Shown in pieces: positions 1 through 64,000 of a DNA stretch of 64,000 nucleotides. The stretch is taken from assembly GCA_963664875.1 (NCBI GenBank), contig OY761611.1, positions 1,536,001 to 1,600,000 on the forward strand, written 5' to 3'. The notes beneath the pieces were generated by a model. It made no database searches. It saw only the letters and a program-made list of their open reading frames with translations, and was not told the origin of the DNA. The position numbers were made by a program, and so were the translations under genes. Source of the DNA: Candidatus Kapaibacterium sp. Lineage in GTDB: Bacteria; Bacteroidota; Ignavibacteria; Kapaibacteriales; UBA2268. Numbering within the stretch: position 1 is the first letter of the stretch; each line of letters opens with the position of its first letter.

Positions 1-814
1 TAGGAATTGCCGGCAGAGGAGCTTTTTCCTGTGCAGTTATTTTATCTAATGCAACAGGCAAGTGATAGCTTAAAGCAAGATTAGCTGCTACTCGATTTAT
101 TTTCCAATCATCAGAACTAATAATTTTAGTTAAGCCAATGTTGTAAGAAACTTCCGGCACTAAAAACAAATCATTTGCAATTTTTTGCTCATATCTCAAA
201 CCCAATTTAATAGCTGCATATAAACCGGAGGCATCAGGAATATCTGCATTTATCGGATTAAAATATTTCGTTTTATCCAAGAATGTAACGTCTGAGGGAC
301 TAACAATTTCCTCTTTTGACTCAAAACTTTTGCTCAACGGGATACCTATCCCAAGACCTGTAATAACAGATAAAGGGAAATCCTCAAACAAATATGTAGC
401 AATTGAATGTTCCGTCAAAAGTACAGAATAATTTGGTTTAAGACTATTAGCCACGATTACTAATCTAACGTCATCATCTGTTATAGAGTATGCCAAAGGT
501 GCTTCTTTAGAGAACTCTCCTGACATATTACTAACCCCAAGCGAGAAAACATACCTGATTTCTTTGCCGAATAGAACACTTCCTAATCTGTATTCTCCGC
601 CGACAAAGGCAGACCATGAAGTGCCGGAACCACTCCCGTAATCTACATTACCATCGTGGTACAATGGAAAACCGTAAAAATTCTTAGGTGTATAGGAATT
701 AAAATTGACTCCGCCTCCCCCAAAGATTATATAATTGGTGTATTCTTTAGAGTGAGCCTTTGTTGCAAAAATCGCTGCAATCAATATAAATAACAAAACA
801 TTTCTAATATTCAT
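1..814 (-). CDS. Outer-membrane beta-barrel protein, 5' part (runs off the window edge)
   Basis: Manual translation from ATG at 814: MNIRNVLLFILIAAIFATKAHSKEY..., a signal peptide followed by amphipathic beta-strands (AFVGGEYRL, IKLGLRYEQ, LVPEVSYNIGL, NLALSYHL). No stop before position 1. Starts 21 bp after the upstream gene's stop. Confidence 0.7.
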   Translation of the reverse strand, partial: MNIRNVLLFILIAAIFATKAHSKEYTNYIIFGGGGVNFNSYTPKNFYGFPLYHDGNVDYGSGSGTSWSAFVGGEYRLGSVLFGKEIRYVFSLGVSNMSGEFSKEAPLAYSITDDDVRLVIVANSLKPNYSVLLTEHSIATYLFEDFPLSVITGLGIGIPLSKSFESKEEIVSPSDVTFLDKTKYFNPINADIPDASGLYAAIKLGLRYEQKIANDLFLVPEVSYNIGLTKIISSDDWKINRVAANLALSYHLPVALDKITAQEKAPLPAIP

Positions 815-835
815 CTATCTTGATTCCCAATCGTA

Positions 836-3800
836 TTATCTGATTATAACTAACTGTTTGGTTGAGACATATTCCGAAGATTTGACTGCAATTGTATAAT
901 TGCCCTGTGGCAGCTTAGAGCAGTCAAGCTGTAAGGAATGCTCTATACCGCTACTATAGCTTTCTCTTGATTTTCTATAGACTTCCTGTCCCAAATTATC
1001 CAGAATTACTATTTCCAAATTCATATCTTTCAGTGTCTCAAAAGTCAAAGCTACACTATTCACTGCCGGGTTCGGAGTAACCGAATTAATGAAGACCGGA
1101 TTGTCAGGCGTTAGTAGCCTTCTGTCTCCCACACCAATTATAGTCAATTTGCCGGAAGAAAATGTACCTTGCGTATTGACTCCCCACTGTGGCAGACCCT
1201 CAGAATAATCAATATTAGTTTCAATCACATCAGCCAAGCCGGGGTAGCCGGTTATAGTAGCAGCAATGCCCCTTGTTGTGTCGAAATCGCCTTTGACCTG
1301 AAGCTTTATATAGCGGTAGTAGTCGTCAGTTCTTTCATCCAAAATAGATACCTCACCAAAATCAGAGCTTATACTTTCCGGTTTGAAAAGTCGTTTGTAT
1401 AGTTTTATCTCAGTAATAAAATCTCTTACACCTTTGTAAGGTACATTTTGCGAGAACTTATATATTAGTGGAATGGAAACCATATCCAACGGTTTTGTCT
1501 CTATATTTGGAATGCTTAATTCAAAATCTGAACTATACTGTACCAAATCAATACCACCTTTTACCAAACAAGGCTCGACTTCCCAGTTCAATCTTGCATT
1601 GTTCCTGTATTGACCATTCCATTTTATCGAAATTGTTTTGGTTTCACCCGGCATTATCGTAATTGGCATCTGAGAAACTACTACATAGGAATCTTCGGGA
1701 GACACCTTACTACCTGTAAACACAATAGGAGTGCTTCCTGTATTTGTAATAAGTAATTCTCTAATTGGAATCTCTTCGATAAACGGCAAAATATCATGTG
1801 AATATTGAACAAACGCACCTATTCCTGTTCCCTGTACTCCCAGAGGTATATAGTATGGAGCTCTGTCTGAGTGAAATATTCTTATGCTATCCGTATTTAG
1901 TCCAATATCTAACGGAGCGAATGCTATATCTATTGTCAAAGACTGACCCGGATTGAGTATAGTATCCTTGATAGTGGTCAATATTTTAAAGGAGGTCGGA
2001 TAATTTCTTATACTTAAACTATTTATCGTTATAGGTAAAGGATCAAGATTGGTAAATAGTTTTACTCTTTTTACTAAAGTGTCACCAAGACAGACTTCAT
2101 CCACAAAATCCAGTGGAGAGTTCTCGAAGCCTAAATGTCTGTTTTGTACTTCCACTTCAAACGGAATTTTGACAAAACTATAGCAATTTTCTACAATGAG
2201 TGTATCTCTTATCAATCCAACGTCTTGAGGTTTCACAGTTATAGAGTATGTAAAGTTTTCTCCGGGAAGTAAAGTATCACCTCCGAAATAAGTATCCAAT
2301 TTAAAGTGAATACCTTTTTTGAAATAAGTAGCACCTGTGAAAAATTTAGTTTCTCCAATATTTTCTAAATCATCATAAGTATAGCTTCTTTCTTCCATCA
2401 GCAAATGCATAGGAAGCACTTTTACATCATCACCTGCTACTTCCGGCATTCTAACTGAAAATGTCTCGTCGGAGTCGTCCCATTCCGGATAAACAAAGTT
2501 AATTACATCAACAAACGGGAAACCAACCATACAGGAGGCAACTGAAAATCCATCAGGAGCGTACTGACAATCGAACATATCACTCCCACCGATGGAAATG
2601 GAACTTTGTATAGTTCCATTTTTCTTCAAATCTAAAAATGATACTTGAGGAACACCTGAAGCTGCAATAGCAACAGTTGTTGAAAAAGGATTGAATTGTA
2701 TTTCCTGAATAGCTGAATAATTGTGGTCAGTAAATGATATAATTTTTTCAGTTTCAAATTCCATAAGGTTATTATAAAAAGCTCCCTCATCTTCATCAGC
2801 TTTACGAACAGCTTCGATTACATATTTTCCGTTAGGGCTTATATTTACATTCTCAATAACCGGCTTTCCTTCACTGCTAACAGTTTTAATAATACTAAAA
2901 TCCGGCAATGTGTATTTTATTATCTCATTATTCAAGTTAGTAACTATTGCAACCGGCTCTTTACGGCTAAGTTCCATGGAAGTGATTGGATGATCTAAAT
3001 CCAATTCTTTCAATAGAACTCCTGTTTCAAAGTCATACACTAAAACTTTAGAGGAGTAGTAGGACATAAAAACTAAATATTTAGAAGAATAATCTTTGAA
3101 CATTTCAGTGGCGTTGAATTTCTTGCCAACTGCAATTGTATAATCGGGTATAGATTTTCCTAATGTATATTTACGGAAAAAGGAATAGCTTCCGCCCTCC
3201 ATATTATTAGCATCGTTATATCCAATAACATAGCTATCATTTGCATCAGAAAAACCAGCTCCCAAAATATTAAAACGATATGACAGATCGCCTTCTTCAC
3301 CCAATAGCACAGAGTCTTTCAATTCATTCTTGACCAAATCGTAAACCAATATCTTTCCGGCTTTTGCTGCGGCAAGCAGCTGCGTTGCTTTATTGTCATA
3401 ACAGAGTGTAAAATTCTTATATGGAAAAGTATGAAACCTTAACATAGGCTCTTCTCTGAATTCTTGCTCGACTTTGATTCTCATATCTTCTGAAACTACC
3501 TGCGGTACTTTCCAAACAAAAACGCTATCCTTGACCGAGCTGATTACATTCCAGTTATTACCGTTATCGCTGGAATACGAAATAATAACAGGGATATGTT
3601 TGATATGTCCTGTCCATTTTATAATCACATCTTCGCAAGGAGTGAAGATCTGCCCTCCGTTAGGTGCTAAAAGTTTTAAAGACTGCTCAGCATCTAATGC
3701 CGGTTTATTTGCTATAATCATGTGACGTCTTTTGATGCCGGGTTCGTAGTCAAAGACAAGTTCTGTTTGATATACTTCTTCACTGGTAGGAGTGAATTCA

Positions 3801-4459
3801 ATTCTGAAAAAGTATCTTAGGTCAATCAATTTGTTAGGTAAAGGATTTTGATCAATTGTGGCACCTAACCATTCAACCTTAAAATGCTCGTTATCAATTG
3901 TTACCGAGTTCATGCTAAAGGGTTTACTAACTCGGTTTAGAGTGTCAAAAGGAGTTCTTACATCAATAAAGTAATAGTAAATATACTTGTTATTGGGCTT
4001 TAGCACCCCCAGATTTATTGGCCCGTTTATAGCTCCTCCGACGGGTTTGCCCAAGCCAAAATCATAAGCAACAAACACAAACGACCCTACGCCCGGAGGG
4101 TAATAACCACCGGTAATTCCTTTAGTTTCAGAGTTATAGTTTAAATAAATTGATGCCGTTTCAATTTGGCGAAAAGAAATTTTTGAAGTTTTCCAGGTAA
4201 CTTTATAATAATCATTTTCGACTTTAACTGCAGATATAGGACGAGTTGAGTATTTGTTTTCAGTAATATAAATATCGTCTTTAGTGAAGTCAATGATTTT
4301 GCCGGTATCGTATGCTTTTAGTTTGGCTGAAATATACGGGAAACCGGTAGTATCAATAGAAACACCTAAATCATCCGTATATATTTGAAGGAATAAATCA
4401 GCTTTTACAATGCTAACTCCGCATACCATAAGAAAAAGTATAATAACAAATCTATTCAT
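836..4459 (-). CDS. T9SS-secreted protein with WD40-like beta-propeller, ASH/choice-of-anchor D Ig-like repeats, cohesin-like domain and T9SS C-terminal domain
   Basis: Signal peptide MNRFVIILFLMVCGVSIVKA (ATG 4459), LLAPNGGQ..W Ig-like motif, propeller repeats (NISPNGKY, QFNPFS, QYAPDG), LxPGE/Q motifs, C-terminal VTPNPAV...LDNLGQEV...LPQGNY...KQLVIIR. Confidence 0.8.
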   Translation of the reverse strand: MNRFVIILFLMVCGVSIVKADLFLQIYTDDLGVSIDTTGFPYISAKLKAYDTGKIIDFTKDDIYITENKYSTRPISAVKVENDYYKVTWKTSKISFRQIETASIYLNYNSETKGITGGYYPPGVGSFVFVAYDFGLGKPVGGAINGPINLGVLKPNNKYIYYYFIDVRTPFDTLNRVSKPFSMNSVTIDNEHFKVEWLGATIDQNPLPNKLIDLRYFFRIEFTPTSEEVYQTELVFDYEPGIKRRHMIIANKPALDAEQSLKLLAPNGGQIFTPCEDVIIKWTGHIKHIPVIISYSSDNGNNWNVISSVKDSVFVWKVPQVVSEDMRIKVEQEFREEPMLRFHTFPYKNFTLCYDNKATQLLAAAKAGKILVYDLVKNELKDSVLLGEEGDLSYRFNILGAGFSDANDSYVIGYNDANNMEGGSYSFFRKYTLGKSIPDYTIAVGKKFNATEMFKDYSSKYLVFMSYYSSKVLVYDFETGVLLKELDLDHPITSMELSRKEPVAIVTNLNNEIIKYTLPDFSIIKTVSSEGKPVIENVNISPNGKYVIEAVRKADEDEGAFYNNLMEFETEKIISFTDHNYSAIQEIQFNPFSTTVAIAASGVPQVSFLDLKKNGTIQSSISIGGSDMFDCQYAPDGFSVASCMVGFPFVDVINFVYPEWDDSDETFSVRMPEVAGDDVKVLPMHLLMEERSYTYDDLENIGETKFFTGATYFKKGIHFKLDTYFGGDTLLPGENFTYSITVKPQDVGLIRDTLIVENCYSFVKIPFEVEVQNRHLGFENSPLDFVDEVCLGDTLVKRVKLFTNLDPLPITINSLSIRNYPTSFKILTTIKDTILNPGQSLTIDIAFAPLDIGLNTDSIRIFHSDRAPYYIPLGVQGTGIGAFVQYSHDILPFIEEIPIRELLITNTGSTPIVFTGSKVSPEDSYVVVSQMPITIMPGETKTISIKWNGQYRNNARLNWEVEPCLVKGGIDLVQYSSDFELSIPNIETKPLDMVSIPLIYKFSQNVPYKGVRDFITEIKLYKRLFKPESISSDFGEVSILDERTDDYYRYIKLQVKGDFDTTRGIAATITGYPGLADVIETNIDYSEGLPQWGVNTQGTFSSGKLTIIGVGDRRLLTPDNPVFINSVTPNPAVNSVALTFETLKDMNLEIVILDNLGQEVYRKSRESYSSGIEHSLQLDCSKLPQGNYTIAVKSSEYVSTKQLVIIR

Positions 4460-4734
4460 CAGAAAACCCCTTTTTACATCTTCATTCTCATATACAAACA
4501 CTTCAAACTATATAAAGGTTACAAACTAAAAACCTGAATACTTACATTTTTAGCACTTTTTTACCATTAGCTTAGATACCCACATGACACCAATTGGTTT
4601 AAGGTAAGTGCAAATAATAATCTGCAAGTTAAGGATATTAATTTTAATAATATGAGGAATGATATTATGCAGTCTATTGAATTCCAAACATTGCACTTGA
4701 AATCCGAAATTGAGCGTTCCACATTAACTTTATT

Positions 4735-6810
4735 CTATAGCTCTTCCAATGCAGGTAAAGTTATAATTACCTCAGTACCTTTGTCTTCCTCGCTTAGCAG
4801 CTCGATGCTACCATCATTTAAGGTTAAAAGTTCTTTGCATATTGAAAGACCTAGCCCTGTGCCATATTCGCCGTTGGTGCCTCGGGTAGAAACCCTTGTT
4901 TCTATGTCGAAGAGTTTTTCTTTGATTTCTGTGGTAATACCTATTCCGTTATCAGAAATTCGGACTTTAATCTTGCCATTCTCTTCAGTGCAACTAATAT
5001 CTATCACGCCTTCAATGTTTGAGTATTTGACTGCATTTGATAATATATTTTTGAATACTGTATCTATCATTGCTTTATCTGCATGTATAGCCTGCTCTTC
5101 GCAACCTCGCATTAAACGAATACGTTTTTTGACTATCACCTGATCAAATGCTTTTAGATTTCTGTCTATTATCTCATCTAACTGAAAATACTCTTTATTT
5201 ACGCTTACGTACTCATTTTGCGTACGTAGCCATTCCATCAAATTTACCAACATATTTCTTAAATGTACCGATGCAGTAAACACTATCTCGGAAAACTTGT
5301 CAGTAAACTCTTTTGGCTTGTTTTTCCCATAATGAAGTGCCTCTGCTGACATCAATACTGCCTGCACTTGATTGGTGAGCTGATGAGTAAAAACCGACAT
5401 GAATGTATCTTTCTGGCGGTTTGATCGCTCCAATACTTCCTTATTGGATTTCAAATCCTCTAATATGGATTCAATTTGATATTTTTGAATATTCATCTGC
5501 CTATTATTTTCTTCTAATAAGGTATTTTTCGACGCAATATCATTGTTTTGAGACTCAAGCTTTTTGATAAGCTTGCGATTCCAAATAAAGGAAACTGCTA
5601 GAATGAGAGTAATCAAAACAACCAATATATTCAATATTAAATAAAAGTAACTTTTATTTTTCTCCTTTTCAATCTGCAAATTCTGCAATGCAATTTTATC
5701 CTGATAGTTTTTTTGTTCAATTGTAGCCTTTAAAACTGCAATTTCTTTTTGAGTTTCCATATAACCAAGAGAGTCTTTTAAGTCATATAAAAGTCTTAAT
5801 GCTTTATTTGTTTTTTTGTATTCTCCAATAGATTCATAAAATTTTATCATCTGCAATGCAGTATGCTCTCTTATTTCTAACAAGTTATAAATTGTTGCGG
5901 TATCCAGAATTGAATTCAACATATTTTCTACGATATGCTGAGGATGATTCTTAAAAGAGTACAATGTAAATCGATTTAAGTAAGCAATAAGACGATGCTT
6001 TACTTGATTGTTTTTATAAGATTCTTGAATTGCTTTTTCATAGTACACATTGGCAGAATCTAAAAAACCCAATTTTTGGAGTACTAGGGCATAATTGATA
6101 TAGTCAGTGGTAAGTTCATTTTCGTCTCTGTTTTCGAACTCTGCAATATTGTGTTGCATCATGAGCCTTGCGGTATCCAACTCCCCCGACAATACATGAC
6201 TGTATGCAAGATTAGATAGCCCTGCTTTGTACAAATCTTTATTATTTAGTGCTTTTGCATCTTTAACTACTTTGTAAAACAAGTCTTTGGCCATAGGAAT
6301 GTCTTTAATCGATATTGCAATATTTCCAATACTATTATTCAACATTGTAACCAGATTTTTATCCTTCACTAAATCAGATAATTCACTTGCCCTATTTAGA
6401 TAATCCATTGCAATATCGTATTTCCCAAACTTGCCAAAGACTACTCCAAGTTGATTTAATATTTCAAAATACAAATCAATATTTTTGTTTTTATCGATTT
6501 CTCTTAGCAAAGTTACAAGTACAGTATTAGCTGAATCTAATTTATTATTGTTATGGTACCAGATTCCTAAGGCTGTTTTTGAAGCAGTCAGAAGAGAGTC
6601 ATTTCCTAATGATTTTGAAATATTTATTGCCCTTTCAGCATATTCTCTTGACTTCCCAACATCTTTGACATAAAATGCTTTTGATAGCTTAATATATGCA
6701 CTTACTTGTCTTTCTTTTTTTGGATGTCTCGATTCTTTCAACAAGGAATCTACTTCATCGCACCACAAAGTAACAGGAAGGAATAGCAATATGGCAAAGA
6801 TTAATCTCAT
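4735..6810 (-). CDS. TPR-repeat membrane sensor histidine kinase
   Basis: Signal peptide, TPR-like helices, one TM segment, coiled coil, H-box (FTHQLTNQ), N-box NILSNAVKYS, DNGIGI, GTGLGL. Confidence 0.9.
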   Translation of the reverse strand: MRLIFAILLFLPVTLWCDEVDSLLKESRHPKKERQVSAYIKLSKAFYVKDVGKSREYAERAINISKSLGNDSLLTASKTALGIWYHNNNKLDSANTVLVTLLREIDKNKNIDLYFEILNQLGVVFGKFGKYDIAMDYLNRASELSDLVKDKNLVTMLNNSIGNIAISIKDIPMAKDLFYKVVKDAKALNNKDLYKAGLSNLAYSHVLSGELDTARLMMQHNIAEFENRDENELTTDYINYALVLQKLGFLDSANVYYEKAIQESYKNNQVKHRLIAYLNRFTLYSFKNHPQHIVENMLNSILDTATIYNLLEIREHTALQMIKFYESIGEYKKTNKALRLLYDLKDSLGYMETQKEIAVLKATIEQKNYQDKIALQNLQIEKEKNKSYFYLILNILVVLITLILAVSFIWNRKLIKKLESQNNDIASKNTLLEENNRQMNIQKYQIESILEDLKSNKEVLERSNRQKDTFMSVFTHQLTNQVQAVLMSAEALHYGKNKPKEFTDKFSEIVFTASVHLRNMLVNLMEWLRTQNEYVSVNKEYFQLDEIIDRNLKAFDQVIVKKRIRLMRGCEEQAIHADKAMIDTVFKNILSNAVKYSNIEGVIDISCTEENGKIKVRISDNGIGITTEIKEKLFDIETRVSTRGTNGEYGTGLGLSICKELLTLNDGSIELLSEEDKGTEVIITLPALEEL

Positions 6811-8006
6811 AATACAAAACTGCTGTATATTTGTTTTACAGATGTTTTACCGAATTTTCTATCCTTGTATTGCTCTTTTAACTTCACGCAGGCACTTATA
6901 AGCTCTTCTGTAGAAATTCCGGCTTTGATAGAATTATATGCTTCGAGGAATGCAGCTAAATGATCTGCAGCTCTTATTAGCTTACCGTCTATAGGATTAA
7001 AGTCGTTTGTGTTGTAATTATCGTTTATCTCCTGCACTTTCAATCCTGTTTTTATTTCTCCCTCTATTATCACTTTATTGCTAAATTCATCGTGTGTAAA
7101 GTACTCTATTTCCTTTATCCAATCCGGCTCTATCAATGGATAAATTTCTTTTTCAGCTAATTCTTTTTCTAATTTGGAGATTAGTTCATCCAACTCTGTA
7201 GAGGAACGCTTCACAGGAGAAATAATGTCTCTTGTTACTGCTTCCGGCAAATCATGAAACAAACCACCAAAAAAATCATTATATAGTCTGCGTTCGCAGG
7301 CATCATTCTCTCTTGCAAAAAAGTAAGCAATGGAAGCAACAAGTAAAGAATGCCCCAATACGGCGGTAGTAGGTGTCCTCGGTATCTGAGCCCAACGATA
7401 TTGGAAACGCATTTGCCCGGTCATGTCCAAAAAGCTGTCAATAGGCTCTCTATTTCTTGCTTTTTTAATTCCGATAAGGTCTCTATAAGTATCCACCCGA
7501 TTAGAAAGATCTGTTTCTAATATAGACCTTTGATAAGCAAACGGGTTGGACTGCTTAATTATCTGAAATTCCCAATACGTAGCATATATATGAGAGGCTT
7601 CCAAGATTCTTTGATAAAGTTTATCTCCCCAGTTTTCATCAAAAAGGAAGTCATGTATCTCTGACATTATTTCTTCCGATTCTATTTTAGAATCCAACTC
7701 ACGGAAAACAAATTCATTCAATTTTGCAAATACAGTTTTATCTTTCTTTATTTCAGCATAAATAGGTGACTTGATGTCAGAGATGATTATCCTACGAAGT
7801 AGCTCATAAATGCCTCCCTTTATGAGTTCATGCCATTCGATTTCTTTCCCGTCTGCTTCCTCATATTTAGCAAGGCAGTATGCTGTTATCATCTTGTGAG
7901 CGTGCTTATCCATTTCTATCAATTCTACAGGTCTGAGCCTGTCGTTCCAGCGTTGCATGTGAAAAGCACGAAAAATTTCATTCACTAAGGACTGTGTAAC
8001 TATCAT
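6807..8006 (-). CDS. Tandem HD-domain (YfbR-like) phosphohydrolase
   Basis: Two YfbR-like halves (MQRWND...DIKSP and FQYRWAQ...GHSL...FHDLPE...DIISPVK...ADHLAAFLEA). Overlaps the kinase start by 4 bp. Confidence 0.8.
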   Translation of the reverse strand: MIVTQSLVNEIFRAFHMQRWNDRLRPVELIEMDKHAHKMITAYCLAKYEEADGKEIEWHELIKGGIYELLRRIIISDIKSPIYAEIKKDKTVFAKLNEFVFRELDSKIESEEIMSEIHDFLFDENWGDKLYQRILEASHIYATYWEFQIIKQSNPFAYQRSILETDLSNRVDTYRDLIGIKKARNREPIDSFLDMTGQMRFQYRWAQIPRTPTTAVLGHSLLVASIAYFFARENDACERRLYNDFFGGLFHDLPEAVTRDIISPVKRSSTELDELISKLEKELAEKEIYPLIEPDWIKEIEYFTHDEFSNKVIIEGEIKTGLKVQEINDNYNTNDFNPIDGKLIRAADHLAAFLEAYNSIKAGISTEELISACVKLKEQYKDRKFGKTSVKQIYSSFVL

Positions 8007-8236
8007 AAGTATATTTTATTAAAAGTTAATACGTAACTATGCAATATAAAAAATTATAAACGATTATACCGCTCGGATAGCTTTAGATTTTTCCCTTTTT
8101 CAAATTTAGCTGTGTCGATTTTTCTCATTTTATTATATTTGTAGTCCTAAAGATTGGAATCTATATATTTACTATTCTGAATATTCAAATTCTCAGTCAG
8201 GTTCTCCTTTTTTTTAGAACTTTTCACCTTGCAAAT

Positions 8237-8908
8237 ATGATAATCGACTTTGACAAATACCCTTATCCTAAGATGAGACATCACGTTTCTGCTAACAGTT
8301 ATTTCAAAATAACAGAGCTAAACGAGCTTCCACAAAATTATCCGAATGTTTATACCTACATTGAATGGGTTGAAAAATTTTTGAATGGGAAAGCCCCTGA
8401 TATACTCGATATAGGTTGCGGTAAAGGAACCTTCCTACTTGATATGGCTGAAAGCTTACCTGAAAAAAACATTTTAGGAATTGAGATTCGCCAGCCTGCT
8501 GTGAAATGGGTCAATCAGGTTATCAGAGGTGAAAAAATTCAAAATGCCTCTGTTATTTGGTATAATGTTCTGAATGGAATGCCATTTATAGAAACAGAAT
8601 CTATTGAAAAAGTTTTTTATCTGTTTCCGGACCCTTGGAAAAAGAACAAACAACAAAAACGACGAGCTTTCACTCCTCTGATGTTAGATTTGGTTTACAG
8701 AGTTCTAAAAAATGACGGTATCTTCCATTTAGCCACTGATGTTGATTACGTAGATGCTTACCATAAAAAAATACTAACAGAGCATGGCAAATTTGAATTT
8801 GAAATCCTGGAAGACAGAAGTAAATGGCAGTACCCAACTACCAACAAAGAAAACTTCTGCTTTAGAAAAGACATCCCTGTATTTAGGCTATTGTGCAGAA
8901 AAAAGTAA
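8237..8908 (+). CDS. trmB: tRNA (guanine-N7)-methyltransferase
   Basis: DIGCGKG SAM motif, GIEIR, FPDPW, LATDV, TNKE motifs. Confidence 0.93.
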   Translation: MIIDFDKYPYPKMRHHVSANSYFKITELNELPQNYPNVYTYIEWVEKFLNGKAPDILDIGCGKGTFLLDMAESLPEKNILGIEIRQPAVKWVNQVIRGEKIQNASVIWYNVLNGMPFIETESIEKVFYLFPDPWKKNKQQKRRAFTPLMLDLVYRVLKNDGIFHLATDVDYVDAYHKKILTEHGKFEFEILEDRSKWQYPTTNKENFCFRKDIPVFRLLCRKK

Positions 8909-8962
8909 TTTGGATTTGTGAAATTGGGAAGCAAAACCTGAGGAGATGACACAATATCTCCT

Positions 8963-10753
8963 CTATCTCTTCTCGGCGAGCAATCTTGCTAGATAGTTTA
9001 AACCCAATCTGTTTTCGCCTTCCTGCAAAGTGATTTCACGTTTGGCAAAGCCATATTTTTTTATCAGATTAGCTTTCAACTTAGCGGCTTCTACATCTCT
9101 GCCACTCGGAAATATTATTACTAAATTGCCCGATAGAAACGAATTTTCTTTCAGTTTTTCGATGACTGCATCGTTGGCCGCACCTTCCGGATTGTCCATA
9201 TTCAAAAAATACTCTTCGTGCATTCTGCCCATAAAATCTACGGATGCACGATTACGAAGCTGTTTTTTATTTATAAGAAATGAATAAGTACTAGAACCAA
9301 CCAACCCTGATTTGTCTTCTCCCTGCAAACTAACTACAATCGAATCGGCATCCCATATTTCTTCTAATTGATTTGCAATTCGGTATGATAATTTTGAAGT
9401 TTGCCTACTGTCATTATAAATAGTATCTATAGTTCCGTTGATTTCAGTCATGACTTTCCATTTTGCAACTTCAGATTCGGGTCGTGCGTTCAGAAACAAC
9501 TCCAAGACTGGAGGGTCAGCAGTTATTTTCTTTTGCCCAATCTCAACTAAAGTTGCCGGCTTGTAGCTATCCAGAGATAATGTAATATTATCATCTACTG
9601 CGTCTGTGATATTTACCTTTATCGAAGATTTCAAATCACTTTCAATCTTTTTGATGAGTTTTTTAACGTCAGTGTCTCTATTGCATTTGATTGTAAGTTC
9701 GGAACCGGTAACACGTATTTCAGTCAATATCTCTTTATACGACGCATCTAAATATTGCTTTTGAGGAATATTTTTAATCTCATCGGAAAAATAACTTAAC
9801 GGAAACTTATCAGTAGCCGCACATATAGCAAAATCTTCCTTACTGAAAACTTCAATATCCGAAACAAGTGCAGATATTCTATATTCGACTGTTGTAGTTT
9901 GTTGCTCTTTATTCTCGATGCTTTGACCTGCCAAAAACAAATCCAAACCGCCAAGAGTGCCGGGTCTGTCAGAAGAAAAAACAGCGAAACCGGAAGGAAT
10001 TATAGTAAAATCTGATTCATTAAATTCTGTATTTAGTCCACTTACCGGTCTTGGGACAGACCATTTTGCATCATACCGCAAAGACATAAACAAATCATAG
10101 CCACCCTGACCTGCGAGACCATCGGAAGCGAAATACAGAGTATCTGATGATGCTAAAAAAGGTGTAATTTCATTGCCCGAAGAATTTAACTCTTCGAGAG
10201 GCATTGCATTGCCCCATGTGTCATTTGCCTGTTTGAATGCAATCCATAAATCTGTATCGCCATCAGAGTCGGGTCTGTTACTAACAAACACAATAAAATT
10301 ACCATCCGGAGAGACTGTTGCCTGAGCGGTAAAACAGACTGAAGAAAGACTATCTAAAACTCCTGCATTTTGCCATTGTTGCTTTCGCTTCAATGATTTG
10401 AATAGATTGAGCACAGGATAAGTTGTAGTTTGCATAAAAGCAGATACATAGGCTTCGTCTTGTGAATAAAAGGTAATATATGCTTTGTTATCTAACTTTT
10501 GATTAAGCCAGCCATCAACAATATCTCTTTCTGTAAACAAAGAATCTTGCTGCCAAACCGTTGTATAAAATCGCGAGAAATTAGATAGAGCTGATGTAAA
10601 GTACATTTTGTTTTCGAATATATTATAGACTGCACCCAGTTCATTCTTCTCGGAATTTATCTCACTAAGATTTCGAACAACAGACCAGCTACCTGCAAAG
10701 CAAGCAATCGAAGAAACGAGAAACAGCAAAATATATAATAGAAGTCTTTTCAT
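8963..10753 (-). CDS. Secreted PD40 (TolB-like WD40) repeat protein
   Basis: Signal peptide MKRLLLYILLF (ATG 10753). PD40 repeats SPDGNFIVFVSNR, LYFASDGLAGQGGYDLF, FSSDRPGTLGGLDLF. Confidence 0.8.
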   Translation of the reverse strand: MKRLLLYILLFLVSSIACFAGSWSVVRNLSEINSEKNELGAVYNIFENKMYFTSALSNFSRFYTTVWQQDSLFTERDIVDGWLNQKLDNKAYITFYSQDEAYVSAFMQTTTYPVLNLFKSLKRKQQWQNAGVLDSLSSVCFTAQATVSPDGNFIVFVSNRPDSDGDTDLWIAFKQANDTWGNAMPLEELNSSGNEITPFLASSDTLYFASDGLAGQGGYDLFMSLRYDAKWSVPRPVSGLNTEFNESDFTIIPSGFAVFSSDRPGTLGGLDLFLAGQSIENKEQQTTTVEYRISALVSDIEVFSKEDFAICAATDKFPLSYFSDEIKNIPQKQYLDASYKEILTEIRVTGSELTIKCNRDTDVKKLIKKIESDLKSSIKVNITDAVDDNITLSLDSYKPATLVEIGQKKITADPPVLELFLNARPESEVAKWKVMTEINGTIDTIYNDSRQTSKLSYRIANQLEEIWDADSIVVSLQGEDKSGLVGSSTYSFLINKKQLRNRASVDFMGRMHEEYFLNMDNPEGAANDAVIEKLKENSFLSGNLVIIFPSGRDVEAAKLKANLIKKYGFAKREITLQEGENRLGLNYLARLLAEKR

Positions 10754-10975
10754 CAGTATAGCTGCATTTAGGTATAAATAATTTCTAACACTTAAAGCAT
10801 ATAATAAAACACGAACCGGAAAATAACTATTTTTTTGCACACTGGCAAAATCTCTTGAGCTTACATCGATATATTACTAAACATACATTTATAGACTCCT
10901 AAAAGAAAGTTGATACAAAAACGTTTAAAGTCATTATATCTCAAGTATATAAAATTTAGGCAGATAGAAATAAAT

Positions 10976-11005
10976 TTGCATTTATAAAAAGAATAATGTA
11001 ACTTG
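10976..11005 (+). promoter_or_regulatory. Putative sigma70 promoter of rho
   Basis: TTGCAT (10976-10981), 17 bp spacer, TAACTT(G) (10999-11005), about 170 bp upstream of the rho ATG. Confidence 0.5.
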
Positions 11006-11175
11006 CTTGTATATGCAATACTGCTCACCGGGTAAAACAGTTGCAACCTTGCAACCCTTCTCCCGAACTTTCGATTGATTTTCCCAAAATATACATTACT
11101 CTATCGTGTTATGAGCGCTATTCCCAATTTTGAATTATTATATTAAGTCTTGGTATATAAGGAGTTTTCAGTTTA

Positions 11176-12510
11176 ATGGAAAACACAACAAGCAAAAGAG
11201 CTCCAAAAATTATTGATGGTGGTGAGCTTAGGCAAAAAAAAATTGCTGAATTGACAAGTTTAGCAAAAGAGCTGGGCATCACTAACGTTTCTGAGCTCAG
11301 AAAGCAAGAGCTAATAGTCAAAATCCTTGAAGCACAAACAAAAGCTCCAAGAAGTAAAAACAAAGATGACAAAAAAGGCGAGAAAGAACAGCCTTTGGAA
11401 GGACTCGTAGCCAGTGGTGGCGTTTTAGAAGTTTTACCTGACGGATATGGCTTCCTAAGATCAGCTGACTACAACTACTTACCTTCTCCTGATGACATCT
11501 ACGTTTCTCCATCTCAAATCAAAAAATTTGTTCTTCGCACCGGCGATACTGTCAAAGGACTTGTCAGACCTCCTAAAGAAGGAGAAAGATTCTTTGCTTT
11601 ATTGAAAGTTGACACTGTCAATTTCCTTCCGCCGGACGAAATCCGAAACAGGACCATTTTCGACAACCTTACCCCTCTTTTCCCTGATGAAAGACTTCAC
11701 ATGGAAACTACTCCGAGCAACTACTCTATGCGTATCCTTGATATGCTTGCTCCTGTGGGTAAAGGTCAAAGGGGCCTAATCGTTTCTCCTCCAAAATCAG
11801 GTAAAACGATTTTGCTACAACAAATGGCAAACAGCATTGTAAAAAATCACCCTGAAACTAAGCTTATTGTTTTGCTTATTGACGAAAGACCGGAAGAGGT
11901 TACTGATATGCAACGCTCTGTCAATGCAGAAGTTGTCTCATCTACTTTCGATGAACCACCTGAAAGACACGTGCAGGTTACTGAAATAGTACTCCAAAAA
12001 GCTAAGCGTATGGTAGAAGCAAAACACGATGTTGTAATTCTACTTGACTCTATAACAAGACTTGCAAGAGCTTACAACACTGTAACTCCTCACTCAGGTA
12101 AAATTCTTTCCGGTGGTGTAGATGCTCACGCTTTGCACAAACCAAAAAGATTCTTTGGTGCTGCCAGAAACGTGGAAGAAGGCGGCTCGCTTACTATCAT
12201 TGCTACTGCTCTTGTTGACACAGGCAGCAGAATGGATGAGGTAATCTTTGAAGAATTTAAAGGTACTGGCAACCAAGAACTTGTACTTGACAGAAGACTT
12301 GCAGAAAGAAGAGTTTTCCCGGCTATAGATGTCAATAAGTCTTCTACAAGAAGAGAAGACCTAATCATGACTCAAGATGAAACAACAAGAATCTGGATTC
12401 TCAGAAAAGTGCTTAGCGAATTGCAGTCTATTGATGCAATGGCATTCCTATTGGATAAACTCAAAGGCACAAAATCAAATGCAGAATTTCTAAATTCTTT
12501 AAATAGCTAA
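11176..12510 (+). CDS. rho: Transcription termination factor Rho
   Basis: [66 protein letters not shown]. Confidence 0.99.
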
Positions 12511-12582
12511 ACTTCGGTTGAAACTTTTGTATGCCCTTTTATGTATTAATAAGTAGATACATGATATTTTCGAGGCGTACAG

Positions 12583-12768
12583 ATGAAAAACAAAAATAAT
12601 AAGTTATCGATGGGCGTTTCGCTCGGATTTGCCGGAGGTGCTATTGCAGGAATTGTTATCGGTGAAATTACCGGTGATTTGGCTCTTTGGTTTGCAGTCT
12701 GCATAGGAGCAGGAATTGCTCTCGGTTCATCTGTAGGACTTTTACTTTCGGGCAATCTGAAAGATTAG
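12583..12768 (+). CDS. Small glycine-rich two-TM membrane protein
   Basis: RBS GAGG, two hydrophobic GxxxG-rich segments, followed by a terminator. Confidence 0.6.
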   Translation: MKNKNNKLSMGVSLGFAGGAIAGIVIGEITGDLALWFAVCIGAGIALGSSVGLLLSGNLKD

Positions 12769-12801
12769 CAAAATCTATAGAACATTATTGATTGATATTT
12801 T

Positions 12802-12840
12802 AAAACTCCATGTAATCCTAAAGGACTTATGGAGTTTTTT
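12802..12840. terminator. Bidirectional intrinsic terminator
   Basis: AAAACTCCAT...ATGGAGTTTT inverted repeat between convergent genes. Confidence 0.7.
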
Positions 12841-14111
12841 TATTTATATCTGATTGCCTGCAAAGGAGAAACTTTAATCGCGATTATTGCCGGAATTATG
12901 GTGGATAAAAATCCCAAAAGCATCGAAATTGCAAAAACAGCAGCGTAGTACTCAGGTATGATTTTAATAGGCATGGCGTTGAGGAAATATATTGCACCGT
13001 CCAATTTGATTATGGAATAATTGAGCTGTATGACCGAAAACAGGAAGGAAATGCCCAATCCTGTAATTGTTCCGATTAAGCTGACTTTTAGCCCCTGCAT
13101 GATAAATATCCCAAGTATATTTTTCCCTTTCATGCCTAAGGCTCTCAAAATTCCGATATTTTTTGTTTTTTCTACTACAGTTATCAATAGCATAGTTATT
13201 ATATTCAAAACTGCAACTATTGAAATAAGCCCAAGCACTAATGGTATTGGTTCTTTCTGCAAATCAATCCAAGCAAAAAGCGAACGGTGTATTTGTTGCA
13301 CAGACTGACAGTAAAATGGGTAGCCTAATTCATTTTCAAGGATTAGAGCTTTGATGGGAGCTTCCGACGCATTATGAAGAGTAACGTCGAATCCCGTGCA
13401 TTGCTCCTTCGTAAAGCCAATGAGAGACTGTAGCATTTCAAAAGGAACATAAATCATAGTTTTGTCGTACTGAGTCATGCCCGTTTGATATATACCTTTT
13501 ACTGTAAGTTTTCTTATTTTTGAATCAGGAATACCAGAGCTACCCTCTTTCAAAATGACATATAAAATCATTTTATCATCGATAGTAACTCCTAACATCT
13601 CAGCAAGGTCACTGCCGATTATTACTTCATTAGCAGAAAGATTGCTAAAGCGTGCCACACCTTGCGTAATAAATCCGCTAAATCCGGTAATATCCCTATC
13701 AAAATCAAATCCATTGACAACTACACCTTCTAAATTTTTGCCGGCTCGTACCAGGCCTTCTTTTTGCAAGGTAGGTTTAGCTTTATCGACAAAATCATAC
13801 TTTTCCATAATCATATTGGCATTTTCGTCTTTGCCTCCAAAAGGGATTTCGGAAAATGATTTGATATGAATATGTGAAGTAAATCGGTAAGCACTATCCC
13901 TCAGTTTCAAATCGAAGCCTTCGAGTATCGACAGCGACATTATAAGAGCAATGCTACCAATCATTACACTCAGTAAAGCAACCATGCGGGTAAAACTCAA
14001 AATGGCTCTGCGTTTTTGAGGTTGAGCAAATCTTGAGGATATAAATCTTATATAATTATTTGTTATCAATAAGTACCATTTAAGCATTTGGTTGGAAAAA
14101 TAAACTGACAT
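12840..14111 (-). CDS. Lipoprotein-releasing ABC transporter permease (LolC/E, FtsX family)
   Basis: MacB-like periplasmic domain, VVEKTKNIGILRALGM, C-terminal IIPA..A.KVSPLQAIRY. Exact start uncertain. Confidence 0.88.
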   Translation of the reverse strand: MSVYFSNQMLKWYLLITNNYIRFISSRFAQPQKRRAILSFTRMVALLSVMIGSIALIMSLSILEGFDLKLRDSAYRFTSHIHIKSFSEIPFGGKDENANMIMEKYDFVDKAKPTLQKEGLVRAGKNLEGVVVNGFDFDRDITGFSGFITQGVARFSNLSANEVIIGSDLAEMLGVTIDDKMILYVILKEGSSGIPDSKIRKLTVKGIYQTGMTQYDKTMIYVPFEMLQSLIGFTKEQCTGFDVTLHNASEAPIKALILENELGYPFYCQSVQQIHRSLFAWIDLQKEPIPLVLGLISIVAVLNIITMLLITVVEKTKNIGILRALGMKGKNILGIFIMQGLKVSLIGTITGLGISFLFSVIQLNYSIIKLDGAIYFLNAMPIKIIPEYYAAVFAISMLLGFLSTIIPAIIAIKVSPLQAIRYK

Positions 14112-14173
14112 TTAGGCTTGCAGATAATTTATTCTTACACTTAAATATCACTCTTGGCAATCTCAAAGATAAC

Positions 14174-14207
14174 AAAAAAAAGGGATATGAAAACTACTCC
14201 ATATCCC
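14174..14207 (-). terminator. Intrinsic terminator
   Basis: GGGATATG/CATATCCC stem with an adjacent A8 tract (U-tract on the minus strand). Confidence 0.7.
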
Positions 14208-14230
14208 AAATATAAAAAAACGCTTTTATG

Positions 14231-15349
14231 TTAGTCTTTTATTTCTTCGTAAGGAATTGTGAATGAGATTTTAGTCCATTGCCCCTCTTCACTTTGGATA
14301 TCGAAACTGCCACCGTGTACTTCCACAAGTTTTTTGGCTATAATCAGTCCGAGTCCAACTCCCTGCTGCTCGTAAATCTTTCTTTCAAACTGTCTATAGG
14401 CAGCTATATTTGATATTTCTTCATCTTTCATACCTCTTCCGTTGTCTATTACTTCAAATTTAAGATGGTCATCTGATATCGAGGCATTTAACGAAACCTT
14501 GGTGCCGGGCGATGAAAACTTAAAAGCATTGTCAAGTATTTCATCAAAGATTTTGTGGAAACTTTCAGAAGAGATTTTGCAATTAACCCCGGAAGCATCC
14601 GCATTGAAAACAAGATCTTCCTTACGGTTGTATCTGTCTGCGACTGTACCTGCCAAGTCATAAGCATTAGCTACGGCTTCGTGAAGTCTTTCGTTAAGAA
14701 GAGCTTTGCGTCTGGAAGGGTTATTGCTAATTACTCCAACTTTTACATAAATGAGGAAGTTTGCAGTAATTCTGTTTAGCCTTTCTGATGATTTGATAAT
14801 ATCATCGGTAAGCTCCATCATCTCTTCTTTGTCGATAATATCATTACCAACCTGAGTTTTTATAAATTTGGCTGTGTTTATCACCTGATTTAACACAGTT
14901 CTAAATTCATGCGGCAAAGAATAAGTGATACTCTCTTCGACTTTGGTAATCTCTTCGTCTATTTTATCTCTAATTTTATTGTGTTTTTTCCATTGAGCAT
15001 CTATGGCAGCAATAAGTTCGTCTCGAGTATATGGCTTAACCAGAAAATCGTCCGCTCCTTTTTCCATGCCTATACGCATATTTGGCTTTTCGGTGAAAGC
15101 CGTAAGAAAAATAAAGGGAGTTGTAACCGTTTCGGAGTCTTTTCTGATTTCATCTAAAACCCCGTAACCATCCAATCCGGGCATGGATATATCGCAGAGG
15201 ATAAGATCAGGTTTACATTCTTTTGCCCGCTCCAAACCTTCTATACCGTCGGAAGCAGTATATACATCGTAACCCTCGAAATTAAGCAAGGTCGATGTAC
15301 TTTCAAGAATAAAATCTGCATCGTCTATAACTAAAATTTTCTTTGCCAT
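14231..15349 (-). CDS. Hybrid response regulator / histidine kinase (REC-HisKA-HATPase)
   Basis: ILVIDD, LILCDISMPGLDG, KPY receiver motifs, then LPHEFRT H-box, NAFKFS, DNGRGM, GVGLGL. Confidence 0.9.
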   Translation of the reverse strand: MAKKILVIDDADFILESTSTLLNFEGYDVYTASDGIEGLERAKECKPDLILCDISMPGLDGYGVLDEIRKDSETVTTPFIFLTAFTEKPNMRIGMEKGADDFLVKPYTRDELIAAIDAQWKKHNKIRDKIDEEITKVEESITYSLPHEFRTVLNQVINTAKFIKTQVGNDIIDKEEMMELTDDIIKSSERLNRITANFLIYVKVGVISNNPSRRKALLNERLHEAVANAYDLAGTVADRYNRKEDLVFNADASGVNCKISSESFHKIFDEILDNAFKFSSPGTKVSLNASISDDHLKFEVIDNGRGMKDEEISNIAAYRQFERKIYEQQGVGLGLIIAKKLVEVHGGSFDIQSEEGQWTKISFTIPYEEIKD

Positions 15350-15651
15350 GTGGTGCTTCTTCTCAAAAATTGGATTATGCAATTTGTATTTGCATTTGTA
15401 ATATAAGACTTTTTTTCTACTATTGAAAATATCTGTCTGTTAAAAAGACTAATTGACTAAGGGATAAGTGTATCTTATCTGTAATTTAATAATAATATCA
15501 ATTTTTATTCCAAAAACTACTATTTCGGGTAATTATTGTATTGTCCACATTTTTTGCACATTATTAAATTATCGTTGTACATAAATATATATTGCTTTGA
15601 GTCTTTTTTTTTGCTTTTTTGCATTCCCAAAAAAAAGCTAAGGTAGAATTT

Positions 15652-17088
15652 ATGCAAATAGATACATATCGCAAATCTCAAATTCGCTCGAATATCAATC
15701 ACATTGAAGGCAGAGTGCCTCCCAATGCGGTGGAAGCAGAAAAAGCATTACTCGGCGGGCTGATGTTAGACCGCCAGGCTATTTCTAAAGCGATGGAGGT
15801 TGTCAGCGAAGATAGTTTTTATCACGAAAGACATAAAATCATTTATGCCACTATTGTCGATATGTTTGATAAAGCGATTACTGTCGATATCGTAACATTA
15901 TCAGACGAATTGAGGTCACGCAAAGAGCTTGATAAAATTGGTGGGCCGGCTTACCTCGCAGAGCTTAACAATACAGTCCCAACAGCTGCTAACGTCGAAT
16001 TTCATGCAAGGATTGTGCAAGAACGCTATTTAAAGCGTTTTTTGATTAAAACTCTTGGTGAGCTCGAAGCTCAGGCATATGATGAATCTATTGACGCTTT
16101 CGACTGTATCGATTTTGCAGAAGCAGCGATTTTCAAAATCGGTGAGAAGCGGGTAAATAATTCTTTTGCTTCAATGAAACAAATGGCTAAAGACGCATAC
16201 GATGTTATCTCCAAACTTCGTGAGAGAGACAAAAATTCTCTTCCGGGTGTTCCTTCAGGTATTGACCAATTAGACAGAATGCTTGGTGGATTCCAAAACT
16301 CTGATTTGATTATCCTCGCCGGCAGACCTTCTATGGGCAAGACTGCATTCGCTCTTTCTGTTGTTAGAAATATGACTGTTGATTACAAAAAGCCTGTTGC
16401 ATTTTTCTCTATTGAGATGGCAAATATTCAGCTTGTGATGCGTCTGCTTTCTTCGGAGTCAGGTATTGACCAGTCAAAAATAAGAAATGGCTACATAAAT
16501 GAAGAGCAAAACAAAAAAATCATAGCAGGACTTGGCAAATTAGCAGAAGCTCCTTTGTTCATAGATGACAGCCCTATGGTTACTATTACTGAACTAAAGG
16601 CAAAATGCAGAAGACTAAAAGTAGAACACAACATTTCCATGGTTGTGGTGGATTACCTTCAGCTCGTGCATGCTCCCAAATCAGAATCTCGCGAAAGAGA
16701 GATTTCAATTATTTCTTCTTCTTTGAAGCAGTTGGCGAAAGAATTGAACATCCCTGTGATGGCTCTTGCACAGCTCAATCGTTCTGTTGAGTCGCGTAAT
16801 GACAAAAAACCAATGCTTTCGGATCTTAGGGAATCAGGCTCAATAGAGCAGGATGCCGACGTGGTAATGTTTGTAAACAGACCTGAAAGATACGGACAAC
16901 TTACCTATGAAGACGGCACTCCAACTGAAAACACGGGAGAAATCATAATAGCTAAACACAGGAACGGCGAAGTTGGCACTGTTCGAACTGCATTCATCAA
17001 AGAATACGCTCGATTTGCTAATTTGGCTCTGGAATACGAAGAACGCTTTATACCTAATGATCAGGGCGCCGAAGACCCCGGATTCTAA
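15652..17088 (+). CDS. dnaB: Replicative DNA helicase
   Basis: PPNAVEAEKALLG, AGRPSMGKT, VVVDYLQL, LAQLNRSVE, SDLRESGSIEQDAD, AKHRNG. No intein. Confidence 0.98.
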   Translation: MQIDTYRKSQIRSNINHIEGRVPPNAVEAEKALLGGLMLDRQAISKAMEVVSEDSFYHERHKIIYATIVDMFDKAITVDIVTLSDELRSRKELDKIGGPAYLAELNNTVPTAANVEFHARIVQERYLKRFLIKTLGELEAQAYDESIDAFDCIDFAEAAIFKIGEKRVNNSFASMKQMAKDAYDVISKLRERDKNSLPGVPSGIDQLDRMLGGFQNSDLIILAGRPSMGKTAFALSVVRNMTVDYKKPVAFFSIEMANIQLVMRLLSSESGIDQSKIRNGYINEEQNKKIIAGLGKLAEAPLFIDDSPMVTITELKAKCRRLKVEHNISMVVVDYLQLVHAPKSESREREISIISSSLKQLAKELNIPVMALAQLNRSVESRNDKKPMLSDLRESGSIEQDADVVMFVNRPERYGQLTYEDGTPTENTGEIIIAKHRNGEVGTVRTAFIKEYARFANLALEYEERFIPNDQGAEDPGF

Positions 17089-17138
17089 GCTATATCTCTT
17101 GGGTTTGATAATATATTAACTAACATATTTGACTAATA

Positions 17139-18086
17139 ATGATAACGGACTCTATTATAAGCGACTATATAAACAGAATAAATAAAGTAGTTGACTTTAT
17201 CGAACTAAACCTGTCTGCAGAAATTAAACTTCAGGATTTGGCAGATGTTGCCTGTTTTTCGCAGTTCCATTTTCACAGAATATTTAATATGCTAATGGGG
17301 GAAACACCCAAAGACTTTTTGAGGCGAGTCAGAATAGAGCGTGCGGCTTATATGCTCAAAACATCTTCAGAAAGTATGGCTGAAATAGCATATAGGTGTG
17401 GATTCTCTTCGCAGGCGACTTTTTCGAGAGCATTCCGTGATTATTTCCAATGTTCTCCTACAAAATGGAAATACCAGCAAAAGGATATGCAAATATCGGG
17501 TGAGATTAGCAAGAATTGCAAAACAGAAAGCAAAACTGAGCAAAAATTCGAAAACTCTAAGTTGTATTTTGAAGCTGTAAATTTGTTTTTGTCAAAATAC
17601 AGAATAGGGAGAACAGAAATGGAAGTTACAATCAAAAATTTTGAAGCTATGCATGTAGCTTATGTTGCAAATCATGGCGGCTATGATGAGCAAAAAATTG
17701 GAATAGCCTGGGAAAAATTATGCTCATGGGCAGGTCCAAAAGGATTGCTTCATCAATCTACCACATATCTTGGCATCAGCTTCGATGACCCTAAAGTTAC
17801 TCCAAGAGACAAATGCAGGTACTATGCCTGCGTTACGGTTCCTGAAGCTACACAAGTAGCCGGCGAAGTAGGATTGTATCAGATTCATGGCGGCAGGTAC
17901 GCTGTGCAAAGAGTAGAGGTTTATGGACACGAAATTGAAAAGTGTTATGATGAGCTTGTTGGGGCGTGGCTGCCTGCAAATGGCTATGAGCCTGCGGATT
18001 ATCCGAGTATTGAGATTTATCATACGCCGGCTTCCGACCATCCGGAAGGCAAATTTGATATGAGTATCTGCGTTCCTGTCAAATAA
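17139..18086 (+). CDS. AraC-family regulator with C-terminal GyrI-like small-molecule-binding domain
   Basis: N-terminal AraC HTHs (FSQFHFHRIF, IAYRCGFSSQATFSRAF). C-terminal GyrI-like domain (DDPKVTPRDKCRYYAC, GGRYAV, WLPANGY, IEIY). Confidence 0.92.
   Translation: MITDSIISDYINRINKVVDFIELNLSAEIKLQDLADVACFSQFHFHRIFNMLMGETPKDFLRRVRIERAAYMLKTSSESMAEIAYRCGFSSQATFSRAFRDYFQCSPTKWKYQQKDMQISGEISKNCKTESKTEQKFENSKLYFEAVNLFLSKYRIGRTEMEVTIKNFEAMHVAYVANHGGYDEQKIGIAWEKLCSWAGPKGLLHQSTTYLGISFDDPKVTPRDKCRYYACVTVPEATQVAGEVGLYQIHGGRYAVQRVEVYGHEIEKCYDELVGAWLPANGYEPADYPSIEIYHTPASDHPEGKFDMSICVPVK
17508..17621 (+). promoter_or_regulatory. Putative intragenic AraC operator, promoter, RBS and internal start
   Basis: AGCAA-led half-sites at 17508 and 17529 (21-bp period), TATTTT(G) at 17565-17571, SD AGGGAGA at 17606-17612, in-frame ATG at 17619. 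Confidence 0.5.
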
Positions 18087-18160
18087 TTATTTACCCAAAT
18101 ATTATTTACCCAAATATTATTTACCCAAATATTATTTACCCAAATATTATTTACCCAAAA
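18086..18160. repeat. 15-bp tandem repeat x5 (ATTATTTACCCAAAT)
   Basis: Five consecutive copies; the last differs at one base. Confidence 0.97.
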
Positions 18161-18194
18161 AGAGCTGCCCTTACTTAGAAGCGCAGCTCTCTTT
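18158..18194. terminator. Bidirectional intrinsic terminator
   Basis: AGAGCTGC/GCAGCTCT stem flanked by A- and T-rich tracts, between convergent genes. Confidence 0.7.
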
Positions 18195-18225
18195 GAATGA
18201 TTAAATGCCTTTCGCGTCAAACAGA

Positions 18226-21200
18226 CTATTTGCTAATTACAAATGTTTTTGTAATAGTAGTTCCGTTTGCTTCCATAGTAATCATATACATACCTGATGT
18301 AAGATTGGAAGAGTTAGCATCTATTGTTAAATCTCTTGTACCTTCAAGCATACCTTCGAATAAAGTAGCTACTCTTCTGCCCGCTGCATCAGTTAGATAA
18401 ACAGCAACATTAGAAGCCATTCTGTTTTCGATTGTAACAGAAGCAACACTTTGTACTGGGTTTGGAGTAACATCGTTAATTCTCAAGCCTGCTATAGTGT
18501 TTTCTGTAACGCTTGATGTACCTGTTTTCTTAGTAATAGTAAGCTGTATGTTATCGCTTTTTACTTCGCCGCAGTCGTTCGCAACTTTGCAGGTATAAAT
18601 ACCGGCATCAGTTAATTCAGCAAGAGCTTTAACAAATTTAGCATCTGTTGCGCCTGCGATTTCAACTCCGTCTTTCATCCATTGATAAGTTTCAGCTGTT
18701 GCACTATTTGCACTTACTTCGAGAGTAATTGCAGATTCTTCTTCAACATCTACCATAGCATTAGAAACTAATACTACTTCAGGTGCAGTTTGTACTTCTA
18801 AAACAGCTTCGTCTGAAACTACTTCATAGCGAGTACCTAAGAATTCAGAATAGCATTCTACAGAATATTTACCTTCCATAGCAAGAGCCGAAGAAGCAAT
18901 ATTCAAAGTAGCAGTTTTTGTACCTTGATAGTCTGCATTGTCGTTAAGTTTGTTTCCGTTAAAGTACCATTGATATTCTACTGTCATATGAATATCAGAA
19001 GGATCTGCATCAACTGTAAACTGAGCAGGTGCACCCTGGCAAGCTACAACAGCTTCAGGTTGAGTAGCAATTTCGATTGTATGTTCATCAGTGATATAAG
19101 CAGTTTTTGAAGTTGCAGTACCGCACTGACCTGTAACTACACAATAATAACCTACAAAATCAGTAGCTTCAACGTTATTGATAGTCAACAATGAAGATTT
19201 TGCACCTTGTATTCTGCCATTATCTTCGAGTTTCTGATTGCCTTTGTACCATTGGAAATCATGTTGATAATAAGGAGGAACAAGACCTTTCATGTGAGCT
19301 TCAACAAGGAATGTTACGTTATCGCCGTCAATAGCTCTTACAGAAGTAGGTTGGCGAGTAATTTCAGTTTCTCTAAGTACATAAAGAATAGCTGTCTCAG
19401 TAGTGAAATCATTTACACCGTTGCAATCCTCAGCTTTAACAAGACAAGAGTATTCTGCTATATCGCTATAGTCAGTTTCGTCTATATACAATATTGCTGA
19501 TTTAGCAAATTCATTGTTTTTGATTTCTTTTCCATCTTTCAACCATTGGTATGAAATGATTTCGCCAACACCATTGCCTGCAACACTAAAGCTTACGCTT
19601 TCGTTACGGCATACAACCTGAGCTTCAGGGTTATGAGTGATTGCAAAAGCATCCGGCACAGAAATATCAATGTCATTTTCGCTATTAGTAAGCACTTGGC
19701 ATTCGTTATAGCCAATAGCTACACAGCGGTATCTTCCATTATCATCAAAAGAGATATTTTCTAAAACTAACTCAGGAGTAGCAGCAGTTGGGTTTTCTGA
19801 AGCATCAATATCTGCCCAGTTACCAACTACATTTTTCTGCCATTTATAACCAATCAAATCACCAAATTCGATAGAACCTGTGAATCTAAGAGTTTGTCCC
19901 TGGCATAAAGAATTTACATCGAATTCCGGAGTAGTTTTTACACCACTGATTTTGTCATAAACAACTACTTCGATTGGCTCTGAAGTCAATTCGACAGGGT
20001 GGTGAGTAGCGCAAAGTTCTTCACCGATTACTCTTACTCTATATTTACCTTCTGCATCTTTGTGTTCAACTTGGTTTAAGTCGATTGTGTAGTTGTTAGT
20101 AAATACTGCTTCGCCTTCACTTGTCAAATCTACATATTGCTCTGTTTCTTCGTCGTATTTTTGCCAAACATAGCTCAAAGCAAAGTCCGCTTCAACTCCG
20201 AAAGTTAAAACATCTTGATTTGCACAACCTGTGATAACATTTTGAGGGTTTTGAGTAATTATAACCGGATGTTTCACTTGAATTGCAACTTCCTGTGTTT
20301 GAATTTCTTCTGCACCCTGATATCTAAATGAAGCACGGTAAGTACCTTCGTGTTCGCCTTTGATAGGATCTACAGTAAGTTTCATTCCGTTTTTGGAAAC
20401 CAAGTAAGAATCATCATCTGTGTCAGTAATTACCTGACCATTGTGTTCCCATTGTGCAACCAAACCATTGGTAATTGTTCTTTCAATACCATCAGCAAAA
20501 GTACCTACCAAAGCATAAGTCATAGAAACTGATTGATCTTCGCAATAAACAGTTTCACCACCGATGATAGTAAGTTCGTCACCTAGTGAAACAGTAACAT
20601 CTACAACATCTGCACCAATGTATGTATCAGCACCTGCAGGACGAGTTTCGCCATCTATGTCAGTATCAATACCTGTAATTTTTGGAGCTCTTAAGGCTAA
20701 GTCATTGATAGAGTTTCTGTCTAAGTGAAGACCATCAACAAAGTAAACTTTATGATCAGTACCGTTTGCTTCCATTGAAGTTAAAGTCTGCCAATCAGTA
20801 AAATTATAGATTTTACTACCGTCTAAAAATGCAATAGCACCACCGGCTACTGAAGCATCTTCGATATCATAAGCATTGTGGTTAAGGGTTTTGGCTGTTA
20901 GCATATTATAGCCAGCGTAAAGAATATAAGCAGGAGCATCTCCGCCCAGCCCAAAAAAGCTGTTAGAGAAGATATTGCTTTGTACATCCCAACTGTCAGA
21001 ATCACTTCCTACCTGTACACAAGCTGAACGATCAGTTGCATATGATGAATTGAAATCATTGAAGGTTCCTTCCAATCGAATTGTATTATGATGCAAAATC
21101 ACATTGTCTGCACCATCATCAAACTGGACACCATATACATAAACCCATTTGTCTTGAGTTCCTGTTTCTTTATGTGCAGCCAAATTATTAATAGCATTGT

Positions 21201-23088
21201 TTGTAATTTTTGCACCACTAGCATCGCCACTGAAATAGATACCAACTGCAAAGTCGTCAGAATAAGCACCGTATCTAGAATCAAGAACAAGATTTGAAAT
21301 CATGTTCATGTTTATATTCAAATTTTCACTATCCTCAGCACCAATACCGGCTATTATATTTGTGTAAGCTTCACCAACCATTGTTAGATTGTTGATTTGA
21401 TTATTCATTAGAGATGAACCGCTCGCATTTAAAATATATATACCCTTAGCTGCATTCATATTATTGATATTGTTGCCGCTCACTTGAGAATCTGCAATAC
21501 CATCTAAGTACATAACTTCTGTGTAAGTGCCACCAACAAATGTATTACCTGTAACTGTTGCACCGGCAATATCATCTGCTTCGATAGCTCTGTCTGCAGT
21601 CAAATTTGTAAATGTGTTGTCGGAAATAATAGTTTTTGGAGAGTTATCTATGTCGATAACATAAGAAACATCTTCGCCTGCATTCGCAAAAGTGTTAGAA
21701 GTGATAACTGCTTTCGCAGCTTCAGTATCAGTTTCATTGTTGTTATAAGACACAAATATAGCTTTTTCGTCAAAAGACTCAAAAGTATTGCCTGAAATTA
21801 CTAAGCCGTCCGTATATTTTGTGTATATAGCAGCATCCGCAAACAATCCAGTCGCATTAGAAAAAGTATTTCCGGAGATAATAATTCCACGAATCATTTC
21901 AGTTTCAGCACCGGCTTGTGCTTTAAAAGCGGTAGAAGCATTGCTGAAATCAACATTAGAAACAACTATATTTGAGTGACCTGAAGAGCCGTTTGCCGCA
22001 GATAAGTCAGCACCCCAAATTGCGATACCGTTAGATTCGTCAGCTGAAGTGCCGTCTGTAGCTCCATCTATTTTGATATTAGCAAAAGAGATATTTTGAG
22101 AGCCGTTATCTTCGAAGTCAGTAAGCAAGATAGCAGTACCATTTGAAGCAGCTGTGTTGTCAAAGGTTAGATATTTGCCGTCTGTTGCTTCCAAATACAT
22201 TGGTTCGTCAGATGGTTCTTCTTCGTCGCCTGTAGGAGCAACATAATCAGGATTGTTAGTAACAAGATTACCAACAAAAGTAATATTATCTGCACCCATA
22301 ATGTTTATCAAAGCTTCGTCAGCAAAGTTACCGGAAATAGTACGAGCTGCACCAAATGCTTTGATAGTAAGGCTTCCGTTATCAAACTCATGAAGAGCTA
22401 CATTATCTGTTTCTGTTATATCAGAAACTATAAAGGCAGTAACGCTACCTTCCAAATCGCGTAGGTTTATGTCAGCGAAAAGTTCGCCAAGAGTTGCATA
22501 ATCAGCTTCAGGAGTGTTACCTACCCACACAGTATCTTTGACCGGAACAAGAGCACTTAAGCTAATGTCATCAATCAATACACCGTTTTTGTTGCTTGCT
22601 GTAGCTTCGAAAGCAATCTGATAAGTTTCTGTTACGCCTTTCAGCCTGATACTTTCTTTTTCCCATGCTGTAGTAGGATCTGCAAATTCTTCCTGAAGAA
22701 CCCACTCAGCTTCTGCATTAGCTTTTGTGAATACACGCAATGTATCTGCTAAATCTGCTTTAGCAAACTGTGCTCTGTAAAATTCCAAAGTAGTAACACC
22801 ACCCTGATAATTTTTCAAATCAAATAATGGCATTACCAAACGTGTAACACCCGGATTTGCATTATGCATAATAGCATTGTTAGTACCACTATTAGCTGCA
22901 TCAGGAAATCCGGTTGGTGAACCTGTGCCAACTGACCAGTCATAAGTTCCGGTCATATACTGCTGAGTCCAGCCGTCAGGTAATGCGCCGGATTCGAAAT
23001 CTTCAGTAATGATTTCTACGGCACCAAGATTTGCAAGGCAAATTACGATAGCAAATGCCACAAGAGCCAATGTTTTAATTGGTTTCAT
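18226..23088 (-). CDS. Giant T9SS-secreted protein: choice-of-anchor J/MAM-like domain, acidic right-handed beta-helix, 7 Ig-like domains, T9SS CTD
   Basis: Signal peptide, EDFESGALPDGW...LIDDISL domain, ISGNTF repeats, seven QW.K/xG.Y.C Ig repeats, VTPNPV...LTSGMY...KTFVISK. Confidence 0.85.
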   Translation of the reverse strand: MKPIKTLALVAFAIVICLANLGAVEIITEDFESGALPDGWTQQYMTGTYDWSVGTGSPTGFPDAANSGTNNAIMHNANPGVTRLVMPLFDLKNYQGGVTTLEFYRAQFAKADLADTLRVFTKANAEAEWVLQEEFADPTTAWEKESIRLKGVTETYQIAFEATASNKNGVLIDDISLSALVPVKDTVWVGNTPEADYATLGELFADINLRDLEGSVTAFIVSDITETDNVALHEFDNGSLTIKAFGAARTISGNFADEALINIMGADNITFVGNLVTNNPDYVAPTGDEEEPSDEPMYLEATDGKYLTFDNTAASNGTAILLTDFEDNGSQNISFANIKIDGATDGTSADESNGIAIWGADLSAANGSSGHSNIVVSNVDFSNASTAFKAQAGAETEMIRGIIISGNTFSNATGLFADAAIYTKYTDGLVISGNTFESFDEKAIFVSYNNNETDTEAAKAVITSNTFANAGEDVSYVIDIDNSPKTIISDNTFTNLTADRAIEADDIAGATVTGNTFVGGTYTEVMYLDGIADSQVSGNNINNMNAAKGIYILNASGSSLMNNQINNLTMVGEAYTNIIAGIGAEDSENLNINMNMISNLVLDSRYGAYSDDFAVGIYFSGDASGAKITNNAINNLAAHKETGTQDKWVYVYGVQFDDGADNVILHHNTIRLEGTFNDFNSSYATDRSACVQVGSDSDSWDVQSNIFSNSFFGLGGDAPAYILYAGYNMLTAKTLNHNAYDIEDASVAGGAIAFLDGSKIYNFTDWQTLTSMEANGTDHKVYFVDGLHLDRNSINDLALRAPKITGIDTDIDGETRPAGADTYIGADVVDVTVSLGDELTIIGGETVYCEDQSVSMTYALVGTFADGIERTITNGLVAQWEHNGQVITDTDDDSYLVSKNGMKLTVDPIKGEHEGTYRASFRYQGAEEIQTQEVAIQVKHPVIITQNPQNVITGCANQDVLTFGVEADFALSYVWQKYDEETEQYVDLTSEGEAVFTNNYTIDLNQVEHKDAEGKYRVRVIGEELCATHHPVELTSEPIEVVVYDKISGVKTTPEFDVNSLCQGQTLRFTGSIEFGDLIGYKWQKNVVGNWADIDASENPTAATPELVLENISFDDNGRYRCVAIGYNECQVLTNSENDIDISVPDAFAITHNPEAQVVCRNESVSFSVAGNGVGEIISYQWLKDGKEIKNNEFAKSAILYIDETDYSDIAEYSCLVKAEDCNGVNDFTTETAILYVLRETEITRQPTSVRAIDGDNVTFLVEAHMKGLVPPYYQHDFQWYKGNQKLEDNGRIQGAKSSLLTINNVEATDFVGYYCVVTGQCGTATSKTAYITDEHTIEIATQPEAVVACQGAPAQFTVDADPSDIHMTVEYQWYFNGNKLNDNADYQGTKTATLNIASSALAMEGKYSVECYSEFLGTRYEVVSDEAVLEVQTAPEVVLVSNAMVDVEEESAITLEVSANSATAETYQWMKDGVEIAGATDAKFVKALAELTDAGIYTCKVANDCGEVKSDNIQLTITKKTGTSSVTENTIAGLRINDVTPNPVQSVASVTIENRMASNVAVYLTDAAGRRVATLFEGMLEGTRDLTIDANSSNLTSGMYMITMEANGTTITKTFVISK

Positions 23089-23923
23089 AACTCCATCTTG
23101 TAAAAATTATTAAACAGTACAATTAGTATTTCAAAATCTCAATGAAACTTTACAATCTTTACAATAGCTTCTTAAAGACTGTATTTTTGTATTATTATCA
23201 TGTTATCTCTTTTAAGTATTATATAGGATATAGAATTCTATAATAATACTTTATAACCACATACAATAGACACATATATCCGAAACACGTCTCAAATAAG
23301 GGTTTTAACAAATTCTTAAAAATGCTTTTAGTGATAATAAGAACAAGTATTTTGCAATTTTTATTTCTATTGTCAATTATTATAGACGTTACTATAACAC
23401 ATAAACACTCATCTATTTCAATACTAACTAAAGAATATTATATTTCCAAATCAATAAAATTAATCACACAATTACTGCTTATTAGGTAATAGCTTTGGGT
23501 AGGGTCTTTTATGAGCAACTTATGATTGTTCATTTTTCTTGCTTGTAGCTACACAAATGGTATAGTTTGAAATAATCATATTTTACAGCAATATTGACTA
23601 TACAAAAGCCTAGTGCAATTCCGTTCATATTTATCAATCTGTAATAATAATTATTGTCTATCGGCTACAAATTATTTGTATAAATAATTATCACTGTTTT
23701 ACATCTTTTTCTTCCTATGGTGATAATTTTAGAGCTATGATGAATACTTCTTCCTCTTAATGTTCAGCTTTGCTGCAATAAATATCATCGCAAAAGTAAC
23801 GCAGTATCATTTCATATTTTTATTAGTAATCAAAATTGACAAATCAATCCATATTTTTTTTCGTTCTTTCCCTTCACATACCTATCTTTGTATGATTATG
23901 TTAAATACTATACAAATCAAAAT

Positions 23924-25174
23924 ATGACAACTCTAATAAGAAATATCAGCTCGTTGGTAACAGTCAATGCAGCCGGCAGTACTCACAAAATCGGCTCTCA
24001 AATGCAGGAGATAGGAGAAATCAAAAATGGTGCTATCCTTTTTGATGAGAAAGTTTTGTGGATTGGAAACGACTTGGAGGCAGAAAAGCTCTTAACTGAA
24101 AATAAAATTCAGCCTAACAAAATTATCAATGCCAATGGCAAAACAATACTGCCCGGGTTCGCGGATTCCCACACTCATATAGTTTTCGCAGGTAATCGTT
24201 CCGGTGAGTTCGCAAGGAGACTCCGTGGCGTGAGTTATGTTCAAATTGCTGAAGAAGGTGGCGGAATACTCACAACAGTAAAAGGCACTCGCGAATCTTC
24301 TATCGAACAGCTCGCTGAAAACGGAAGAAAATTGGCACATTCGATGATGAAACACGGCACTACTTCAGTAGAAATCAAAAGTGGATACGGACTTTCTTTC
24401 GAAGCTGAAATAAAACAGCTTAAAGCAATCAAAATGCTTAAAGAAGAACTTCCCATGAATATTAAATCCACTTTCCTCGGTGCACACGATTTCCCTCCGG
24501 AGTTTAGAGATGATAGAGATAGATACGTGGATTTATTAGTTAATGAAATAATTCCTTATGTTGCGGAAAACAAGCTTGCTGATTATTGCGATGCTTTTGT
24601 TGACAAAGGTTACTATACTGTTGAGCAGGGCGAGCGTATTTTCCGTGCTGCTGCTGATCATGGTATGAAACTAAAAGTACATGCAGACGAGCTTGCAGAT
24701 GTCTCTGCTGCTCAGCTTGCTGCAAAAATGAGAGCTGTATCAGCTGATCATCTTTTGTTTGTGTCTGATGCCGGTATCAATGCTCTCAAAGAGGCAGGTA
24801 CTGTTGCTACATTGCTTCCAGGGACAGCATATTTCATAAGAATGCCTTATGCTCCTGCGAGAAAGTTAATAGAAGCAGGTGCTACTGTAGCCCTTTCAAC
24901 TGATTGTAATCCGGGATCATGTTTTACAGAAAATATGCAAATGATTTTGTCGCTATCGGTTATAAATATGGGAATGACAGCCGAAGAAGCCCTGGTAGGT
25001 GCAACTCTCAATGGTGCTAAAGCAATGGAAATATCTGAGTTTACAGGTTCGCTGGAAGTCGGCAAGCAAGCAGATTTTATAGTAGCCGACATAGATTCAT
25101 ATACCGATTTATTCTATCATTTCGGTATCAATCATGTAAAAGAAACTTGGATAAAAGGTAAACAAATAATATAA
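23924..25174 (+). CDS. hutI: Imidazolonepropionase
   Basis: PGFADSHTH, GGGILTTV, EIKSGYGL, FLGAH, HADEL, SADHL, ALSTDCNPGS. Confidence 0.96.
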   Translation: MTTLIRNISSLVTVNAAGSTHKIGSQMQEIGEIKNGAILFDEKVLWIGNDLEAEKLLTENKIQPNKIINANGKTILPGFADSHTHIVFAGNRSGEFARRLRGVSYVQIAEEGGGILTTVKGTRESSIEQLAENGRKLAHSMMKHGTTSVEIKSGYGLSFEAEIKQLKAIKMLKEELPMNIKSTFLGAHDFPPEFRDDRDRYVDLLVNEIIPYVAENKLADYCDAFVDKGYYTVEQGERIFRAAADHGMKLKVHADELADVSAAQLAAKMRAVSADHLLFVSDAGINALKEAGTVATLLPGTAYFIRMPYAPARKLIEAGATVALSTDCNPGSCFTENMQMILSLSVINMGMTAEEALVGATLNGAKAMEISEFTGSLEVGKQADFIVADIDSYTDLFYHFGINHVKETWIKGKQII

Positions 25175-25198
25175 AGAAAAGAATCTTTAGGAAGTTTG

Positions 25199-25240
25199 AC
25201 GAGTATTAGAAGAAGTGTCCTATAATACTCGTTTTTTTTT
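25199..25240 (+). terminator. Intrinsic terminator
   Basis: ACGAGTATTA/TAATACTCGT stem followed by a long T tract. Confidence 0.75.
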
Positions 25241-25267
25241 AGCCAAAAACAATGTAACTAACCTCTT

Positions 25268-26776
25268 CTATTCGCCAGACTCAAAATCTTGAAAATTTAT
25301 TCCGTCCTCTAATGCTATTATTTTTGCAGCATGCCTACCGGATAGTATTACTAATGGCACTCCTCCGCCCGGATGTGATGATCCGCCTGTGAAATAAAGA
25401 TTTTTAAGTAATCGGGAGCGGTTTGCAGGTCGCTGAAAAGCTGCCATCATGCTGTTTGAAGATATACCGTAGATACTGCCTCTGTTAGAAAAATATTTAT
25501 TTTTAAAATCTAATGGAGTAAAAGCATCTTCGCATTCAATTTTATCAGATATATCTATTCCATGTGTTTTTAAATCGGATAGTACACTTTGCCTAACCCG
25601 CTGCGTTGCAGACTCCCAGTCCTGACCTGAATGATAAGGCATATTGAGCAATACATACCAATTCTCGCAACCATCCGGAGCATGATTCGAATCAATTTTC
25701 GACGAAACTGACACATATATTGTCGCATTATTTGGGTGCGTATGGCTATGAAAAATAGTGTCAAATTCTTTTTTGTAATCATCTGAAAAAAATACATTGT
25801 GCAAAGCAAGTTGCTCATGCCTGCCTTTCACTCCCCAATGAAAAAGCATTCCTGAAAGAGACGGTTCCAACTTTCTTAACTTAATAGTATAATCAGGAAA
25901 TCCTTTTATCATAGTAGAAAAGGTATAGACTACATCGCTGTTTGCCACTATTCTATCGTAATTTATTACTTCCTCCCCTACTCTGATGCCATTGACTGCA
26001 ACTCTGTCATGTAAAATTTCAGTAATTTGGGTATTCAAAAAAATATTGATACCCATATCCTTCATAATACTTTGTAGCGACTCAACTATTTTATACATCC
26101 CAACTTTTACATAATAGCTCCCCATAGAAAACTCTACATGCGGAATAATATTGAGAGTTGCAGGTATTTGATAGGGATTTGAACCATTATATGTAGCAAA
26201 TCTTCCAAAAAGTTGTAACACTTTCTCGTTCTTGAAATACTCCTGCAATCGTTCCTGCATAGTTTTAAAAGCATCTATTTTGAATGCAGTATTGATTGGA
26301 GGCATTTTTTTCTCCTGCCACAAGCGACTGACCTCGTGAAAAGGTTCGAATAGAAATATTTCTGCGGCAAGCTCATACAATCTTTTAGAATATTCCATAA
26401 ATTCTCTAAACTTTTCAGAGTCCTCAACTGAAATTTCAGAAATATTCTTTTGCATCTTATCCAAATCTTTATGTGTATCTAAGATAGTACCATCTTTAAA
26501 GAAATTTTTGGAAATTGGATCAATTTCTGCAATTTCTATGTATTTATCCATTTGATATCCGGCAAATCGGAATATCCGTTCTAACACAAAAGGCATAGTC
26601 AGTAGCGTAGGTCCAGTGTCAAATCTATATTGTCCAAGAATATTTTGGTTTAATTTGCCACCAAGTGAGTCGTTTTTTTCATATAAATCAATTTCATAAC
26701 CCATTTTTCTAAGATAAATGGCAGCTGACAATCCACCAAGTCCGCCTCCTATAACAGCAACTCGTTTATTCATCAA
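25268..26776 (-). CDS. Phytoene desaturase-family FAD oxidoreductase (CrtI/CrtD-like)
   Basis: VIGGGLGGLSAA FAD motif, FDTGPTLLTMP, RFATYNGSNPY, HNVFFS, GGSSHPGGGVPLV. Confidence 0.88.
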   Translation of the reverse strand: MMNKRVAVIGGGLGGLSAAIYLRKMGYEIDLYEKNDSLGGKLNQNILGQYRFDTGPTLLTMPFVLERIFRFAGYQMDKYIEIAEIDPISKNFFKDGTILDTHKDLDKMQKNISEISVEDSEKFREFMEYSKRLYELAAEIFLFEPFHEVSRLWQEKKMPPINTAFKIDAFKTMQERLQEYFKNEKVLQLFGRFATYNGSNPYQIPATLNIIPHVEFSMGSYYVKVGMYKIVESLQSIMKDMGINIFLNTQITEILHDRVAVNGIRVGEEVINYDRIVANSDVVYTFSTMIKGFPDYTIKLRKLEPSLSGMLFHWGVKGRHEQLALHNVFFSDDYKKEFDTIFHSHTHPNNATIYVSVSSKIDSNHAPDGCENWYVLLNMPYHSGQDWESATQRVRQSVLSDLKTHGIDISDKIECEDAFTPLDFKNKYFSNRGSIYGISSNSMMAAFQRPANRSRLLKNLYFTGGSSHPGGGVPLVILSGRHAAKIIALEDGINFQDFESGE

Positions 26777-27329
26777 ACATCTCCTTCAGTTGCTTCAATC
26801 TGTTTTTTTCTTTAGCGTCGAGCTCAATATTTTCCTCTATGAAGGCGAGGGTATTTTTTAAAAGTTCTTTAGGATAAAGACCAAAGCTATTTTTATCCAT
26901 GATATTGATTATTCGTTTCAAAGCAGTTTCCGCTTCATCACTTTTCCCAAAAAAGAATGGAAGATAGTAGCAGGTAGAACCATAAATAAAAAGTGCCTCT
27001 ATATTATTCTGAGAGTTTTCCATCCCCTTTTCCATCAAATCTATACCCTTATTTGCATATTCAAGTTTAGTACCCGGCCAAAATGCAAATTTTGCCTTTA
27101 CTGCAATAAGAGAGCCTATATAAACCTCTGCAGTCGATTTGAAAAAAGGCTTAGATTTCACTATTTCTTTAAACTGCTTTATTGCAGGATCAATATCTTC
27201 CTCGTTTTCCAAAGCAGCATAGTAAGTCTTCCTTAGTTTCTCCAACTCTGAGTCATTAGCAGTCAATCCCCCGAAGCTTACAGCAAATGAGAAAAACAGG
27301 AACATTATATATATTGCAGGAAATTTCAT
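26766..27329 (-). CDS. Secreted helical (TPR-like) hypothetical protein
   Basis: Signal peptide MKFPAIYIMFLFFSFA, helical repeats, LPFFFGK motif. Overlaps the start of the CrtI-like gene. Confidence 0.7.
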   Translation of the reverse strand: MKFPAIYIMFLFFSFAVSFGGLTANDSELEKLRKTYYAALENEEDIDPAIKQFKEIVKSKPFFKSTAEVYIGSLIAVKAKFAFWPGTKLEYANKGIDLMEKGMENSQNNIEALFIYGSTCYYLPFFFGKSDEAETALKRIINIMDKNSFGLYPKELLKNTLAFIEENIELDAKEKNRLKQLKEMFDE

Positions 27330-27608
27330 ATCATAGCGTCCGTATATATTAAGGATTAGTGAAAATAACGACTCCAAACAAAGTCTATTGCAAAAAAATA
27401 TTTATTAGGTAAAATAAACTTTGAGCTATTCTATCTTTAACGATTTTATTGGCTTCGTGTTCTGCACTTGCTATCTAAGATTGTGTTCACAAACACTTCT
27501 GCTTTAGCATTTTGTTGTACTCTTATAGTATTTTTGCATATATTTACTTAGCTATAATTTTTTGTTTTCAAATTGACATTCAACACTTAAAAAAACGGAA
27601 GCTATTTT

Positions 27609-28652
27609 ATGATACTGCTTTTTGTATATCTTTCACTCGCACTAGTAATTTCATTTCTTTGTTCAATTATGGAAGCAGTGCTTCTTTCGACTACAAAATC
27701 GTTTTTGATGGTAAAAGAAGAACAAAATATACGTTGGGCTACAAAATTTCTGAATTTTAAAAAAGATATAGACAAGCCTCTATCTGCAATTCTCTCGCTA
27801 AATACAGTCGCCCATACAGTCGGAGCAGCAGGTGTTGGAGCTCAGGCATCCATTGTATTTGGTAGTGAGTACTTTGGGATAGTTTCCGCTATACTTACAC
27901 TTTTGATACTTATTTTTACAGAAATCATACCTAAAACTCTCGGAGCAAATTATTGGGACAAATTGGCTGCAATAATAACTTATTTCATTTCTGGCTCCAT
28001 TATTATTACTTATCCTTTGGTAAAAATTTCGTCCTTGCTTACTAAACTCTTTGCTTCAAAAGAGACAGGAAAGTCAACCAGCCGCGAAGAAATAGCACTG
28101 TTAGCAGGAATTGGTGCCGATGAAGGTTTGTTTGATATCAAAGAACAAAAAGTGATACAGAACATACTTAAACTCAAATCTTTGAAAGTATCCTCCATTA
28201 TGACTCCCCGCACTGTATTGGCAACAGCTTCGGGCAGCATGAGCATCACTGATTTTAAAAAATCAATTTTATATCGACCATTTTCAAGAATTCCTATTTA
28301 CAAAGAAGATATAGATGACACTGATGCATATATTGTTAAGCAGGAAGTTTACGAATGCGAGCAACCTGAAAACAAAACTTTAGAAAATTTTGGAAGAAAG
28401 ATGCTAATTGTTCCTGCGTCAAAGACAGTCTTTGATTTATGGGAATTGCTCCTTAAGCAAAAAGAGCACATAGCATTAGTCATTGACGAATTTGGTGGAG
28501 TTGACGGGATTGTTACTATGGAAGATATAATAGAATCTATCTTGGGCTTGGAGATAATTGACGAAAAGGACATGGCAGACGACATGCAAAAACTCGCTTT
28601 GGAGAGATGGAACACAAGACAAAAGAAATATAAATTTATAGACAAGGATTAA
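27609..28652 (+). CDS. CNNM/DUF21-CBS domain (hemolysin/CorC-like) protein
   Basis: SFLCSIMEAVLLS, LNTVAHTVGAAGVG, TEIIPKTLG, IMTPRT, FSRIPIY, VIDEFGG..GIVTMEDIIE. Confidence 0.92.
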   Translation: MILLFVYLSLALVISFLCSIMEAVLLSTTKSFLMVKEEQNIRWATKFLNFKKDIDKPLSAILSLNTVAHTVGAAGVGAQASIVFGSEYFGIVSAILTLLILIFTEIIPKTLGANYWDKLAAIITYFISGSIIITYPLVKISSLLTKLFASKETGKSTSREEIALLAGIGADEGLFDIKEQKVIQNILKLKSLKVSSIMTPRTVLATASGSMSITDFKKSILYRPFSRIPIYKEDIDDTDAYIVKQEVYECEQPENKTLENFGRKMLIVPASKTVFDLWELLLKQKEHIALVIDEFGGVDGIVTMEDIIESILGLEIIDEKDMADDMQKLALERWNTRQKKYKFIDKD

Positions 28653-28818
28653 AAATACTAATCAGGGCAAATTCCATTGCTTCAGATAATTGTATTTATA
28701 TAAGCCCTCTCTTAATAAGTAAAAAGTCTTATATTGCAAAAACAGATTATTTCTGTGGAAACTTTATTACTCTACATTCGTTTCTCTTATCGTAAATAAA
28801 CTAAGGGAAAAATCAAAA

Positions 28819-29511
28819 ATGAATATACGATATGTCTTTGCGTTTTTGCTAATCTTTTTTGGTTCAGTGCTTCTGCTCGAAAAATTCGGAATCCTGAGCC
28901 TATTTGAATATCTATTTGATTGGTGGCCCACAGGTTTGATAGCTGTTGGTGCTTATATGCTTTGGAACGACAAATCATCTTGGATCACAGGATCTGTGAT
29001 TGTAACCATAGGAGTTATTCTTCAGGCTGACTATCTTAAAATATTGCCTGTCAGTCTGTGGGAAGCATTATGGCCGATAGTTCTGATTCTTACAGGTATT
29101 TACCTGATTAGCGGAAAGAGGAAATACGATAGTCACAAATTTTCGAAAAAGAAAGAAGCCTCAGACGGAGATACGGATAAATTAGAAGAAATTGCGGTGT
29201 TTTCCGGTATAAATAAAAGAATAAATAATCCAAACCTCAGCGGTGGAGATTTGTCCAGTATCTTTGGCGGCATAGAATTAGATTTAATTAATTCGGACTT
29301 TATTCGGAAAGAGATTGTTTTTGACGTATTTTGCATATTCGGTGGTGTCAAACTTTACATTCCTCCTACTTGGAATGTCGTAACAAATGGAGTCCCTATT
29401 TTCGGAGGTTTGAAAAACAACTCCAGACACCGCGAAGAAACAGATACAGAAAAACCTGTATTATATATCAACTATGTCGCTATTTTTGGCGGCATCGAAA
29501 TTGTTAATTAA
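28819..29511 (+). CDS. LiaF-like membrane protein (DUF5668 + DUF2154)
   Basis: N-terminal TMs with WP motifs. C-terminal repeated (I/V)FGG motifs (IFGGIELDL, IFGGVKLYIP). Confidence 0.85.
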   Translation: MNIRYVFAFLLIFFGSVLLLEKFGILSLFEYLFDWWPTGLIAVGAYMLWNDKSSWITGSVIVTIGVILQADYLKILPVSLWEALWPIVLILTGIYLISGKRKYDSHKFSKKKEASDGDTDKLEEIAVFSGINKRINNPNLSGGDLSSIFGGIELDLINSDFIRKEIVFDVFCIFGGVKLYIPPTWNVVTNGVPIFGGLKNNSRHREETDTEKPVLYINYVAIFGGIEIVN

Positions 29512-29526
29512 GAAGATAAAAGAATC

Positions 29527-30534
29527 ATGAGTGATACACAAGAAAAGAAACCTATAATTTTAAGTGGAATACAGCCTTCCGGCATTTTAACATTCGGACA
29601 CCTGACAGGAGCTTTGAAAAATTGGAACGAAATGCAGGAATCGCACGAGTGTTTTTTTATGATTGCAGATATGCACTCTATCACTGTCAGACAAAATCCC
29701 GCAGATCTTAGGAAAAGGACTCTCGACACTGCTGCAATGTTTCTTGCTGCAGGTATTGATCCCGAAAAAAGCTCTCTCTTTATACAAAGCCACGTTACAG
29801 AACATGCTCAGTTAGCCTGGGTACTTAATACTTTCACAGGTATGGGCGAATGTTCCCGCATGACTCAGTTTAAAGACAAATCAGCAAAACACTCTGAAAA
29901 TATAAATGTTGGTCTATTCTCTTACCCTGTGCTTATGGCAGCAGATATATTACTATATCAGGCGAACAGAGTACCGGTAGGCGAGGATCAAAAGCAACAT
30001 TTGGAGCTATCTCGAAACTTAGCTCAAAGATTTAATCATAACTACTCTGACACTTTTGTTGTTCCTGAGCCATACATACCTAAAGTGGGTGCAAGAATTA
30101 TGAGCCTACAGGAACCAACTAAAAAAATGTCCAAATCAGATGACAATGAGAACTCAATTCTTTATCTATCTGACCCTTATGATGTAGTTATCAAAAAAAT
30201 AAAAAGAGCAGTAACCGACTCTGATAGTGTGGTTAAATTTGATGATAATAAGCCGGGTGTTAGCAATTTGATGACACTATATCACGTCGCTACCGGTAAA
30301 TCATTTGCTGATATCGAAAAAGAATTTGACGGTAAGGGCTATGGTGACTTCAAAGCTGCTGTCGGCGAAGCAGTTGCTGAGTACCTCAAGCCTCTCAGAG
30401 AAAAATACGAATCTATCCGAAACGATAAAAAATATTTGGAAAGCGTGCTGACTGAAGGCGCTGATAAAGCAAGAAAACAAGCTTTCAAAACTCTAAGAAA
30501 AGTATATAAGAAAATTGGTTTTGTAAGTTTTTAA
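29527..30534 (+). CDS. trpS: Tryptophan--tRNA ligase
   Basis: SGIQPSG, IADMHSIT, YPVLMAADILLY, PVGEDQKQH, KMSKS. Confidence 0.98.
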   Translation: MSDTQEKKPIILSGIQPSGILTFGHLTGALKNWNEMQESHECFFMIADMHSITVRQNPADLRKRTLDTAAMFLAAGIDPEKSSLFIQSHVTEHAQLAWVLNTFTGMGECSRMTQFKDKSAKHSENINVGLFSYPVLMAADILLYQANRVPVGEDQKQHLELSRNLAQRFNHNYSDTFVVPEPYIPKVGARIMSLQEPTKKMSKSDDNENSILYLSDPYDVVIKKIKRAVTDSDSVVKFDDNKPGVSNLMTLYHVATGKSFADIEKEFDGKGYGDFKAAVGEAVAEYLKPLREKYESIRNDKKYLESVLTEGADKARKQAFKTLRKVYKKIGFVSF

Positions 30535-30571
30535 TTTTTTATGTTAAACTTTAAGGTGGGGCGAAAAGAAG

Positions 30572-30853
30572 ATGCCTACTTATGTTTATAAATGCAGGAA
30601 ATGCCAAAACGAATTCGAGTACAAACAAGGCATAAATGATGAAGCCTTGACAGAATGCGTTTTGACTGACGAAAACGGTGTGAAATGTGACGGCGAAGTG
30701 TTCCGCAAAATTTCCTCAAATGTAGGGTTGGTTTTTAACGGCAAAGGCTTTTATCAGACCGATTACACAAGCAAGAGCTCATCAGCTCCGGTGAGTGAAT
30801 CTGCTTCCTGCTCGACTCCTGCGTGTGCCTCTTGCGCTGCAGCAGGTAACTAA
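30572..30853 (+). CDS. FmdB-family zinc-ribbon protein
   Basis: MPTYVYKCRKC...FNGKGFYQTDY signature and a C-terminal Cys cluster. Confidence 0.9.
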   Translation: MPTYVYKCRKCQNEFEYKQGINDEALTECVLTDENGVKCDGEVFRKISSNVGLVFNGKGFYQTDYTSKSSSAPVSESASCSTPACASCAAAGN

Positions 30854-30935
30854 GCTTATATTTTTTGGTAATGTATGACAGATTCAGCTTATCCCTGAGT
30901 TTAGCATTTACCAAATCAACAAATATTACTACAAT

Positions 30936-30978
30936 AGAGACCGATACGGAGCAATCTTATCGGCCTCTTTTTGTTTTT
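30936..30978 (+). terminator. Intrinsic terminator
   Basis: AGAGACCGATA...TATCGGCCTCT stem followed by T tracts. Confidence 0.6.
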
Positions 30979-31003
30979 GAAAATTTCCACAAGGATGCAA
31001 TCC

Positions 31004-33235
31004 ATGGCAAAACCAATGATAGATAAAGACTCAAAAATTTTTAAAGGACTCAATGCAGCACAAGCTGAAGCTGTAGCACATATCAACGGACCATTGCTGG
31101 TCGTTGCGGGTGCCGGCTCAGGTAAAACTCGTGTGCTTACGCATAGAATAGCTTGGCTCCTTGAAAATAACATTAAGCCATGGAATATACTTGCTCTCAC
31201 TTTCACTAATAAAGCTGCAGCCGAAATGGTAGAGCGAATATCCGGCATCGCTACACCTGAGGACGCATCAAAAATATGGGCAGGCACTTTTCACAGTATT
31301 TTCGCCAAAATCCTAAGATTTGAAGCAAAAGTATTGGGTTATACTTCCTCTTTCTCTATCTATGACTCTGATGACAGCCTTTCTTTACTAAAAAAAATAA
31401 TGAAAAGACTGGGTGTAGATACCAAGCAGACTAATCCTAATATGGTACGCTCGATCATTTCCTCAAACAAGAACAATATGAAATCTGCAGCAGAATATTC
31501 ACGAGAGGCTGCTTCAGGAAAAGAAAAACTAATTGCAATGCTTTATGACAATTACGAAAGAGACATAAGAGCAAATAATGCGATGGATTTTGACGATTTG
31601 CTGTTGAATATGATTCGTTTGCTGGAAAAATCTCAAGATATGCTTGATAAATATCAGGACAAATTTAGATATATTCTCGTCGATGAGTATCAGGATACTA
31701 ACAGAGCTCAATATGTGGTCATCAATAAACTTGCCAACAGATACAGAAATATCTGTGTTGTCGGCGATGATGCTCAATCAATTTACAAATGGCGCGGTGC
31801 AGATATTCGTAATATACTCGATTTCCAAAAAGACTACCACGATGGAAAAGTTGTTCGACTTGAACAGAATTACCGCTCAACTAAAACAATAATAGAAGCT
31901 GCCGATTCTGTTATAGCTCATAATAAAAACCAAATACCCAAAAAGCTATGGACAGAAAATGTTGATGGTGAAAAAATACATGTACTCGCCTCAGCTGACG
32001 ACAAAAAAGAAGCAGAATTGATTGCCTCAATTATCAGTACAAATCTTAAGCATGGTTTTACCATGAAAGACTTTGCCGTGCTTTACAGAACTAATGCACA
32101 GTCGATGCAATTAGAAAATCATTTCCGCAGAAATGGGCTCAAATACGACATTATAGGTGGCGTGTCATTCTATAAACGCAAAGAGATAAAAGATGCTCTT
32201 GCCTATATAAAAATCCTGATAAATCCCAAAGATTCTGAATCATTTATGCGGGTAGTTAATGAACCACCCAGAGGAATTGGGACAACTACTTTGGAAAACA
32301 TAAGACAGTTTGGTCTGGATAGAGGCATGGATTTTTATGATGCTTTTATGGCAGCAGAGCTCAATCCATTATTGAAAAAACGTGCTATTTTGTCTGTCAA
32401 GGAGTTCGCAGCTCTTATCCAAACATACGTAGGTCAGAAAGAGAAGCTCAAACCTGCAGAACTGATAATCAAATACATAGAAGCAACCGGTTTGCTGAAA
32501 ATGTATGAAGAAATCGGCACTGAAGAATCAAAAGACCGCTGGAACAACGTGCAGCAGTTACTTTCTGACATTTCCTCATATTTCAGAGTAAATCCTGACA
32601 ATACTTTGGAAGAGTATATGCAGCAGGTTGCTTTGATTACAGATTTGGACACGACAGAGTTCGGCAAAGAAAAAGTAACACTAATGACCGTCCATGCAGC
32701 CAAAGGTTTGGAGTTCCCTGTCGTTTTTGTAGCCGGCTTGGAAAAAGGACTTTTTCCGCTCGGAAAATCTGATGAAATAACCGAAGATTTGGAAGAAGAG
32801 CGCCGATTATTTTATGTTGCAGTTACTCGAGCAGAGCAAAAACTGTTTTTATCCTATGCACAAAAAAGAATGAGATTTGGTGAAACCTCTTACCAGATTC
32901 CTTCGCTCTTTTTAGATGAAATAAATTTGGAATTACTGGATTGGAAAATCAAAGAAGTTCCGAAAAATAAATTTGTTGCTCCTGCAAAACCACAAAGAGA
33001 TACCGGCTTTTTCAACGACATTCCTCCTCAGGAAGATTACTCTCAGGTGCCGAGACAGACCCCTGTAAAAGAGATAAAATTAAACATAGGCGACAGAGTA
33101 ATGCACCCTGTATTTGGCGAGGGGCAAATTTCCGGAATGACCGGTTTAGGAACTCAAAGAAAAGTTATAGTCAATTTCAAAAACGTCGGCAAAAAAACAC
33201 TTATGCTTAAGTTTGCTAAGCTTTCTAAAGCCTAA
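31004..33235 (+). CDS. pcrA: ATP-dependent DNA helicase PcrA/UvrD
   Basis: AGAGSGKT, LTFTNKAA, VDEYQDTN, GDDAQSIY, LEQNYRST, MTVHAAKGLEF, EERRLFYVAVTRA and C-terminal Tudor-like domain. Confidence 0.95.
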   Translation: MAKPMIDKDSKIFKGLNAAQAEAVAHINGPLLVVAGAGSGKTRVLTHRIAWLLENNIKPWNILALTFTNKAAAEMVERISGIATPEDASKIWAGTFHSIFAKILRFEAKVLGYTSSFSIYDSDDSLSLLKKIMKRLGVDTKQTNPNMVRSIISSNKNNMKSAAEYSREAASGKEKLIAMLYDNYERDIRANNAMDFDDLLLNMIRLLEKSQDMLDKYQDKFRYILVDEYQDTNRAQYVVINKLANRYRNICVVGDDAQSIYKWRGADIRNILDFQKDYHDGKVVRLEQNYRSTKTIIEAADSVIAHNKNQIPKKLWTENVDGEKIHVLASADDKKEAELIASIISTNLKHGFTMKDFAVLYRTNAQSMQLENHFRRNGLKYDIIGGVSFYKRKEIKDALAYIKILINPKDSESFMRVVNEPPRGIGTTTLENIRQFGLDRGMDFYDAFMAAELNPLLKKRAILSVKEFAALIQTYVGQKEKLKPAELIIKYIEATGLLKMYEEIGTEESKDRWNNVQQLLSDISSYFRVNPDNTLEEYMQQVALITDLDTTEFGKEKVTLMTVHAAKGLEFPVVFVAGLEKGLFPLGKSDEITEDLEEERRLFYVAVTRAEQKLFLSYAQKRMRFGETSYQIPSLFLDEINLELLDWKIKEVPKNKFVAPAKPQRDTGFFNDIPPQEDYSQVPRQTPVKEIKLNIGDRVMHPVFGEGQISGMTGLGTQRKVIVNFKNVGKKTLMLKFAKLSKA

Positions 33236-33262
33236 TATTTAGCTTACTTTACTGCCCCCTTC

Positions 33263-33299
33263 TCGCTACTCATTTAATAAAGCAATTAGTAGCGATTTT
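33263..33299 (+). terminator. Intrinsic terminator
   Basis: TCGCTACT/AGTAGCGA stem followed by TTTT. Confidence 0.5.
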
Positions 33300-33397
33300 G
33301 CTATTTGTAACTTATACTATTTATTGTTTCTATAAGTCATATAAAAGAGCGAAATTGCATAGATATATCTGAAACATATTTTTTCTTAAGGATTTGC

Positions 33398-34468
33398 ATG
33401 TCTAACAAACTTTTTATAAAAGATCTCGGCTTCAACGATTTAGAACAGTATTTGGTCGATATGGGCGAAAAAAAATTCCGTGCCAAGCAGATAATGGACG
33501 AAATTTATTTACGCAGAATTGACAATTTCAAAGATGCTACCACTTTACCGGCAGAGCTTCGCGACAGATTAGATGAGTATTTTGAGATTAATTCTATATC
33601 TATTTCTAAAAAGAGAATAAGCAAAGATGGCTCGGTCAAATACTTGTTTTCATTGAAAGACAACTACAGTGTGGAAGCTGTTTATATGCCATGGTTCGAC
33701 GAATCGGGCGAAAATATCGAAAGAGTCTCGCTGTGCATATCTTCTATGGCAGGTTGCCCCGTGGGTTGTGCATTTTGTGCAACCGGCACTCTGGGTTTCC
33801 AAAGAAATCTATCTGCTGCAGAAATTATAGACCAAATCCTTTTAGTAGAAAAAGATTTGAACTGTAAGATAAAGAACATTGTATATATGGGCATGGGCGA
33901 ACCGCTCATGAATTACAACAATGTTGTAAAATCTATTGAGATAATGGCTGATGACAGAATCAAGCTGATATCGAGAAAAAGAATTACTCTCTCTACTTCC
34001 GGAGTAGCTCCACGAGTAAAACAGCTAGCGAAAGAGAAATACCCTGTAAAACTGGCGATTTCTCTTCATGCTACGACTAACGGACTCAGGGAAAAATTGA
34101 TGCCTATATCAAAATCATTTCCTATCCAAAAGCTAATGGACGCTGTCGAGGAATACTACAGAGAAACAAAAATGGGCATTACTTATGAATATATCCTTTT
34201 TGAAGGACTAAACGACACAGATGAAGACATAAAGAGACTCACAAAAATTGCAAGAAGAGTCCCTTCAAGAGTAAACGTAATCCCTTTTAACGATATTTCT
34301 TTCACAGGAGCAGATGGTTTTGTGAAAGAACTGAAGCCTGCAAGCAAGGAAAACATGAAACGTTTTGCTGATAAGCTAAGACAAAACAAGATTCCTGTGA
34401 TTCTTAGAGATACTTTCGGTAGCGATATTGAAGCAGCTTGCGGCCAGTTAGCCTTGTCTGAAGAATAA
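33398..34468 (+). CDS. rlmN: 23S rRNA (adenine-C2)-methyltransferase, radical SAM
   Basis: CPVGCAFC, MGMGEP, LAISLHA, DIEAACGQL. Confidence 0.96.
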   Translation: MSNKLFIKDLGFNDLEQYLVDMGEKKFRAKQIMDEIYLRRIDNFKDATTLPAELRDRLDEYFEINSISISKKRISKDGSVKYLFSLKDNYSVEAVYMPWFDESGENIERVSLCISSMAGCPVGCAFCATGTLGFQRNLSAAEIIDQILLVEKDLNCKIKNIVYMGMGEPLMNYNNVVKSIEIMADDRIKLISRKRITLSTSGVAPRVKQLAKEKYPVKLAISLHATTNGLREKLMPISKSFPIQKLMDAVEEYYRETKMGITYEYILFEGLNDTDEDIKRLTKIARRVPSRVNVIPFNDISFTGADGFVKELKPASKENMKRFADKLRQNKIPVILRDTFGSDIEAACGQLALSEE

Positions 34469-34571
34469 AGTGCGAAATCATTTGTAGAGAGTATGCTTCT
34501 ATAACTTTTGCAATGCTCTCGCCGCTTTATCTCATAAGAAAACTTTTTGTACAAACAGCACGGGAAAAAAA

Positions 34572-35480
34572 ATGAAGTACTTTGCTATTATTCTCTTTTT
34601 TATAGCTTCTTTTATTTCTTCTTATGCCTTAGAAGCCTTGCCAAGAGATTTGATGCTTGGCGAGGATTATACATACGTGATTCGTATGAAAAATGGCGAT
34701 GTAATGACGGGTTCAATCGTAGAATTTAAAAATAGCCCCGAAAAAGGTGAAGGTTTCAGATTTCAGATGGAAATTGGAACTGCCACATTCTACGCTGAAC
34801 AAATAAAAGAAATCAATCTAAAAGAAGATAATTACCGCCATGACAGCAGAGTATTTCTACTCCCTACTGCAAAAGCTATCAAAAACAACCACTACATTGG
34901 TGCGTTTGAGCTACTTTTTTTCAATGCGGGGTTTGGCATTACTGATTATGTTTCAGTTATGATTGGAAGGAGCGTGCTGCCTTTTATCAATGGGAATGAC
35001 CAAATCACAAATTTTGATGCAAAAGTTACATTCTACGATGAAAAGTTTGAAGATTATGACGGCAGCATGGCTCTTGCAGTTGGTAGTAACCTTGCTTTCA
35101 TCAATCACAACAACAGATTGATACATGCCTACGCTGTGGCTACATTTACAGGTGCGAAATCCAGAATGACGGGAAATATTTATTACAAGGCCGGCAGTGC
35201 CGACTACTACGATGTTCGGTTCAGAGATGAGTTGCTCGATCTGCAATATGCCGACGGAGCTTTTGGTATAGGTCTTGGAGTTGATACTAAGTTTGACAGC
35301 TGGCAAGGTGTCCACTTTATAGGCGAACTTTGGAATAACAATGTCGAAAAACCAACAAACACAGGTGTTTTGCTTGGCGTAAGGCTTTGCAATACTGAGT
35401 TTGCAGCAGACTTTGGTTTTGCATTCTCCACTGCTCCTTTTGTCGCCCCGTTTGCAAGCTTTGTTTGGACTATGTTTTAG
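34572..35480 (+). CDS. Putative outer-membrane beta-barrel protein
   Basis: Signal peptide, small N-terminal VIRMKNGDVMTGSI domain, amphipathic strands, C-terminal Phe (ASFVWTMF). Confidence 0.65.
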   Translation: MKYFAIILFFIASFISSYALEALPRDLMLGEDYTYVIRMKNGDVMTGSIVEFKNSPEKGEGFRFQMEIGTATFYAEQIKEINLKEDNYRHDSRVFLLPTAKAIKNNHYIGAFELLFFNAGFGITDYVSVMIGRSVLPFINGNDQITNFDAKVTFYDEKFEDYDGSMALAVGSNLAFINHNNRLIHAYAVATFTGAKSRMTGNIYYKAGSADYYDVRFRDELLDLQYADGAFGIGLGVDTKFDSWQGVHFIGELWNNNVEKPTNTGVLLGVRLCNTEFAADFGFAFSTAPFVAPFASFVWTMF

Positions 35481-35486
35481 TTATTT

Positions 35487-35771
35487 ATGGAACAGAAAAT
35501 CAACATAGAAAAACTATGCACTCTATCAGGTCTCGATCCAAATTTAGAGAATTTGGAGAAACTTACTTCTGCTCTCGTGCATAATTTGAAAATAGTTTCT
35601 GTACTTAATACCGACAAGATACACAACCCCTCTGAATTCAGCATTGCAGATATTGATGGCAATGATTTAGAAGACAATGACAATCCCAAAACATTCGAAA
35701 ATGTAGAAGCACTTAGAAAAGAATTCCCTAATAGAGAAGGTAACGAGCTAAAAATCAAAAAAGTCTTATAG
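35487..35771 (+). CDS. GatC-like protein (Asp/Glu-tRNA amidotransferase subunit C), divergent
   Basis: 94 aa. IEKLCTLSGL start and ...FPNREGNELKIKKVL end resemble GatC (APxxxxxxFxVPKVI). Confidence 0.55.
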   Translation: MEQKINIEKLCTLSGLDPNLENLEKLTSALVHNLKIVSVLNTDKIHNPSEFSIADIDGNDLEDNDNPKTFENVEALRKEFPNREGNELKIKKVL

Positions 35772-35911
35772 CATACACAGAATATCAAGCCATACCTTTG
35801 TACTACCCAAGTATAGAAATCATTCCCTAATATCAAAACTAAGAACAAAATAAAAATGTAAAATATTTGTCAATTAGCTATGGCTAAATGATGTAATATT
35901 TGGAGACAACG

Positions 35912-36691
35912 ATGAAGTATTTTATTATCCTTTTTGCACTTTTTTTTAGTGCCTCGCTATTGGCTCAGGAAGAAAACGGAAGCGATCTTGTTGATTTTAA
36001 ACTTTTCTTATATCAACATGATGAAAACACTAAAACAATAACTATTGCTGCAGAATTTACTATGGAAAAGCACTGGCATACCTACTGGATCAATCCCGGA
36101 GATGCAGGCTTACCAACCTATGTAGATTGGCAGTTGCCTGATAATATCAAACTTGTTTCAGAAAATTGGCCTTATCCTGAAAAAATTCCTTTTGCAGATA
36201 TGGCAAATTTCGGATATGAAAATGTAACAGCTGCTTTTTTTACTTTTAAATACGATGGCAAAGCTGATTTTAGTAAAATCTCTGCAAAAGCCTCATGGCT
36301 GGTTTGCAAAGAAAAATGTCTGCCGGGTTCGGCAGATGCCAATCTAACAACTGATACAGATGCCAAGAAAAAATCTGAGCTTGCTTCTTTTGAGAGCAAA
36401 CTGCCAATAAAGACTAATACAAAAGGTAGTTTCAGACAAGATGGGGAAAGACTTATAGTTACTTTGGAAATGCCTGCACTTTCTGATGCAAAGATATTTC
36501 CTGTAAATGAAGGCATTTTTGAAAATGCTAAAGATGCAATTTTGCAACGTGATGCTGACGGTTTTACATTTACACTATTCCTTTCTGATTTCAGAGTAGA
36601 AGATCCTAATCAGTTCGAATTACTTATAATTAGCAATGAACTTCTCAAATCATACGGTAAAGAATCAATTATTGTCAAACTAAATAAATAA
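35912..36691 (+). CDS. DsbD N-terminal (protein-disulfide reductase) domain protein
   Basis: Signal peptide, WHTYWINPGDAGLP, WLVCKEKCLPG. Confidence 0.88.
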   Translation: MKYFIILFALFFSASLLAQEENGSDLVDFKLFLYQHDENTKTITIAAEFTMEKHWHTYWINPGDAGLPTYVDWQLPDNIKLVSENWPYPEKIPFADMANFGYENVTAAFFTFKYDGKADFSKISAKASWLVCKEKCLPGSADANLTTDTDAKKKSELASFESKLPIKTNTKGSFRQDGERLIVTLEMPALSDAKIFPVNEGIFENAKDAILQRDADGFTFTLFLSDFRVEDPNQFELLIISNELLKSYGKESIIVKLNK

Positions 36692-36703
36692 AGGAGTTTT
36701 GAT

Positions 36704-37330
36704 ATGATAAAACACTTCAAATCAATTGCTATCGCACTAATCGCAATCTTTGCTTTCTCAGTGGCTTATGCCGTTGTCCCGGGTAAAGCTAAAATAAATG
36801 AAACTGCCCCTGTTTTTACTCTAAAAGACAGTAACGGCAAAGAGCATAATCTCTCCGATTTCAAAGGAAAAATTGTTGTTTTGGAATGGATTAACTTTGA
36901 TTGTCCTTTTGTCAAAAAGCACTATGACGGCAACAATATGCAGTCGTTGCAAAAAAAATATACCGATAAAGGAGTTATTTGGCTCTCGATATGTTCATCT
37001 GCAGAAGGGCAACAAGGAAATTTCGATAATTCTGAAATAAACAAACGCATCAAAGACAAAAAAGCAGCTATGACAGCTTATCTGATTGACGAAACAGGCG
37101 AAGTAGGCGGGCTATATTCAGCAAAAACTACTCCGCACATGTATGTCATAGACAAAAGTGGAAAACTTGTTTATGCAGGAGCTATTGACGATAAAAAGTC
37201 AACTGACCCGGAAGATACTAAAAACTCTAAAAACTATGTTGCTGCTGCATTAGATGAACTATTAGCCGGCAAAGCGGTTTCAGAAGCAGTAACTACTCCT
37301 TACGGTTGCTCAGTAAAATATAAAAAATAG
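36704..37330 (+). CDS. Periplasmic thioredoxin/redoxin (AhpC-TSA) family protein
   Basis: VLEWINFDCPFVKKHY, AKTTPHMYVID, YAGAIDD, PYGCSVKY. Confidence 0.9.
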   Translation: MIKHFKSIAIALIAIFAFSVAYAVVPGKAKINETAPVFTLKDSNGKEHNLSDFKGKIVVLEWINFDCPFVKKHYDGNNMQSLQKKYTDKGVIWLSICSSAEGQQGNFDNSEINKRIKDKKAAMTAYLIDETGEVGGLYSAKTTPHMYVIDKSGKLVYAGAIDDKKSTDPEDTKNSKNYVAAALDELLAGKAVSEAVTTPYGCSVKYKK

Positions 37331-37380
37331 CCCAATTTACTAATGACTGTTTTCGTAGATATTTTCTACGGAATAAATAC

Positions 37381-37428
37381 AAAAAACATCCGCCTGCAGG
37401 ACTATAATTACCGGCAGGCGGATGTTTA
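37381..37428. terminator. Bidirectional intrinsic terminator
   Basis: AACATCCGCCTGC/GCAGGCGGATGTT 13-bp stem with flanking A/T tracts, between convergent genes. Confidence 0.85.
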
Positions 37429-37453
37429 ATTATATCGATAAGTCGAAAAAGGA

Positions 37454-38653
37454 TTAGTCTAATTCTTTTACAACTTTAGTGATTCTTTCGATTGCCCAGT
37501 CGATTTCTTCTTTAGTGATTACCAAAGGAGGAGCAAAACGGATAATATTTTCGTGTGTTTCTTTGCATAGGATACCTTCCTGCATCAATTTTTCGCAGTA
37601 AGGACGTGCTTTTCTATCTAAAACAAAACCAATCCAAAGACCACGACCACGAACTTCAGTAATGTGAGCGCTATCGATAGCACGAAGTTGCTCAACGAAG
37701 TAATTACCTAATTCAAAAGATTTTTCAACTAATTTTTCTTCTTCGATTACTTCCAAAGCTCTGATAGCAACAGCAGCACCAAGAGGGTTACCACCGAAAG
37801 TAGAACCATGTTCGCCCGGTTTGATAACACCCATGATTGGTTCGTCAGCTAAAATACCTGATACAGGATAGAAGCCACCGGAAAGAGCTTTACCAACGAT
37901 TACGATGTCAGGGCGTACTTCTTCGTAGTAGTGAGCAAAAAGTTTACCACTTCTGCCAAGACCAGCCTGAATTTCGTCGCAGATAAACAGAATGTTATTT
38001 GCTTTACAAATTTCTGCGATACCTTTCAAGTAACCGTCAGGAGGAATAACCACACCACCTTCACCTTGGATTGGCTCAACCAAAACAGCGCAAGTGTTAG
38101 GAGTGATTTTAGATTTAAGATCTTCTAAATTGCCGTATTCGTGCATTGGGAATGCTTCTTTGCAGTAAGGACCGAAGCCTTTGAAAGAAGAAGGATCATC
38201 AGAGAAACCAACGATAGTTGAAGTACGACCGTGGAAGTTACCTGTAGCAACAACGATTTCAGCAGTATCTTCTTTCAAGCCTTTTACATCATAAGCCCAA
38301 CGACGAGCAACTTTGATTGCAGATTCTACTGCTTCAGCGCCTGAGTTCATAGGCAAGAAGTTACCGTAACCTGTCATTTCATTGATTTTTTTGTAAAGCA
38401 TAGGCAATTTGTCATTACGGAACGCACGGCTTGTCAAAGTTACTTTTTCAACCTGTTCCAAAAATGCTTTTTTGATTTCAGGGTGGCAGTGACCTTGGTT
38501 TACAGCAGAGTAAGCAGCCAAGCAATCCAAATATTTTTTGCCTTCTACATCTTCTACCCAGATGCCTTGAGCTTTAGTAACTACTACGTCTAATGGGTGA
38601 TAATTATGGGCACCCAACTTATTTTCTATATCGATAAACTCTTGAGTTTTCAT
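37454..38653 (-). CDS. rocD: Ornithine--oxo-acid aminotransferase
   Basis: GAHNYHPL, YSAVNQGHCHP, TLTSRAF, EPIQGEGG, DEIQAGLGRSG, GKALSGG, PGEHGSTFGGNPL. Confidence 0.96.
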   Translation of the reverse strand: MKTQEFIDIENKLGAHNYHPLDVVVTKAQGIWVEDVEGKKYLDCLAAYSAVNQGHCHPEIKKAFLEQVEKVTLTSRAFRNDKLPMLYKKINEMTGYGNFLPMNSGAEAVESAIKVARRWAYDVKGLKEDTAEIVVATGNFHGRTSTIVGFSDDPSSFKGFGPYCKEAFPMHEYGNLEDLKSKITPNTCAVLVEPIQGEGGVVIPPDGYLKGIAEICKANNILFICDEIQAGLGRSGKLFAHYYEEVRPDIVIVGKALSGGFYPVSGILADEPIMGVIKPGEHGSTFGGNPLGAAVAIRALEVIEEEKLVEKSFELGNYFVEQLRAIDSAHITEVRGRGLWIGFVLDRKARPYCEKLMQEGILCKETHENIIRFAPPLVITKEEIDWAIERITKVVKELD

Positions 38654-38692
38654 GGAATATATCCCTTACAATAGAATATTTGTTTAAAAATA

Positions 38693-39085
38693 GAATTATT
38701 TATCTTAGCCGCAAGCAAAAGCATGCGCTTGCACTTGTGCTAATATCCGATAGACTTGTATTCTTGACTATCCTACTTCTCTTCGGCGTTGCTCAGTGTA
38801 AACTTTAGCTCAGCCAAAACTACTTTGTATGCCAGCCTTTATTCAGATAAGCATATATCCTGAAAAGGATTTGTACATTCTGCAAAAATAGAGAACGAGG
38901 TATGGAGAAAAGCGTTCTTTTTTCTTTTTCTTTGGTTTCCGTTTCTTTTGCTTTTTTATCGCAAAAAAAAGAAAAAGAAATGGAAAAAGCTTTGCCAATC
39001 TCTTATCTAAATCACGAACAAATGCGAATTATTTATCTTAGCAGCAAGCAAAAGCATGCGGCTGGAATTGTGCTAATATCCGATA
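38693..39085. repeat. Composite intergenic element: two 60-bp hairpin-forming direct repeats (38693-38752, 39026-39085) flanking a long T/A-rich inverted repeat
   Basis: Copies match at 55/60 positions by manual alignment. Internal TTAGC/GCTAA and GCAAGC/GCTTGC stems. TTTCCGTTTCTTTT...AAAAGAAATGGAAA hairpin near 38936-38987. Confidence 0.85.
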
Positions 39086-39117
39086 AATACAAGTTTCTAT
39101 AAAAAATATCGGACAAA

Positions 39118-40032
39118 TTACATATTATCGAAAAGCATTGTGAGCAATGCCATTCTAATCAAAAGACCATTTTTGCTCTGTCTGAAATATGCTGCACGAG
39201 GATCGCTATCCACTTCCGGGCTAATCTCCACAGAACGTGGTAATGGGTGCATAATTATAGAATCATATTTCATTCTTTGCAAAACAGTCTTATCTATATT
39301 AAATACGGAAAGATCCATATCCTGTTTTGCTAATCTGTCTCTGTTGATTCTTGTTTGGTAAACAACGTCAACTTTTTCGATTATCTCTTCAGTGCTGTTA
39401 GCCAATTTGTACCAAACACCTCTTTCTTCGAGATGCTCAAGTATATCTTGTTTAATCTGCAACTCTTCAGGAGCAATAAAATAGAGTTTTACTCTGTCAA
39501 ATTTGCTAAGCAAATAAGCTAACGAGCGAACAGTACGACCATTATCCAAAGCACCTATGAAAGCAACGGAAAGACCATTTAGAGTTTTACATTCGTTATA
39601 GATTGTAAACAACTCCAAAAGAGCCTGTGTCGGGTGTTGACCGCCAGAACCGTCGCCGGCATTGATGATAGGAACATGTGAAACGGCTGCAGCACGCTTT
39701 GCACCGCCGTCTTCATGGTGGCGAAGAACTATACCATCGCAGTAATTGCTTATGATTTGGATAGTATCTTCCAAGCTTTCCCCTGCAATTTCAGAAGAAA
39801 AGCTCATAGCCTGCTCAGTAGAAAGCACTTTACCACCTAATCTGTACATAGCAGCTTCGAATGAGAAGCGAGTACGTGTAGAAGGTTTGTAAAAAAGAGT
39901 TGCAAGGATTCTATCTGAATAGTCCATAGTGCCGCCTCTTTTTACGATGCGTTCCATTTCATGAGCACGGTCGAAAAGTTCCATAATTCTTGGAACGGAA
40001 AATTGCTGAGATTCTACTATGTGTTTAAACAT
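39118..40032 (-). CDS. Aspartate carbamoyltransferase-like protein (plant-type PyrB homolog) with altered active site
   Basis: PSTRTRFSFE, VLRH, INAGDG, QHPTQALL, GRTVRSLAYLL, VVYQTRI, MHPLPR, DPRAAYFRQ. Key residues differ from canonical ATCase (see findings). Confidence 0.85.
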   Translation of the reverse strand: MFKHIVESQQFSVPRIMELFDRAHEMERIVKRGGTMDYSDRILATLFYKPSTRTRFSFEAAMYRLGGKVLSTEQAMSFSSEIAGESLEDTIQIISNYCDGIVLRHHEDGGAKRAAAVSHVPIINAGDGSGGQHPTQALLELFTIYNECKTLNGLSVAFIGALDNGRTVRSLAYLLSKFDRVKLYFIAPEELQIKQDILEHLEERGVWYKLANSTEEIIEKVDVVYQTRINRDRLAKQDMDLSVFNIDKTVLQRMKYDSIIMHPLPRSVEISPEVDSDPRAAYFRQSKNGLLIRMALLTMLFDNM

Positions 40033-40171
40033 GAGCAACCGCCTTTATATTTAAAATTATTAAGCTCTGTTTTTTTAAATTAAACGAATTAGGTAGCAAT
40101 AAAATATATATATTTTAAAATTGCTGCAAAAAAAACCGAATAATTTTACAAAAACAAGCACATTTAAAACA

Positions 40172-41122
40172 CTACGCAGTGATGTGCGTACCGGCTTTAC
40201 CTTCGAGAGCATCCATCAAATATTCATAAGAAGTAATGATAGCTTTTTTGCCACCATTTTTTACAAATTTGATAGCAGACTCAATTTTAGGAAGCATAGA
40301 GCCCGGAGCGAAATGCCCTTCTTTCACATATTGTTCCATTTCAGCAACAGTTGCATGAGAGATGCTTCGCATAGTTGGCTTTTTGAAATCCAAATAAGCA
40401 GCATCAGCATCAGTACTGATAATAAATACATCGACGTCTAAATCAAAAGCAAGTAAAGCAGAAGATCTGTCTTTATCAATCACAGCTTCTGAGCCTTCGA
40501 TTTCGCCGTTTTCTTTTTTGACTACAGGGATACCGCCACCACCAAGAGCCACAGTCAAAATATCCATTTCGATATTTTTCTTAATTACTTCGAGCTGAAG
40601 TATTTCTTTTGGCTGAGGTGATGGTACTACTCTTCTATAACCGCGTGAAGCATCTTCGACAACATTCCAGCCTAAAGTTTTGCTTTTTTCTTCAGCTACT
40701 TCTTTAGTGTAAAATGGGCCAATTGGCTTATTTGGATTTTGGAATGCAGGATCCGCAGGATCTACCGCACACATTGTCGGGATAACTGTTACTAAATTTT
40801 TAAGTCCTAATTCGCGTAACTCAGCTTCCATAGCTCTCTGCATGATATACCCAATTTCACTTTGAGTAGTAGCTACGCACATATCCAAAGTATGAGTATA
40901 TACTTCGCCGGCAGCTCTTTCGCTTCTAAGCAGAGCGGCACCTGCCTGAGGGCCGTTACCGTGAGTTACAACAACTTGCCAGCCCATTTCCACCATCTTG
41001 CAGATAGTTTTGGCTGTGGCTCTTGCATTTCCGAGTTGTTCCTCGATCGTGCCGCGTTCACCGGCACGAATCAAGGAATTACCACCTACAGCTATTAACG
41101 CTTTTTTTGACACTAAAGTCAC
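40172..41122 (-). CDS. arcC: Carbamate kinase
   Basis: AVGGNSL, THGNGPQ, KPIGPFY, RRVVPSP, GGGGIPV, EAVIDKD, GSMLPKIE. GTG start adjacent to the argF stop. Confidence 0.96.
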   Translation of the reverse strand: MTLVSKKALIAVGGNSLIRAGERGTIEEQLGNARATAKTICKMVEMGWQVVVTHGNGPQAGAALLRSERAAGEVYTHTLDMCVATTQSEIGYIMQRAMEAELRELGLKNLVTVIPTMCAVDPADPAFQNPNKPIGPFYTKEVAEEKSKTLGWNVVEDASRGYRRVVPSPQPKEILQLEVIKKNIEMDILTVALGGGGIPVVKKENGEIEGSEAVIDKDRSSALLAFDLDVDVFIISTDADAAYLDFKKPTMRSISHATVAEMEQYVKEGHFAPGSMLPKIESAIKFVKNGGKKAIITSYEYLMDALEGKAGTHITA

Positions 41123-41123
41123 C

Positions 41124-42038
41124 TTATTTCATTAATTGGTACATTACTGCTTTTTGAGCGTGCAATCTGTTTTCAGCTTCTTGGAATACATGAGAAGCGT
41201 CAGTGTCGATTACATCAGAGCATACTTCTTCGCCGCGGTGAGCAGGCAAGCAATGCAAGAACATAGCGTCTTTATTTGTGTGGCTAAACAATTCAGCATT
41301 AACCTGATAAGGCATAAAGATTTTTTTACGTTCTGCCGCTTCTGCTTCCTGACCCATAGATGCCCAAACGTCAGTATAAACGACGTCAGCACCTGTTACA
41401 GCTTTAACAACATCGTGTTCTACTTCGATTTTTGCGCCAGTTTCTTTTGCTGCTTCTTGAGCTTCCTGGAAAGCAATCAAGTTTGGTTCGAAACCTACCG
41501 GGCAAGCGATAGTTACATCAACACCTAAGCGAGCACCTGCGAACATCAAAGAGTGAGCAACGTTGTTACCGTCACCAACATAAGTCAATTTCAAACCATC
41601 GAAAGAACCTTTTATTTCTTTGATAGTCATGAAATCTGCCATAGCCTGGCATGGGTGAGTGTAGTCAGTAAGACCATTGATGATTGGAATTGTAGTGCAA
41701 GCAGCCATTCTGTCAACAATAGAGTGAGCAAAAGTACGAATCATGATACCGTCAGCCATACGACCAAGTACACGGCCGATATCTTCTACAGATTCACGTT
41801 TGCCAAGGCTGATTTCTTGTGGAGAAAGATAAAGAGAGTAACCGCCTAACTGCTGGATACCGATATCGAAAGAAGCTCTTGTACGAAGAGAAGGTTTTTC
41901 GAATATCAAAGCAAGAGTTTTGCCTTTCAATGCTTCAGCATATTTAGCTTTGTTGTTTTTCATATCAATCGCCAAATCGATAGTATCGATTACTTCCTGG
42001 CGAGTGAAATCGGTCACTTTCAAAAAGTCTTTAGTCAT
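41124..42038 (-). CDS. argF: Ornithine carbamoyltransferase
   Basis: FEKPSLRTR, HPCQAMAD, GDGNNVAHS, DVWASMGQE (ornithine SMG motif), HCLPAHRGEE. Confidence 0.94.
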   Translation of the reverse strand: MTKDFLKVTDFTRQEVIDTIDLAIDMKNNKAKYAEALKGKTLALIFEKPSLRTRASFDIGIQQLGGYSLYLSPQEISLGKRESVEDIGRVLGRMADGIMIRTFAHSIVDRMAACTTIPIINGLTDYTHPCQAMADFMTIKEIKGSFDGLKLTYVGDGNNVAHSLMFAGARLGVDVTIACPVGFEPNLIAFQEAQEAAKETGAKIEVEHDVVKAVTGADVVYTDVWASMGQEAEAAERKKIFMPYQVNAELFSHTNKDAMFLHCLPAHRGEEVCSDVIDTDASHVFQEAENRLHAQKAVMYQLMK

Positions 42039-42194
42039 GGTATTTCTCCGAATTTTGTTTGAAAAAAATATATAATAGTTTGGGAAATTACTTAGTCATC
42101 TAACTTACCAAAAATACAAAACTTGAAATTCCAATCTAATGAAATTTCCTATGTTAAGTGTTTAAATTGAAACAAAAAACTGTGAATAATTATA

Positions 42195-42329
42195 TTAAAC
42201 AGGTGCGTCAGTAGCGTAGTGCATGAATTGAGTGATCTTGCTTGATCTGTTTTTGGGCGTACTGATTGACCTCGATATGATATACCGAGTTAAAAGCTTA
42301 GCAGAAAGATATTTATACAAAAATCTCAT
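42195..42329 (-). other. Possible 44-aa small ORF upstream of argF
   Basis: ATG at 42329 to TAA at 42195-42197 (MRFLYKYLSAKLLTRYIISRSISTPKNRSSKITQFMHYATDAPV). TAAATT(G) -10-like element at 42374-42380. Confidence 0.25.
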
Positions 42330-42484
42330 TTCTTTAGATTCCGCTTTTATGAGCCAATCCACTATGAAAGAGGCAATTTATAAAAATTGGCATAAAACAA
42401 AAATTTTTTCTGATTAATATTCAAAAACCAACAATGTCTATTCAACTGTCCTCTCTAACCATATCCTATCTCTCCGGCTTCTAT

Positions 42485-43495
42485 TTATGCTTTCTTCTCA
42501 TTGTGAAATTTTCCGACTGCCTCTGCTATTGCCTCTGCAAATATCAATTTCATATCGTCTTTGGTTTTTTCGTCATCGGTAGGTGGAGTCAATATTATTT
42601 TTTTTGAGGTATAAGGTCCCCATCTTTTAGCTGAAATATGCGGAGTGTTAGGGTAGAGCCCTACTACGTTTGCACCAAATCCGGCAGCTATGTGGAGCAC
42701 CCCTGTAGAATTTGCTACAAGTGTATCTGCGAGGTGAGTCAAAGCCATTAGTTGCAACAAATTGAACTTACCTGATAAATCTACACATTCGGGACATATT
42801 TTTTTTATTACATTGCAGGCTTCCATCTCCTGCTTTGAGCCGGTAAGCACTATATGAAGTTCATACTGTTGACTGATAATCTTTGCGGCTTCGCCTAAGG
42901 TAGGCAGTGGCACATCTTTGGCAGAACCACCACTACCGGGATGAATGATAGCAAAAGGAAATCTCACTCCGCTATCTGCCATTTGTTGTTTCACTTCCTC
43001 ATAAATACTTTTATCTAACACAGGCGAGGATAGCTTAACAGGTAAACTCTCTCCTATCAGTTGCTCAATCATATTTACATTATACTCTGCTTCGTGTTTG
43101 TCCGAAACCTTTCTATGAGTCGCAATTTTGTGATTTGCAAAAAAAGAGTACCAACGAAAAGCTGACGAAACCCTATGTTTTATACCTGCAAAAAATGCTG
43201 CCTTTAGCTCATCAAATCTTGGCCTGGGAAAGAATACGATGTCAGGCTTCTCATTTGAAAATATTTCTTTGATGCCATTCTGAAAATCTTCAATAAAGAA
43301 TACTCTATCTAAAGCAGGATTATTTTCAAGAAGAGGAGCTGTATAGCGTGACGCAATAAAAATAATTTCTTTATCAGGAAATTTTTCTTTTAGTGCGACC
43401 CCCATGGGCAGCGTCAACACCATATCTCCTATTTTATCAGTACGAACAACAGCAATTTTTTTTGCTCTATTAAAAATATTTTTATTCTTTATCAT
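42485..43495 (-). CDS. Glycosyltransferase family 9 (LPS heptosyltransferase-like)
   Basis: RTDKIGDMVLTLP, IIHPGSGG, NSTGVLHIAAG, RWGP. Confidence 0.92.
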   Translation of the reverse strand: MIKNKNIFNRAKKIAVVRTDKIGDMVLTLPMGVALKEKFPDKEIIFIASRYTAPLLENNPALDRVFFIEDFQNGIKEIFSNEKPDIVFFPRPRFDELKAAFFAGIKHRVSSAFRWYSFFANHKIATHRKVSDKHEAEYNVNMIEQLIGESLPVKLSSPVLDKSIYEEVKQQMADSGVRFPFAIIHPGSGGSAKDVPLPTLGEAAKIISQQYELHIVLTGSKQEMEACNVIKKICPECVDLSGKFNLLQLMALTHLADTLVANSTGVLHIAAGFGANVVGLYPNTPHISAKRWGPYTSKKIILTPPTDDEKTKDDMKLIFAEAIAEAVGKFHNEKKA

Positions 43496-43575
43496 ATCAA
43501 ATTGGCTTACTTTTTGTTATAATTGCAAATAAATATCAGCAGTAACAAACAAGTCTCGAATATTATCTAACATAG

Positions 43576-44448
43576 ATGAAACTATTATCTTCAATATTGA
43601 TTATACTTGCTTTTGCAACATTTATTTGGAGCAATACTTCCAACAATGTTGCCATTGCTACTAACAAATCTAAGCATCTTGATAATCAATCCAAAAAGAT
43701 TAATAATTATTTGCCTCATTTCAAAGATACTATTTACGTGCTTGGCGATTCATATATCGAACTCCCTCTGAAGGAACAGTACGCTTATGTCTTCCGTCGC
43801 AACAAACCTACACTTAGGCTACCTGTTTCAAGTGGTAACAATAAGCTACACAAAGGTATAAAAACACGAACAGGCTTATTTGCAGTGCAAAGCAAGCTAA
43901 GAAAGGCTATATCCAAACAATTTAATAATGCCGAATTGATAAATTGGATTGGTTTCAATTATAACATTGGTTTCCATGGACTATCGAGCTCCGGTTACTA
44001 CAGCTATCTCGGCAAAAAACCATCTTCTCACGGTTGTGTGCGAATTTCACGCGAAGATGGTGATTCTATTTACGTTTCAGTTCAGATAGGCACACCTGTA
44101 ATGGTATATGAAGAAGAACCTGCGAGAGTGTTCCGATTTATTGACTCTGTGGAACTTTCTCAACGCAATTACATCACACTCCGTGAGCGTGGAGAAATGC
44201 AGAAATACATTTTAGATAGTCGCTTGGCTGCACTGCAATCAGGCATTACTGACTATCTTGAAGATTTGGCTATAGTGATGGACGGCACCACTCAGCTAAG
44301 ACCCGGCTCGTATGATATCGGCATTTATAGCGAGTGCTCTAAACCAAGGCCTATTATTGAATCTGATTTTACCTTAGAATCAAAAGATAATACTAATATC
44401 TCTATGTCGATTAATAATTTGAACAATCCACAAACAAAAACAGAATAG
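43576..44448 (+). CDS. L,D-transpeptidase (YkuD family)
   Basis: PVSSG, IGFHG...PSSHGCVRI catalytic motif, IGTPVMVY. Confidence 0.88.
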   Translation: MKLLSSILIILAFATFIWSNTSNNVAIATNKSKHLDNQSKKINNYLPHFKDTIYVLGDSYIELPLKEQYAYVFRRNKPTLRLPVSSGNNKLHKGIKTRTGLFAVQSKLRKAISKQFNNAELINWIGFNYNIGFHGLSSSGYYSYLGKKPSSHGCVRISREDGDSIYVSVQIGTPVMVYEEEPARVFRFIDSVELSQRNYITLRERGEMQKYILDSRLAALQSGITDYLEDLAIVMDGTTQLRPGSYDIGIYSECSKPRPIIESDFTLESKDNTNISMSINNLNNPQTKTE

Positions 44449-44457
44449 AAAAAATCT

Positions 44458-45690
44458 ATGGATCAGGAATTTATCAAGAAGCAAACTGCAGTGTTTGGTT
44501 CAATTGTTTTGAGTATTATTGCTCTCATTGGCTTTATGTCTAAAACCGGAATTTTAGCAAGGCCAATGGCTCTGATACTCATACCATTATTTTTACTTTT
44601 CCCTTACAGACGGGAATCATTATTTGTAAAGCGAATGATTATCCTGGCTTCAATTCTGTTTATAGTTTGGATACTATCAGATTTGGGAGCAGCTATTCTT
44701 CCATTCTTTTTATCATTTCTGATAGCTTATATTTTAGACCCGTTTGTGGTTTATCTGACTACAAAAAAAATACCACGCTGGTTGGCATCTATCTCAATAG
44801 TCGGATTTTTTGTAGGACTTGTTACAGGTGTCGCTGTCGGCGTTTTCCCAACGATCTTTTCTCAGTTAGACCAAGTTCTTACTACTCTCTCCGGATTGGT
44901 AAAAACAATGTCAGACTATCTTGAAAGCAAAGAGTTTTATGCTACTCTTTCTGAATTCGGACTCAAACAAAAGCAGATGAAGCCCATCATTCAAAAAGAG
45001 TTTATTCCTGAATTGCAAAATCTCTTTGAATTGATATTGCACTCTTTGCTCAGTTTTTTCAAAAGTCTGCAAAGCGTAGCGACTCAGCTTTTTAATGCAA
45101 TAATAATTCCGGTATTAGCATTTTACCTTCTTAAAGATTTTGATAAACTGAAGCGTTTAATCAAATCTTTAGTAGGCAAAAAAGATCCTAAAATGCTCAA
45201 TGATTTGAAAAGGATAAATCAAATTATAAGAAAATACATTGGCTGGCAGATTCTTGCAGCTCTTATTGTTGCTACTACTACTTCTATCGCATTTTCTTTG
45301 TACGGGATCCCATACCCTATAGTTTTGGGCATACTTTGCGGTGTATTCAACCCGATACCTTATTTAGGTATTTTTATAAGTATGGTGATTGGCATATTTA
45401 CAGTTGTGTTGGTAGATCCTTCTATGGTTTGGTCGCAGGGGATGTTCATTATTTTAGTAATTTCTGCCCTGCACTTTATCAACGCATATTTCCTCGAACC
45501 TAACATTGCAGGTAAACAGGTAGGTTTGCATCCTGTGATGTTAATTGCTTCTCTATTTATTTTTGGTACTCTGTTTGGCTTAGTAGGTCTCTTGATAGCT
45601 GTGCCCGGTGCTGCTATACTTATGATGTTTTTCAATGACTGGCGCGATAAAACAGAACGAAAAGATAATATCATTATCGACAATCATTAG
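44458..45690 (+). CDS. AI-2E family transporter
   Basis: AYILDPFV, FNPIPYLG, LEPNIAGKQVGLHPV, GLLIAVP. Confidence 0.92.
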   Translation: MDQEFIKKQTAVFGSIVLSIIALIGFMSKTGILARPMALILIPLFLLFPYRRESLFVKRMIILASILFIVWILSDLGAAILPFFLSFLIAYILDPFVVYLTTKKIPRWLASISIVGFFVGLVTGVAVGVFPTIFSQLDQVLTTLSGLVKTMSDYLESKEFYATLSEFGLKQKQMKPIIQKEFIPELQNLFELILHSLLSFFKSLQSVATQLFNAIIIPVLAFYLLKDFDKLKRLIKSLVGKKDPKMLNDLKRINQIIRKYIGWQILAALIVATTTSIAFSLYGIPYPIVLGILCGVFNPIPYLGIFISMVIGIFTVVLVDPSMVWSQGMFIILVISALHFINAYFLEPNIAGKQVGLHPVMLIASLFIFGTLFGLVGLLIAVPGAAILMMFFNDWRDKTERKDNIIIDNH

Positions 45691-45730
45691 TGTCTCTGGT
45701 TATTATTAGACACAAGATTTTGACAATAAT

Positions 45731-45763
45731 GCCGACTTATAGATTATAGGTCGGTTTTATTTT
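45731..45763 (+). terminator. Intrinsic terminator
   Basis: CCGAC.TATA...TATA.GTCGG stem followed by TTTTATTTT. Confidence 0.6.
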
Positions 45764-45900
45764 ATCAGATTTCTATATGTTATATAGCCATATCTTTTGT
45801 GCTGTAGAGCGGTTTGCATTGGATTTGTTTTATATATCAGACTACACTTTAGGATACCTTACATAACACAGAGCCGTAACATAGCCTATCCGGTCAAACG

Positions 45901-45916
45901 TGGCACATTACTTGAT
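45901..45916 (+). promoter_or_regulatory. Putative sigma54 (-24/-12) promoter
   Basis: TGGCAC-N5-TTGA(T): consensus TGGCAC-N5-TTGC with one mismatch, 45 bp upstream of ATG 45962. Confidence 0.5.
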
Positions 45917-45961
45917 AGTTAAGTAATCCAAGCTATATACTTCAATTATTATGGCGAAAAT

Positions 45962-47401
45962 ATGCAAAAATCAATGTTATATATAATCCTGCTACTTTTT
46001 GGTTTTGCAGCCGCTACGGCTCAAAGCATCAAAATAGTAAGGACCGATGTGGACAGCACTCGCTCGAGCTTTGTAACATCTACTTACGTCTTTGGGATAG
46101 ATATATATGCTATGGACGTGGAAGACTGCAATGAGGTCAATTTTAATCTCTTCTTTGACAACATTGACGTTGTTAAATTTTCAGGATACGAAAACACTGA
46201 ATTCACTTCAAACGGCGGCTTTTGTAGGCCTCAATACTTCGAAAATGTAGCGGCTAATACCGCTTCAATATATGTAGGTGCACTTTCCGGAGAAACAAAA
46301 CAAGAAGCGACAGCAGACAACCCAAGAGTGATACATTTAGAATTTGTAGTCAATCAGTCTGCTTTAAACAATTCGGAATTAACTTTTACAATCACTGACG
46401 CAGAGGCGATTGTCAAAGCAGAAGTGTCGCCGATTGATCTTCTCGCAGAAGAAACAGTTTACAATATACATAGTTTTATGAATGTTTGGCCCGGAGACGC
46501 AGATAATAATGGCTTAGTCGAAATGTCGGATATCAATGTAATTGGCTTATATATGGGTATGGGCTCCGCTACTAAGCAGATGCGCAGCTTCAAACGTCCA
46601 AATGCCAGTACCTTATGGCATGCACAGCAAGTCCTTGCTTGGGACTCATTGCCCGTAACTTATGCGGACTGCGACGGTAACGGCGATGTTACTGTTTCAG
46701 ACGCACATGTTGTGGTGCTAAATATAGGTAAAACTCATGTGCCGGGAGCGGGCATAGCTAATCAGACTAATCAAATAAAAGACCTTTTCCCTAAAGTCAA
46801 ATATCCTGATTCGTATGACAGACAGAGTCTGTTTATTTCTTCTAACAGAGAGGTTATCTCCGTATCTGGTAGAATATATATCACAGGAATTCTCGCTGAT
46901 GAATTTGTAGGTTTAGAGCTTTCCGAAGCATTTAATGACGAAAACTCGTTTTTGTATTATAAATACAATGAGGATGATATGTACGTTGACTTTATTGCAG
47001 GAAGTTTCAGTCATAATGTCTGCAAAGGTGATGCCGAATTAGTAGATGTAGTAATCAAAGGCAACAATCACAAAATGTTTGGAATTACTGCTCAAGAGCT
47101 TTTGGGTATGAGTAAAAGCGGAAGTCTGATGCCTTTAAGTCATACAACTGCTATTGAGACTACAGACAAACCGAAACAATCTTTGTCATACAACAAAGGT
47201 TTGCTCTTGCTCAACAATTCAGCTTTTTCCGGAGAAATTGAGCTAAAAGTTTACACCTATGCAGGAAGCGAAGTTCTTGTAAGAAGAGCCTATGCGAATG
47301 GCAATCTTGCTTTAAATATTGGCGAATTGCCTATTGGTACTTACTTGCTATTTATCAGTGACGGGAAAAAATACAGTAGCTTCAAATTTGTAGCTGAGTA
47401 A
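45962..47401 (+). CDS. Secreted protein with cohesin-like and dockerin-like domains and T9SS CTD
   Basis: Signal peptide, beta-sandwich N-terminus, VWPGDADNNGLVEMSD...YADCDGNGDVTVSD paired Ca-binding loops, C-terminal VYTYAGSEV...LPIGTY...FKFVAE. Confidence 0.75.
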   Translation: MQKSMLYIILLLFGFAAATAQSIKIVRTDVDSTRSSFVTSTYVFGIDIYAMDVEDCNEVNFNLFFDNIDVVKFSGYENTEFTSNGGFCRPQYFENVAANTASIYVGALSGETKQEATADNPRVIHLEFVVNQSALNNSELTFTITDAEAIVKAEVSPIDLLAEETVYNIHSFMNVWPGDADNNGLVEMSDINVIGLYMGMGSATKQMRSFKRPNASTLWHAQQVLAWDSLPVTYADCDGNGDVTVSDAHVVVLNIGKTHVPGAGIANQTNQIKDLFPKVKYPDSYDRQSLFISSNREVISVSGRIYITGILADEFVGLELSEAFNDENSFLYYKYNEDDMYVDFIAGSFSHNVCKGDAELVDVVIKGNNHKMFGITAQELLGMSKSGSLMPLSHTTAIETTDKPKQSLSYNKGLLLLNNSAFSGEIELKVYTYAGSEVLVRRAYANGNLALNIGELPIGTYLLFISDGKKYSSFKFVAE

Positions 47402-47451
47402 ACTACGGCATATTTTAATTTGTACATCTTAGAGAGAATAGCTAAAGTTCT

Positions 47452-48105
47452 CTATAAGTCAATATAGTTGTGCTTAATCGCATATTTTATCAAATCAACA
47501 GTCGTTTTCAAATCTAATTTTTGCATAATGTGATTTTTATGCGATTCGACCGTTCGAACAGAAATGAATAATTTATCGGATATTTCAGCATTGGTATGCC
47601 CCTCCGCAAAGAGTTTCAGAACTTCCTTTTCTCTTTTTGTCAGCTCTTCAGTGCCGTTGTTCTCTTTCTTGTTCTGCACATTATTTACATAGCTTTTCAG
47701 GATAATCCCTGATATTTCATTGCTAAAGTACTCATCTCCGTTAAATATCGATTTGACTGCAGCAATTAGCTCTTTTCTATTTGTGTTCTTTGGCAAATAT
47801 CCTTTCGCACCAGCTTCGATTGCTTTCAAAATAAACTCTTCGTTTATATACATTGAAAGCATAAGCACAGCAATATTCGGATACTTCGTTTTTAGAATAT
47901 TACATATTTGAATGCCTGACACATCCGGCAATGAAATATCCAAAATAATAATATCACATTTTTTGTTGTCCAAATAAATCTGCAATTCTTCAAAATTGGA
48001 GGCTTCCCCGACAATTTCAATGTTGTCTTCAGTTTGAAGAACAGACTTGATACCATCGCGTACTAAAGCATGGTCATCAACCAGAATAATCCTAATTTTG
48101 TCCAT
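47452..48105 (-). CDS. NarL/LuxR-family response regulator
   Basis: VDDHALVRDG, LDISLP, LTKREKEVLKL, LFISVRTVESHKNHIMQKL. Confidence 0.95.
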   Translation of the reverse strand: MDKIRIILVDDHALVRDGIKSVLQTEDNIEIVGEASNFEELQIYLDNKKCDIIILDISLPDVSGIQICNILKTKYPNIAVLMLSMYINEEFILKAIEAGAKGYLPKNTNRKELIAAVKSIFNGDEYFSNEISGIILKSYVNNVQNKKENNGTEELTKREKEVLKLFAEGHTNAEISDKLFISVRTVESHKNHIMQKLDLKTTVDLIKYAIKHNYIDL

Positions 48106-49747
48106 TTAACTTGTCCTTCCCTATAGTAAGTATGACACTTGTCCCCTGCCCGGTGCTACTTTGTATTTCGAAATGAGCTCCAATTGATTCTGCTCTTTCT
48201 CTCATGTTTTGTAAGCCATTTCCATGCACAGATGAAGATAAATCAGTTTGGAATCCCTTCCCCATGTCTTTAATCGCTATAACTAATATATCACTTTGCA
48301 TCTTTATACTCAAGAATATTTTCAATGCTCCGGAATGCTTGATAGCATTATTCAGAGCTTCCTGGACAATCCTGTAGATATTGATTTTCGTTTGCTTAGC
48401 GATGTCTTTTGGCAATTTGTCAGATTCAAAAATAATTTCGAGATTACTATTTACATTCAAAGTTTCAACAAGGTACCTGAGAGAAATTGCTAAGCCAAAC
48501 TCTTTCAATACAGAAGGCATAAGGTTATTAGAGATTCTCCTAATATCATCTATTGCAAGATCGACAGCTCCGGCTAAGACTTTTAGTTTATTGACCGACT
48601 CTTCGTTGAGTGCAGCATAGTTAAAACTTTCAATCTGTAGTTTTAGAGCAGTCAAGGTTTGCCCCAGACCATCATGTAACTCTCTGGAAAGTCTTTCCCT
48701 TTCATTTTCTTCCGCTTCCAGTCGGGCAGTGTTTCGGTTTTGCCTTTCAAGGGCTAACTCCACATTTGCAGATTTCAATTCAGCAATCATAGTATTAAAA
48801 GCATTTACCAAATCACCTATTTCATCATTTGAATGCTTTATCTCTATAGGCTTCAGGATTCCTTTTGCAATTTTGGAAGTACTTTTTTGAAGTTCTAAGA
48901 TTGGTCTTGTGATGTTTTTGGAGAAAATAAATACGACAATAAAAATCATCAAGGCAAGTAGAATTGTAGAAAATATAATTTTGTTTCTTATATCATTTAT
49001 TGATTCTATAGCTTCATGATAATCAATTTCTGCAAGTAAACACCACTCTAAGCCTTGTATCTCCATTTTGCCAAAAGAGCTGAATACAGTGATACCTCTG
49101 TAATCATCAAACAGTCCTGTACCTGACTCTCCCTTTAGAGCTTTTGCAACTCCTTCGGTATTTACTTTGATTTTGAGGATAGAATTTTCCTTAAATCTAG
49201 ATGTCGTTCTTAGTAATGAATCCCTACCGACTATATAAGATTCTCCGGAGTTACCTAATCCCGAATTAGGTGAATTTTCCAGCATAACTTTATTTATTAC
49301 AGAATAGTCTATAAGCATATCAATATTATATGCTTTGCCTGCTATTAAATAGGATTTCGAAAGATGAATATTAAGCTCGTCGTTACTGTGATCTTCGTAC
49401 AAATTAAACTTGTCTGCAGTATCAAACTCTTTGTTAACTGCTTTTATTTCAATTGCAGCAATATTCTTATTGTAACTTACAAAATCCTTTATGAGTATAT
49501 TTGAGCTTTGCATATTAACATCTCCGAGCAGTTTAGCAAACATATTCAGCTCACTTTTTCTATCTTCAAAGAAATCATAAATCTGACGGCTCTTTACTAC
49601 CCTGACTGAGGTTAGCTGCTCTAAAGTTCTATTTATAAGTGCATTTTTTGCATCTGCATAGGATACAATACTGACAATTAGTGAAGTACCTACACTAATC
49701 AATATCACATACAAAATCAGCTTATCAGTAATCGAAAACTTGACCAT
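48092..49747 (-). CDS. NarX/DegS-type sensor histidine kinase (Cache + HAMP + HisKA_3)
   Basis: Two TMs, GLGNSGESYIVG and DYRGITVFS Cache motifs, HAMP DEIGDL, ERERLSRELHDGLGQ, EALNNAIKHS, GNGLQNMRER. Confidence 0.93.
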   Translation of the reverse strand: MVKFSITDKLILYVILISVGTSLIVSIVSYADAKNALINRTLEQLTSVRVVKSRQIYDFFEDRKSELNMFAKLLGDVNMQSSNILIKDFVSYNKNIAAIEIKAVNKEFDTADKFNLYEDHSNDELNIHLSKSYLIAGKAYNIDMLIDYSVINKVMLENSPNSGLGNSGESYIVGRDSLLRTTSRFKENSILKIKVNTEGVAKALKGESGTGLFDDYRGITVFSSFGKMEIQGLEWCLLAEIDYHEAIESINDIRNKIIFSTILLALMIFIVVFIFSKNITRPILELQKSTSKIAKGILKPIEIKHSNDEIGDLVNAFNTMIAELKSANVELALERQNRNTARLEAEENERERLSRELHDGLGQTLTALKLQIESFNYAALNEESVNKLKVLAGAVDLAIDDIRRISNNLMPSVLKEFGLAISLRYLVETLNVNSNLEIIFESDKLPKDIAKQTKINIYRIVQEALNNAIKHSGALKIFLSIKMQSDILVIAIKDMGKGFQTDLSSSVHGNGLQNMRERAESIGAHFEIQSSTGQGTSVILTIGKDKLNGQN

Positions 49748-49875
49748 TTGGTGCCTGTCTGCAAATTTTTATTCAATCAAGTTAATTCTAAAAAACGAAT
49801 AATCAAACTATTAGATAATATTCTGCCAAATATTTTGTAAGTTTTGGTAATCTTGAACAATGTTTAAAATACAAA

Positions 49876-50211
49876 ATGACTACATACAAGAAAATAAAAA
49901 TAACTGCGGTTGTTATTTCAATAGTGCTGTTTGCTCTTGTAACTCCGTTTTATCTCGGATATGGCAACCCACTTCCTCAGACAGATTATTCAACATTCGA
50001 AAACATTTGGTTGACAGCCATTCCAATTATGTTAATCGGTCTTTTGGTTGGCATTAAATGGGAAAAAGCTGCAGCTTGGATGATAATAATTCCTGTAAGT
50101 ATTGGTTTTGTTTACTCTTTATTAGTATGGGAAGACCCTTGTCTGCCTATGGTATTGCCACTAATTCCGGGGCTTTTATACTGGAAAAGCAGCAAATTAA
50201 GACGAGCATAG
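49876..50211 (+). CDS. Small integral membrane protein
   Basis: Four hydrophobic segments in 111 aa. Confidence 0.65.
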   Translation: MTTYKKIKITAVVISIVLFALVTPFYLGYGNPLPQTDYSTFENIWLTAIPIMLIGLLVGIKWEKAAAWMIIIPVSIGFVYSLLVWEDPCLPMVLPLIPGLLYWKSSKLRRA

Positions 50212-50381
50212 CACTATACTCAAAAAGATAATGCGACATTCACTACAACTATTTACATAGACTGCCATACCAATTATCACTGTGTTTTTTTTGATAATAG
50301 ACAGAAAATGTAAAATATAAAAGAACTGATTGAGTCTTCTATATTAGGGGGAGTTTACATAACAAAACAGGCGACAATACT

Positions 50382-50657
50382 ATGTCAAAAAGAGCAGTAG
50401 GCAAAGCAAGACAAAGGAGCTTGGATCTTAGCAAGGATACTCCCTCTAAAAAAGTGAAAGATGATGAGAACCTCGCTATTAATAAGCTTAGGAAAAAGCT
50501 GGCTCACAGCGGCACAATCGATGAGGCTTTTGAGCAGAAAGTATTGGAATTTAACAAGGCTTTACGCAAAAAGGCATCATACGAGATTTATGGTGTACTT
50601 CACACGATTATGACCGATGACGATAAAAAGGTAAAACGTTCTTATAGCTCAGATTGA
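50382..50657 (+). CDS. Small basic hypothetical protein
   Basis: ATG with upstream AGGCG, plausible composition. Overlaps the recQ 3' end by 16 bp. Confidence 0.5.
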   Translation: MSKRAVGKARQRSLDLSKDTPSKKVKDDENLAINKLRKKLAHSGTIDEAFEQKVLEFNKALRKKASYEIYGVLHTIMTDDDKKVKRSYSSD

Positions 50658-53260
50658 GCAATAGCGAAAAGCACTCGAAGCTCCGCAAATCCAATATTAA
50701 ATGAAAGATTAGATTTTACATCTTTCAGACTGATATTACTGGAATTCTGTGCAATTTTTTTTACTTCTTCAAATTTACTATCATCTACAAAGAGTCTGTA
50801 ATCAAGTTTCTCTCCGGCTATTATCATTTCCTGCAAATTAAAAGCTATTTTCCCCTCAGTGCTTCTTAGCTCTTTCGCAATTTCTGAAATAGGCATACCC
50901 TGCCTTGCAAGATTTATAGAAATAATAGCTTCTTGAGAGACATTAGGAGAATTTTCATTTGCCTTTTTATCAAAAAATTCTTTTATCTCAGTAAGAAACA
51001 TTTTGCCGTAATTCTCAACAAAATATATAGAGATTCCTACTATTTTAGTCAATTCTTCTATGCCACTCGGCACTTGCTCCGAAATTTTCCTTATAGCTAC
51101 ATCAGAAAGTATCCCTCTTGGCACGATTCCTTCTTTTCTTGCGATGTCATTTCGCAGACTTTTTAATTTGTCTGAGAGTTCTTTGGCTATTTCTTTTGTA
51201 ATCTTTTTCTTTTCAGGTAAATATGGTGTCGGCTTTCTGCCAATTTCTTTTATACCGTTTTCGCTGATTGAAAGCACAGGATACTGACCGGAATCTATAT
51301 CAATAAACCGTTTCATATATGCAGTTTCGATATTCCTCTTAATTTCCTCTACGGTAATATCTTTACACGCACCGAAATAATGTGCATTTTCCAGCTGAAA
51401 TGAAGTAATCTTAGATGTTTTATTTCCTTTAAGAAAATCCGTAATAACTGCTTTGCCAAATCTGCCATCCAACTCACCAATGCCGTAGAGTATCTGCATG
51501 ATGATAAACTTCTCTTTTTCGTGATTTATTAGACTTCCTGCTTTAGTTTGCGATGTGCAGGACGAACAGCGTCCACATAAATCAGGCTGCTTTTGCCCCT
51601 GAAAATATTCGAGTATAAAGTTTCTTTTGCAGCTTAGACTCTCTGCATACTGCACCATTGTCTCCATTTTTTTGAAAGCATGATTACGTCTCTCTTCCAA
51701 AGCTTTCAAGTCGAGAGGAAGTTTATTGATAGGCATTCTTTCTAAAGGGAGCATCATTCCGCCTGCCAGTCCTGCCTCACGGTAACGAATTACTCCTGAG
51801 ATTTGAAGTGCATTCAGAGAGCGTTTTAGTAGCTCGTCGCCAATATCATGCTTATTCATTAGTTCATGCAAATCTATTTCCTCCGGCTTGCTGAGTGCCT
51901 CGCTGCTTAGGCTCCTAAGCAAGGCTTCAAGCACAGTGCGGTTGTCATCATTTGTATTGGAATAATATTCTCTGATTCTTTCCTGAGTTTCCGTAAACTG
52001 CACTGTAGCTCGGCTGTGAAGAGAATTTTGCCTGACAATGTTGTGCCTTTCGAAAAGACTTATTACATTTTCTACTATAGTAAAAGCTATGCCTGACATG
52101 TTGGCAATAGAAATATTGCTGTGGACTATTGGGTTGTTTGTCTTATATCCGAAATCCACACCATGTATGTTGTAAAGAGCATCATATACTGATTGGATTT
52201 CTCTGTTAGTAGGATAATTCGTTTTGATAAAAAAGTTCATCAATTTGATGTCTTCCGGGTCGTACAGAAGATAACATTCTGCCGGCATTCCGTCTCTACC
52301 TGCCCTTCCTGCTTCCTGATAGTATCCCTCCAGAGTCAAAGTTAAATCATGGTGTATAACTTTCCTCACATTTGATTTGTCTATACCCATTCCAAAGGCA
52401 TTTGTAGCTACTATAACGGCATTTGTCTGCTTAATAAACCTATCTTGCACCTGCTGTCTCAGGTAATCCGGCAGACCTGCGTGGTAAGCTTCAGTTTTAA
52501 CACCATAAGCCAACAGCTGATTATTTATATTTTCTACTCTTTTCCTTGAAGCACAGTATATAACGACAGAGCCTTCTTTAGTTTCTTTGACTAAATCAAT
52601 AATTCTTTCTATCTTTTTGTTTGTGGTTATAGTTTTATAAGAAAGATTAGGGCGATCGAAACCTTTAACAAACCTGTTTACCTCATCCAGATCGAGGACT
52701 TTTACTATATCTTCCTGAACATCTTTTGTAGCAGTGGCAGTAAGAGCTATGATAGGCAAATCAGGCAAAATAGAGCGTATGTTCGCAATATTTTTATAAG
52801 CAGGTCGGAAATCATGCCCCCATTCCGAAATACAATGTGCCTCATCTACAGCAATAAACGAAATATTCATTTGTGCAAGTGTATTTATAAATAGCTTGCT
52901 TTCCAATCGCTCAGGTGCAATGTAAATAAGTGAATAGACTCCCGCCTCCGCCTTTTGAATCCTATGCATCAATTCCTGATAGGACAAGCTACTATTTATA
53001 TATGTTGCTGCTATACCTTTCTGATTGAGCGTATCGACCTGATCTTTCATCAGAGCTATCAGAGGTGAAACCACAATACAAGTACCGGGTTTGACTATAG
53101 CCGGCAATTGATAGCATATAGATTTGCCTCCTCCGGTCGGCATAACCGCTAAAGTGTTATGACCATTCAGAATTGAAATAATGATTTCTTCCTGACCCTC
53201 TCGGAAGGACTCATAGCCGAAGTATTTCTTTAGATATTTTGTTAGTAGATTAGTTGACAT
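50642..53260 (-). CDS. recQ: RecQ-family ATP-dependent DNA helicase (RQC, HRDC, C-terminal HTH)
   Basis: MPTGGGKSICYQLP, AVDEAHCISEWGHDFRP, ATNAFGMGIDK, YYQEAGRAGRDG, C..C zinc site. Confidence 0.93.
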   Translation of the reverse strand: MSTNLLTKYLKKYFGYESFREGQEEIIISILNGHNTLAVMPTGGGKSICYQLPAIVKPGTCIVVSPLIALMKDQVDTLNQKGIAATYINSSLSYQELMHRIQKAEAGVYSLIYIAPERLESKLFINTLAQMNISFIAVDEAHCISEWGHDFRPAYKNIANIRSILPDLPIIALTATATKDVQEDIVKVLDLDEVNRFVKGFDRPNLSYKTITTNKKIERIIDLVKETKEGSVVIYCASRKRVENINNQLLAYGVKTEAYHAGLPDYLRQQVQDRFIKQTNAVIVATNAFGMGIDKSNVRKVIHHDLTLTLEGYYQEAGRAGRDGMPAECYLLYDPEDIKLMNFFIKTNYPTNREIQSVYDALYNIHGVDFGYKTNNPIVHSNISIANMSGIAFTIVENVISLFERHNIVRQNSLHSRATVQFTETQERIREYYSNTNDDNRTVLEALLRSLSSEALSKPEEIDLHELMNKHDIGDELLKRSLNALQISGVIRYREAGLAGGMMLPLERMPINKLPLDLKALEERRNHAFKKMETMVQYAESLSCKRNFILEYFQGQKQPDLCGRCSSCTSQTKAGSLINHEKEKFIIMQILYGIGELDGRFGKAVITDFLKGNKTSKITSFQLENAHYFGACKDITVEEIKRNIETAYMKRFIDIDSGQYPVLSISENGIKEIGRKPTPYLPEKKKITKEIAKELSDKLKSLRNDIARKEGIVPRGILSDVAIRKISEQVPSGIEELTKIVGISIYFVENYGKMFLTEIKEFFDKKANENSPNVSQEAIISINLARQGMPISEIAKELRSTEGKIAFNLQEMIIAGEKLDYRLFVDDSKFEEVKKIAQNSSNISLKDVKSNLSFNIGFAELRVLFAIAQSEL

Positions 53261-53348
53261 ATCATAAGATTGCAAAGTAAAAAGACAGAAGAGCAATATA
53301 CTACAATTTGCCACAAAGGCAAGAACTATATAATTATCTCAATAATAT

Positions 53349-53393
53349 AAAAAAACAGACAGGAATGCATAAGTTCAGGCATAACTGTCTGTT
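53349..53393 (-). terminator. Intrinsic terminator
   Basis: AACAGACAG/CTGTCTGTT stem with an adjacent A tract. Confidence 0.65.
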
Positions 53394-53420
53394 GAAATTA
53401 TTTAGTATTTCAGACTTATC

Positions 53421-53912
53421 TTACAAATTGCCAGCCACAAAATAAGCCAATCCATCTTTAACATGAGCAGTACCTTTAAGTGCAAATTCTTTTTCACCTA
53501 CTATTTTGATTAGGCCTTTGCTTGCAAAATTACCGCCTGCATCCAAAACAATATATGCCTGTCCTTCTCCTACGAATACAAGCACTTTACCTGAATTTAC
53601 CAATGATTTTGCTTTTTGTGCATTAACTCTTCCGTCTCCGCCCATCGCTAAATCATCTAAACTTGCGACATAACCTTTCAAAGGCAGAGCATTGTAATCT
53701 CTTTCTGCAATCACTTCTTTTGTATTATCAACCTCAATTGATGCTTCTGACGCTGATTCGGTCTGTGTTGCTTCTGCTGCCGCATCAGTAGTAGTTGCTT
53801 GCTGCTCAGTAGCCGGAGCATCTTTAGCCGCATCTTGTTTTTCTTCTCCACAAGAGACAAGTAAAAAGCCTGCTACCAGACATACTAATAAATATTGCTT
53901 TATGTAATTCAT
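53421..53912 (-). CDS. Lipoprotein, paralog of the neighbouring gene
   Basis: Lipobox LLVSC, Ala/Thr/Glu linker, C-terminal domain sharing DAGGNFA with the 53954-54421 product. Confidence 0.8.
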   Translation of the reverse strand: MNYIKQYLLVCLVAGFLLVSCGEEKQDAAKDAPATEQQATTTDAAAEATQTESASEASIEVDNTKEVIAERDYNALPLKGYVASLDDLAMGGDGRVNAQKAKSLVNSGKVLVFVGEGQAYIVLDAGGNFASKGLIKIVGEKEFALKGTAHVKDGLAYFVAGNL

Positions 53913-53953
53913 GTCATTTCCTTATTTAATATTAAATCTCAAATCCGAATCAC

Positions 53954-54421
53954 TTAGATTGCATATATCCCGTTAGCGATGATATATTTTAAGCCTTTTA
54001 CAGTTTTCACTTTACCGGCTATACCGACTTTAGAAGCTTCAGCTAACTTAGCAAGTTTATTACCTGCGAAATTGCCACCTGCATCGAATACAAAATAAAT
54101 CACACCTTTTGACAAAAATGCAATTGGCTTGCCATAAGAAAGTAGATTTTCAGCAGTTGCTTTATCGATGCGACCGTTGCCACCTGTTAGCAAATTTTCA
54201 ACACTGATAACCTGACCTTCAAAATCAGCTTTAAATCCTGCCGGTGCTTTCGGCATATCGCTTGCAGGCTTGTCTGTATTTACAGCATCGACAGCAGCGG
54301 TTTTTGTTACAGTACTTGTTACTGCTTTTGTGCTCTGATTTGTATTGATATTAATCTGAGCAAAAACAAAACCTGCAGTTACAAGCAAAACTGCTAACAT
54401 AATTACGGCTCTTTTTAGCAT
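53954..54421 (-). CDS. Secreted protein, paralog of the neighbouring lipoprotein
   Basis: Signal peptide ending in VFA-Q, low-complexity linker, shared C-terminal domain. Confidence 0.8.
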   Translation of the reverse strand: MLKRAVIMLAVLLVTAGFVFAQININTNQSTKAVTSTVTKTAAVDAVNTDKPASDMPKAPAGFKADFEGQVISVENLLTGGNGRIDKATAENLLSYGKPIAFLSKGVIYFVFDAGGNFAGNKLAKLAEASKVGIAGKVKTVKGLKYIIANGIYAI

Positions 54422-54681
54422 AAAACATCTCCTTGTGACTTAAAATGAACATTTAGTTTCTTGCAAATATTCTATTCTTACTACATGTGTATTGTCGAAT
54501 AATTCCTGAGAATTATTGCTTTGCAAAATCTTGATAATACAATCAATCTATAGCAACTGAAATATAATTGCAATTTAGCTAATTATATGAAATAATCACT
54601 TAATAATCAACACAAATATCGGATTCGACTATATTTTTACAATAATCCTTTTTAGTGACATCGGAACAGACTCGTATAAAT

Positions 54682-54703
54682 AAAAAACCTCCCCGAAGGG
54701 AGG
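54682..54703 (-). terminator. Intrinsic terminator (UUCG tetraloop)
   Basis: Minus strand CCTCCC-TTCG-GGGAGG-TTTTTT. Confidence 0.9.
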
Positions 54704-54739
54704 CTTTCTAATTGTACTGTCAATATGAGATATTGTTTT

Positions 54740-57700
54740 TTATTTTACAAGAATCATAGCTTTAGCTGCTGCTGCACCTTCCGTTTCTACTGTGTAGAAA
54801 TAAGTGCCGCTGCTTAGGTTATAAGCTGATGCATCCAAATCTATTCTGTTTTCACCGGCTACTGCCTGTCCGTCGAAGATTACAGCCAATTTACGTCCGT
54901 TTGCATCTGTCAATGTTACTTTTACATTTGCTGCAGTTGGTACGTTAAATTTGATTGTTGTAGAAGTTTCAAACGGGTTAGGTTCGTTGCCAAGTAATTC
55001 ATAGCCGCTACCTGCTTGTGCAAATACGCCTGTGTTTGTTTTCTTAGTTACTGTTACCTTAGAAACATCAGACATTCTATCACCGCAGTCATTTGTAGCT
55101 ACGCAGTAGTATTCGCCTGCATCTGCATATTTCACTACGTCAACAGTATAAATTGCTTCTGTAGCACCGGCGATAGCTGCACCGTCTTTGTACCATTGGT
55201 ATGCAAGGTCGCTTTCGCTGTCAACCATAACTTCCAATGTCAATACTGCATCTGTTTCTACTGTTACGTCTGCTTCAGGAACAACTGTGAATATAGGAAG
55301 TAAGTTTACATCTAATACTGCATCTTTTGAGCTTGCAGATTCATTTGTTCCGTTCAAAGTAGCAACTACATGGTAATCACCTGCATGAGCCGGCATTACA
55401 TTTGTAACAAGCAATTTGTTTGTAGTAGCACCACTGATTTCGCCACCATCTGTTAATGCTGTTCCGTTGAAATACCATTGGTAATCAACTGTGATAGTAG
55501 GATCTGTAGAAAGTGCACTTACTTCAAATGTAGCGTCACTGCCTTCGCAAGCGTCTTTATCCATTGGGTTCATTGTTATTGATACAGTAGGTACGTCGCT
55601 AATAGATACTCTTACTGATTCGTCAGTGCCGCATTGACCTTTTACGATTACATAGTAATCATTTGACAAGTCTGACATTTCTACATTGTTGATAGTTAGC
55701 AATGAAGAATGAGCACCTTGGATTCTGCCGTTATCTTCTAATTTCATAGTTCCTTTGTACCATTGGAAATCATGTTGGTAGTATGGAGGAACTAAGCCTT
55801 TCATGTGTGCTTCTACTGATAATGTAGCTGTTTCGCCAAGAGCAACTTGAACTGCTTCTGGTTGACGAGTAATTTTTGTTTCCTGCATTACATAAAGTAT
55901 AGCTGATTCACTTGTGAAAGTCAATTCGCCACGGCAGTCTTCTACTGCTATTTCGCAATAGTATTGACCTACGTTGTCAAGATTTGCATTGTTGATGATA
56001 AGCATTGCATCGTCTGCATATTCGTTTTCTGTGATGCTGATGCGTTTGCCGTCTTTATACCATTGGTATCCATGAATTTCACCAAGACCATTGCCGATAA
56101 CTGAGAAGTGTACTTCTTCGCCACCGCAAATTACTTGTGATTCAGGATTTTCAACTAATTCGAATGTTGGAGGTACGATAAATTCTACAGCTTCTGTAAA
56201 TACTTCCAAATCGTAACATTCTGCATTACCCATAACTTTACATCTGTAACCACCGGAGTTAGTTTCATCTACGTTTGTAAGTTTGAAGTTTTGAGTTACT
56301 GCAGTTGGATTTTCCTGTGCTGTAATGTTGTACCACTGACCACCTTGGTATTTCTGCCATTGGTAGCCACGAACAGTACCCTGAGCTTCTGCGTAGAATT
56401 CTAAGTCCATACCGCCGCAAAGGTTTTCAGGTTCGAAATAATATTCCATTTTTTCTTCAGTAATAGGCAAATAAAGCTCTACTTCTGTTTCTGTATCTGT
56501 GTAAAGCACTGAAGGGTATTTAGGTTCGCAAAGTTCGTCGCCGACAACTTTGGCACGATATTTACCATCAGCTTCTGCTTTTGTTAATTCAGTGAAATCA
56601 AGTACAAATGTATGACCTACGGCACCTTCGATATCAGTCCACATACCATCGATTTCTTTCTGCCATTGTACACCAAAAGCATTTGTAGTTTCTACACTTA
56701 AAGTCAAATCGTGGAAACCTTCGCAACCGATGTAGCTTTCTACCATGCTTTCGCTAACGATATGAACAGGTTCAACTACATTGATAGTTTTAGTTGAAGT
56801 AGCAATTGGTTCTAAATCCATAGCCCAGAAAGTAGCGTGGTAGTCACCTGCATTTTCTACTGTAAGGTCGTTTATAATTAGACGACTTCCGCTGATAGTG
56901 TAATTATCTATATCAGTATCTACTATTGGAAGACCATTTTTGTACCATTGAGTTTGAACCGCATTGCCAAGAGTTCTTTCGATACCATCATCAAACTGAC
57001 CGCCTGCTCCAAAGATGAATTGTACCTGCTGTGTACCTTCGCAAAGACCTTCAGGTCTGTCAGGGTCAACAATTAAATCAGTAGTAAGAGATAGGCTAAA
57101 GCTTGTAATGTCAACACCCATTCTGTTATTTGCAGCTGTTCTTGTTTCGCCGTCAATATCAGTAGGAATAGAAACTGCTGTGATTGGAGGGCATAGAACA
57201 TCATCACTTATTGCTCCGCCACCATCAATGTGCAAATCAGGAGTCAAAGTAACTTCCATTGATGTAGAATTATCACCAAATCCGGCTGCTTGCCAAGAAT
57301 CCAAGTATGGGTATGTTGTGCTGGTTTCCCAATTATATGCTATAGAGCCAAGAGGAGCATATAAAAGATTATAATCAGCATCTGCTAAAGATGTTGTTCC
57401 TGTATATCCATCGTTACCTGCAAGGTAGATACAGTATGTTTCAGTACCACTACCAACCATTTCGTTGACCAAAATGTTGTTTTTGATAATGTGCCCACTT
57501 GAGTTTGCATAGTAGCCACCAAGAGTTATACAAGAAGAGAACGCACCTTGCACACCACCTGCTGTAAATGGTCTATTCATGTGAATTGTGTTTTGATAGA
57601 TTTCCAAATCACTTGCCTGGTAGCACATGATACCAGATACTGCATAATAATAGTAGTTATAAGATCCTGATGAGTAATTTGCACTTCTTCCATAAATATC

Positions 57701-58978
57701 AGACATTCTGTTGTGATATATTTTTTGTCTGTCAGAACCCTTTGTTGAGTTACCATACAAGTATATACCAGCAGTATAACCTGCAGTTGAACCTGTACCT
57801 TCATACATATTTTCAATATGGTGAATGTAGTTATCATGAATCAAGCAAGGATCCATGTAGTACATATAAATACCAATAATTGAAGAAGTTGAAGTAGTAG
57901 AGTAACGTTTTGAAACATTATAAATCTCATTGTGGTGAATATCGTAGCTACCATAAGTAGCTGTGGAAGAACTATATAAGTACATTCCATAATAAGTAAT
58001 ATCATGGATAGTGTTGTATCCCACGTTGATATAATCATCACTATCATTGTAGTATAAGTACATACCATAAGAAACTTGAGAAATATCATTGTGCTCAATA
58101 TTTACAGAACCGGTGTTGTATCTGATATACATACCATAATATGGATAATATGCTGTTGTACTGTAAGTTGATGAGCCTTTGATTTTATTATTAGTTGAAG
58201 TTAAATTGTCAGCATAGCTTGCATAGTATCCATAGTACATGTATCCACCTTCAACATCTATGTTGTTGTTATCCATCACCAAATTTCGAGTGTAGTAAGT
58301 GTAGATACCATAATACATATATGGTGCATCCAAGTCATTACTTGAAATTGTGATATTTTCTTGTCTTGTCGCAGACTGTCCATAAATATAAAAACCATAA
58401 TAAGCTTTGTCAAAAAGGTTATTGTGAATGGTAATGTTATCAGAATAACCATCTGAGTAGTACATTCTAATACCATAAGAACTAGATGGGTTACCAGTCA
58501 ATGCACCTGCAGAAATTCTACAGTTTTGCACTGTAACTCCGTCATTTGAACCTTTGAATTTGACACCAACGGAAGTGTTAACTGTGTGATGAATCCAGAG
58601 GCTACGGTCAGTCCCTTCTCCGCCCTGGCTACCATCTAATACAACATTTGAGCATCCGTTAAATTCGATAATACCATTTGTACCACCAAATGAACCCTGA
58701 ATAGTATATTCACCTGTCGGGTAAATAGTTACAGAGCCGGAAGTGCCGAATGAATTAAGAGTAGCTGATGCCGTAAGCGTTTGGTCGCTTATGATTTGCA
58801 ACACTACATCACCGCTGACACCATTCGAGTTGATTGCATCAAATGCTAATTTGATATCAGCATAATCACCACCGGTACCTACTGTTTTTGTACCGGAAAC
58901 TGCTGTTTGCGCAAGTGCCTGAGCTGCAAGTAGTGCAGTCATAGCAAAAATTGAGAAGATAAAGTAGAAACGCTTCAT
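54740..58978 (-). CDS. Giant T9SS-secreted protein: Tyr-rich right-handed beta-helix, 7 Ig-like domains, T9SS CTD (paralog A)
   Basis: Signal peptide, SGTKTVGTGGDY cap, (I)xxNxI / YGxYxY beta-helix repeats, seven QW(Y/Q)(K/F) Ig repeats, NEPNPFETSTTIKF...LSSGTYFY...KAMILVK. Confidence 0.88.
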   Translation of the reverse strand: MKRFYFIFSIFAMTALLAAQALAQTAVSGTKTVGTGGDYADIKLAFDAINSNGVSGDVVLQIISDQTLTASATLNSFGTSGSVTIYPTGEYTIQGSFGGTNGIIEFNGCSNVVLDGSQGGEGTDRSLWIHHTVNTSVGVKFKGSNDGVTVQNCRISAGALTGNPSSSYGIRMYYSDGYSDNITIHNNLFDKAYYGFYIYGQSATRQENITISSNDLDAPYMYYGIYTYYTRNLVMDNNNIDVEGGYMYYGYYASYADNLTSTNNKIKGSSTYSTTAYYPYYGMYIRYNTGSVNIEHNDISQVSYGMYLYYNDSDDYINVGYNTIHDITYYGMYLYSSSTATYGSYDIHHNEIYNVSKRYSTTSTSSIIGIYMYYMDPCLIHDNYIHHIENMYEGTGSTAGYTAGIYLYGNSTKGSDRQKIYHNRMSDIYGRSANYSSGSYNYYYYAVSGIMCYQASDLEIYQNTIHMNRPFTAGGVQGAFSSCITLGGYYANSSGHIIKNNILVNEMVGSGTETYCIYLAGNDGYTGTTSLADADYNLLYAPLGSIAYNWETSTTYPYLDSWQAAGFGDNSTSMEVTLTPDLHIDGGGAISDDVLCPPITAVSIPTDIDGETRTAANNRMGVDITSFSLSLTTDLIVDPDRPEGLCEGTQQVQFIFGAGGQFDDGIERTLGNAVQTQWYKNGLPIVDTDIDNYTISGSRLIINDLTVENAGDYHATFWAMDLEPIATSTKTINVVEPVHIVSESMVESYIGCEGFHDLTLSVETTNAFGVQWQKEIDGMWTDIEGAVGHTFVLDFTELTKAEADGKYRAKVVGDELCEPKYPSVLYTDTETEVELYLPITEEKMEYYFEPENLCGGMDLEFYAEAQGTVRGYQWQKYQGGQWYNITAQENPTAVTQNFKLTNVDETNSGGYRCKVMGNAECYDLEVFTEAVEFIVPPTFELVENPESQVICGGEEVHFSVIGNGLGEIHGYQWYKDGKRISITENEYADDAMLIINNANLDNVGQYYCEIAVEDCRGELTFTSESAILYVMQETKITRQPEAVQVALGETATLSVEAHMKGLVPPYYQHDFQWYKGTMKLEDNGRIQGAHSSLLTINNVEMSDLSNDYYVIVKGQCGTDESVRVSISDVPTVSITMNPMDKDACEGSDATFEVSALSTDPTITVDYQWYFNGTALTDGGEISGATTNKLLVTNVMPAHAGDYHVVATLNGTNESASSKDAVLDVNLLPIFTVVPEADVTVETDAVLTLEVMVDSESDLAYQWYKDGAAIAGATEAIYTVDVVKYADAGEYYCVATNDCGDRMSDVSKVTVTKKTNTGVFAQAGSGYELLGNEPNPFETSTTIKFNVPTAANVKVTLTDANGRKLAVIFDGQAVAGENRIDLDASAYNLSSGTYFYTVETEGAAAAKAMILVK

Positions 58979-59048
58979 TACGTTCTCCGATTAGTGTGAG
59001 TAATAATATTTTATTTCTTTAACATAACCTTGATTTCACTATTTCTGT

Positions 59049-59085
59049 CAATATAAGACTAATTGTTTTAAAATGCAACGTTACA
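59049..59085 (-). promoter_or_regulatory. Putative sigma70 promoter with overlapping palindrome (paralog A)
   Basis: Minus strand TTGCAT (59073-59078), 17 bp, TATATT(G) (59049-59055). Near-palindrome TGCAACGTTACA at 59074-59085. Conserved upstream of paralog B. Confidence 0.6.
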
Positions 59086-59528
59086 AAGTCGATTTTTATT
59101 ATATATTTTTTTCGTTTTTATTGTCTCCAAAGATTTATAGCTACTAATTTTTGTAATTCACACAAATTGTAGAGACTTTTTTTTGCAATTATTATGTTAT
59201 TTTTGATTTTCTATCAAGCTGTTATTTCAATATTATAAACATACTCTGATTGCTCATATATAGCTCTAAATATAGCTATATAAGTACTTATATTGTCATT
59301 ATTTTTATTTTTCAAAGCTTTATTAGACAGATATTTCTCAAATCACTTTCTTTAATAGACCTCATATTTGTATATTTAGTGTAGAATATCTATTTTATTC
59401 AATACTTTTTTGCTACAATAGGTATGTTACTTAGCTAAATTATTTTTTTATAGAAATTTTTGATTTTTTTTGATTCCGATTGCAGATATGTTTACTTGGC
59501 AGTCATTTTGGATAATTAGAGTGAGGGC

Positions 59529-59553
59529 AAAAAAAAACCTCCCCGAAGGGAGG
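59529..59553 (-). terminator. Intrinsic terminator (UUCG tetraloop), same hairpin as 54682-54703
   Basis: Minus strand CCTCCC-TTCG-GGGAGG-T9. Confidence 0.9.
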
Positions 59554-59594
59554 TCTTTGTAAGTGTATTGTCGTATCAATAAGAGAGAATATTC

Positions 59595-62500
59595 TTATTT
59601 AACAAGGATCATAGCTTTGGCTGCTGCAGCGCCTTCTGTTTCTACTGTGTAGAAATAAGTGCCGCTGCTTAGGTTATAAGCTGATGCATCCAAATCTATT
59701 CTGTTTTCACCGGCTACTGCCTGTCCGTCGAAGATTACAGCCAATTTACGTCCGTTTGCATCTGTTAATGTTACTTTTACATTTGCTGCAGTTGGTACGT
59801 TAAATTTGATAGTTGTAGAAGTTTCAAACGGGTTAGGTTCGTTTCCAAGTAATTCGTAGCCGCTACCTGCTTGTGCAAATACGCCTGTGTTTGTTTTCTT
59901 AGTTACTGTAACTTCTGATACAGCTGATTTAGTCATACCGCAATCATTTGTAGCTACGCAATAGTATTCGCCTGCATCTGCATATTTCACTACGTCAACA
60001 TTATAAATTGCTTCTGTAGCACCTGCGATTGCTGCACCGTCTTTGTACCATTGGTATGCAAGGTCGCTTTCGCTGTCAACCATAACTTCCAATGTCAATA
60101 CTGCATCTGTTTCTACTGTTACGTCTGCTTCAGGATTAGCTGTAAAGATTGGTAATAATTCTACCATCAAAGCAGCTGCTTTAGAAGTAGCTTTTGCACT
60201 TGTACCGTAAAGCATTGCTTCAAGTGTATAGTTACCTGCACGAGCCGGAGTAATATCCATTACTTCCAATTTATTGCTTGTAGCACCTTTGATAGCACCA
60301 CCGTCAACCAATGCTGTTCCGTTGAAGTACCATTGGTATTCTACAGGAATTGTTGCGTCAGTTGATAAAGCAGTACCTTCGAATGTTACATCGCTGCCTT
60401 CGCAAGCGTCTTTATCCATTGGATTCATTGTTATAGATACTGTAGGAACGTCACTGATAGATACTCTTACTGATTCGTCAGTGCCGCATTGACCTTTTAC
60501 GATTACATAGTAATCATTTGATAAGTCTGACATTTCTACATTGTTGATTGTTAGCAATGAAGAATGTGCACCTTGGATTCTATCGTTATCGACTAATTTC
60601 ACATTACCTTTGTACCATTGGAAATCGTGTTGGTAGTAAGGAGGAACTAAGCCTTTCATGTGTGCTTCTACTGATAATGTAGCTGTTTCGCCAATCATTA
60701 CTTGTACTGCTTGTGGCTGACGAGTAATTTTTGTTTCTTGCATTACATAAAGTATAGCTGATTCACTTGTGAAAGTCAATTCGCCACGGCAATCTTCTAC
60801 TAAGATTTCGCAATAGTATTGACCTACGTTGTCAAGGTTTGCATTGTTGATGATAAGCATTGCATCGTCTGCATATTCGTTTTCTGTGATGCTGATGCGT
60901 TTGCCGTCTTTATACCATTGGTATCCATGAATTTCACCAAGACCATTGCCGATAACTGTGAAGTGTACTTCTTCGCCACCGCAAATTACTTGTGATTCAG
61001 GATTTTCAACTAATTCGAATGTTGGAGGTACTTCAAAGTGTACTGCTTCAGTAAACACTTGTAAGTCGTAACATTCTGCGTTACCGATTACTTTACATCT
61101 GTAACCACCTGAGTTAGTTTCGTTTACATTTGTAAGTTTGAAGTTTTGAGTTACAGCTGTTGCATTTTCTTCTGCAGTAATGTCATACCACTGACCACCT
61201 TGGTATTTCTGCCATTGGTAGCCACGAACAGTACCCTGAGCTTCTGCGTAGAATTCTAAGTCCATACCGCCACAAAGGTTTTCAGGTTCGAAGTAGTATT
61301 CCATTCTCTCTTCAGTAACCGGTAAGTAAAGCTCAACTTCTGTTTCTGTATCTGTGTAAAGCACTGAAGGGTATTTAGGTTCGCAAAGTTCGTCACCGAT
61401 AACTTTTGCACGGTATTTACCATCAGCTTCTGCTTTAGTCATTTCTGTAAAATCAAGAGTAAATGTTTTGTTTGTAGCACCTTCGATATCAGTCCACATA
61501 CCGTCGATAAGCTTCTGCCATTGAACGCCAAATTCATTTGTAGTTTCAACACTTAGAGTCAAATCATGGAAGCCTTCGCAACCTATGTATTTTTCTACCA
61601 TGTTTTCGCTAACGATATGAACAGGTTCAACTACAGTAATAGTTTTTGTGCTTGTAGATATTGGCTCTAAATCCATAGCCCAGAAAGAAGCATGGTAAGT
61701 ACCGGCATTTTCTACTGTAAGGTCATTAATAAACAGACGGCTTCCGCTGATAGTGTAGTTATCTGTATCCGTATCTATAATTGGAAGACCATTTTTGTAC
61801 CACTGTGTTTGAACTGCGTTACCAAGAGTTCTTTCGATACCGTCATCAAACTGGCCACCGGCTCCAAAGATAAACTGTACTTGCTGAGTACCTTCGCATA
61901 GACCTGCCGGTTTGTCAGGATCAACAATCAAATCATTAGTTAGAGCCAAAGTAAAGTTAGTAATATCTATACCCATTCTGTTGTTTGTAGCGGTTCTTGT
62001 TTCACCATCCATATCCATTGGAATAGAAACTGCTGTTACAGGAGGGCAAAGCAATTCATCACTGATTGCACCACCACCATTTAAGTGACCATCCCAAGTC
62101 AATGTTACTTCCATTGCTGTAGAGTTAGCATCTTTGCCTGTAGCTTGCCATGAATCAAGATAAGCATAAGTTGTTTTTGTTGATTCATTGTATGCAATAG
62201 CACCCAAAGGAGCATATAAAACGTTATAGTCAGAAGTAGCAATATTTGAGCTATATGCTGCTGTTGAACTAGCATATTTACCCTGATAGATACAATAAGT
62301 TTCTGTACCGCTACCAACCATAGTATTTACAAGAATGTTATTTTTAATAATTGTTCCTGTTGAAGACTGATAGTAAGGATAATCAGTAATACAAGCAGAT
62401 TTACCACCTTGCATACCACCATTAACGAATGGTAAATTCATATTGATTGTATTTTGGTAAATTTCTGTATAGCGTGCGTTATATAACAATATACCGGATG

Positions 62501-63848
62501 GCATACAATAGTAAGAGTAGAAGTAATCATAAGTAGTATAATAATATGGATTAGCCTGCTCTGTGATGTCATGGATATTGTTATGATAAATTCTGTTATA
62601 ATCAGTAACGCCTGTAGTATTGCTTGAGCCATAAACTAATATACCTGCAGTATAGTAACTGTAAGTTCCTGTACCTGTATAAGGTTTGATTAGATTATAG
62701 ATGTGGTTGTCGTGAATATCAGAGTTACCAACATAGCCTAACCACATACCAACATTATATGTGTATTGGTAGTCATATCCTTTACAGTCAATATTACTTA
62801 TGGTATTACCATAAATGTCATAAGTTCCTGTATAATTTGGATCGCGATAGATATATAAACCGTATTGGCCAATACGATCAATTGTGTTATTTGCAATTTC
62901 TGTCTGCAAAGTTGAACGGTTATAATAAATATACATACCATACTGAACCTGGCGGATATTGTTGTTGTTGAACTCCAAAGATCCTTCAGGATAATAACAC
63001 ATTAGACCATAGTATGGATAGTAGTAAGATGCGTTATAAGTCAAGCTACCGATTACAGTATTACCATCAAAAACACCATTTTGTACATAGTAATTGTACA
63101 AAGCATAGTACATATAACCGTCTTGTGCGTCAACTGTATTGTTCAGTAAATTCAAATTCCCAACATAATACAGATATGAGCCACAGTACATATAAGGAGC
63201 ATCAAACAAGTTATTAGAAACTGTGATATTAAGCTGTCTTGTAGTAGGTTGGCCATAAATATAAATACCATAATAAGCTTTGTCAAAAAGGTTGTTATGG
63301 ATAGTTACATTTTGAGAATACCCATCAGAATAATACATTCTAACACCATTACAAGAGCTCGATGGATTTCCTGTCAAAGGACCTGCAGAGATTCTACAGT
63401 TTTGAACATCGATACCATTATTTGAGCCTTTGAATTTCACACCGATTGCAGAGCTGTTTGTGTTATGAATCCAAAGAGATCTGTCAGAACCTTCACCACC
63501 TTGGCTACCATCTAAGACTACATTTGTACAACCGTTAAATTCGATGATACCCGCACTTGATAGTGAACCTTCGATAGTATATTCACCTGTAGGGTAAATA
63601 GTAACTGAGCCGGAAGTACCGAAAGAGTTAAGAGTAGCTGCTGCAGTAAGCGTTTGGTCGCTTATGATTTGCAACTGTACATCACCGCTGATACCATTAG
63701 TATTGATGGCATCGAAAGCTAATTTGATATTAGCGTAATCACCGCCGGTACCGACTGTTTTTGTACCGGAAATTGCTTGCCCGAAGAGTTGGGTGCCTGA
63801 TAAGAACACCATTACAAGTAGAGCAAAAATAGAGGATAAACGTTTCAT
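59595..63848 (-). CDS. Giant T9SS-secreted protein: Tyr-rich right-handed beta-helix, 7 Ig-like domains, T9SS CTD (paralog B)
   Basis: Same architecture as 54740-58978. ATG 63848 with GGAG RBS. C-terminal about 95 aa identical to paralog A. Confidence 0.88.
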   Translation of the reverse strand: MKRLSSIFALLVMVFLSGTQLFGQAISGTKTVGTGGDYANIKLAFDAINTNGISGDVQLQIISDQTLTAAATLNSFGTSGSVTIYPTGEYTIEGSLSSAGIIEFNGCTNVVLDGSQGGEGSDRSLWIHNTNSSAIGVKFKGSNNGIDVQNCRISAGPLTGNPSSSCNGVRMYYSDGYSQNVTIHNNLFDKAYYGIYIYGQPTTRQLNITVSNNLFDAPYMYCGSYLYYVGNLNLLNNTVDAQDGYMYYALYNYYVQNGVFDGNTVIGSLTYNASYYYPYYGLMCYYPEGSLEFNNNNIRQVQYGMYIYYNRSTLQTEIANNTIDRIGQYGLYIYRDPNYTGTYDIYGNTISNIDCKGYDYQYTYNVGMWLGYVGNSDIHDNHIYNLIKPYTGTGTYSYYTAGILVYGSSNTTGVTDYNRIYHNNIHDITEQANPYYYTTYDYFYSYYCMPSGILLYNARYTEIYQNTINMNLPFVNGGMQGGKSACITDYPYYQSSTGTIIKNNILVNTMVGSGTETYCIYQGKYASSTAAYSSNIATSDYNVLYAPLGAIAYNESTKTTYAYLDSWQATGKDANSTAMEVTLTWDGHLNGGGAISDELLCPPVTAVSIPMDMDGETRTATNNRMGIDITNFTLALTNDLIVDPDKPAGLCEGTQQVQFIFGAGGQFDDGIERTLGNAVQTQWYKNGLPIIDTDTDNYTISGSRLFINDLTVENAGTYHASFWAMDLEPISTSTKTITVVEPVHIVSENMVEKYIGCEGFHDLTLSVETTNEFGVQWQKLIDGMWTDIEGATNKTFTLDFTEMTKAEADGKYRAKVIGDELCEPKYPSVLYTDTETEVELYLPVTEERMEYYFEPENLCGGMDLEFYAEAQGTVRGYQWQKYQGGQWYDITAEENATAVTQNFKLTNVNETNSGGYRCKVIGNAECYDLQVFTEAVHFEVPPTFELVENPESQVICGGEEVHFTVIGNGLGEIHGYQWYKDGKRISITENEYADDAMLIINNANLDNVGQYYCEILVEDCRGELTFTSESAILYVMQETKITRQPQAVQVMIGETATLSVEAHMKGLVPPYYQHDFQWYKGNVKLVDNDRIQGAHSSLLTINNVEMSDLSNDYYVIVKGQCGTDESVRVSISDVPTVSITMNPMDKDACEGSDVTFEGTALSTDATIPVEYQWYFNGTALVDGGAIKGATSNKLEVMDITPARAGNYTLEAMLYGTSAKATSKAAALMVELLPIFTANPEADVTVETDAVLTLEVMVDSESDLAYQWYKDGAAIAGATEAIYNVDVVKYADAGEYYCVATNDCGMTKSAVSEVTVTKKTNTGVFAQAGSGYELLGNEPNPFETSTTIKFNVPTAANVKVTLTDANGRKLAVIFDGQAVAGENRIDLDASAYNLSSGTYFYTVETEGAAAAKAMILVK

Positions 63849-63919
63849 AACGAACTCCAATAAAGTTTAAAAAGATAGCATATATTGTATAAGTATCATT
63901 CCTTTTTCACGACTTCTGA

Positions 63920-63956
63920 CAATATAAGAACTTTATACAATATTTACAACGTTACA
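63920..63956 (-). promoter_or_regulatory. Putative sigma70 promoter with overlapping palindrome (paralog B)
   Basis: Minus strand TTGTAA (63944-63949), 17 bp, TATATT(G) (63920-63926). TACAACGTTACA at 63945-63956. Confidence 0.6.
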
Positions 63957-64000
63957 AAACGGATTTTTATTATAGAAATTTATCATTTCTAAAGTCTTAC

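Follow-up and report, generated by a model that had tools for sequence, protein, structure and literature searches.

The linker of an AraC-type regulator gene in Candidatus Kapaibacterium sp. probably does double duty, as protein-coding sequence and as regulatory DNA. The gene lies in the window, the 64,000-nucleotide stretch of DNA that was analysed, and appears to encode a Rob-like xenobiotic sensor. It is fairly probable, judging from the comparative sequence data, that the DNA of its linker also acts as a class II-like marbox promoter region for a free GyrI-like protein. A preliminary description of this DNA had proposed that the linker holds an operator, a promoter and a ribosome-binding site for a stand-alone GyrI-like protein, and that the full-length sensor activates this promoter. 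The observation behind that proposal was confirmed in the window sequence, where the repeats AGCAAGAATTGCAAA (17508) and AGCAAAACTGAGCAA (17529) stand 21 bp apart and are followed by TATTTT(G) at 17565, AGGGAGA at 17606-17612 and an in-frame ATG at 17619. The interpretation is supported as well, with three corrections, which concern the nature of the repeats, the reach of the circuit and the firmness of the proposed activation and detoxifying role. The features of the gene are as follows.

17139..18086, + strand: full-length gene, 315 aa, ~36 kDa; MarA/Rob-like AraC DNA-binding domain, linker of ~49 aa and GyrI-like effector-binding domain.
17505..17524, + strand: marbox-like site 1, ATTAGCAAGAATTGCAAAAC, which encodes I-S-K-N-C-K-T.
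17526..17545, + strand: marbox-like site 2, GAAAGCAAAACTGAGCAAAA, 21 bp after site 1 and overlapping the place of a would-be -35.
17565..17572, + strand: -10 box TATTTT(GA), 36 nt past the start of site 2.
17577, + strand: putative transcription start, placed 7 nt beyond the -10 hexamer.
17606..17612, + strand: Shine-Dalgarno (SD) sequence AGGGAGA, with a GGAG core that begins 11 nt before ATG 17619.
17619..18086, + strand: internal in-frame ORF, 155 aa, roughly 18 kDa (from length); predicted stand-alone GyrI-like protein.

The domain content of the full-length protein places it, on sequence similarity, in the AraC/XylS family, within the MarA/SoxS/Rob-like subgroup with a GyrI-like effector domain. 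In Pfam, HTH_18 (AraC-type) covers residues 34-111 (E 1.6e-24) and HTH_AraC is matched in two stretches, while the best solved-structure match for residues 13-117 is MarA (1BL0, E 9.5e-15). Residues 161-315 match the GyrI-like family PF06445 (AraC_E_bind) over the entire profile (1-155/155, E 1.4e-35), and the solved structures matched by this domain include SbmC (1JYH, E 1.9e-9) and STM3175 (7R3W, E 7.5e-8). The NCBIfam models for RamA, MarA, SoxS and Rob each score the full-length protein below their own equivalog cut-offs, and the protein is therefore a relative of these regulators and an orthologue of none. The ORF that begins at ATG 17619 is GyrI-like from end to end in Pfam (1-155/155, E 2.1e-36). 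Orthology of this ORF to SbmC/GyrI was rejected on a score of 56.8 bits (1-153/157 aligned) against the 179-bit cut-off of the NCBIfam SbmC model; its size and domain limits match nonetheless. The linker between the two domains looks unstructured in the AlphaFold model, where residues 121-140 and 153-159 have pLDDT values below 50.

The preliminary description had read the two repeats as AraC-type half-sites, and the I1-I2 sites of AraC do have a 21-bp spacing. This reading was abandoned, as each repeat appears to be a complete marbox-like site, suited to the monomeric, two-HTH domain of the MarA/Rob type. Members of the subgroup bind an asymmetric marbox of ~20 bp as monomers, and marbox-like sites go with the gene family studied here. 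The 15-bp core of site 1 agrees at 12/15 positions with the published 15-bp MarA consensus gcactaattgctaaa (PMC5684230). The core found here, GCA...TTGC.AAA, resembles that consensus, with the difference that MarA sites have C at position 4 and the family consensus has A. Site 2 is a weak site (8/15 positions; matrix score 13.99). It is in the forward orientation, and its centre lies ~40-41 bp upstream of the start predicted from the -10 box. A forward marbox that overlaps the -35 and is centred between -36 and -55 occupies the class II position, as set out in PMC12052159. With the start at its predicted place, site 2 would resemble the forward, asymmetric site over the -35 of class II MarA/SoxS/Rob/RamA promoters, whose centre is ~40 bp upstream of the start, and in sequence and placement the repeats look like marboxes of class II promoters. 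The rules for class I and class II were worked out for E. coli sigma-70 and need not hold in other phyla.

The putative internal promoter has a poor -35 region, which is what one would expect if it needs an activator. A generic sigma-70 consensus scan, built on E. coli hexamers, called no promoter at 17565. The Bacteroidetes promoter consensus is TAnnTTTG. Upstream of genes in the window genome, TAnnTTTG is strand-asymmetric (422 vs 230) and TATAAT is not (344 vs 373); the 7-mers TTGTATT and GTATTTT are also strand-asymmetric there. The window box, TATTTTG, differs by one missing T from the TAnnTTTG that the window genome apparently prefers. Between 17577 and the internal ATG the predicted leader measures 42 nt. 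The 16S 3' end of the window genome contains CCUCC, and SD words peak at -12..-10 in the same genome. Inspection of the sequence upstream of ATG 17139 found no GGAG, GAGG or AGGA.

Taken alone, the features of the window are not beyond chance. The repeats are identical at only 9/15 bases, and 877 of the 18,576 internal in-frame ATGs in the window genome (4.7%) carry GGAG, GAGG or AGGA at -16..-4. The comparative data, on the sequences compared here, are beyond chance. The window genome was scanned with a weight matrix built from other species' sites only, its own site being left out. With this matrix site 1 (17505-17524) scores 21.45; a single other position in the 3.83-Mb genome, both strands counted, scores higher, and sites 1 and 2 together form the best 21-spaced pair in it. 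Matrix counts within the first set of related loci are circular, since these loci supplied the sites for the matrix; the tests on the window genome, the metagenome loci, the upstream regions and the efflux site are independent of that circularity.

This first set consists of 88 distinct related loci, 61 of them repeat-bearing and 27 without repeats. Sequences from Marinifilum, Dysgonomonas and Maribacter were among the relatives found. Two or three 21-bp-spaced GCAAG...AA units are found in the linker DNA of 61/88 loci, and GCAA occupies the site 1 position in every repeat-bearing locus (61/61). The family repeat consensus keeps GCA, TnG and AA, with A at position 4. The peptide motif SKxxKxxSKxxK is visible across phyla in the protein alignment; the codons indicate that the conservation signal in the linker lies in the DNA, not the protein. 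The Ser of the first repeat is AGC in 54/62 cases, compared with 325/1,452 Ser codons (22%) elsewhere in the same genes, a baseline that leaves out three stray non-Ser triplets. Similarly, the Lys of the first repeat is AAG in 50/52 cases, versus 36% elsewhere. At the second repeat nGC persists although the residue varies (S 44, R 13, G 9, A 4; 88 loci). As many as 12 amino acids are encoded by the codon under the -10 box, which has T at its third position in 59/61 loci, compared with a baseline of 0.28. The geometry is fixed: the repeats have a 21-nt period and the -10 box follows repeat 2 at 36 nt, with a variable distance from there to the ATG. At the fixed offset of the -10 box the three key positions are T (48 of the 61 loci), A (58) and T (59). 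Offset +48, the predicted start, is G in 40/61 loci and is immediately preceded by a pyrimidine in 55/61; the predicted leader ranges from 15 to 78 nt across 59 loci, with a mode of 30. Two other explanations for constraint in the linker were rejected. For an RNA element, RNAalifold predicted 0 pairs on 61 linker segments, and an Rfam scan (E-value) of 17000-18300 returned no match. An overlapping gene was set aside because antisense frames are open in only 7-10/61 loci and other sense frames in 4-7/61.

The form of the -10 box follows the promoter type of the host in this set of sequences. TTTG is present at +40 in 17/27 loci labelled Bacteroidia, Flavobacteriia or Cytophagia and in 0/13 loci from other named phyla, which carry TAnnnT in 9/13 (Fisher p = 1e-4 for the TTTG-versus-phylum contrast, kinship ignored). 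Related sequences are not independent, and Fisher values consequently overstate significance here and below. The predicted internal start is also conserved. An ATG occurs within -8..+1 codons of the GyrI domain start in 79/88 loci; at a background of 0.0185 per codon, ~0.17 would be expected per 10 codons. An ATG with an SD is found at the domain start in 52/88 loci, and among other internal ATGs the SD is found at only 52/459. Furthermore, the SD word at 52/79 ATG-bearing loci compares with 20.6 +/- 3.1 (maximum 30) in 1000 synonymous resamplings. The SD word is absent in 22/61 repeat-bearing loci.

The metagenome replication comprises 73 distinct loci that were picked via the C-terminal domain only. 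The 21-spaced pair is present in 68/73 of these loci, in an identical reading phase throughout, and TAnnnT is present in 59 of the 68 pair-bearing loci; an ATG is found in 69/73 and an ATG with an SD in 66/73. The flanking control for this set gave 1 pair per 380 kb. A group of 156-aa proteins had been considered as free GyrI genes and was rejected in that role, as their DNA relatives are fused in 70/80 loci and six more are open to the contig end; these relatives served as independent replication and not as a non-coding test. The third comparison is with five same-genus orthologues. In residues 120-160, 15/21 degenerate codons with a conserved amino acid are identical in all five, versus 21/144 such codons elsewhere in the gene (Fisher 1.8e-7, five same-genus orthologues, kinship ignored). 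All five carry TATTTTGA at the -10 box, and in one of them the SD is weakened to GGGAAA. The preliminary description had put forward a comparative check: whether homologs keep the SK..../SK.... linker at synonymous sites and, together with it, a -10, an SD and a Met. All four were found in the loci compared here.

The same module is also found in non-coding DNA. In 17/85 loci a forward site occurs in the 250 nt that precede the full-length gene, compared with reverse sites in 4 and a control flank value of 1/80. Among these are 10/25 of the loci without internal repeats, and in several cases a -10 box stands at +36. This upstream site is forward, which sets it apart from the class I sites of E. 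coli. The gene family carries the module, either internally or directly upstream, in at least ten named phyla. In the window genome, AGCAAAATTTGCAAAAA (genome position 3281919) followed by TATTTTGA at +36 is located 93 nt upstream of an RND efflux operon that encodes HlyD_3, ACR_tran (6.6e-150) and OEP. This block of site plus box is kept upstream of the orthologous efflux operon in 4/4 same-genus genomes, where the flanks diverge. The RND efflux operon is probably a target of marbox-type regulation, and the strictly one-gene circuit envisaged in the preliminary description is probably too narrow. The efflux-operon site is the only further matrix match in the window genome that combines the full geometry with conservation. 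A wider regulon in this genome was considered and rejected, since the top single matrix matches sit inside unrelated coding regions.

The linker module most resembles, by analogy, two known systems, TipAL/TipAS and VirF30/VirF21. In Streptomyces, both TipA forms are described as products of alternative start codons, the short form being the ligand-binding domain, which sequesters ligand (PMC7762955). The gene studied here is comparable, on sequence, to TipA as described there: a single gene would provide a full-length, ligand-sensing activator and a short effector domain from an in-frame start at the domain boundary. TipA, however, has a MerR-type DNA-binding domain and the TipAS domain PF07739, whereas the protein described here has only the AraC-type HTH and GyrI-like domains in Pfam. 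Membership in the TipAL/TipAS regulators was rejected on this basis, and the resemblance is one of mode of action. In addition, unlike TipA as described in that paper, a separate promoter with operator sites appears to sit inside the coding sequence. Such a gene-internal promoter is known from Shigella virF, an AraC-family gene in which it gives rise to a shorter regulatory protein (VirF30/VirF21; PMC5101355). VirF21, by the same account, is made from a leaderless mRNA and retains the C-terminal DNA-binding part; the short product predicted here would instead have a ~42-nt leader with an SD and lack a DNA-binding domain.

AlbA is another protein that makes isoforms. In the case of the AraC-GyrI protein STM3175, the ligand-binding domain on its own traps albicidin and thereby protects cells, and a short variant occurs naturally in E. 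coli as YgiV (PMC10414762). The text of that paper contains no mention of 'start codon', 'isoform' or 'internal', and a literature search turned up no account of AraC-GyrI genes with an internal promoter or start. Rob and STM3175/YgiV share the AraC plus GyrI-like architecture, and the linkers of Rob and STM3175 are short, unlike the one described here. In E. coli rob, Met125 stands at the domain start with only GGGTGA upstream and no clear SD, and the stretch inspected contains no repeats; in E. coli, ygiV follows ygiW by 52 nt, a gap without any trace of a DNA-binding domain. These rob and ygiV checks add no evidence.

Other explanations of the module have to be weighed against the preferred one. 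The internal promoter and start may be real while the promoter is constitutive or controlled by another factor, such as another MarA-like regulator. This would accommodate the six candidate matches to the full-length protein that a first look returned from the window genome, as well as the lack of a site upstream of the window gene's own start (best matrix scores 4.8 forward and 7.3 reverse); the site at the efflux operon could likewise serve any marbox-binding regulator. It is nevertheless unlikely. The module travels with the gene family across phyla, for which self-recognition is the simplest explanation, and the poor -35 fits a promoter that depends on an activator. It is quite unlikely that only translation is internal, in the manner of TipAL/TipAS, and that the repeats are a roadblock operator on which elongating polymerase is stopped for autorepression. 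A -10 box at a fixed 36 nt, whose form changes with the host promoter type, has no role in a roadblock, and the same geometry of site and box occurs in non-coding promoters. The points that speak for internal translation alone are that the SD and ATG have a wider distribution than the repeats (an ATG in 20 of the 27 repeat-less loci, with an SD in 13) and that the 10/25 repeat-less loci with a site upstream of the whole gene have a TipA-like layout.

A relic of an old fusion, in which a marA-like gene was joined by read-through to its target, a gyrI-like gene, would leave elements that are decaying and functionless. A fusion origin is itself plausible: in the variant L099 unrelated DNA replaces the DNA-binding domain while the linker module and the GyrI ORF are kept, and YgiV is a short variant in E. 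coli. Remnants, however, would neither stay intact across phyla nor adapt to the promoter and ribosome-site type of each host, and the linker shows the strongest synonymous constraint in the gene, which makes a functionless relic improbable. More doubtful still is that SKxxKxxSKxxK is conserved for a protein reason, for example as a basic, DNA-contacting arm, with the DNA repeat as a mere reflection. The visibility of the peptide motif across phyla is what such an arm would explain, but the codons are fixed far beyond usage (AGC 54/62, AAG 50/52), residues change where nucleotides stay (S/R/G/A under nGC, 12 amino acids under nnT), disorder is predicted for the segment and the same DNA motif occurs in non-coding DNA.

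Under the preferred reading, a marbox promoter region within the linker, the full-length protein would be made at a low level from its SD-less start codon, bind its own linker DNA and turn on, rather than repress, the internal promoter. Transcription from 17577 and translation from 17619 would then yield the free 155-aa GyrI-like protein, which would bind the same ligand and thereby buffer or neutralise it. The regulator would also turn on the RND efflux operon. What is directly observed is the set of sequence features, together with their fixed geometry and their conservation at the level of nucleotides; that the protein activates its own internal promoter, that the short form is over-produced and that it has the 'detoxifying' role given to it in the preliminary description is what we infer. 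A broader proposal is put forward with more reserve, though we lean slightly towards it: a widespread class of Rob-like sensors may keep its own operator and promoter within its coding sequence, and SKNxKxxSKNxK may be mainly a by-product of two marboxes. Each such gene would be a self-contained device that senses and sequesters and also fires efflux, in a layout that has been retuned to the promoter and ribosome-site type of each host in at least ten phyla.

If true, a common protein linker would have been shaped by a DNA regulatory code, which would be a clear case of dual coding, and the genes of Rob-like regulators would each have two products, the short one being absent from current annotation. 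The circuit would couple sensing, sequestration and efflux, and would extend the logic of TipA and of the albicidin-trapping STM3175/YgiV to a large AraC subfamily of many phyla. It would also offer a ready-made set of operator, promoter and regulator that is predicted from sequence alone and is directly testable. In this set, unlike in E. coli marbox promoters, two or three tandem forward copies lie 21 bp apart inside the regulator's own CDS, and the hosts of the linker module are mostly outside the Proteobacteria, unlike those of the MarA/SoxS/Rob/RamA promoters.

The regulator gene encodes an AraC-type DNA-binding domain that is joined by a long linker to a GyrI-like domain.

Features of the regulator gene
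17139..18086, + strand: full-length regulator gene, 315-aa open reading frame
residues 34–111 of the regulator: HTH_18 (AraC-type) domain (Pfam)
residues 161–315 of the regulator: GyrI-like domain, whole (positions 1–155 of 155 of the Pfam profile)

The preliminary description placed an operator, a promoter and a ribosome binding site for a stand-alone GyrI-like protein within this linker. The observation is confirmed, and its coordinates are all correct (repeats at 17508 and 17529, TATTTT at 17565, AGGGAGA at 17606–17612 and ATG at 17619). The ORF from ATG 17619 is by itself a full-length match to the GyrI-like profile (Pfam) and aligns with positions 1–153 of 157 of the SbmC model, with a score far under the model cut-off. 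The regulator has a mean pLDDT of 85.7, with residues 121–140 and 153–159 below 50 (AlphaFold), and the closest solved structure to its DNA-binding domain is MarA. Only one other GyrI-like match is found in the window's genome (locus L091; contig 1, 254441–255007, − strand; a 211-aa open frame, 57 bits).

Taken on their own, the features of the window are weak evidence. The two 15-mer repeats are identical at 9/15 bases, and a generic sigma-70 scan called no promoter at the window's linker. The window's genome does use SD sequences, as its 16S rRNA has the 3' end ...CACCUCCUUUC and the core SD word precedes 789/2,599 first ATGs, with a peak at -12 to -10; the word also precedes 877/18,576 internal ATGs.

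Relatives were compared at the DNA level. A protein search returned 306 relatives, and the best 120 all share the domain pair; in an alignment of 30 of these, the linker motif SKxxKTxSKxxK...Y occurs in several phyla and most place a Met where the GyrI domain begins. The regulator was matched in 7 of the 41 genomes searched among the window's relatives (same genus, 4/4). The first locus set drew on DNA from species genomes (80 loci) and from relatives of the window (9 loci), which left 88 distinct loci. The second set, 80 metagenome loci of which 70 are fused genes, was retrieved using C-terminal patterns of a different clade; counts on this set refer to the 73 distinct loci whose upstream DNA extends 200 nt or more, in which pairs were scored with the first-set matrix.

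Results from this comparison indicate that the linker repeats act as a DNA signal. The first-repeat Ser is AGC in 54/62, compared with 325/1,452 Ser codons elsewhere in the same genes (three stray non-Ser triplets omitted), and the first-repeat Lys is AAG in 50/52, compared with 501/1,390 elsewhere (nine stray non-Lys triplets omitted). At the second repeat, nGC is retained while the amino acid varies (codon counts over the 88 loci: AGC 42, CGC 13, GGC 7, GCC 4), and nAA is retained at two more linker codons. Wherever the second repeat has GCAA (61 loci), so does the first (61/61), with AA 12 nt on in 57–59/61. Loci L019, L023, L026, L027, L029, L052, L068, L069, L074 and L086 contain a third GCAAG unit another 21 nt upstream, making three tandem in-phase sites. 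In the second set, the 21-spaced pair is found in 68/73 loci, in identical reading phase in all, versus 1 pair in the 380 kb of flanks used as control. Site 1 of the window (17505–17524) scores 21.45 with a matrix lacking the window's own sites, ranking 2 in the whole genome on both strands, and together with site 2 (17526–17545) forms the genome's top 21-spaced pair. Among five same-genus orthologues (amino-acid identity ~70%), 15/21 conserved degenerate codons in residues 120–160 are identical in all five versus 21/144 elsewhere (Fisher 1.8e-7), and nucleotide identity is 75/111 over residues 124–160, 177/333 in the DNA-binding domain and 241/462 in the GyrI domain. Given the low pLDDT of the linker, the most conserved DNA of the gene codes for its least ordered peptide. 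Searches for conserved RNA structure in the linker, for an Rfam family around the gene and for an overlapping reading frame conserved across loci found none.

The repeats were originally described as AraC half-sites. Compared with the published MarA consensus gcactaattgctaaa (PMC5684230), the site 1 core matches at 12/15 positions and the site 2 core at 8/15. Class II marboxes are described as forward sites overlapping the -35 element, centred between -36 and -55 (PMC12052159); site 2 is forward and centred near -40, given a predicted start at 17577 (7 nt past the -10 box). The MarA-like domain, consensus match and class II placement instead suggest that each repeat is a complete, marbox-like monomer site.

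The -10 box is held at a fixed distance from these sites. The pattern T-A-n-n-n-T lies exactly 36 nt past the second unit (T 48/61, A 58/61, last T 59/61 loci), and its last T occupies the third codon position under 12 amino acids (third-position T baseline, 0.28). The second set has TAnnnT at +36 in 59 of 68 pair-bearing loci, and many of its loci have AAGAC at +13 to +17, which may be read as a weak element of the -35 type, spaced by 17 bp. Which form the box takes appears to follow the host. TTTG at +40, completing the Bacteroidetes promoter consensus TAnnTTTG, is present in 17/27 Bacteroidia/Flavobacteriia/Cytophagia loci and 0/13 loci of other named phyla (Fisher p = 1e-4, the related sequences not being independent); TATAAT-like hexamers appear among the latter. 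Upstream of genes in the window's genome, TAnnTTTG is strand-asymmetric (422 vs 230) whereas TATAAT is not (344 vs 373), and the 7-mers TTGTATT and GTATTTT, both in the window's box, rank among the most asymmetric.

An in-frame ATG lies -8 to +1 codons from the GyrI domain start in 79/88 loci (background, 0.0185 ATG per codon), and GGAG, GAGG or AGGA precedes this ATG in 52/88 loci, compared with 52/459 other internal ATGs of the same genes. The peptides encoded at the SD vary by lineage (KE, GG, RR, WR, ER). Synonymous resampling with each gene's own codon usage (1000 trials) gave 20.6 +/- 3.1 loci with an SD (maximum 30) against the observed 52, suggesting that codon choice, beyond the peptide alone, maintains the SD. 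By host, the SD is found in 10/27 Bacteroidia/Flavobacteriia/Cytophagia loci versus 10/13 of other named phyla, the same direction as the -10 form. In the second set, 69/73 loci have the ATG and 66/73 have it with an SD. The test put forward in the preliminary description, a comparison of homologs for synonymous-site conservation of the linker together with a -10, an SD and a Met, supports its reading of a predicted linker promoter and a predicted short GyrI-like product.

Among the five orthologues, the core SD word precedes 0/5 full-length starts and 4/5 internal starts; lacking it, the full-length form may be made at a low level, via dnaB read-through or a short-leader transcript. The replicative helicase gene dnaB (window entry 15619–17138) stops 50 nt before the regulator start, and the gap is ~15–20 nt in two same-genus relatives. 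For the short-leader transcript, the candidate sequence is CATATTTG at 17123–17130.

The same module also occurs in non-coding DNA. The 250 nt ahead of the full-length gene contain a forward site (score at least 12) in 17/85 loci (reverse, 4; control, 1/80), including 10/25 loci without internal repeats. In several cases a -10 box follows at +36, such as TATTTTTG, TACTTTTG and TATATTTG in three Bacteroidales loci. The family therefore has two layouts: one is apparently TipA-like, with a putative autoregulated promoter upstream and an internal SD and ATG, and the other would have its promoter within the linker. Locus L099 (900–1530) is a natural variant: compared with L098, its DNA-binding domain is replaced by unrelated DNA, and a stop is found 38 codons ahead of the GyrI start. 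L099 retains the GyrI ORF and the linker's repeats, -10 box, SD and ATG almost unaltered, suggesting a free-standing GyrI gene whose upstream region was formerly the linker.

Scanning the window's genome for sites that have a -10 box at +36 and lie near a gene start gave 9 hits, one of them ahead of an efflux operon.

Features of the efflux operon (G000, the window's own genome)
93 nt before the operon: candidate site AGCAAAATTTGCAAAAA, with TATTTTGA at +36 (genome scan)
contig 1, 3281919–3291000 (L174 ~920–6694): RND efflux operon (HlyD-type adaptor, AcrB-family pump, outer-membrane factor) together with the site and box ahead of it

The core of this site is identical to site 1 at 13/15 positions, and the site block is kept ahead of the orthologous operon in 4/4 same-genus genomes, with unalignable flanking DNA. 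The one-gene circuit first proposed is probably not strictly so, the efflux operon being a probable second target. The operon leader has a second conserved block, TGAAACAAAATT...ACGTAGCA.

Parts of this arrangement have known parallels. Alternative start codons in TipA are reported to give TipAL and a predominant, sequestering TipAS (PMC7762955), and a promoter within Shigella virF to give VirF21 (PMC5101355). The AraC-GyrI protein STM3175 is described as trapping albicidin, with its ligand-binding domain alone being protective, and E. coli YgiV as a short variant; the paper mentions no internal start or promoter (PMC10414762). In E. coli K-12 rob (L092:3442–4311), Met125 opens the C-terminal domain with only GGGTGA ahead of it; the stretch inspected shows no repeats, and the linker is short. 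No account of this intragenic layout turned up in the literature searches. Activation of the linker promoter, and the role of the short protein, we infer.

Downstream, a 15-bp unit, ATTATTTACCCAAAT, is repeated in 5.3 copies (18080–18159) from the last codons of the regulator to just beyond its stop, with five matches in the window versus 0.01 expected by chance. A GC-rich hairpin follows the repeat, between two convergent genes. The convergent neighbour (18226–23088, − strand) encodes 1,620 aa with many repeated immunoglobulin-like segments, and its C-terminal tail, judged by eye, resembles a type IX secretion sorting domain.

Follow-up and report, generated by a model that had tools for sequence, protein, structure and literature searches.

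A strongly selected paralog of aspartate carbamoyltransferase is inherited with an arginine-breakdown module in bacteria

The gene cluster and the PyrB' protein

The window, a 64,000-nucleotide stretch of a Candidatus Kapaibacterium sp. genome, carries a gene for a homolog of aspartate carbamoyltransferase (ATCase), here called PyrB', in a cluster with genes of arginine breakdown (Table 1). The profile scores of the cluster neighbours are all above or near the curated cut-offs, and the translation of the neighbouring ArgF contains the ornithine carbamoyltransferase (OTC) motifs TDVWASMG and HCLP. No pyrC, pyrI or carAB was found near PyrB' in the window, which confirms the gene context described in the preceding sequence-only reading. 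The repeat in the spacer between PyrB' and rocD lies between the two copies of a 60-bp direct duplication (38693-38752 and 39026-39085) and has at least nine further copies with 83-92% identity in the same genome (blastn); in near relatives this spacer is only ~40-100 bp long.

Table 1. Position of PyrB' and its neighbouring features in the window
Feature	Position	Strand	Description	Evidence
rocD	37454..38653	-	ornithine--oxo-acid aminotransferase, downstream of PyrB'	TIGR01885 541.6 bits, cut-off 378.4
PyrB'-rocD spacer	38654..39117	.	464 bp	inserted dispersed repeat of ~113 bp at 38904-39015
PyrB'	39118..40032	-	ATCase-branch paralog, 304 aa	ORF and profile matches
arcC	40172..41122	-	carbamate kinase, directly upstream of PyrB'	TIGR00746 365.3 bits, cut-off 358.25
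argF/arcB	41124..42038	-	ornithine carbamoyltransferase, first cluster gene	NF001986 424.5 bits, TIGR00658 410.2 bits

The reading frame of PyrB' is open from a TTG (39118..40038, minus strand) and contains zero stops; the protein given in Table 1 starts from the ATG at 40032. It has the two-domain fold of the family, with matches to OTCace_N (PF02729, 1.2e-41) and OTCace (PF00185, 5.3e-29), and scores above the curated cut-offs of the ATCase models TIGR00670 (302.1 bits, cut-off 236.95) and NF002032 (269.1 bits, cut-off 263). Because of this fold and these scores, databases and annotation pipelines name the protein 'aspartate carbamoyltransferase'. It stays far under the cut-offs of the OTC profiles and lacks both OTC motifs (DxxxSMG and HCLP), having RINRDR and HPLP instead. 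The nearest solved structure is that of Arabidopsis PYRB (6ypo, E 2.3e-95), and the stretches GRTVRSLAYLL, DVVYQTRI, MHPLPR and DPRAAYFRQ, from which a likeness to plant-type ATCases had been proposed, are all present in the translation. Near-identical DNA to the PyrB' gene is present in several public sequencing runs. One wastewater metatranscriptome contains short contigs matching 39141-39340 and 39801-40030 with two differences each, which is no proof of transcription; stretches that are not covered carry no information.

Active-site residues in the PyrB' family

Residues are numbered as in the E. coli enzyme, fixed by alignment to E. coli K-12 PyrB. In this alignment all six substitutions that had been noticed from the letters of PyrB' (E50K, K84A, D141E, D162A, Q231N and E233D) were found again, as was the retention of the carbamoyl phosphate (CP) ligands S52, T53, R54, T55, R105, H134 and Q137 and of R167 and R229. 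The alignment with 6ypo shows the same differences (PyrB' first: FYKPSTRTR/FYEPSTRTR, IAGE/AKGE, ALLE/ALLD, IGAL/VGDL, RINRDR/RIQRER). Residues were then counted in 81 PyrB' orthologs, which span Kapabacteria/Ignavibacteria/Bacteroidota, Acidobacteriota, Gemmatimonadota and Myxococcota, and in 106 other ATCase representatives (50% identity). The altered residues are indeed near-invariant in these other ATCases, where E50 is found in 89, K84 in 101, D141 in 105, D162 in 105, Q231 in 101 and E233 in 97 of the 106.

The CP site (S52-T53-R54-T55, R105, H134, Q137 and P266-L267) is invariant or nearly so within the PyrB' family. S52, T53, R54, T55, S80, R105, H134, R167, P266 and P268 occur in 81/81 orthologs, and Q137 (80/81), R229 (78/81) and L267 (78/81) are near-fixed. 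Several of the substituted positions, in contrast, have mostly lost their usual residue. Position 50 is E in 10/81 orthologs and K or R in 32/81, with K in the window. Position 84, in ATCases a lysine from the neighbouring chain, is mostly E (E 50, K 9, A 8, D 6 and others), with A in the window. Position 162 of the GDL motif is E in 46, A in 29 and S in 6 orthologs and D in 0/81, versus 105/106 in the other ATCases. At position 231 the most common residues are R (31) and D (21), followed by Q (7), N (6), E (4) and others. E50, K84, D162 and Q231 are thus lost across the family, whereas D141E occurs in 5/81 orthologs and is private to near relatives, and E233 is still E in 60/81. With N231 in only six orthologs and E233 mostly kept, the proposal that Q>N and E>D shorten two side chains and so make room for glutamate is not supported. 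Both ATCase signatures given in a review (PMC4581275), FxExSTR (with E50, section 9) and RxQxER of the 240s loop, in which Q231 anchors the beta-carboxylate, are missing from PyrB'.

The columns in question are also more variable than in other ATCases: position 84 lies in the 83rd percentile of variability in PyrB' versus the 15th in the other ATCases, position 162 in the 71st versus the 5th, position 231 in the 93rd versus the 13th and position 50 in the 92nd versus the 22nd. Charges at positions 84 and 231 show no consistent pairing (E84/R231 25, E84/D231 10, K84/D231 6). Since positions 50, 84 and 231 are highly variable, they have the look of relaxed constraint and not of a redesigned pocket. 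Other positions are newly fixed in PyrB', namely D164 (79/81), E82 (75/81), an extra Gly before H134 (95%) and V271, and 3-5 residues are missing from the 240s loop. Compared to plant-type ATCase (Arabidopsis PYRB, 6YPO), PyrB' is alike in fold, length, HPLP and all CP ligands and also keeps R167, R229 and the F-S-S with which the CP-loop, used by plants for UMP inhibition, starts, but differs by the loss of E50, K84, D162 and Q231, the gain of E82 and D164, the Gly before H134 and the shorter 240s loop.

Inheritance of PyrB' with the arginine-breakdown module

The conserved synteny for which a test had been proposed was found: the order argF-arcC-pyrB'-rocD is kept across at least four phyla. 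In 80 PyrB' loci ArcC is encoded directly upstream in 72, ArgF and ArcC together upstream in 65, and RocD directly downstream in 60. A further gene, encoding a protein of ~445 aa, lies within the PyrB' locus in 59/80 cases, and at least one of ArcC, ArgF plus ArcC, RocD or this fifth partner is present in 74/80. The fifth partner has weak P-loop matches to cobW, CbiA and LpxK, the Atlas label 'putative cyclic 2,3-diphosphoglycerate synthetase / GTPase' and, in the PDB, one weak match only, to cyclic 2,3-diphosphoglycerate synthetase. These annotation traits match those of the ArcE homologs described in PMC11032458, and the bacterial protein is thus a putative ArcE-like arginine synthetase homolog. 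This partner, like the absence of CPS from the own genome reported below, goes beyond the sequence-only reading.

An arc context common to the nearest canonical ATCases was considered and rejected, as ArcC, RocD or ArcE is found in 0/80 of their metagenome loci. These plant-type look-alikes in bacteria lie in a context other than the arginine-catabolic cluster of PyrB'; in the one locus that was inspected, pyrB is placed beside a phosphoribosyltransferase gene and a fused carAB. Six genomes carry PyrB' as a stand-alone gene, and in these the ArcE-like protein is present in 6/6 and carbamate kinase in 5/6. The neighbours at the six stand-alone loci are mutually unrelated and give no functional hint (Cache-domain proteins, valyl-tRNA synthetase, 23S-rRNA-IVP, response regulators, DsrC and a C25 peptidase). 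Besides the ArcE-like gene no general conserved neighbour was found. Candidate clusters are common to 4-9 loci only and comprise DNA polymerase I, a methionine gamma-lyase-like protein, GltA/PyrK-like proteins, a class-V aminotransferase and POR subunits, as well as ORFs without Pfam matches, which are partly spurious antisense ORFs from crude ORF calling. No purine-catabolic genes adjoin PyrB' in the loci with annotated flanks.

Among 61 relatives PyrB' is encoded in 31. The ArcE-like protein is present in 30/31 genomes with PyrB' versus 0/30 without it, and the same numbers were obtained for ArcC. PyrB' is thus present and absent together with these two proteins. It is a constant, inherited member of a module for arginine breakdown that comprises the ArcE-like protein, OTC, carbamate kinase and usually ornithine aminotransferase.

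The PyrB' family forms a single clade (SH-aLRT 99), and the best 120 homologs listed are 73-100% identical to PyrB'. PyrB' is under strong purifying selection, with a dN/dS of 0.033-0.041, as low as or lower than that of the neighbouring genes. It is a functional paralog and belongs to the HPLP (plant/archaeal/E. coli-type) branch of ATCases. An origin as recent duplicate of the host pyrB was rejected, since the pyrB copies of the hosts belong to the HPGP type and share only 28-37% identity with PyrB'. A canonical second pyrB, which sets PyrB' apart from the housekeeping ATCase, was found in the own genome at C1:3470013-3470900. The other phylum-level genomes (5/5) also have such a gene in addition to PyrB', as do 30/31 relatives (the exception is a fragmented MAG), and genomes with CPS are among them. 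PyrB' is therefore not the pyrimidine-pathway ATCase of its genome. The own genome encodes pyrB, pyrC, pyrD, pyrE and pyrF, whereas neither carB nor pyrI was found at any place in it.

Possible functions of PyrB'

With the putative ArcE-like gene, the bacterial clusters would carry the same genes as the ArcE module of Thermococcus kodakarensis, in which arcE, arcB (OTC) and arcC (CK) act in one pathway and an ornithine aminotransferase gene lies downstream (PMC11032458). PyrB' would accordingly be a fixed, strongly selected component of the arginine synthetase route, a recently discovered way of breaking down arginine. In the main text of PMC11032458 the term 'Aspartate carbamoyltransferase' occurs 0 times and an ATCase-like gene is not given as part of the module, although its supplementary gene-neighbourhood figures may show the gene; the main text of PMC13260591 names ATCase only as ordinary pyrB/pyrI. 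A literature search gave no description of the PyrB' subfamily or of an ATCase paralog in arcE/arcC clusters.

From the lost residues and the second pyrB we infer that PyrB' no longer works as ATCase. Its label would then be a systematic mis-annotation in several phyla of soil, sediment and wastewater, as PyrB' lacks the sequence signatures of the enzyme. Since the CP pocket is kept, the aspartate residues are not conserved and the neighbours belong to arginine breakdown, PyrB' probably has a new job there. The preferred candidate is a CP-using transcarbamylase with a second substrate other than aspartate, a reading which we hold tentatively and rate slightly short of an even chance. In such a case PyrB' and OTC would share the CP pool of the module. 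PyrB' could phosphorolyse a second ureido compound and feed the resulting CP to carbamate kinase, or it could use up CP on an acceptor and thereby allow the ArcE-OTC-CK route, which is thermodynamically tight, to proceed. The loss of K84 together with two new acidic residues suggests that the second substrate is probably less acidic than aspartate. OTCases function without an equivalent of K84 (Table 1 of PMC4581275), and its loss need therefore not abolish transcarbamylase chemistry.

By analogy, the ureidoglycine transcarbamylase (UGTCase) of Rubrobacter is the closest precedent for what PyrB' may be. It also belongs to the ATCase branch, has changed its second substrate and acts in catabolism alongside carbamate kinase; its annotation had been pseudo-ATCase (PMC4581275). 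However, UGTCase has H(T/S)LP, keeps the K84 equivalent (K106*) and carries S258 and K261 in the 240s loop (PMC4581275), whereas PyrB' has HPLP with P266 in 81/81 orthologs and has lost K84.

Several observations speak against a new substrate. The altered pocket positions are variable and have not been fixed again, as expected if the second-substrate site lost its function and was not retuned. E50 is the latch that closes the domains in ATCase, and its loss (K/R in 32/81) removes this latch. Also, the ArcE-OTC-CK pathway on paper needs no extra carbamoyltransferase, and arcE is found in many taxa beyond those in which PyrB' was found (PMC11032458).

In the main alternative, possible though rather unlikely, PyrB' is a non-catalytic sensor or partner, i.e., a pseudo-transcarbamylase that only binds CP and/or a nucleotide such as UMP in the old active site and regulates or scaffolds the module. 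One such role would be to set the fate of arginine-derived CP, which carbamate kinase could consume for ATP or which could be saved for the housekeeping ATCase. According to PMC7878868, UMP is contacted in Arabidopsis ATC by R136, T137, R187, H215, R248, R310, the PLP loop and F161 and S162 of the CP-loop. Mapped by motif order these are R54, T55, R105, H134, R167, R229, P266-L267-P268, F78 and S79, and all of them are kept in 78-81/81 PyrB' orthologs. The UMP-holding residues of the plant enzyme are thus preserved except for two alanines of the CP-loop, and R167 and R229 could have been conserved for binding a ligand in the absence of catalysis. PMC7878868 also reports that the K84 equivalent points away from the site in the UMP-bound state; in PyrB' exactly this residue is free to vary, and columns 50, 84 and 231 rank with the most variable ones. 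A CP branch point also exists, as the own genome has pyrB, pyrC, pyrD, pyrE and pyrF but no carB.

A non-catalytic paralog would not be without precedent. The pseudo-dihydroorotase (PyrC') of Pseudomonas has lost its catalytic metal ligands. It is an inactive paralog of a pyrimidine enzyme and is kept as obligatory partner of the ATCase, as stated in PMC7053772; PyrC' has a different fold, however, and PyrB' keeps the whole CP catalytic set. Further evidence opposes a sensor: Q137, H134, T55 and the cis-proline HPLP loop serve catalysis as well and are yet invariant, and pseudoenzymes usually evolve faster, whereas the dN/dS of PyrB' is the lowest or near-lowest of the cluster. Moreover, PyrB' has E (75/81) and I/V (80/81) in place of the two UMP-touching alanines, a change that should interfere with UMP binding. 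Fused forms do not point to a partner either: no PyrB' fusion was found among longer proteins (533-2000 aa), whose best matches are plant/eukaryotic ATCase or CAD with at most 53% identity. In its most specific version PyrB' would be the first pseudo-transcarbamylase: descended from a UMP-inhibited ATCase, it would have lost both aspartate as substrate and catalysis, and would sense CP and pyrimidine nucleotides to gate arginine-derived CP between ATP and pyrimidines; this version is unlikely, and a little more so than the general one. If a sensor is nevertheless present, CP gating would be vital in the many Kapabacteria that lost CPS.

It is improbable that PyrB' is still an aspartate carbamoyltransferase with unusual aspartate binding, which would be either anabolic and pass arginine-derived CP to pyrimidines or be the long-suspected catabolic form that turns carbamoyl-aspartate into ATP. 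The TIGR00670 and NF002032 scores would fit this, as would the retention of HPLP and of R167 and R229, which hold the aspartate carboxylates. A catabolic ATCase has been raised as a possibility (section 9 of PMC4581275), and CPS-less Thermococcus obtains its CP for pyrimidines from the ArcE pathway, according to PMC13260591. But both review signatures are absent, position 84 is mostly E and position 162 is never D, and a canonical pyrB is present also where CPS is found. Single substitutions at K84, D162 or Q231 are sufficient to cripple the E. coli ATCase.

The joint alteration of several near-invariant residues could also come from a decaying duplicate or an assembly artefact, which is practically excluded by the open frame, the 81 orthologs with the same pattern, the low dN/dS, the conserved synteny and the near-identical DNA in several public runs.

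The broad idea of the sequence-only reading, a new carbamoyltransferase or a non-catalytic partner, therefore stands. Either outcome would be new: a transcarbamylase reaction, be it an ATP-yielding ureido phosphorolysis or a CP sink, or a CP/nucleotide sensor.

A side result concerns the supply of CP. carB was not found in 19/31 of the relatives bearing the module, whereas it was found in 29/30 without it. In CPS-less organisms the ArcE pathway can supply CP (PMC11032458; PMC13260591). Many Kapabacteria lack CPS and would have to make their pyrimidines with CP derived from arginine, a supply demonstrated to date in Thermococcus alone, and this bears on the metabolic reading of these uncultured bacteria.

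The PyrB' gene cluster and its inheritance

The genes for an ornithine carbamoyltransferase (OTC, ArgF/ArcB), a carbamate kinase (CK, ArcC), PyrB' and an ornithine--oxo-acid aminotransferase (OAT, RocD) are adjacent in the window and all lie on the minus strand. The sequence-only reading had placed PyrB' between arcC and rocD. Scores against curated models are in line with expectation for all three neighbours. In PyrB' both transcarbamylase domains were found, and TIGR00670 gives 302.1 against an aspartate carbamoyltransferase (ATCase) cut-off of 236.95. The closest solved structure is Arabidopsis PYRB (6ypo, E 2.3e-95), with the ATCases of archaea, human CAD and E. coli next. The reading frame is also open from a TTG six bases upstream of the ATG. 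The pyrB'-rocD spacer, only about 40-100 bp long in near relatives, carries an inserted dispersed repeat of ~113 bp whose core is flanked by a 60-bp direct duplication; at least nine further copies, 83-92% identical, are present in the same genome.

Features of the PyrB' cluster and of related loci (C1, contig OY761611.1; L, loci; other positions refer to the window)
Feature	Position	Strand	Remark
OTC gene (argF)	41124-42038	-	curated model 424.5 bits
Carbamate kinase gene (arcC)	40172-41122	-	365.3 bits, cut-off 358.25
PyrB' gene	39118-40032	-	ATG start, 304 aa
Ornithine--oxo-acid aminotransferase gene (rocD)	37454-38653	-	541.6 bits, cut-off 378.4
pyrB'-rocD spacer	38654-39117
Repeat core in spacer	38904-39015
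60-bp direct duplication	38693-38752 and 39026-39085
Another repeat copy	C1:2068721-2068833		~0.7 kb from arcE-like gene
arcE-like gene	C1:2069504-2070820
699-aa peptidyl-arginine deiminase-domain protein	L105:9865-11964, ~C1:2071864-2073963	-
Arginine-deiminase-family protein	C1:2584292-2585524; L106:6275-7537	+
Canonical pyrB	C1:3470013-3470900		TIGR00670 296.6 bits
23S rRNA intervening sequence protein genes	L012:2408-2797, L014:4829-5242, L081:8527-8901

A scan using one genome per species returned 80 PyrB' loci, and the argF-arcC-rocD order proposed for checking from the sequence proved to be conserved: ArcC lies directly upstream in 72 loci, ArgF and ArcC together in 65 (most others end at contig edges) and RocD directly downstream in 60. 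A fifth conserved gene, encoding a protein of ~445 aa, was present in 59 of the 80. All four partners occur in 42 loci; 74 have one or more of them and 6 have none. Small four-helix-bundle '23S rRNA intervening sequence protein' genes were seen directly upstream of stand-alone PyrB' or within the cluster, and a cluster of 6 loci has one in common.

The ~445-aa partner has no NCBIfam match at 1e-10, weak cobW, CbiA and LpxK P-loop matches, a single weak PDB match (cyclic 2,3-diphosphoglycerate synthetase) and the Atlas label 'putative cyclic 2,3-diphosphoglycerate synthetase / GTPase'. Michimori et al. (PMC11032458) describe homologs of the arginine synthetase ArcE as annotated in part as putative GTPase, weakly similar to cDPG synthase and LpxK-like in structure, with some encoded close to arcB/arcC and with Acidobacteria and Bacteroidota among the carriers. 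Because the partner fits this description we read it as putatively ArcE-like. In the genome under study the arcE-like gene lies away from the cluster and is 77% identical to an Ignavibacteria copy. Two genes from it, with a 111-aa ORF in between, is the gene of a 699-aa protein with a Porphyromonas-type peptidyl-arginine deiminase domain and a type-IX-secretion C-terminal sorting domain, so that a secreted enzyme predicted to convert arginine residues to citrulline is encoded close to a putative arginine/citrulline-conversion gene. An arginine-deiminase-family protein was also found (Pfam ADI 1.4e-63; TIGR01078 252.6 bits against a cut-off of 489.1, which it does not reach). Both ADI-like and ArcE-like routes may be present, a combination called rare in PMC11032458.

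Co-inheritance was followed in 61 relatives, comprising the own family and ten other families of the same order. PyrB' occurs in 31 of them (the genome under study, 30/36 others of its family and 0/24 of the other families). The ArcE-like gene and carbamate kinase are each present in 30/31 carriers and in 0/30 genomes without PyrB'. Both misses fall in fragmented MAGs, one 94% complete in 780 contigs and the other 82% complete. All three genes are missing together from six genomes of the family. Six genomes with a stand-alone PyrB' have the ArcE-like gene (6/6) and carbamate kinase (5/6; the sixth is a 2-Mb MAG). Since these relatives are kin and not independent, the co-occurrence is a pattern and not a statistic.

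PyrB' homologs number in the thousands in a word-indexed search. The top 120 share 73-100% identity with PyrB'; those that bear a name are labelled 'aspartate carbamoyltransferase' and come from MAGs of Kapabacteria, Ignavibacteria, Bacteroidota and the FCB group. Identity in the scanned loci is 69-95% in Kapabacteria/Ignavibacteria/Bacteroidota and 63-66% in Acidobacteriota, Gemmatimonadota and Myxococcota. In an exhaustive 50%-cluster library the family amounts to essentially one full-length representative (63%), and the next full-length relatives are at most 56% identical and canonical. This representative and 22 sampled members form one clade (SH-aLRT 99), nested among plant-type-like canonical sequences and split into an Acidobacteriota/Myxococcota/Gemmatimonadota and a Kapabacteria/Ignavibacteria/Bacteroidota branch. 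PyrB' is a multi-phylum subfamily, co-inherited with its partners and mis-annotated in public databases. A literature search, whose scope did not extend to the supplementary gene-neighbourhood figures of PMC11032458, found no paper on it.

MAG records titled Hyphomicrobiales, Chromatiales and Ectothiorhodospiraceae (L013-L015, L017, L019, L020, L025, L028, L033, L038) carry PyrB' of the Kapabacteria/Ignavibacteria subclade, with whole clusters where the contig permits; they are probably mislabelled bins and not proteobacterial carriers.

Active-site residues

Alignment to E. coli K-12 PyrB, which sets the numbering, shows that PyrB' keeps S52, T53, R54, T55, S80, R105, H134, Q137, R167, R229, R234 and the HPLP loop, and confirms the changes first noticed from the sequence: E50K, K84A, D141E, D162A, Q231N and E233D. 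These residues are near-invariant in 106 other ATCase cluster representatives (E50 in 89, K84 in 101, D141 in 105, D162 in 105, Q231 in 101, E233 in 97). In 81 PyrB' orthologs the carbamoyl phosphate (CP) ligands, R167 and the HPLP prolines are invariant, and Q137 (80), R229 (78) and L267 (78) nearly so. Position 84 is occupied by E (50), K (9), A (8), D (6) and others, position 162 by E (46), A (29) and S (6) but never D, position 231 by R (31), D (21), Q (7), N (6), E (4) and others, and position 50 by Q (27), R (17), K (15), E (10) and others. By column entropy, positions 50/84/231 stand at the 92nd/83rd/93rd percentile of variability in PyrB' and at the 22nd/15th/13th in other ATCases, indicating that constraint was lifted there rather than redirected. 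D141E is seen in only 5/81 orthologs and E233 is still E in 60/81; these two changes are therefore not family traits. The idea that Q231N and E233D make room for glutamate is unsupported by this pattern.

New fixation is seen at a few other sites, namely D164 (79/81), E82 (75/81), a Gly inserted before H134 (95%), and R36, D38, Y39, Y64, R181 and V271 (numbered as the E. coli equivalents). Compared with the nearest canonical relatives, PyrB' has 3-5 fewer residues in the 240s loop. Two long-branch representatives adjoining the clade, P0126 and P0135, also deviate from ATCase motifs (P0126 has TRLHKEL and lacks the FYE motif) and may be further diverged ATCase paralogs.

Housekeeping pyrB and carbamoyl phosphate supply

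PyrB' is not the housekeeping ATCase. The genome (one contig, 100% complete) contains a second, canonical pyrB with the motifs FFENSTRT, KKGES, HPTQAILD, GDILHSRV, LRLQRER and HPGP, which answers the earlier question whether PyrB' is the sole pyrB. Both genes were also found in five other carriers from three phyla. Among the 61 relatives, 30/31 carriers have two ATCase-model matches, the exception being an 81%-complete MAG with PyrB' in pieces, and genomes without PyrB' have one each, or none in two incomplete genomes. The host canonical copies are of HPGP type and 47-70% identical to the canonical pyrB under study but only 28-37% to PyrB'. The origin of PyrB' therefore lies in a different ATCase class and not in a duplication of the host gene.

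The nearest canonical relatives form a soil-metagenome group, some members being named from Actinobacteria and Chloroflexi MAGs (NCBI). ArcC, RocD or ArcE was found nearby in 0/80 of their loci; the one examined holds pyrB, a phosphoribosyltransferase and a fused carA-carB. Soil-metagenome canonical ATCases (P0122, P0124, P0125, P0127, P0129; L112-L191) carry the CP-loop EFSSA[AI]KGE, a type described in PMC7878868 (Bellin et al.) as plant-exclusive and the basis of UMP inhibition, and from this motif they might be UMP-inhibited too.

In the genome under study carB, for the large subunit of CP synthetase (CPS), was not found (best match 63.9 bits, cut-off 1027), nor was argG; tblastn with E. 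coli proteins found no ArgB, ArgC, ArgE, ProA, ProB or PyrI and, for ArgH, only two unconvincing matches of 22% identity (E 1e-7 and 2e-6). Arginine auxotrophy, and probably proline auxotrophy, should follow from these absences. With pyrC (407.5 bits), pyrE (119.6), dihydroorotate dehydrogenase (112.1), OMP decarboxylase (104.4) and canonical pyrB, the pyrB-pyrF set is complete, so that in the absence of carB pyrimidine CP would have to come from arginine/citrulline via the arc genes, by citrulline phosphorolysis or carbamate kinase in reverse. Such a supply was shown genetically for CPS-less Thermococcus (PMC13260591), to which this genome would be a bacterial parallel. Across the set of 61 relatives, the search for carB was negative in 19/31 module carriers, including three single-contig genomes, and positive in 29/30 genomes lacking the module (the remaining one is 60% complete). 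Carriers in other phyla have carB (5/5), hence PyrB' is not tied to CPS loss.

Function of PyrB'

PyrB' is a selected paralog with an intact CP site and a relaxed aspartate site, fixed in a putative ArcE-OTC-CK(-OAT) module. The finding of the sequence-only reading is real and better founded than was known then, whereas its specific mechanistic inference was wrong in detail. Our leading reading, to which we give somewhat less than even odds, is that PyrB' remains a transcarbamylase acting on CP, in the forward or reverse direction, with a substrate that is not aspartate. The CP-activating residues are all invariant, the K84 equivalent is dispensable in OTCases (PMC4581275), and selection on PyrB' matches in strength that on the neighbouring true enzymes: compared with three near relatives it has a dN/dS of 0.033-0.041, with comparable or higher values for ArgF (0.067-0.072), ArcC (0.044-0.057) and RocD (0.037-0.084). 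With K84 lost and E82 and D164 fixed, the second substrate would be expected to be less acidic than aspartate. Nor does PyrB' match ureidoglycine transcarbamylase, in which H(T/S)LP is found and the K84 equivalent retained (PMC4581275), whereas PyrB' has HPLP and lost K84. By our arithmetic with values from PMC11032458, a yield of two ATP per arginine would leave hardly any driving force, which makes a second CP-producing or CP-draining reaction in the module plausible, and PyrB' might provide it.

The main rival, a non-catalytic CP/nucleotide sensor or partner, is somewhat less likely. In the Arabidopsis active site the phosphate of UMP lies on R136, T137, R187 and H215, its ribose on R248 and uracil O4 on R310; the PLP loop and the CP-loop residues F161 and S162 also hold UMP, and the K84 equivalent points outward (PMC7878868). 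In a presumed mapping to E. coli numbering by motif order, the UMP-holding residues are exactly those kept in 78-81/81 PyrB' orthologs, and free variation at positions 50, 84 and 231 fits a sensor at least as well as an enzyme; however, two UMP-touching Ala are replaced, by E (75/81) and by I/V (80/81). Retained ATCase activity is improbable: FxExSTR and RxQxER, the two ATCase signatures given by Shi et al. (PMC4581275), both fail, and PyrB' is therefore presumably not an ATCase. Decay or an artefact, which substitutions private to this gene would have suggested, can practically be dismissed, as the losses of E50, K84, D162 and Q231 are family-wide even though D141E and E233D are not.

Follow-up and report, generated by a model that had tools for sequence, protein, structure and literature searches.

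Tandem genes for putative T9SS-exported surface proteins in a Candidatus Kapaibacterium: tyrosine-rich beta-helix heads of old divergence on stalks kept alike within genomes

Toward the end of the 64-kb window (the whole stretch of DNA that was analysed, 64,000 nucleotides), two adjacent genes, here termed A and B, raise the question of how a nearly constant stalk came to carry two very different tyrosine-rich heads, and what such heads might do. An earlier note on this DNA had read them as a diversified receptor or adhesin repertoire resembling antibodies or lamprey VLRs. The account that on balance appears the more probable is that A and B, paralogs that diverged long ago, encode T9SS-exported surface proteins, with non-catalytic binding heads of stable, different specificities and stalks homogenised by gene conversion.

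A and B are tandem open reading frames on the minus strand, and all features given below for them lie on that strand. Gene A (54740..58978) encodes 1412 amino acids, gene B (59595..63848) encodes 1417 from an ATG, with an open frame reaching 63860 from a TTG, and 4855 bp separate the two stop codons, in agreement with the earlier description of adjacent genes of about 1415 amino acids whose 3' ends are offset by that distance. A repeat search gives direct repeats at a spacing of 4855 bp toward the 3' ends of the genes and of 4873-4876 bp toward their 5' ends. The translation of A, examined with Pfam, NCBIfam and an AlphaFold2 model of the head, comprises a signal peptide, an A-type beta-helix head, seven Ig-like repeats and a T9SS type A C-terminal sorting domain (CTD); B, examined with Pfam and NCBIfam, has the same architecture with a B-type head. 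Residues 1-24 of A (58907..58978) form a putative Sec-type signal peptide, recognised by eye (MKR, a hydrophobic core, ALAQ/T), and are followed by an N-terminal cap with the first coils (residues 25-200; 58379..58906), the type-specific tyrosine-rich part of the beta-helix with its Asn ladder, YYGxYxY strand and long loops at residues 356-366, 389-401 and 429-446 (residues 201-560; 57299..58378), and a C-terminal cap and linker bearing a conserved DxDGExR motif and lacking a Pfam match (residues 561-640; 57059..57298). Residues 641-1318 (55025..57058) are taken up by the seven Ig-like repeats (Ig_3/I-set; each about 92-103 amino acids long), and residues 1319-1412 (54743..55024) by the CTD. 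In B, 61914..63776 encodes the head module that corresponds in alignment to residues 25-640 of A, and 59598..61913 the stalk of seven Ig-like repeats with the CTD. Identity between A and B is 84% over residues 25-200, 48% over 201-560, 75% over 561-640, 89% over 641-1320 and 100% in the CTD, which bears out the claim of highly similar N- and C-terminal regions; identity falls to 28-46% in the least similar 50-column windows, and Ig-like repeat 6 (about residues 1161-1240 of A) is a second island of low identity.

Signals flanking the genes suggest that A and B are separate transcription units, each with a conserved promoter-like motif and a terminator. A promoter- or operator-like motif, GTAACGTTG-N20-TATATTG, lies upstream of A (59049..59084) and again upstream of B (63920..63955), the 64-kb window containing these two matches where 0.01 would be expected; of 12 upstream regions that were aligned, 11 contain GTAAC(G/T)TT. 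A terminator-like hairpin with a CCTCCCTTCGGGGAGG core and a following T run is predicted after B (59533..59558; dG -16.7 kcal/mol, z -4.1), and a hairpin with the same core after A (54681..54710; dG -19.1 kcal/mol, z -3.9).

The assignment of seven Ig-like repeats and a T9SS CTD held up under profile searches. The CTDs of A and B score 36.1 and 36.0 bits with TIGR04183 (cut-off 23) and 29.5 and 30.6 bits with PF18962 (Por_Secre_tail; cut-off 27). An HMM built from repeats 4-7, which those four match by construction, finds seven domains in each protein, repeats 1 and 3 at i-E values of 5e-8 to 2e-7 and repeat 2 marginally (0.099 in A, 0.008 in B). When the seven stalk segments were searched separately, Pfam placed Ig_3 or I-set near or above cut-off in four, weakly in two and not at all in one. 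Among solved Ig domains the stalk matches 9ncf_S (7.7e-33), the phage tail protein 9c2d_S (2.6e-30) and titin 3b43 (4.9e-15).

The beta-helix nature of the head was likewise upheld. A matches PF13229 (Beta_helix) with 84.8 bits (cut-off 25.9), B has no Pfam Beta_helix match at E<=0.1, and the AlphaFold2 model of A residues 25-640 (pLDDT 88.6, pTM 0.89) has about 13-14 coils as read off its strand pattern. Residues 165-470 of A contain 59 tyrosines in 306 residues (19%, as against 5% in the stalk), and the richest 240-residue window holds 50 in A and 51 in B, matching the earlier manual count of about 50 in some 240 residues. These tyrosines had been taken for the variable part of the head; they are its conserved part, the scaffold, as 42 of the 59 in A are also tyrosine in B while only 108 of the 247 other residues are kept. 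They recur in a YYGxYxY strand on one sheet of the helix, conserved in both head types. Counted from the conserved Gly, residues at +1 and +3 are mainly aliphatic and those at +2 and +4 are tyrosines in 8 and 7 of nine coils, respectively, an in/out alternation suggesting two outward-facing tyrosine ladders of about eight rungs on that sheet. The earlier contrast between a retained scaffold and differing loops is imprecise: some loops do vary in length (for example 18 versus 21 residues), but sequence identity is equal in modelled strands (83/168) and non-strands (68/138). The long loops entering the tyrosine sheet are the most type-specific part of the head: positions that discriminate the types make up 14 of 82 in the S2-S3 loops and 8/96, 3/44, 3/96 and 3/60 elsewhere. 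The head module has 568 cluster representatives at E<=1e-3, and the 132 relatives examined have a median of 18 tyrosines per 240 residues (at least 35 in 20 of them, at least 45 in four), compared with the 50-51 of A and B.

Close relatives of the whole proteins are few. Among 130 matches at E<=1e-20, a stalk at least 62% identical is found in only 10 proteins, counting the query, and this close family of about 10 is confined to a few Kapaibacterium-like MAGs, with no characterised member by the names of the matched proteins. Four such MAGs (L001-L004) have arrays of two or three tandem copies and, in addition, one distant MAM-type paralog each. In the window, the distant paralog (18226..23088, minus strand; 1620 amino acids) combines a MAM domain, a beta-helix, an Ig stalk 43% identical to that of A and a T9SS CTD; its ortholog adjoins the array in relatives. 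No further copy was found 5-10 kb upstream of the first array copy in any of the four related loci, and the relatives suggest that the array does not continue past the window end.

Comparison across these genomes separates the history of the head from that of the stalk. In identity matrices heads group by type and stalks by genome: across genomes B-type heads are 78-99% and A-type heads 56-94% identical, and at least three head types occur among relatives. Between species, A-type heads are 56-66% identical and stalks 79-80%. Head trees recover an A-type and a B-type clade (SH-aLRT 95 and 100), whereas stalk trees pair the copies by genome (support 99-100); AU tests, with groups chosen after the matrices and trees had been inspected, reject a grouping of heads A+B (p 6e-169) and of stalks by type (p 4e-5 and 5e-87). 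A mosaic map in 40-residue windows assigns residues 1-40, and hence the signal peptide, to type rather than genome, 41-200 to genome, 201-240 to neither clearly, 241-560 to type (two windows weakly so), 561-1160 to genome, 1161-1240 to type or ambiguously, and 1241-1400 to genome; the cap at residues 25-200 groups by genome and is classed as converted. Stalk dS is 0.03-0.46 between paralogs and 0.76-1.14 (about 1.0) between orthologs, and identical nucleotide runs of at least 60 nt occur in 4/4 paralog pairs (longest 128-360 nt) and 0/4 ortholog pairs. Together, the low paralog dS, the type and genome groupings and the shared runs indicate that stalk constancy reflects segmental gene conversion and the heads ancient paralogy; synonymous sites of the A and B heads are saturated, so their divergence is old. 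Neither phase variation nor the swapping of heads into chimeras was seen. Between the closest orthologs (L003 versus L004), head dN/dS points to purifying selection, at 0.03 for the B type (5 nonsynonymous, 40 synonymous changes) and 0.12 for the A type (24 and 45); the changes are spread over all structural classes. The contrast between head and stalk is thus a difference of age and not of positive selection, although at deeper distances, where dS is saturated, the A-type head may have evolved faster or with adaptive episodes.

These results make it very improbable that the locus belongs to a diversified antibody- or VLR-like repertoire, that is, an array, perhaps a continuing one, of constant stalks topped by hypervariable tyrosine-rich heads under diversifying selection. 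Heads 48% identical on an 89% identical stalk, a head of about 20% Tyr, at least three head types among relatives and an A-type head diverging more between species than the stalk would all suit such a repertoire, but each genome has two or three copies, the heads are orthologous types common to several genomes, close orthologs show omega values of 0.03 and 0.12, the saturated A/B head dS marks an old divergence, tyrosines are better conserved than other residues, gene conversion accounts for the constant stalk, and a further upstream copy is absent in 4/4 related loci. Two or three orthologously conserved copies under purifying selection is an outcome that the earlier note had itself set against its repertoire; what survives of it is the architecture, a head on an Ig stalk, and a plausible binding or adhesin role.

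Two other readings concern what the tyrosine sheet does, and both appear unlikely, to a similar degree. The heads could be surface-displayed polysaccharide-active enzymes (lyase, hydrolase or epimerase) of two substrate specificities, with the tyrosine sheet and type-specific loops as the groove. In terms of pectate-lyase nomenclature, the tyrosine strand would match the sheet by which such enzymes form their substrate groove, and the type-specific loops hold charged residues. A Foldseek search of the PDB with the A head model returned generic beta-helix proteins, including the adhesin PfbA, the top matches being AlgE4/AlgE6 epimerases, PL6 alginate lyases, tailspike depolymerases and RbmB (probability 0.9-1.0); their TMq of 0.15-0.37 and 7-15% identity among the matches listed are, however, at the level of a shared generic fold. 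The head has no PDB sequence match at E<=1 and no PL, GH or epimerase family match in Pfam or NCBIfam; across 16 heads, the central coils have no invariant residues other than N, G, Y, I and S, and the sole invariant charged residue within coils is in the last one. With so many enzymes among the best structural matches, the head loops may nevertheless contain a type-specific catalytic site. Alternatively, the exposed ladders could be a self-association interface by which heads pair or pack laterally into a surface lattice or fibre with no foreign ligand. A sheet kept in all types is what a shared structural interface would show, engineered tyrosine ladders promote OspA dimerisation (cited in PMC3196904), and pairing or lateral packing has been modelled for ice-nucleation proteins; yet the ice-nucleation model concerns another kind of solenoid, which has just one tyrosine ladder (PMC3196904), and loops beside the sheet that are type-specific and conserved within type are better explained by distinct ligands.

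On the preferred reading, of A and B as paralogous binding proteins, both would be exported by Sec, after which the type A CTD would be recognised by the T9SS. The protein would probably be tethered at the C-terminal end of the stalk; type A CTD cargo is described as anchored to anionic LPS (PMC9143113). The seven Ig-like domains would serve as a spacer between the cell and the right-handed beta-helix, with its about 13-14 coils, and the head would act as a non-catalytic binding module whose ligand is most probably a polysaccharide or other repetitive surface, A and B having different, stable specificities. On this reading the head types go back further than the separation of at least four related species and are subject to purifying selection, and recurrent gene conversion makes the N-terminal cap, stalk and CTD alike within each genome, giving the picture of a constant stalk with different heads. 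A and B are thus most likely tip-binding adhesins, probably directed at glycans; we infer both this ligand class and the absence of catalysis, and the gene neighbourhood holds no substrate hint.

Several known systems share part of this design. Antibody CDRs and lamprey VLRs also present a Tyr/Ser/Gly-rich surface on a repetitive scaffold, associated with Ig-fold domains, but A and B have no diversification mechanism, large repertoire or hypervariable positions, and their tyrosines are conserved. PfbA of Streptococcus pneumoniae, phage tailspikes, PL6 lyases and AlgE epimerases have a right-handed parallel beta-helix with an Asn ladder, as do A and B, to which only this generic fold is common; A and B lack an evident trimerisation domain and a catalytic family signature. 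Ice-nucleation proteins carry a solvent-exposed, outward tyrosine ladder along a beta-solenoid (PMC3196904; PMC9418140), a feature predicted for A and B as well, and are described with 16-residue repeats (PMC9418140), a GYGS motif and TQTA/SLTA water-ordering faces (PMC3196904). Membership of A and B in that family was rejected, their coils having about 24-40 residues, an Asn ladder, two or three tyrosine ladders and no Thr arrays. Closest in architecture are T9SS type A CTD cargo proteins with a signal peptide, a generic Beta_helix/NosD-type head, Ig_3/I-set domains and a Por_Secre_tail CTD, such as P0010 and other relatives from Bacteroidota MAGs named by NCBI 'right-handed parallel beta-helix repeat-containing protein', among which the tyrosine content of A and B is extreme. 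For the evolutionary pattern, the parallel is the segmental concerted evolution of paralogous adhesin genes described for babA/babB and homA/homB of Helicobacter pylori, in which the relationships of one segment follow allele or type from strain to strain and another is alike intragenomically through gene conversion (PMC3960876), as head and stalk with CTD do here. The proteins themselves are unrelated, the H. pylori products being outer-membrane beta-barrel adhesins and not T9SS cargo; A and B differ further in being tandem, in having both flanks of the variable part converted, and in a pattern that persists at species-level divergence (ortholog dS about 1).

Genes A (54740..58978, minus strand, an ORF of 1412 aa) and B (59595..63860 as an ORF, minus strand, 1417 aa counted from an ATG at 63848) lie in tandem. 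Their stop codons are 4855 bp apart and the direct-repeat families that they share are spaced by 4855 bp in the 3' part and by 4873-4876 bp in the 5' part, so that ORFs and direct repeats agree on the two similar tandem genes, offset by 4855 bp, described in an earlier note on this DNA. The divergent middle between a conserved N-terminal part and a conserved C-terminal stalk and CTD, also described there, is borne out by global alignment of the proteins: identity is 84% over residues 25-200 (numbering of protein A throughout), 48% over residues 201-560, 75% over residues 561-640, 89% over residues 641-1320 and 100% over the last 92 residues. Pfam matches common to A and B comprise Ig_3/I-set/Ig_2 and Por_Secre_tail. 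The Beta_helix family (PF13229) is matched by A (84.8 bits; cut-off 25.9) and has no match in B at E<=0.1; the B head can be aligned with the A head over its entire length. Both proteins exceed the cut-off of 23 bits for the T9SS type A sorting domain TIGR04183 (NCBIfam; A 36.1 bits, B 36.0 bits) and that of 27 bits for PF18962 (29.5 and 30.6 bits), as predicted T9SS type A cargo would. A putative Sec signal peptide, expected of such cargo, was recognized by eye in both, with MKR and a hydrophobic stretch followed by ALAQ|T in A and LFGQ|A in B. No T9SS component was found among the 17 window and locus ORFs scanned. Beta-helix and Ig domains are commonly combined in T9SS cargo, and at least four T9SS cargo genes are present in the window, another CTD-bearing product (836-4501, minus strand, 1221 aa) having beta-propeller-like and ASH/HYDIN-type Ig-like matches.

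Seven Ig-like repeats are predicted in the stalk of each protein from profile searches. Whole-protein Pfam searches return Ig_3 at 3.2e-37 and I-set at 1.5e-27; as isolated segments, four of the seven repeats score near or above the cut-off, two are weak (E about 5e-3) and one has no match, while an HMM built from the family finds all seven domains in each protein, repeat 2 marginally. The best PDB matches of residues 641-1320 are an 'Immunoglobulin-like domain protein' (9ncf_S, 7.7e-33) and a phage 'tail protein' (9c2d_S, 2.6e-30), far ahead of titin (4.9e-15) and contactin; phage Ig-like tail proteins also occur among the matches. Judged by these two best matches, the same Ig subtype is in use on phage tails.

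Close relatives of A and B are few. Of 7999 proteins scored in a word-indexed search with the head, 19 reached E<=1e-3 and nine of these are full-length relatives; a search with the stalk gave 130 proteins at E<=1e-20, only 10 of which (query included) were at least 62% identical, several of these sharing a contig. The word-indexed search returned A; B and the MAM-type protein described below were absent from its matches. Scanning of GTDB species genomes yielded 10 loci in MAGs named Candidatus Kapaibacterium, 'Chlorobiota bacterium' or 'uncultured bacterium'. When all ORFs of 150 aa or more in the related loci (numbered L001 onwards) were compared by BLAST, three tandem copies emerged in L001, three in L002/L006, two in L004 and two in L003, the second of these cut by the contig end. 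A third copy, if any, sits downstream in these arrays, and none is found downstream of A in the window. Within 5-10 kb upstream of the first copy there is no further family member in any of the four arrays; two minus-strand genes of about 250 aa (DUF481 and SDR in L004) are located there in all four. The window ends 152 nt upstream of the B ATG, and since the relatives have no copy upstream of the first and no third copy follows A, its array most likely consists of just A and B. Only 2-3 copies per related genome is a poor fit to the diversified antibody- or VLR-like repertoire, with a variable head on a constant stalk, that had been read into the pair.

In all four related genomes an amidohydrolase gene and a MAM-type paralog, a distant relative of A and B, come directly after the array (14674-21609 in L004). 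Their counterparts in the window, the amidohydrolase gene at 23888-25174 (plus strand) and the gene at 18226-23088 (minus strand) for a 1620-aa protein with MAM, beta-helix, Ig and T9SS-CTD regions, are not adjacent to the array, about 29.5 kb (25268-54421) intervening, which points to an insertion or rearrangement in the window's lineage. Two small minus-strand ORFs of 163 and 155 aa (53421-53912 and 53954-54421) lie directly downstream of A and have neither a Pfam match nor a counterpart in the related loci. No functional link to A or B was apparent for the neighboring DUF481, SDR, amidohydrolase, RecQ and two-component system genes.

Comparison among genomes reveals that heads group by type and stalks by genome. 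B-type heads (B itself and the first copies of L001, L003 and L004) are 78-99% identical between genomes and A-type heads (A, the first copy of L002 and the second copies of L003 and L004) 56-94%, whereas stalk identity is 89-99% for copies of the same genome and 77-87% for copies of different genomes. In trees inferred with IQ-TREE in quick mode (LG+G4), from which the database proteins P0007 and P0008, near-duplicates of the first two L001 copies, and, for the stalk tree, the truncated second copy of L003 were excluded, the A-type and B-type head clades receive SH-aLRT values of 95 and 100, and the stalk tree unites each genome's paralog pair with support of 99-100. With groups named after the data had been seen, AU tests reject a clade of A plus B on the head columns (p 6e-169) and groupings by type on the stalk columns (p 4e-5 and 5e-87). 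Comparison with L004 in sliding windows of 40 residues, which stop short of residues 1401-1412, assigns a type signal to residues 1-40 and 241-560 (two windows of the latter being weak) and a genome signal to residues 41-200, 561-1160 and 1241-1400; residues 201-240 give no clear signal and residues 1161-1240, within Ig repeat 6, are of type or ambiguous signal. All four paralog pairs share identical nucleotide runs of 60 nt or more (the longest being 128, 267, 357 and 360 nt), and none of four ortholog pairs does. Synonymous divergence of stalks is 0.03-0.46 between paralogs vs. 0.76-1.14 between orthologs, the signature of conversion. Paralogs more alike than orthologs in one segment, incongruent trees and long identical tracts together are the features by which concerted evolution through gene conversion is recognized, and all three are present here.

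The stalk contains a second island of low A/B identity, at 55379-55618 (A residues about 1161-1240, Ig repeat 6) and in the matching part of B, where nucleotide identity is 0.62-0.72 and dS reaches 1.85. The L004 pair also has low identity here; identical runs within the same stretch measure 169 nt in the L001 pair and 152 nt in the L002 pair. A type-linked Ig domain is one possible explanation of the island, and a tract that conversion has simply not reached is another.

Substitution rates, estimated by the method of Nei and Gojobori, suggest that the divergence of the A and B heads is old rather than the product of fast evolution. Between A and B, the stalk has dS 0.46 and dN 0.07 and the CTD dS 0.17 and dN 0; in the head dS is saturated and dN is 0.5. 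Only between L003 and L004 (dS about 0.2) can head omega be computed: the B-type heads, with 5 nonsynonymous and 40 synonymous changes, give 0.03 and the A-type heads, with 24 and 45, give 0.12, compared with 0.11 and 0.09 for the stalks. The amino-acid differences between these heads are spread over all structural classes without hot spots. At larger distances B-type heads match the stalks in conservation (dN 0.15 vs. 0.17) and A-type heads fall behind them (dN 0.32-0.38 vs. 0.14-0.15), dS being saturated there. Hypervariable binding positions with elevated dN/dS, expected of a diversified antigen-receptor-like repertoire, are at odds with the low omega and scattered changes of the heads.

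An AlphaFold2 model of A residues 25-640, calculated from a 16-sequence head alignment, has a pLDDT of 88.6 and a pTM of 0.89. Its strand pattern, as read, consists of about 13-14 three-stranded right-handed coils between a C-terminal cap and an N-terminal cap that includes one helix, and the head is accordingly modeled as a right-handed parallel beta-helix of the pectin-lyase-like fold. Within a coil, a strand with a terminal invariant Asn is followed by a short second strand, a loop (0-18 residues long in A, 0-21 in B) and a third strand with the pattern Y-Y-G-x-Y-x-Y; one invariant Asn per coil forms an Asn ladder in all 16 heads. In pectate-lyase nomenclature the Asn ladder belongs to the T2 turn, and the Tyr strand would presumably be PB1 and the long loops preceding it T3 loops. 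The T3 loops form the walls of the groove in which beta-helix proteins usually bind their ligands. Foldseek comparison of the head with the PDB matches generic beta-helix proteins only (probability up to 1.0), including AlgE4/AlgE6, PL6 lyases, the Sf6, Dettilon and CBA120 tailspikes, RbmB and the adhesin PfbA, with identities of 7-15% and TMq of 0.15-0.37 among the matches listed.

Tyrosine makes up 19% of A residues 165-470 vs. 5% of the stalk, and a recount of the richest 240-residue window (50 Tyr in A, 51 in B) reproduces the figure of about 50 reported before. Tyr is not concentrated at variable positions, as it would be in an antigen-receptor-like repertoire: 42 of the 59 Tyr in A 165-470 are also Tyr in B, as against 108 of 247 other residues kept. 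Across 15 family rows, 24 of the A-head Tyr are present in at least 12 rows and 11 in five or fewer; 34 of those in A 165-470 fall in modeled strands and 25 outside. Positions +1 and +3, counted from the conserved Gly, are predominantly aliphatic, and Tyr occupies position +2 in 8/9 coils, +4 in 7/9 and -1 in 6/9. Because beta-strand residues alternate between in and out, +1 and +3 should line the core and +2 and +4 should form two exposed, outward-facing Tyr ladders, while the Tyr at -1 would lie on the core side. Identity between A and B is equal inside (83/168) and outside (68/138) the modeled strands. Type-discriminating positions, defined as invariant within each type and different between types, are densest in the loops before the Tyr strand (14/82, with 8/96, 3/44, 3/96 and 3/60 in the other classes) and cluster in three consecutive long loops, A 356-366, 389-401 and 429-446. 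Tyr is the scaffold of the head, and type is carried by loops.

Separate transcription units under similar control are predicted for A and B. The motif GTAACGTTG-N20-TATATTG, promoter-like in appearance, is found upstream of A (59049-59084, minus strand) and upstream of B (63920-63955, minus strand), these being its 2 matches in the window vs. 0.01 expected. An AACGTT palindrome lies inside GTAACGTTG, TATATTG begins about 20 nt beyond it and GGAG comes after the motif. No exact copy of GTAACGTTG occurs elsewhere in the window, the region upstream of the MAM-type paralog included, and 11 of 12 aligned upstream regions of family genes from five genomes contain GTAAC(G/T)TT; the motif may be a family-specific operator or promoter. 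Both genes end with a hairpin of CCTCCCTTCGGGGAGG core followed by a T run. A third TATATTGWCA box (3 matches in the window vs. 0.23 expected) lies in the A-B spacer at 59288-59298 on the plus strand, opposite in orientation to both promoter-like copies, and forms with 59046-59057 a 12-nt inverted repeat, 229 nt apart. With respect to phase variation by an invertible promoter, the inverted repeats of the spacer are all short (12-19 nt), AT-rich and 79-92% complementary.

A and B would be T9SS surface proteins presenting a beta-helix head at the tip of an Ig stalk; in Porphyromonas, cargo with type A CTDs is reported to be anchored to anionic LPS (PMC9143113). The conserved Tyr-lined sheet and the type-specific rim loops of the head suggest a binding groove with two stable specificities. 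Aromatic platforms on this face of beta-helices typically bind sugar chains, and by this analogy the ligand is most likely a glycan. More speculative, and on balance doubtful, is the idea that the double or triple Tyr ladder on one sheet, a 'tyrosine carpet' of about eight rungs rimmed by within-type-conserved loops that set specificity, is an undescribed binding platform, selection having kept at least three ancient types distinct over a species-level timespan against conversion of everything around them, the N-terminal cap included. An enzymatic head remains a competitor of the binding groove, as most of the Foldseek matches are enzymes. However, no catalytic site common to the 16 heads appeared, a site peculiar to one type being conceivable: the central coils contain no invariant charged residue, no polysaccharide lyase, GH28 hydrolase or alginate epimerase was matched in Pfam/NCBIfam, and a PDB sequence search with the head gave no match at E<=1. 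Self-association of heads through their Tyr ladders, by analogy with that modeled for ice-nucleation proteins (PMC3196904), also remains as an alternative. The diversified antigen-receptor-like repertoire is contradicted by the comparative data on copy number, omega and Tyr conservation.

In place of such a repertoire, A and B represent a small, uncharacterized family of beta-helix proteins, displayed at the tip of a stalk, in Kapaibacterium-like bacteria, with an unusually Tyr-rich and conserved face. Literature searches found nothing on a Tyr-rich beta-helix adhesin, nothing on A/B-type proteins under Kapaibacterium, and general T9SS work only under Kapabacteria or type IX secretion; for a tyrosine ladder in a beta-helix, the matches listed concern mainly ice-nucleation and antifreeze proteins, together with a tubulin-binding cofactor C structure and amyloid prediction. 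The head module itself is widespread: at E<=1e-3 it has 568 cluster representatives, of which many belong to giant multi-module proteins, and the names inspected are only generic. The A/B family stands out by its unusual composition and as a clean case of head-sparing gene conversion. Should the Tyr-ladder sheet indeed serve as a platform for ligands, the recognition surfaces of beta-helices would be extended by a new one, not confined to this family, since 20 of the 132 head-module relatives examined have at least 35 Tyr per 240 residues. An A/B-type protein is an obvious candidate for what uncultured Kapaibacterium-like organisms use in attachment. A caution also follows: where one genome shows a variable head on a constant stalk, ancient paralogy combined with segmental gene conversion can be the cause and diversifying selection need not be involved; comparison of a few related genomes is enough to tell these apart.

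Among known systems, ice-nucleation proteins are described as tandem repeats of 16 residues that carry a GYGS motif, with water-ordering Thr arrays (PMC3196904; PMC9418140). The heads differ in their coils of about 24-40 residues with NxI and YYGxYxY motifs, and identity with ice-nucleation proteins was rejected on coil length and motifs. The parallel in evolution is babA/babB, for which PMC3960876 reports segmental concerted evolution with the same kind of pattern, and the A/B array is best accounted for by concerted evolution of this segmental kind.
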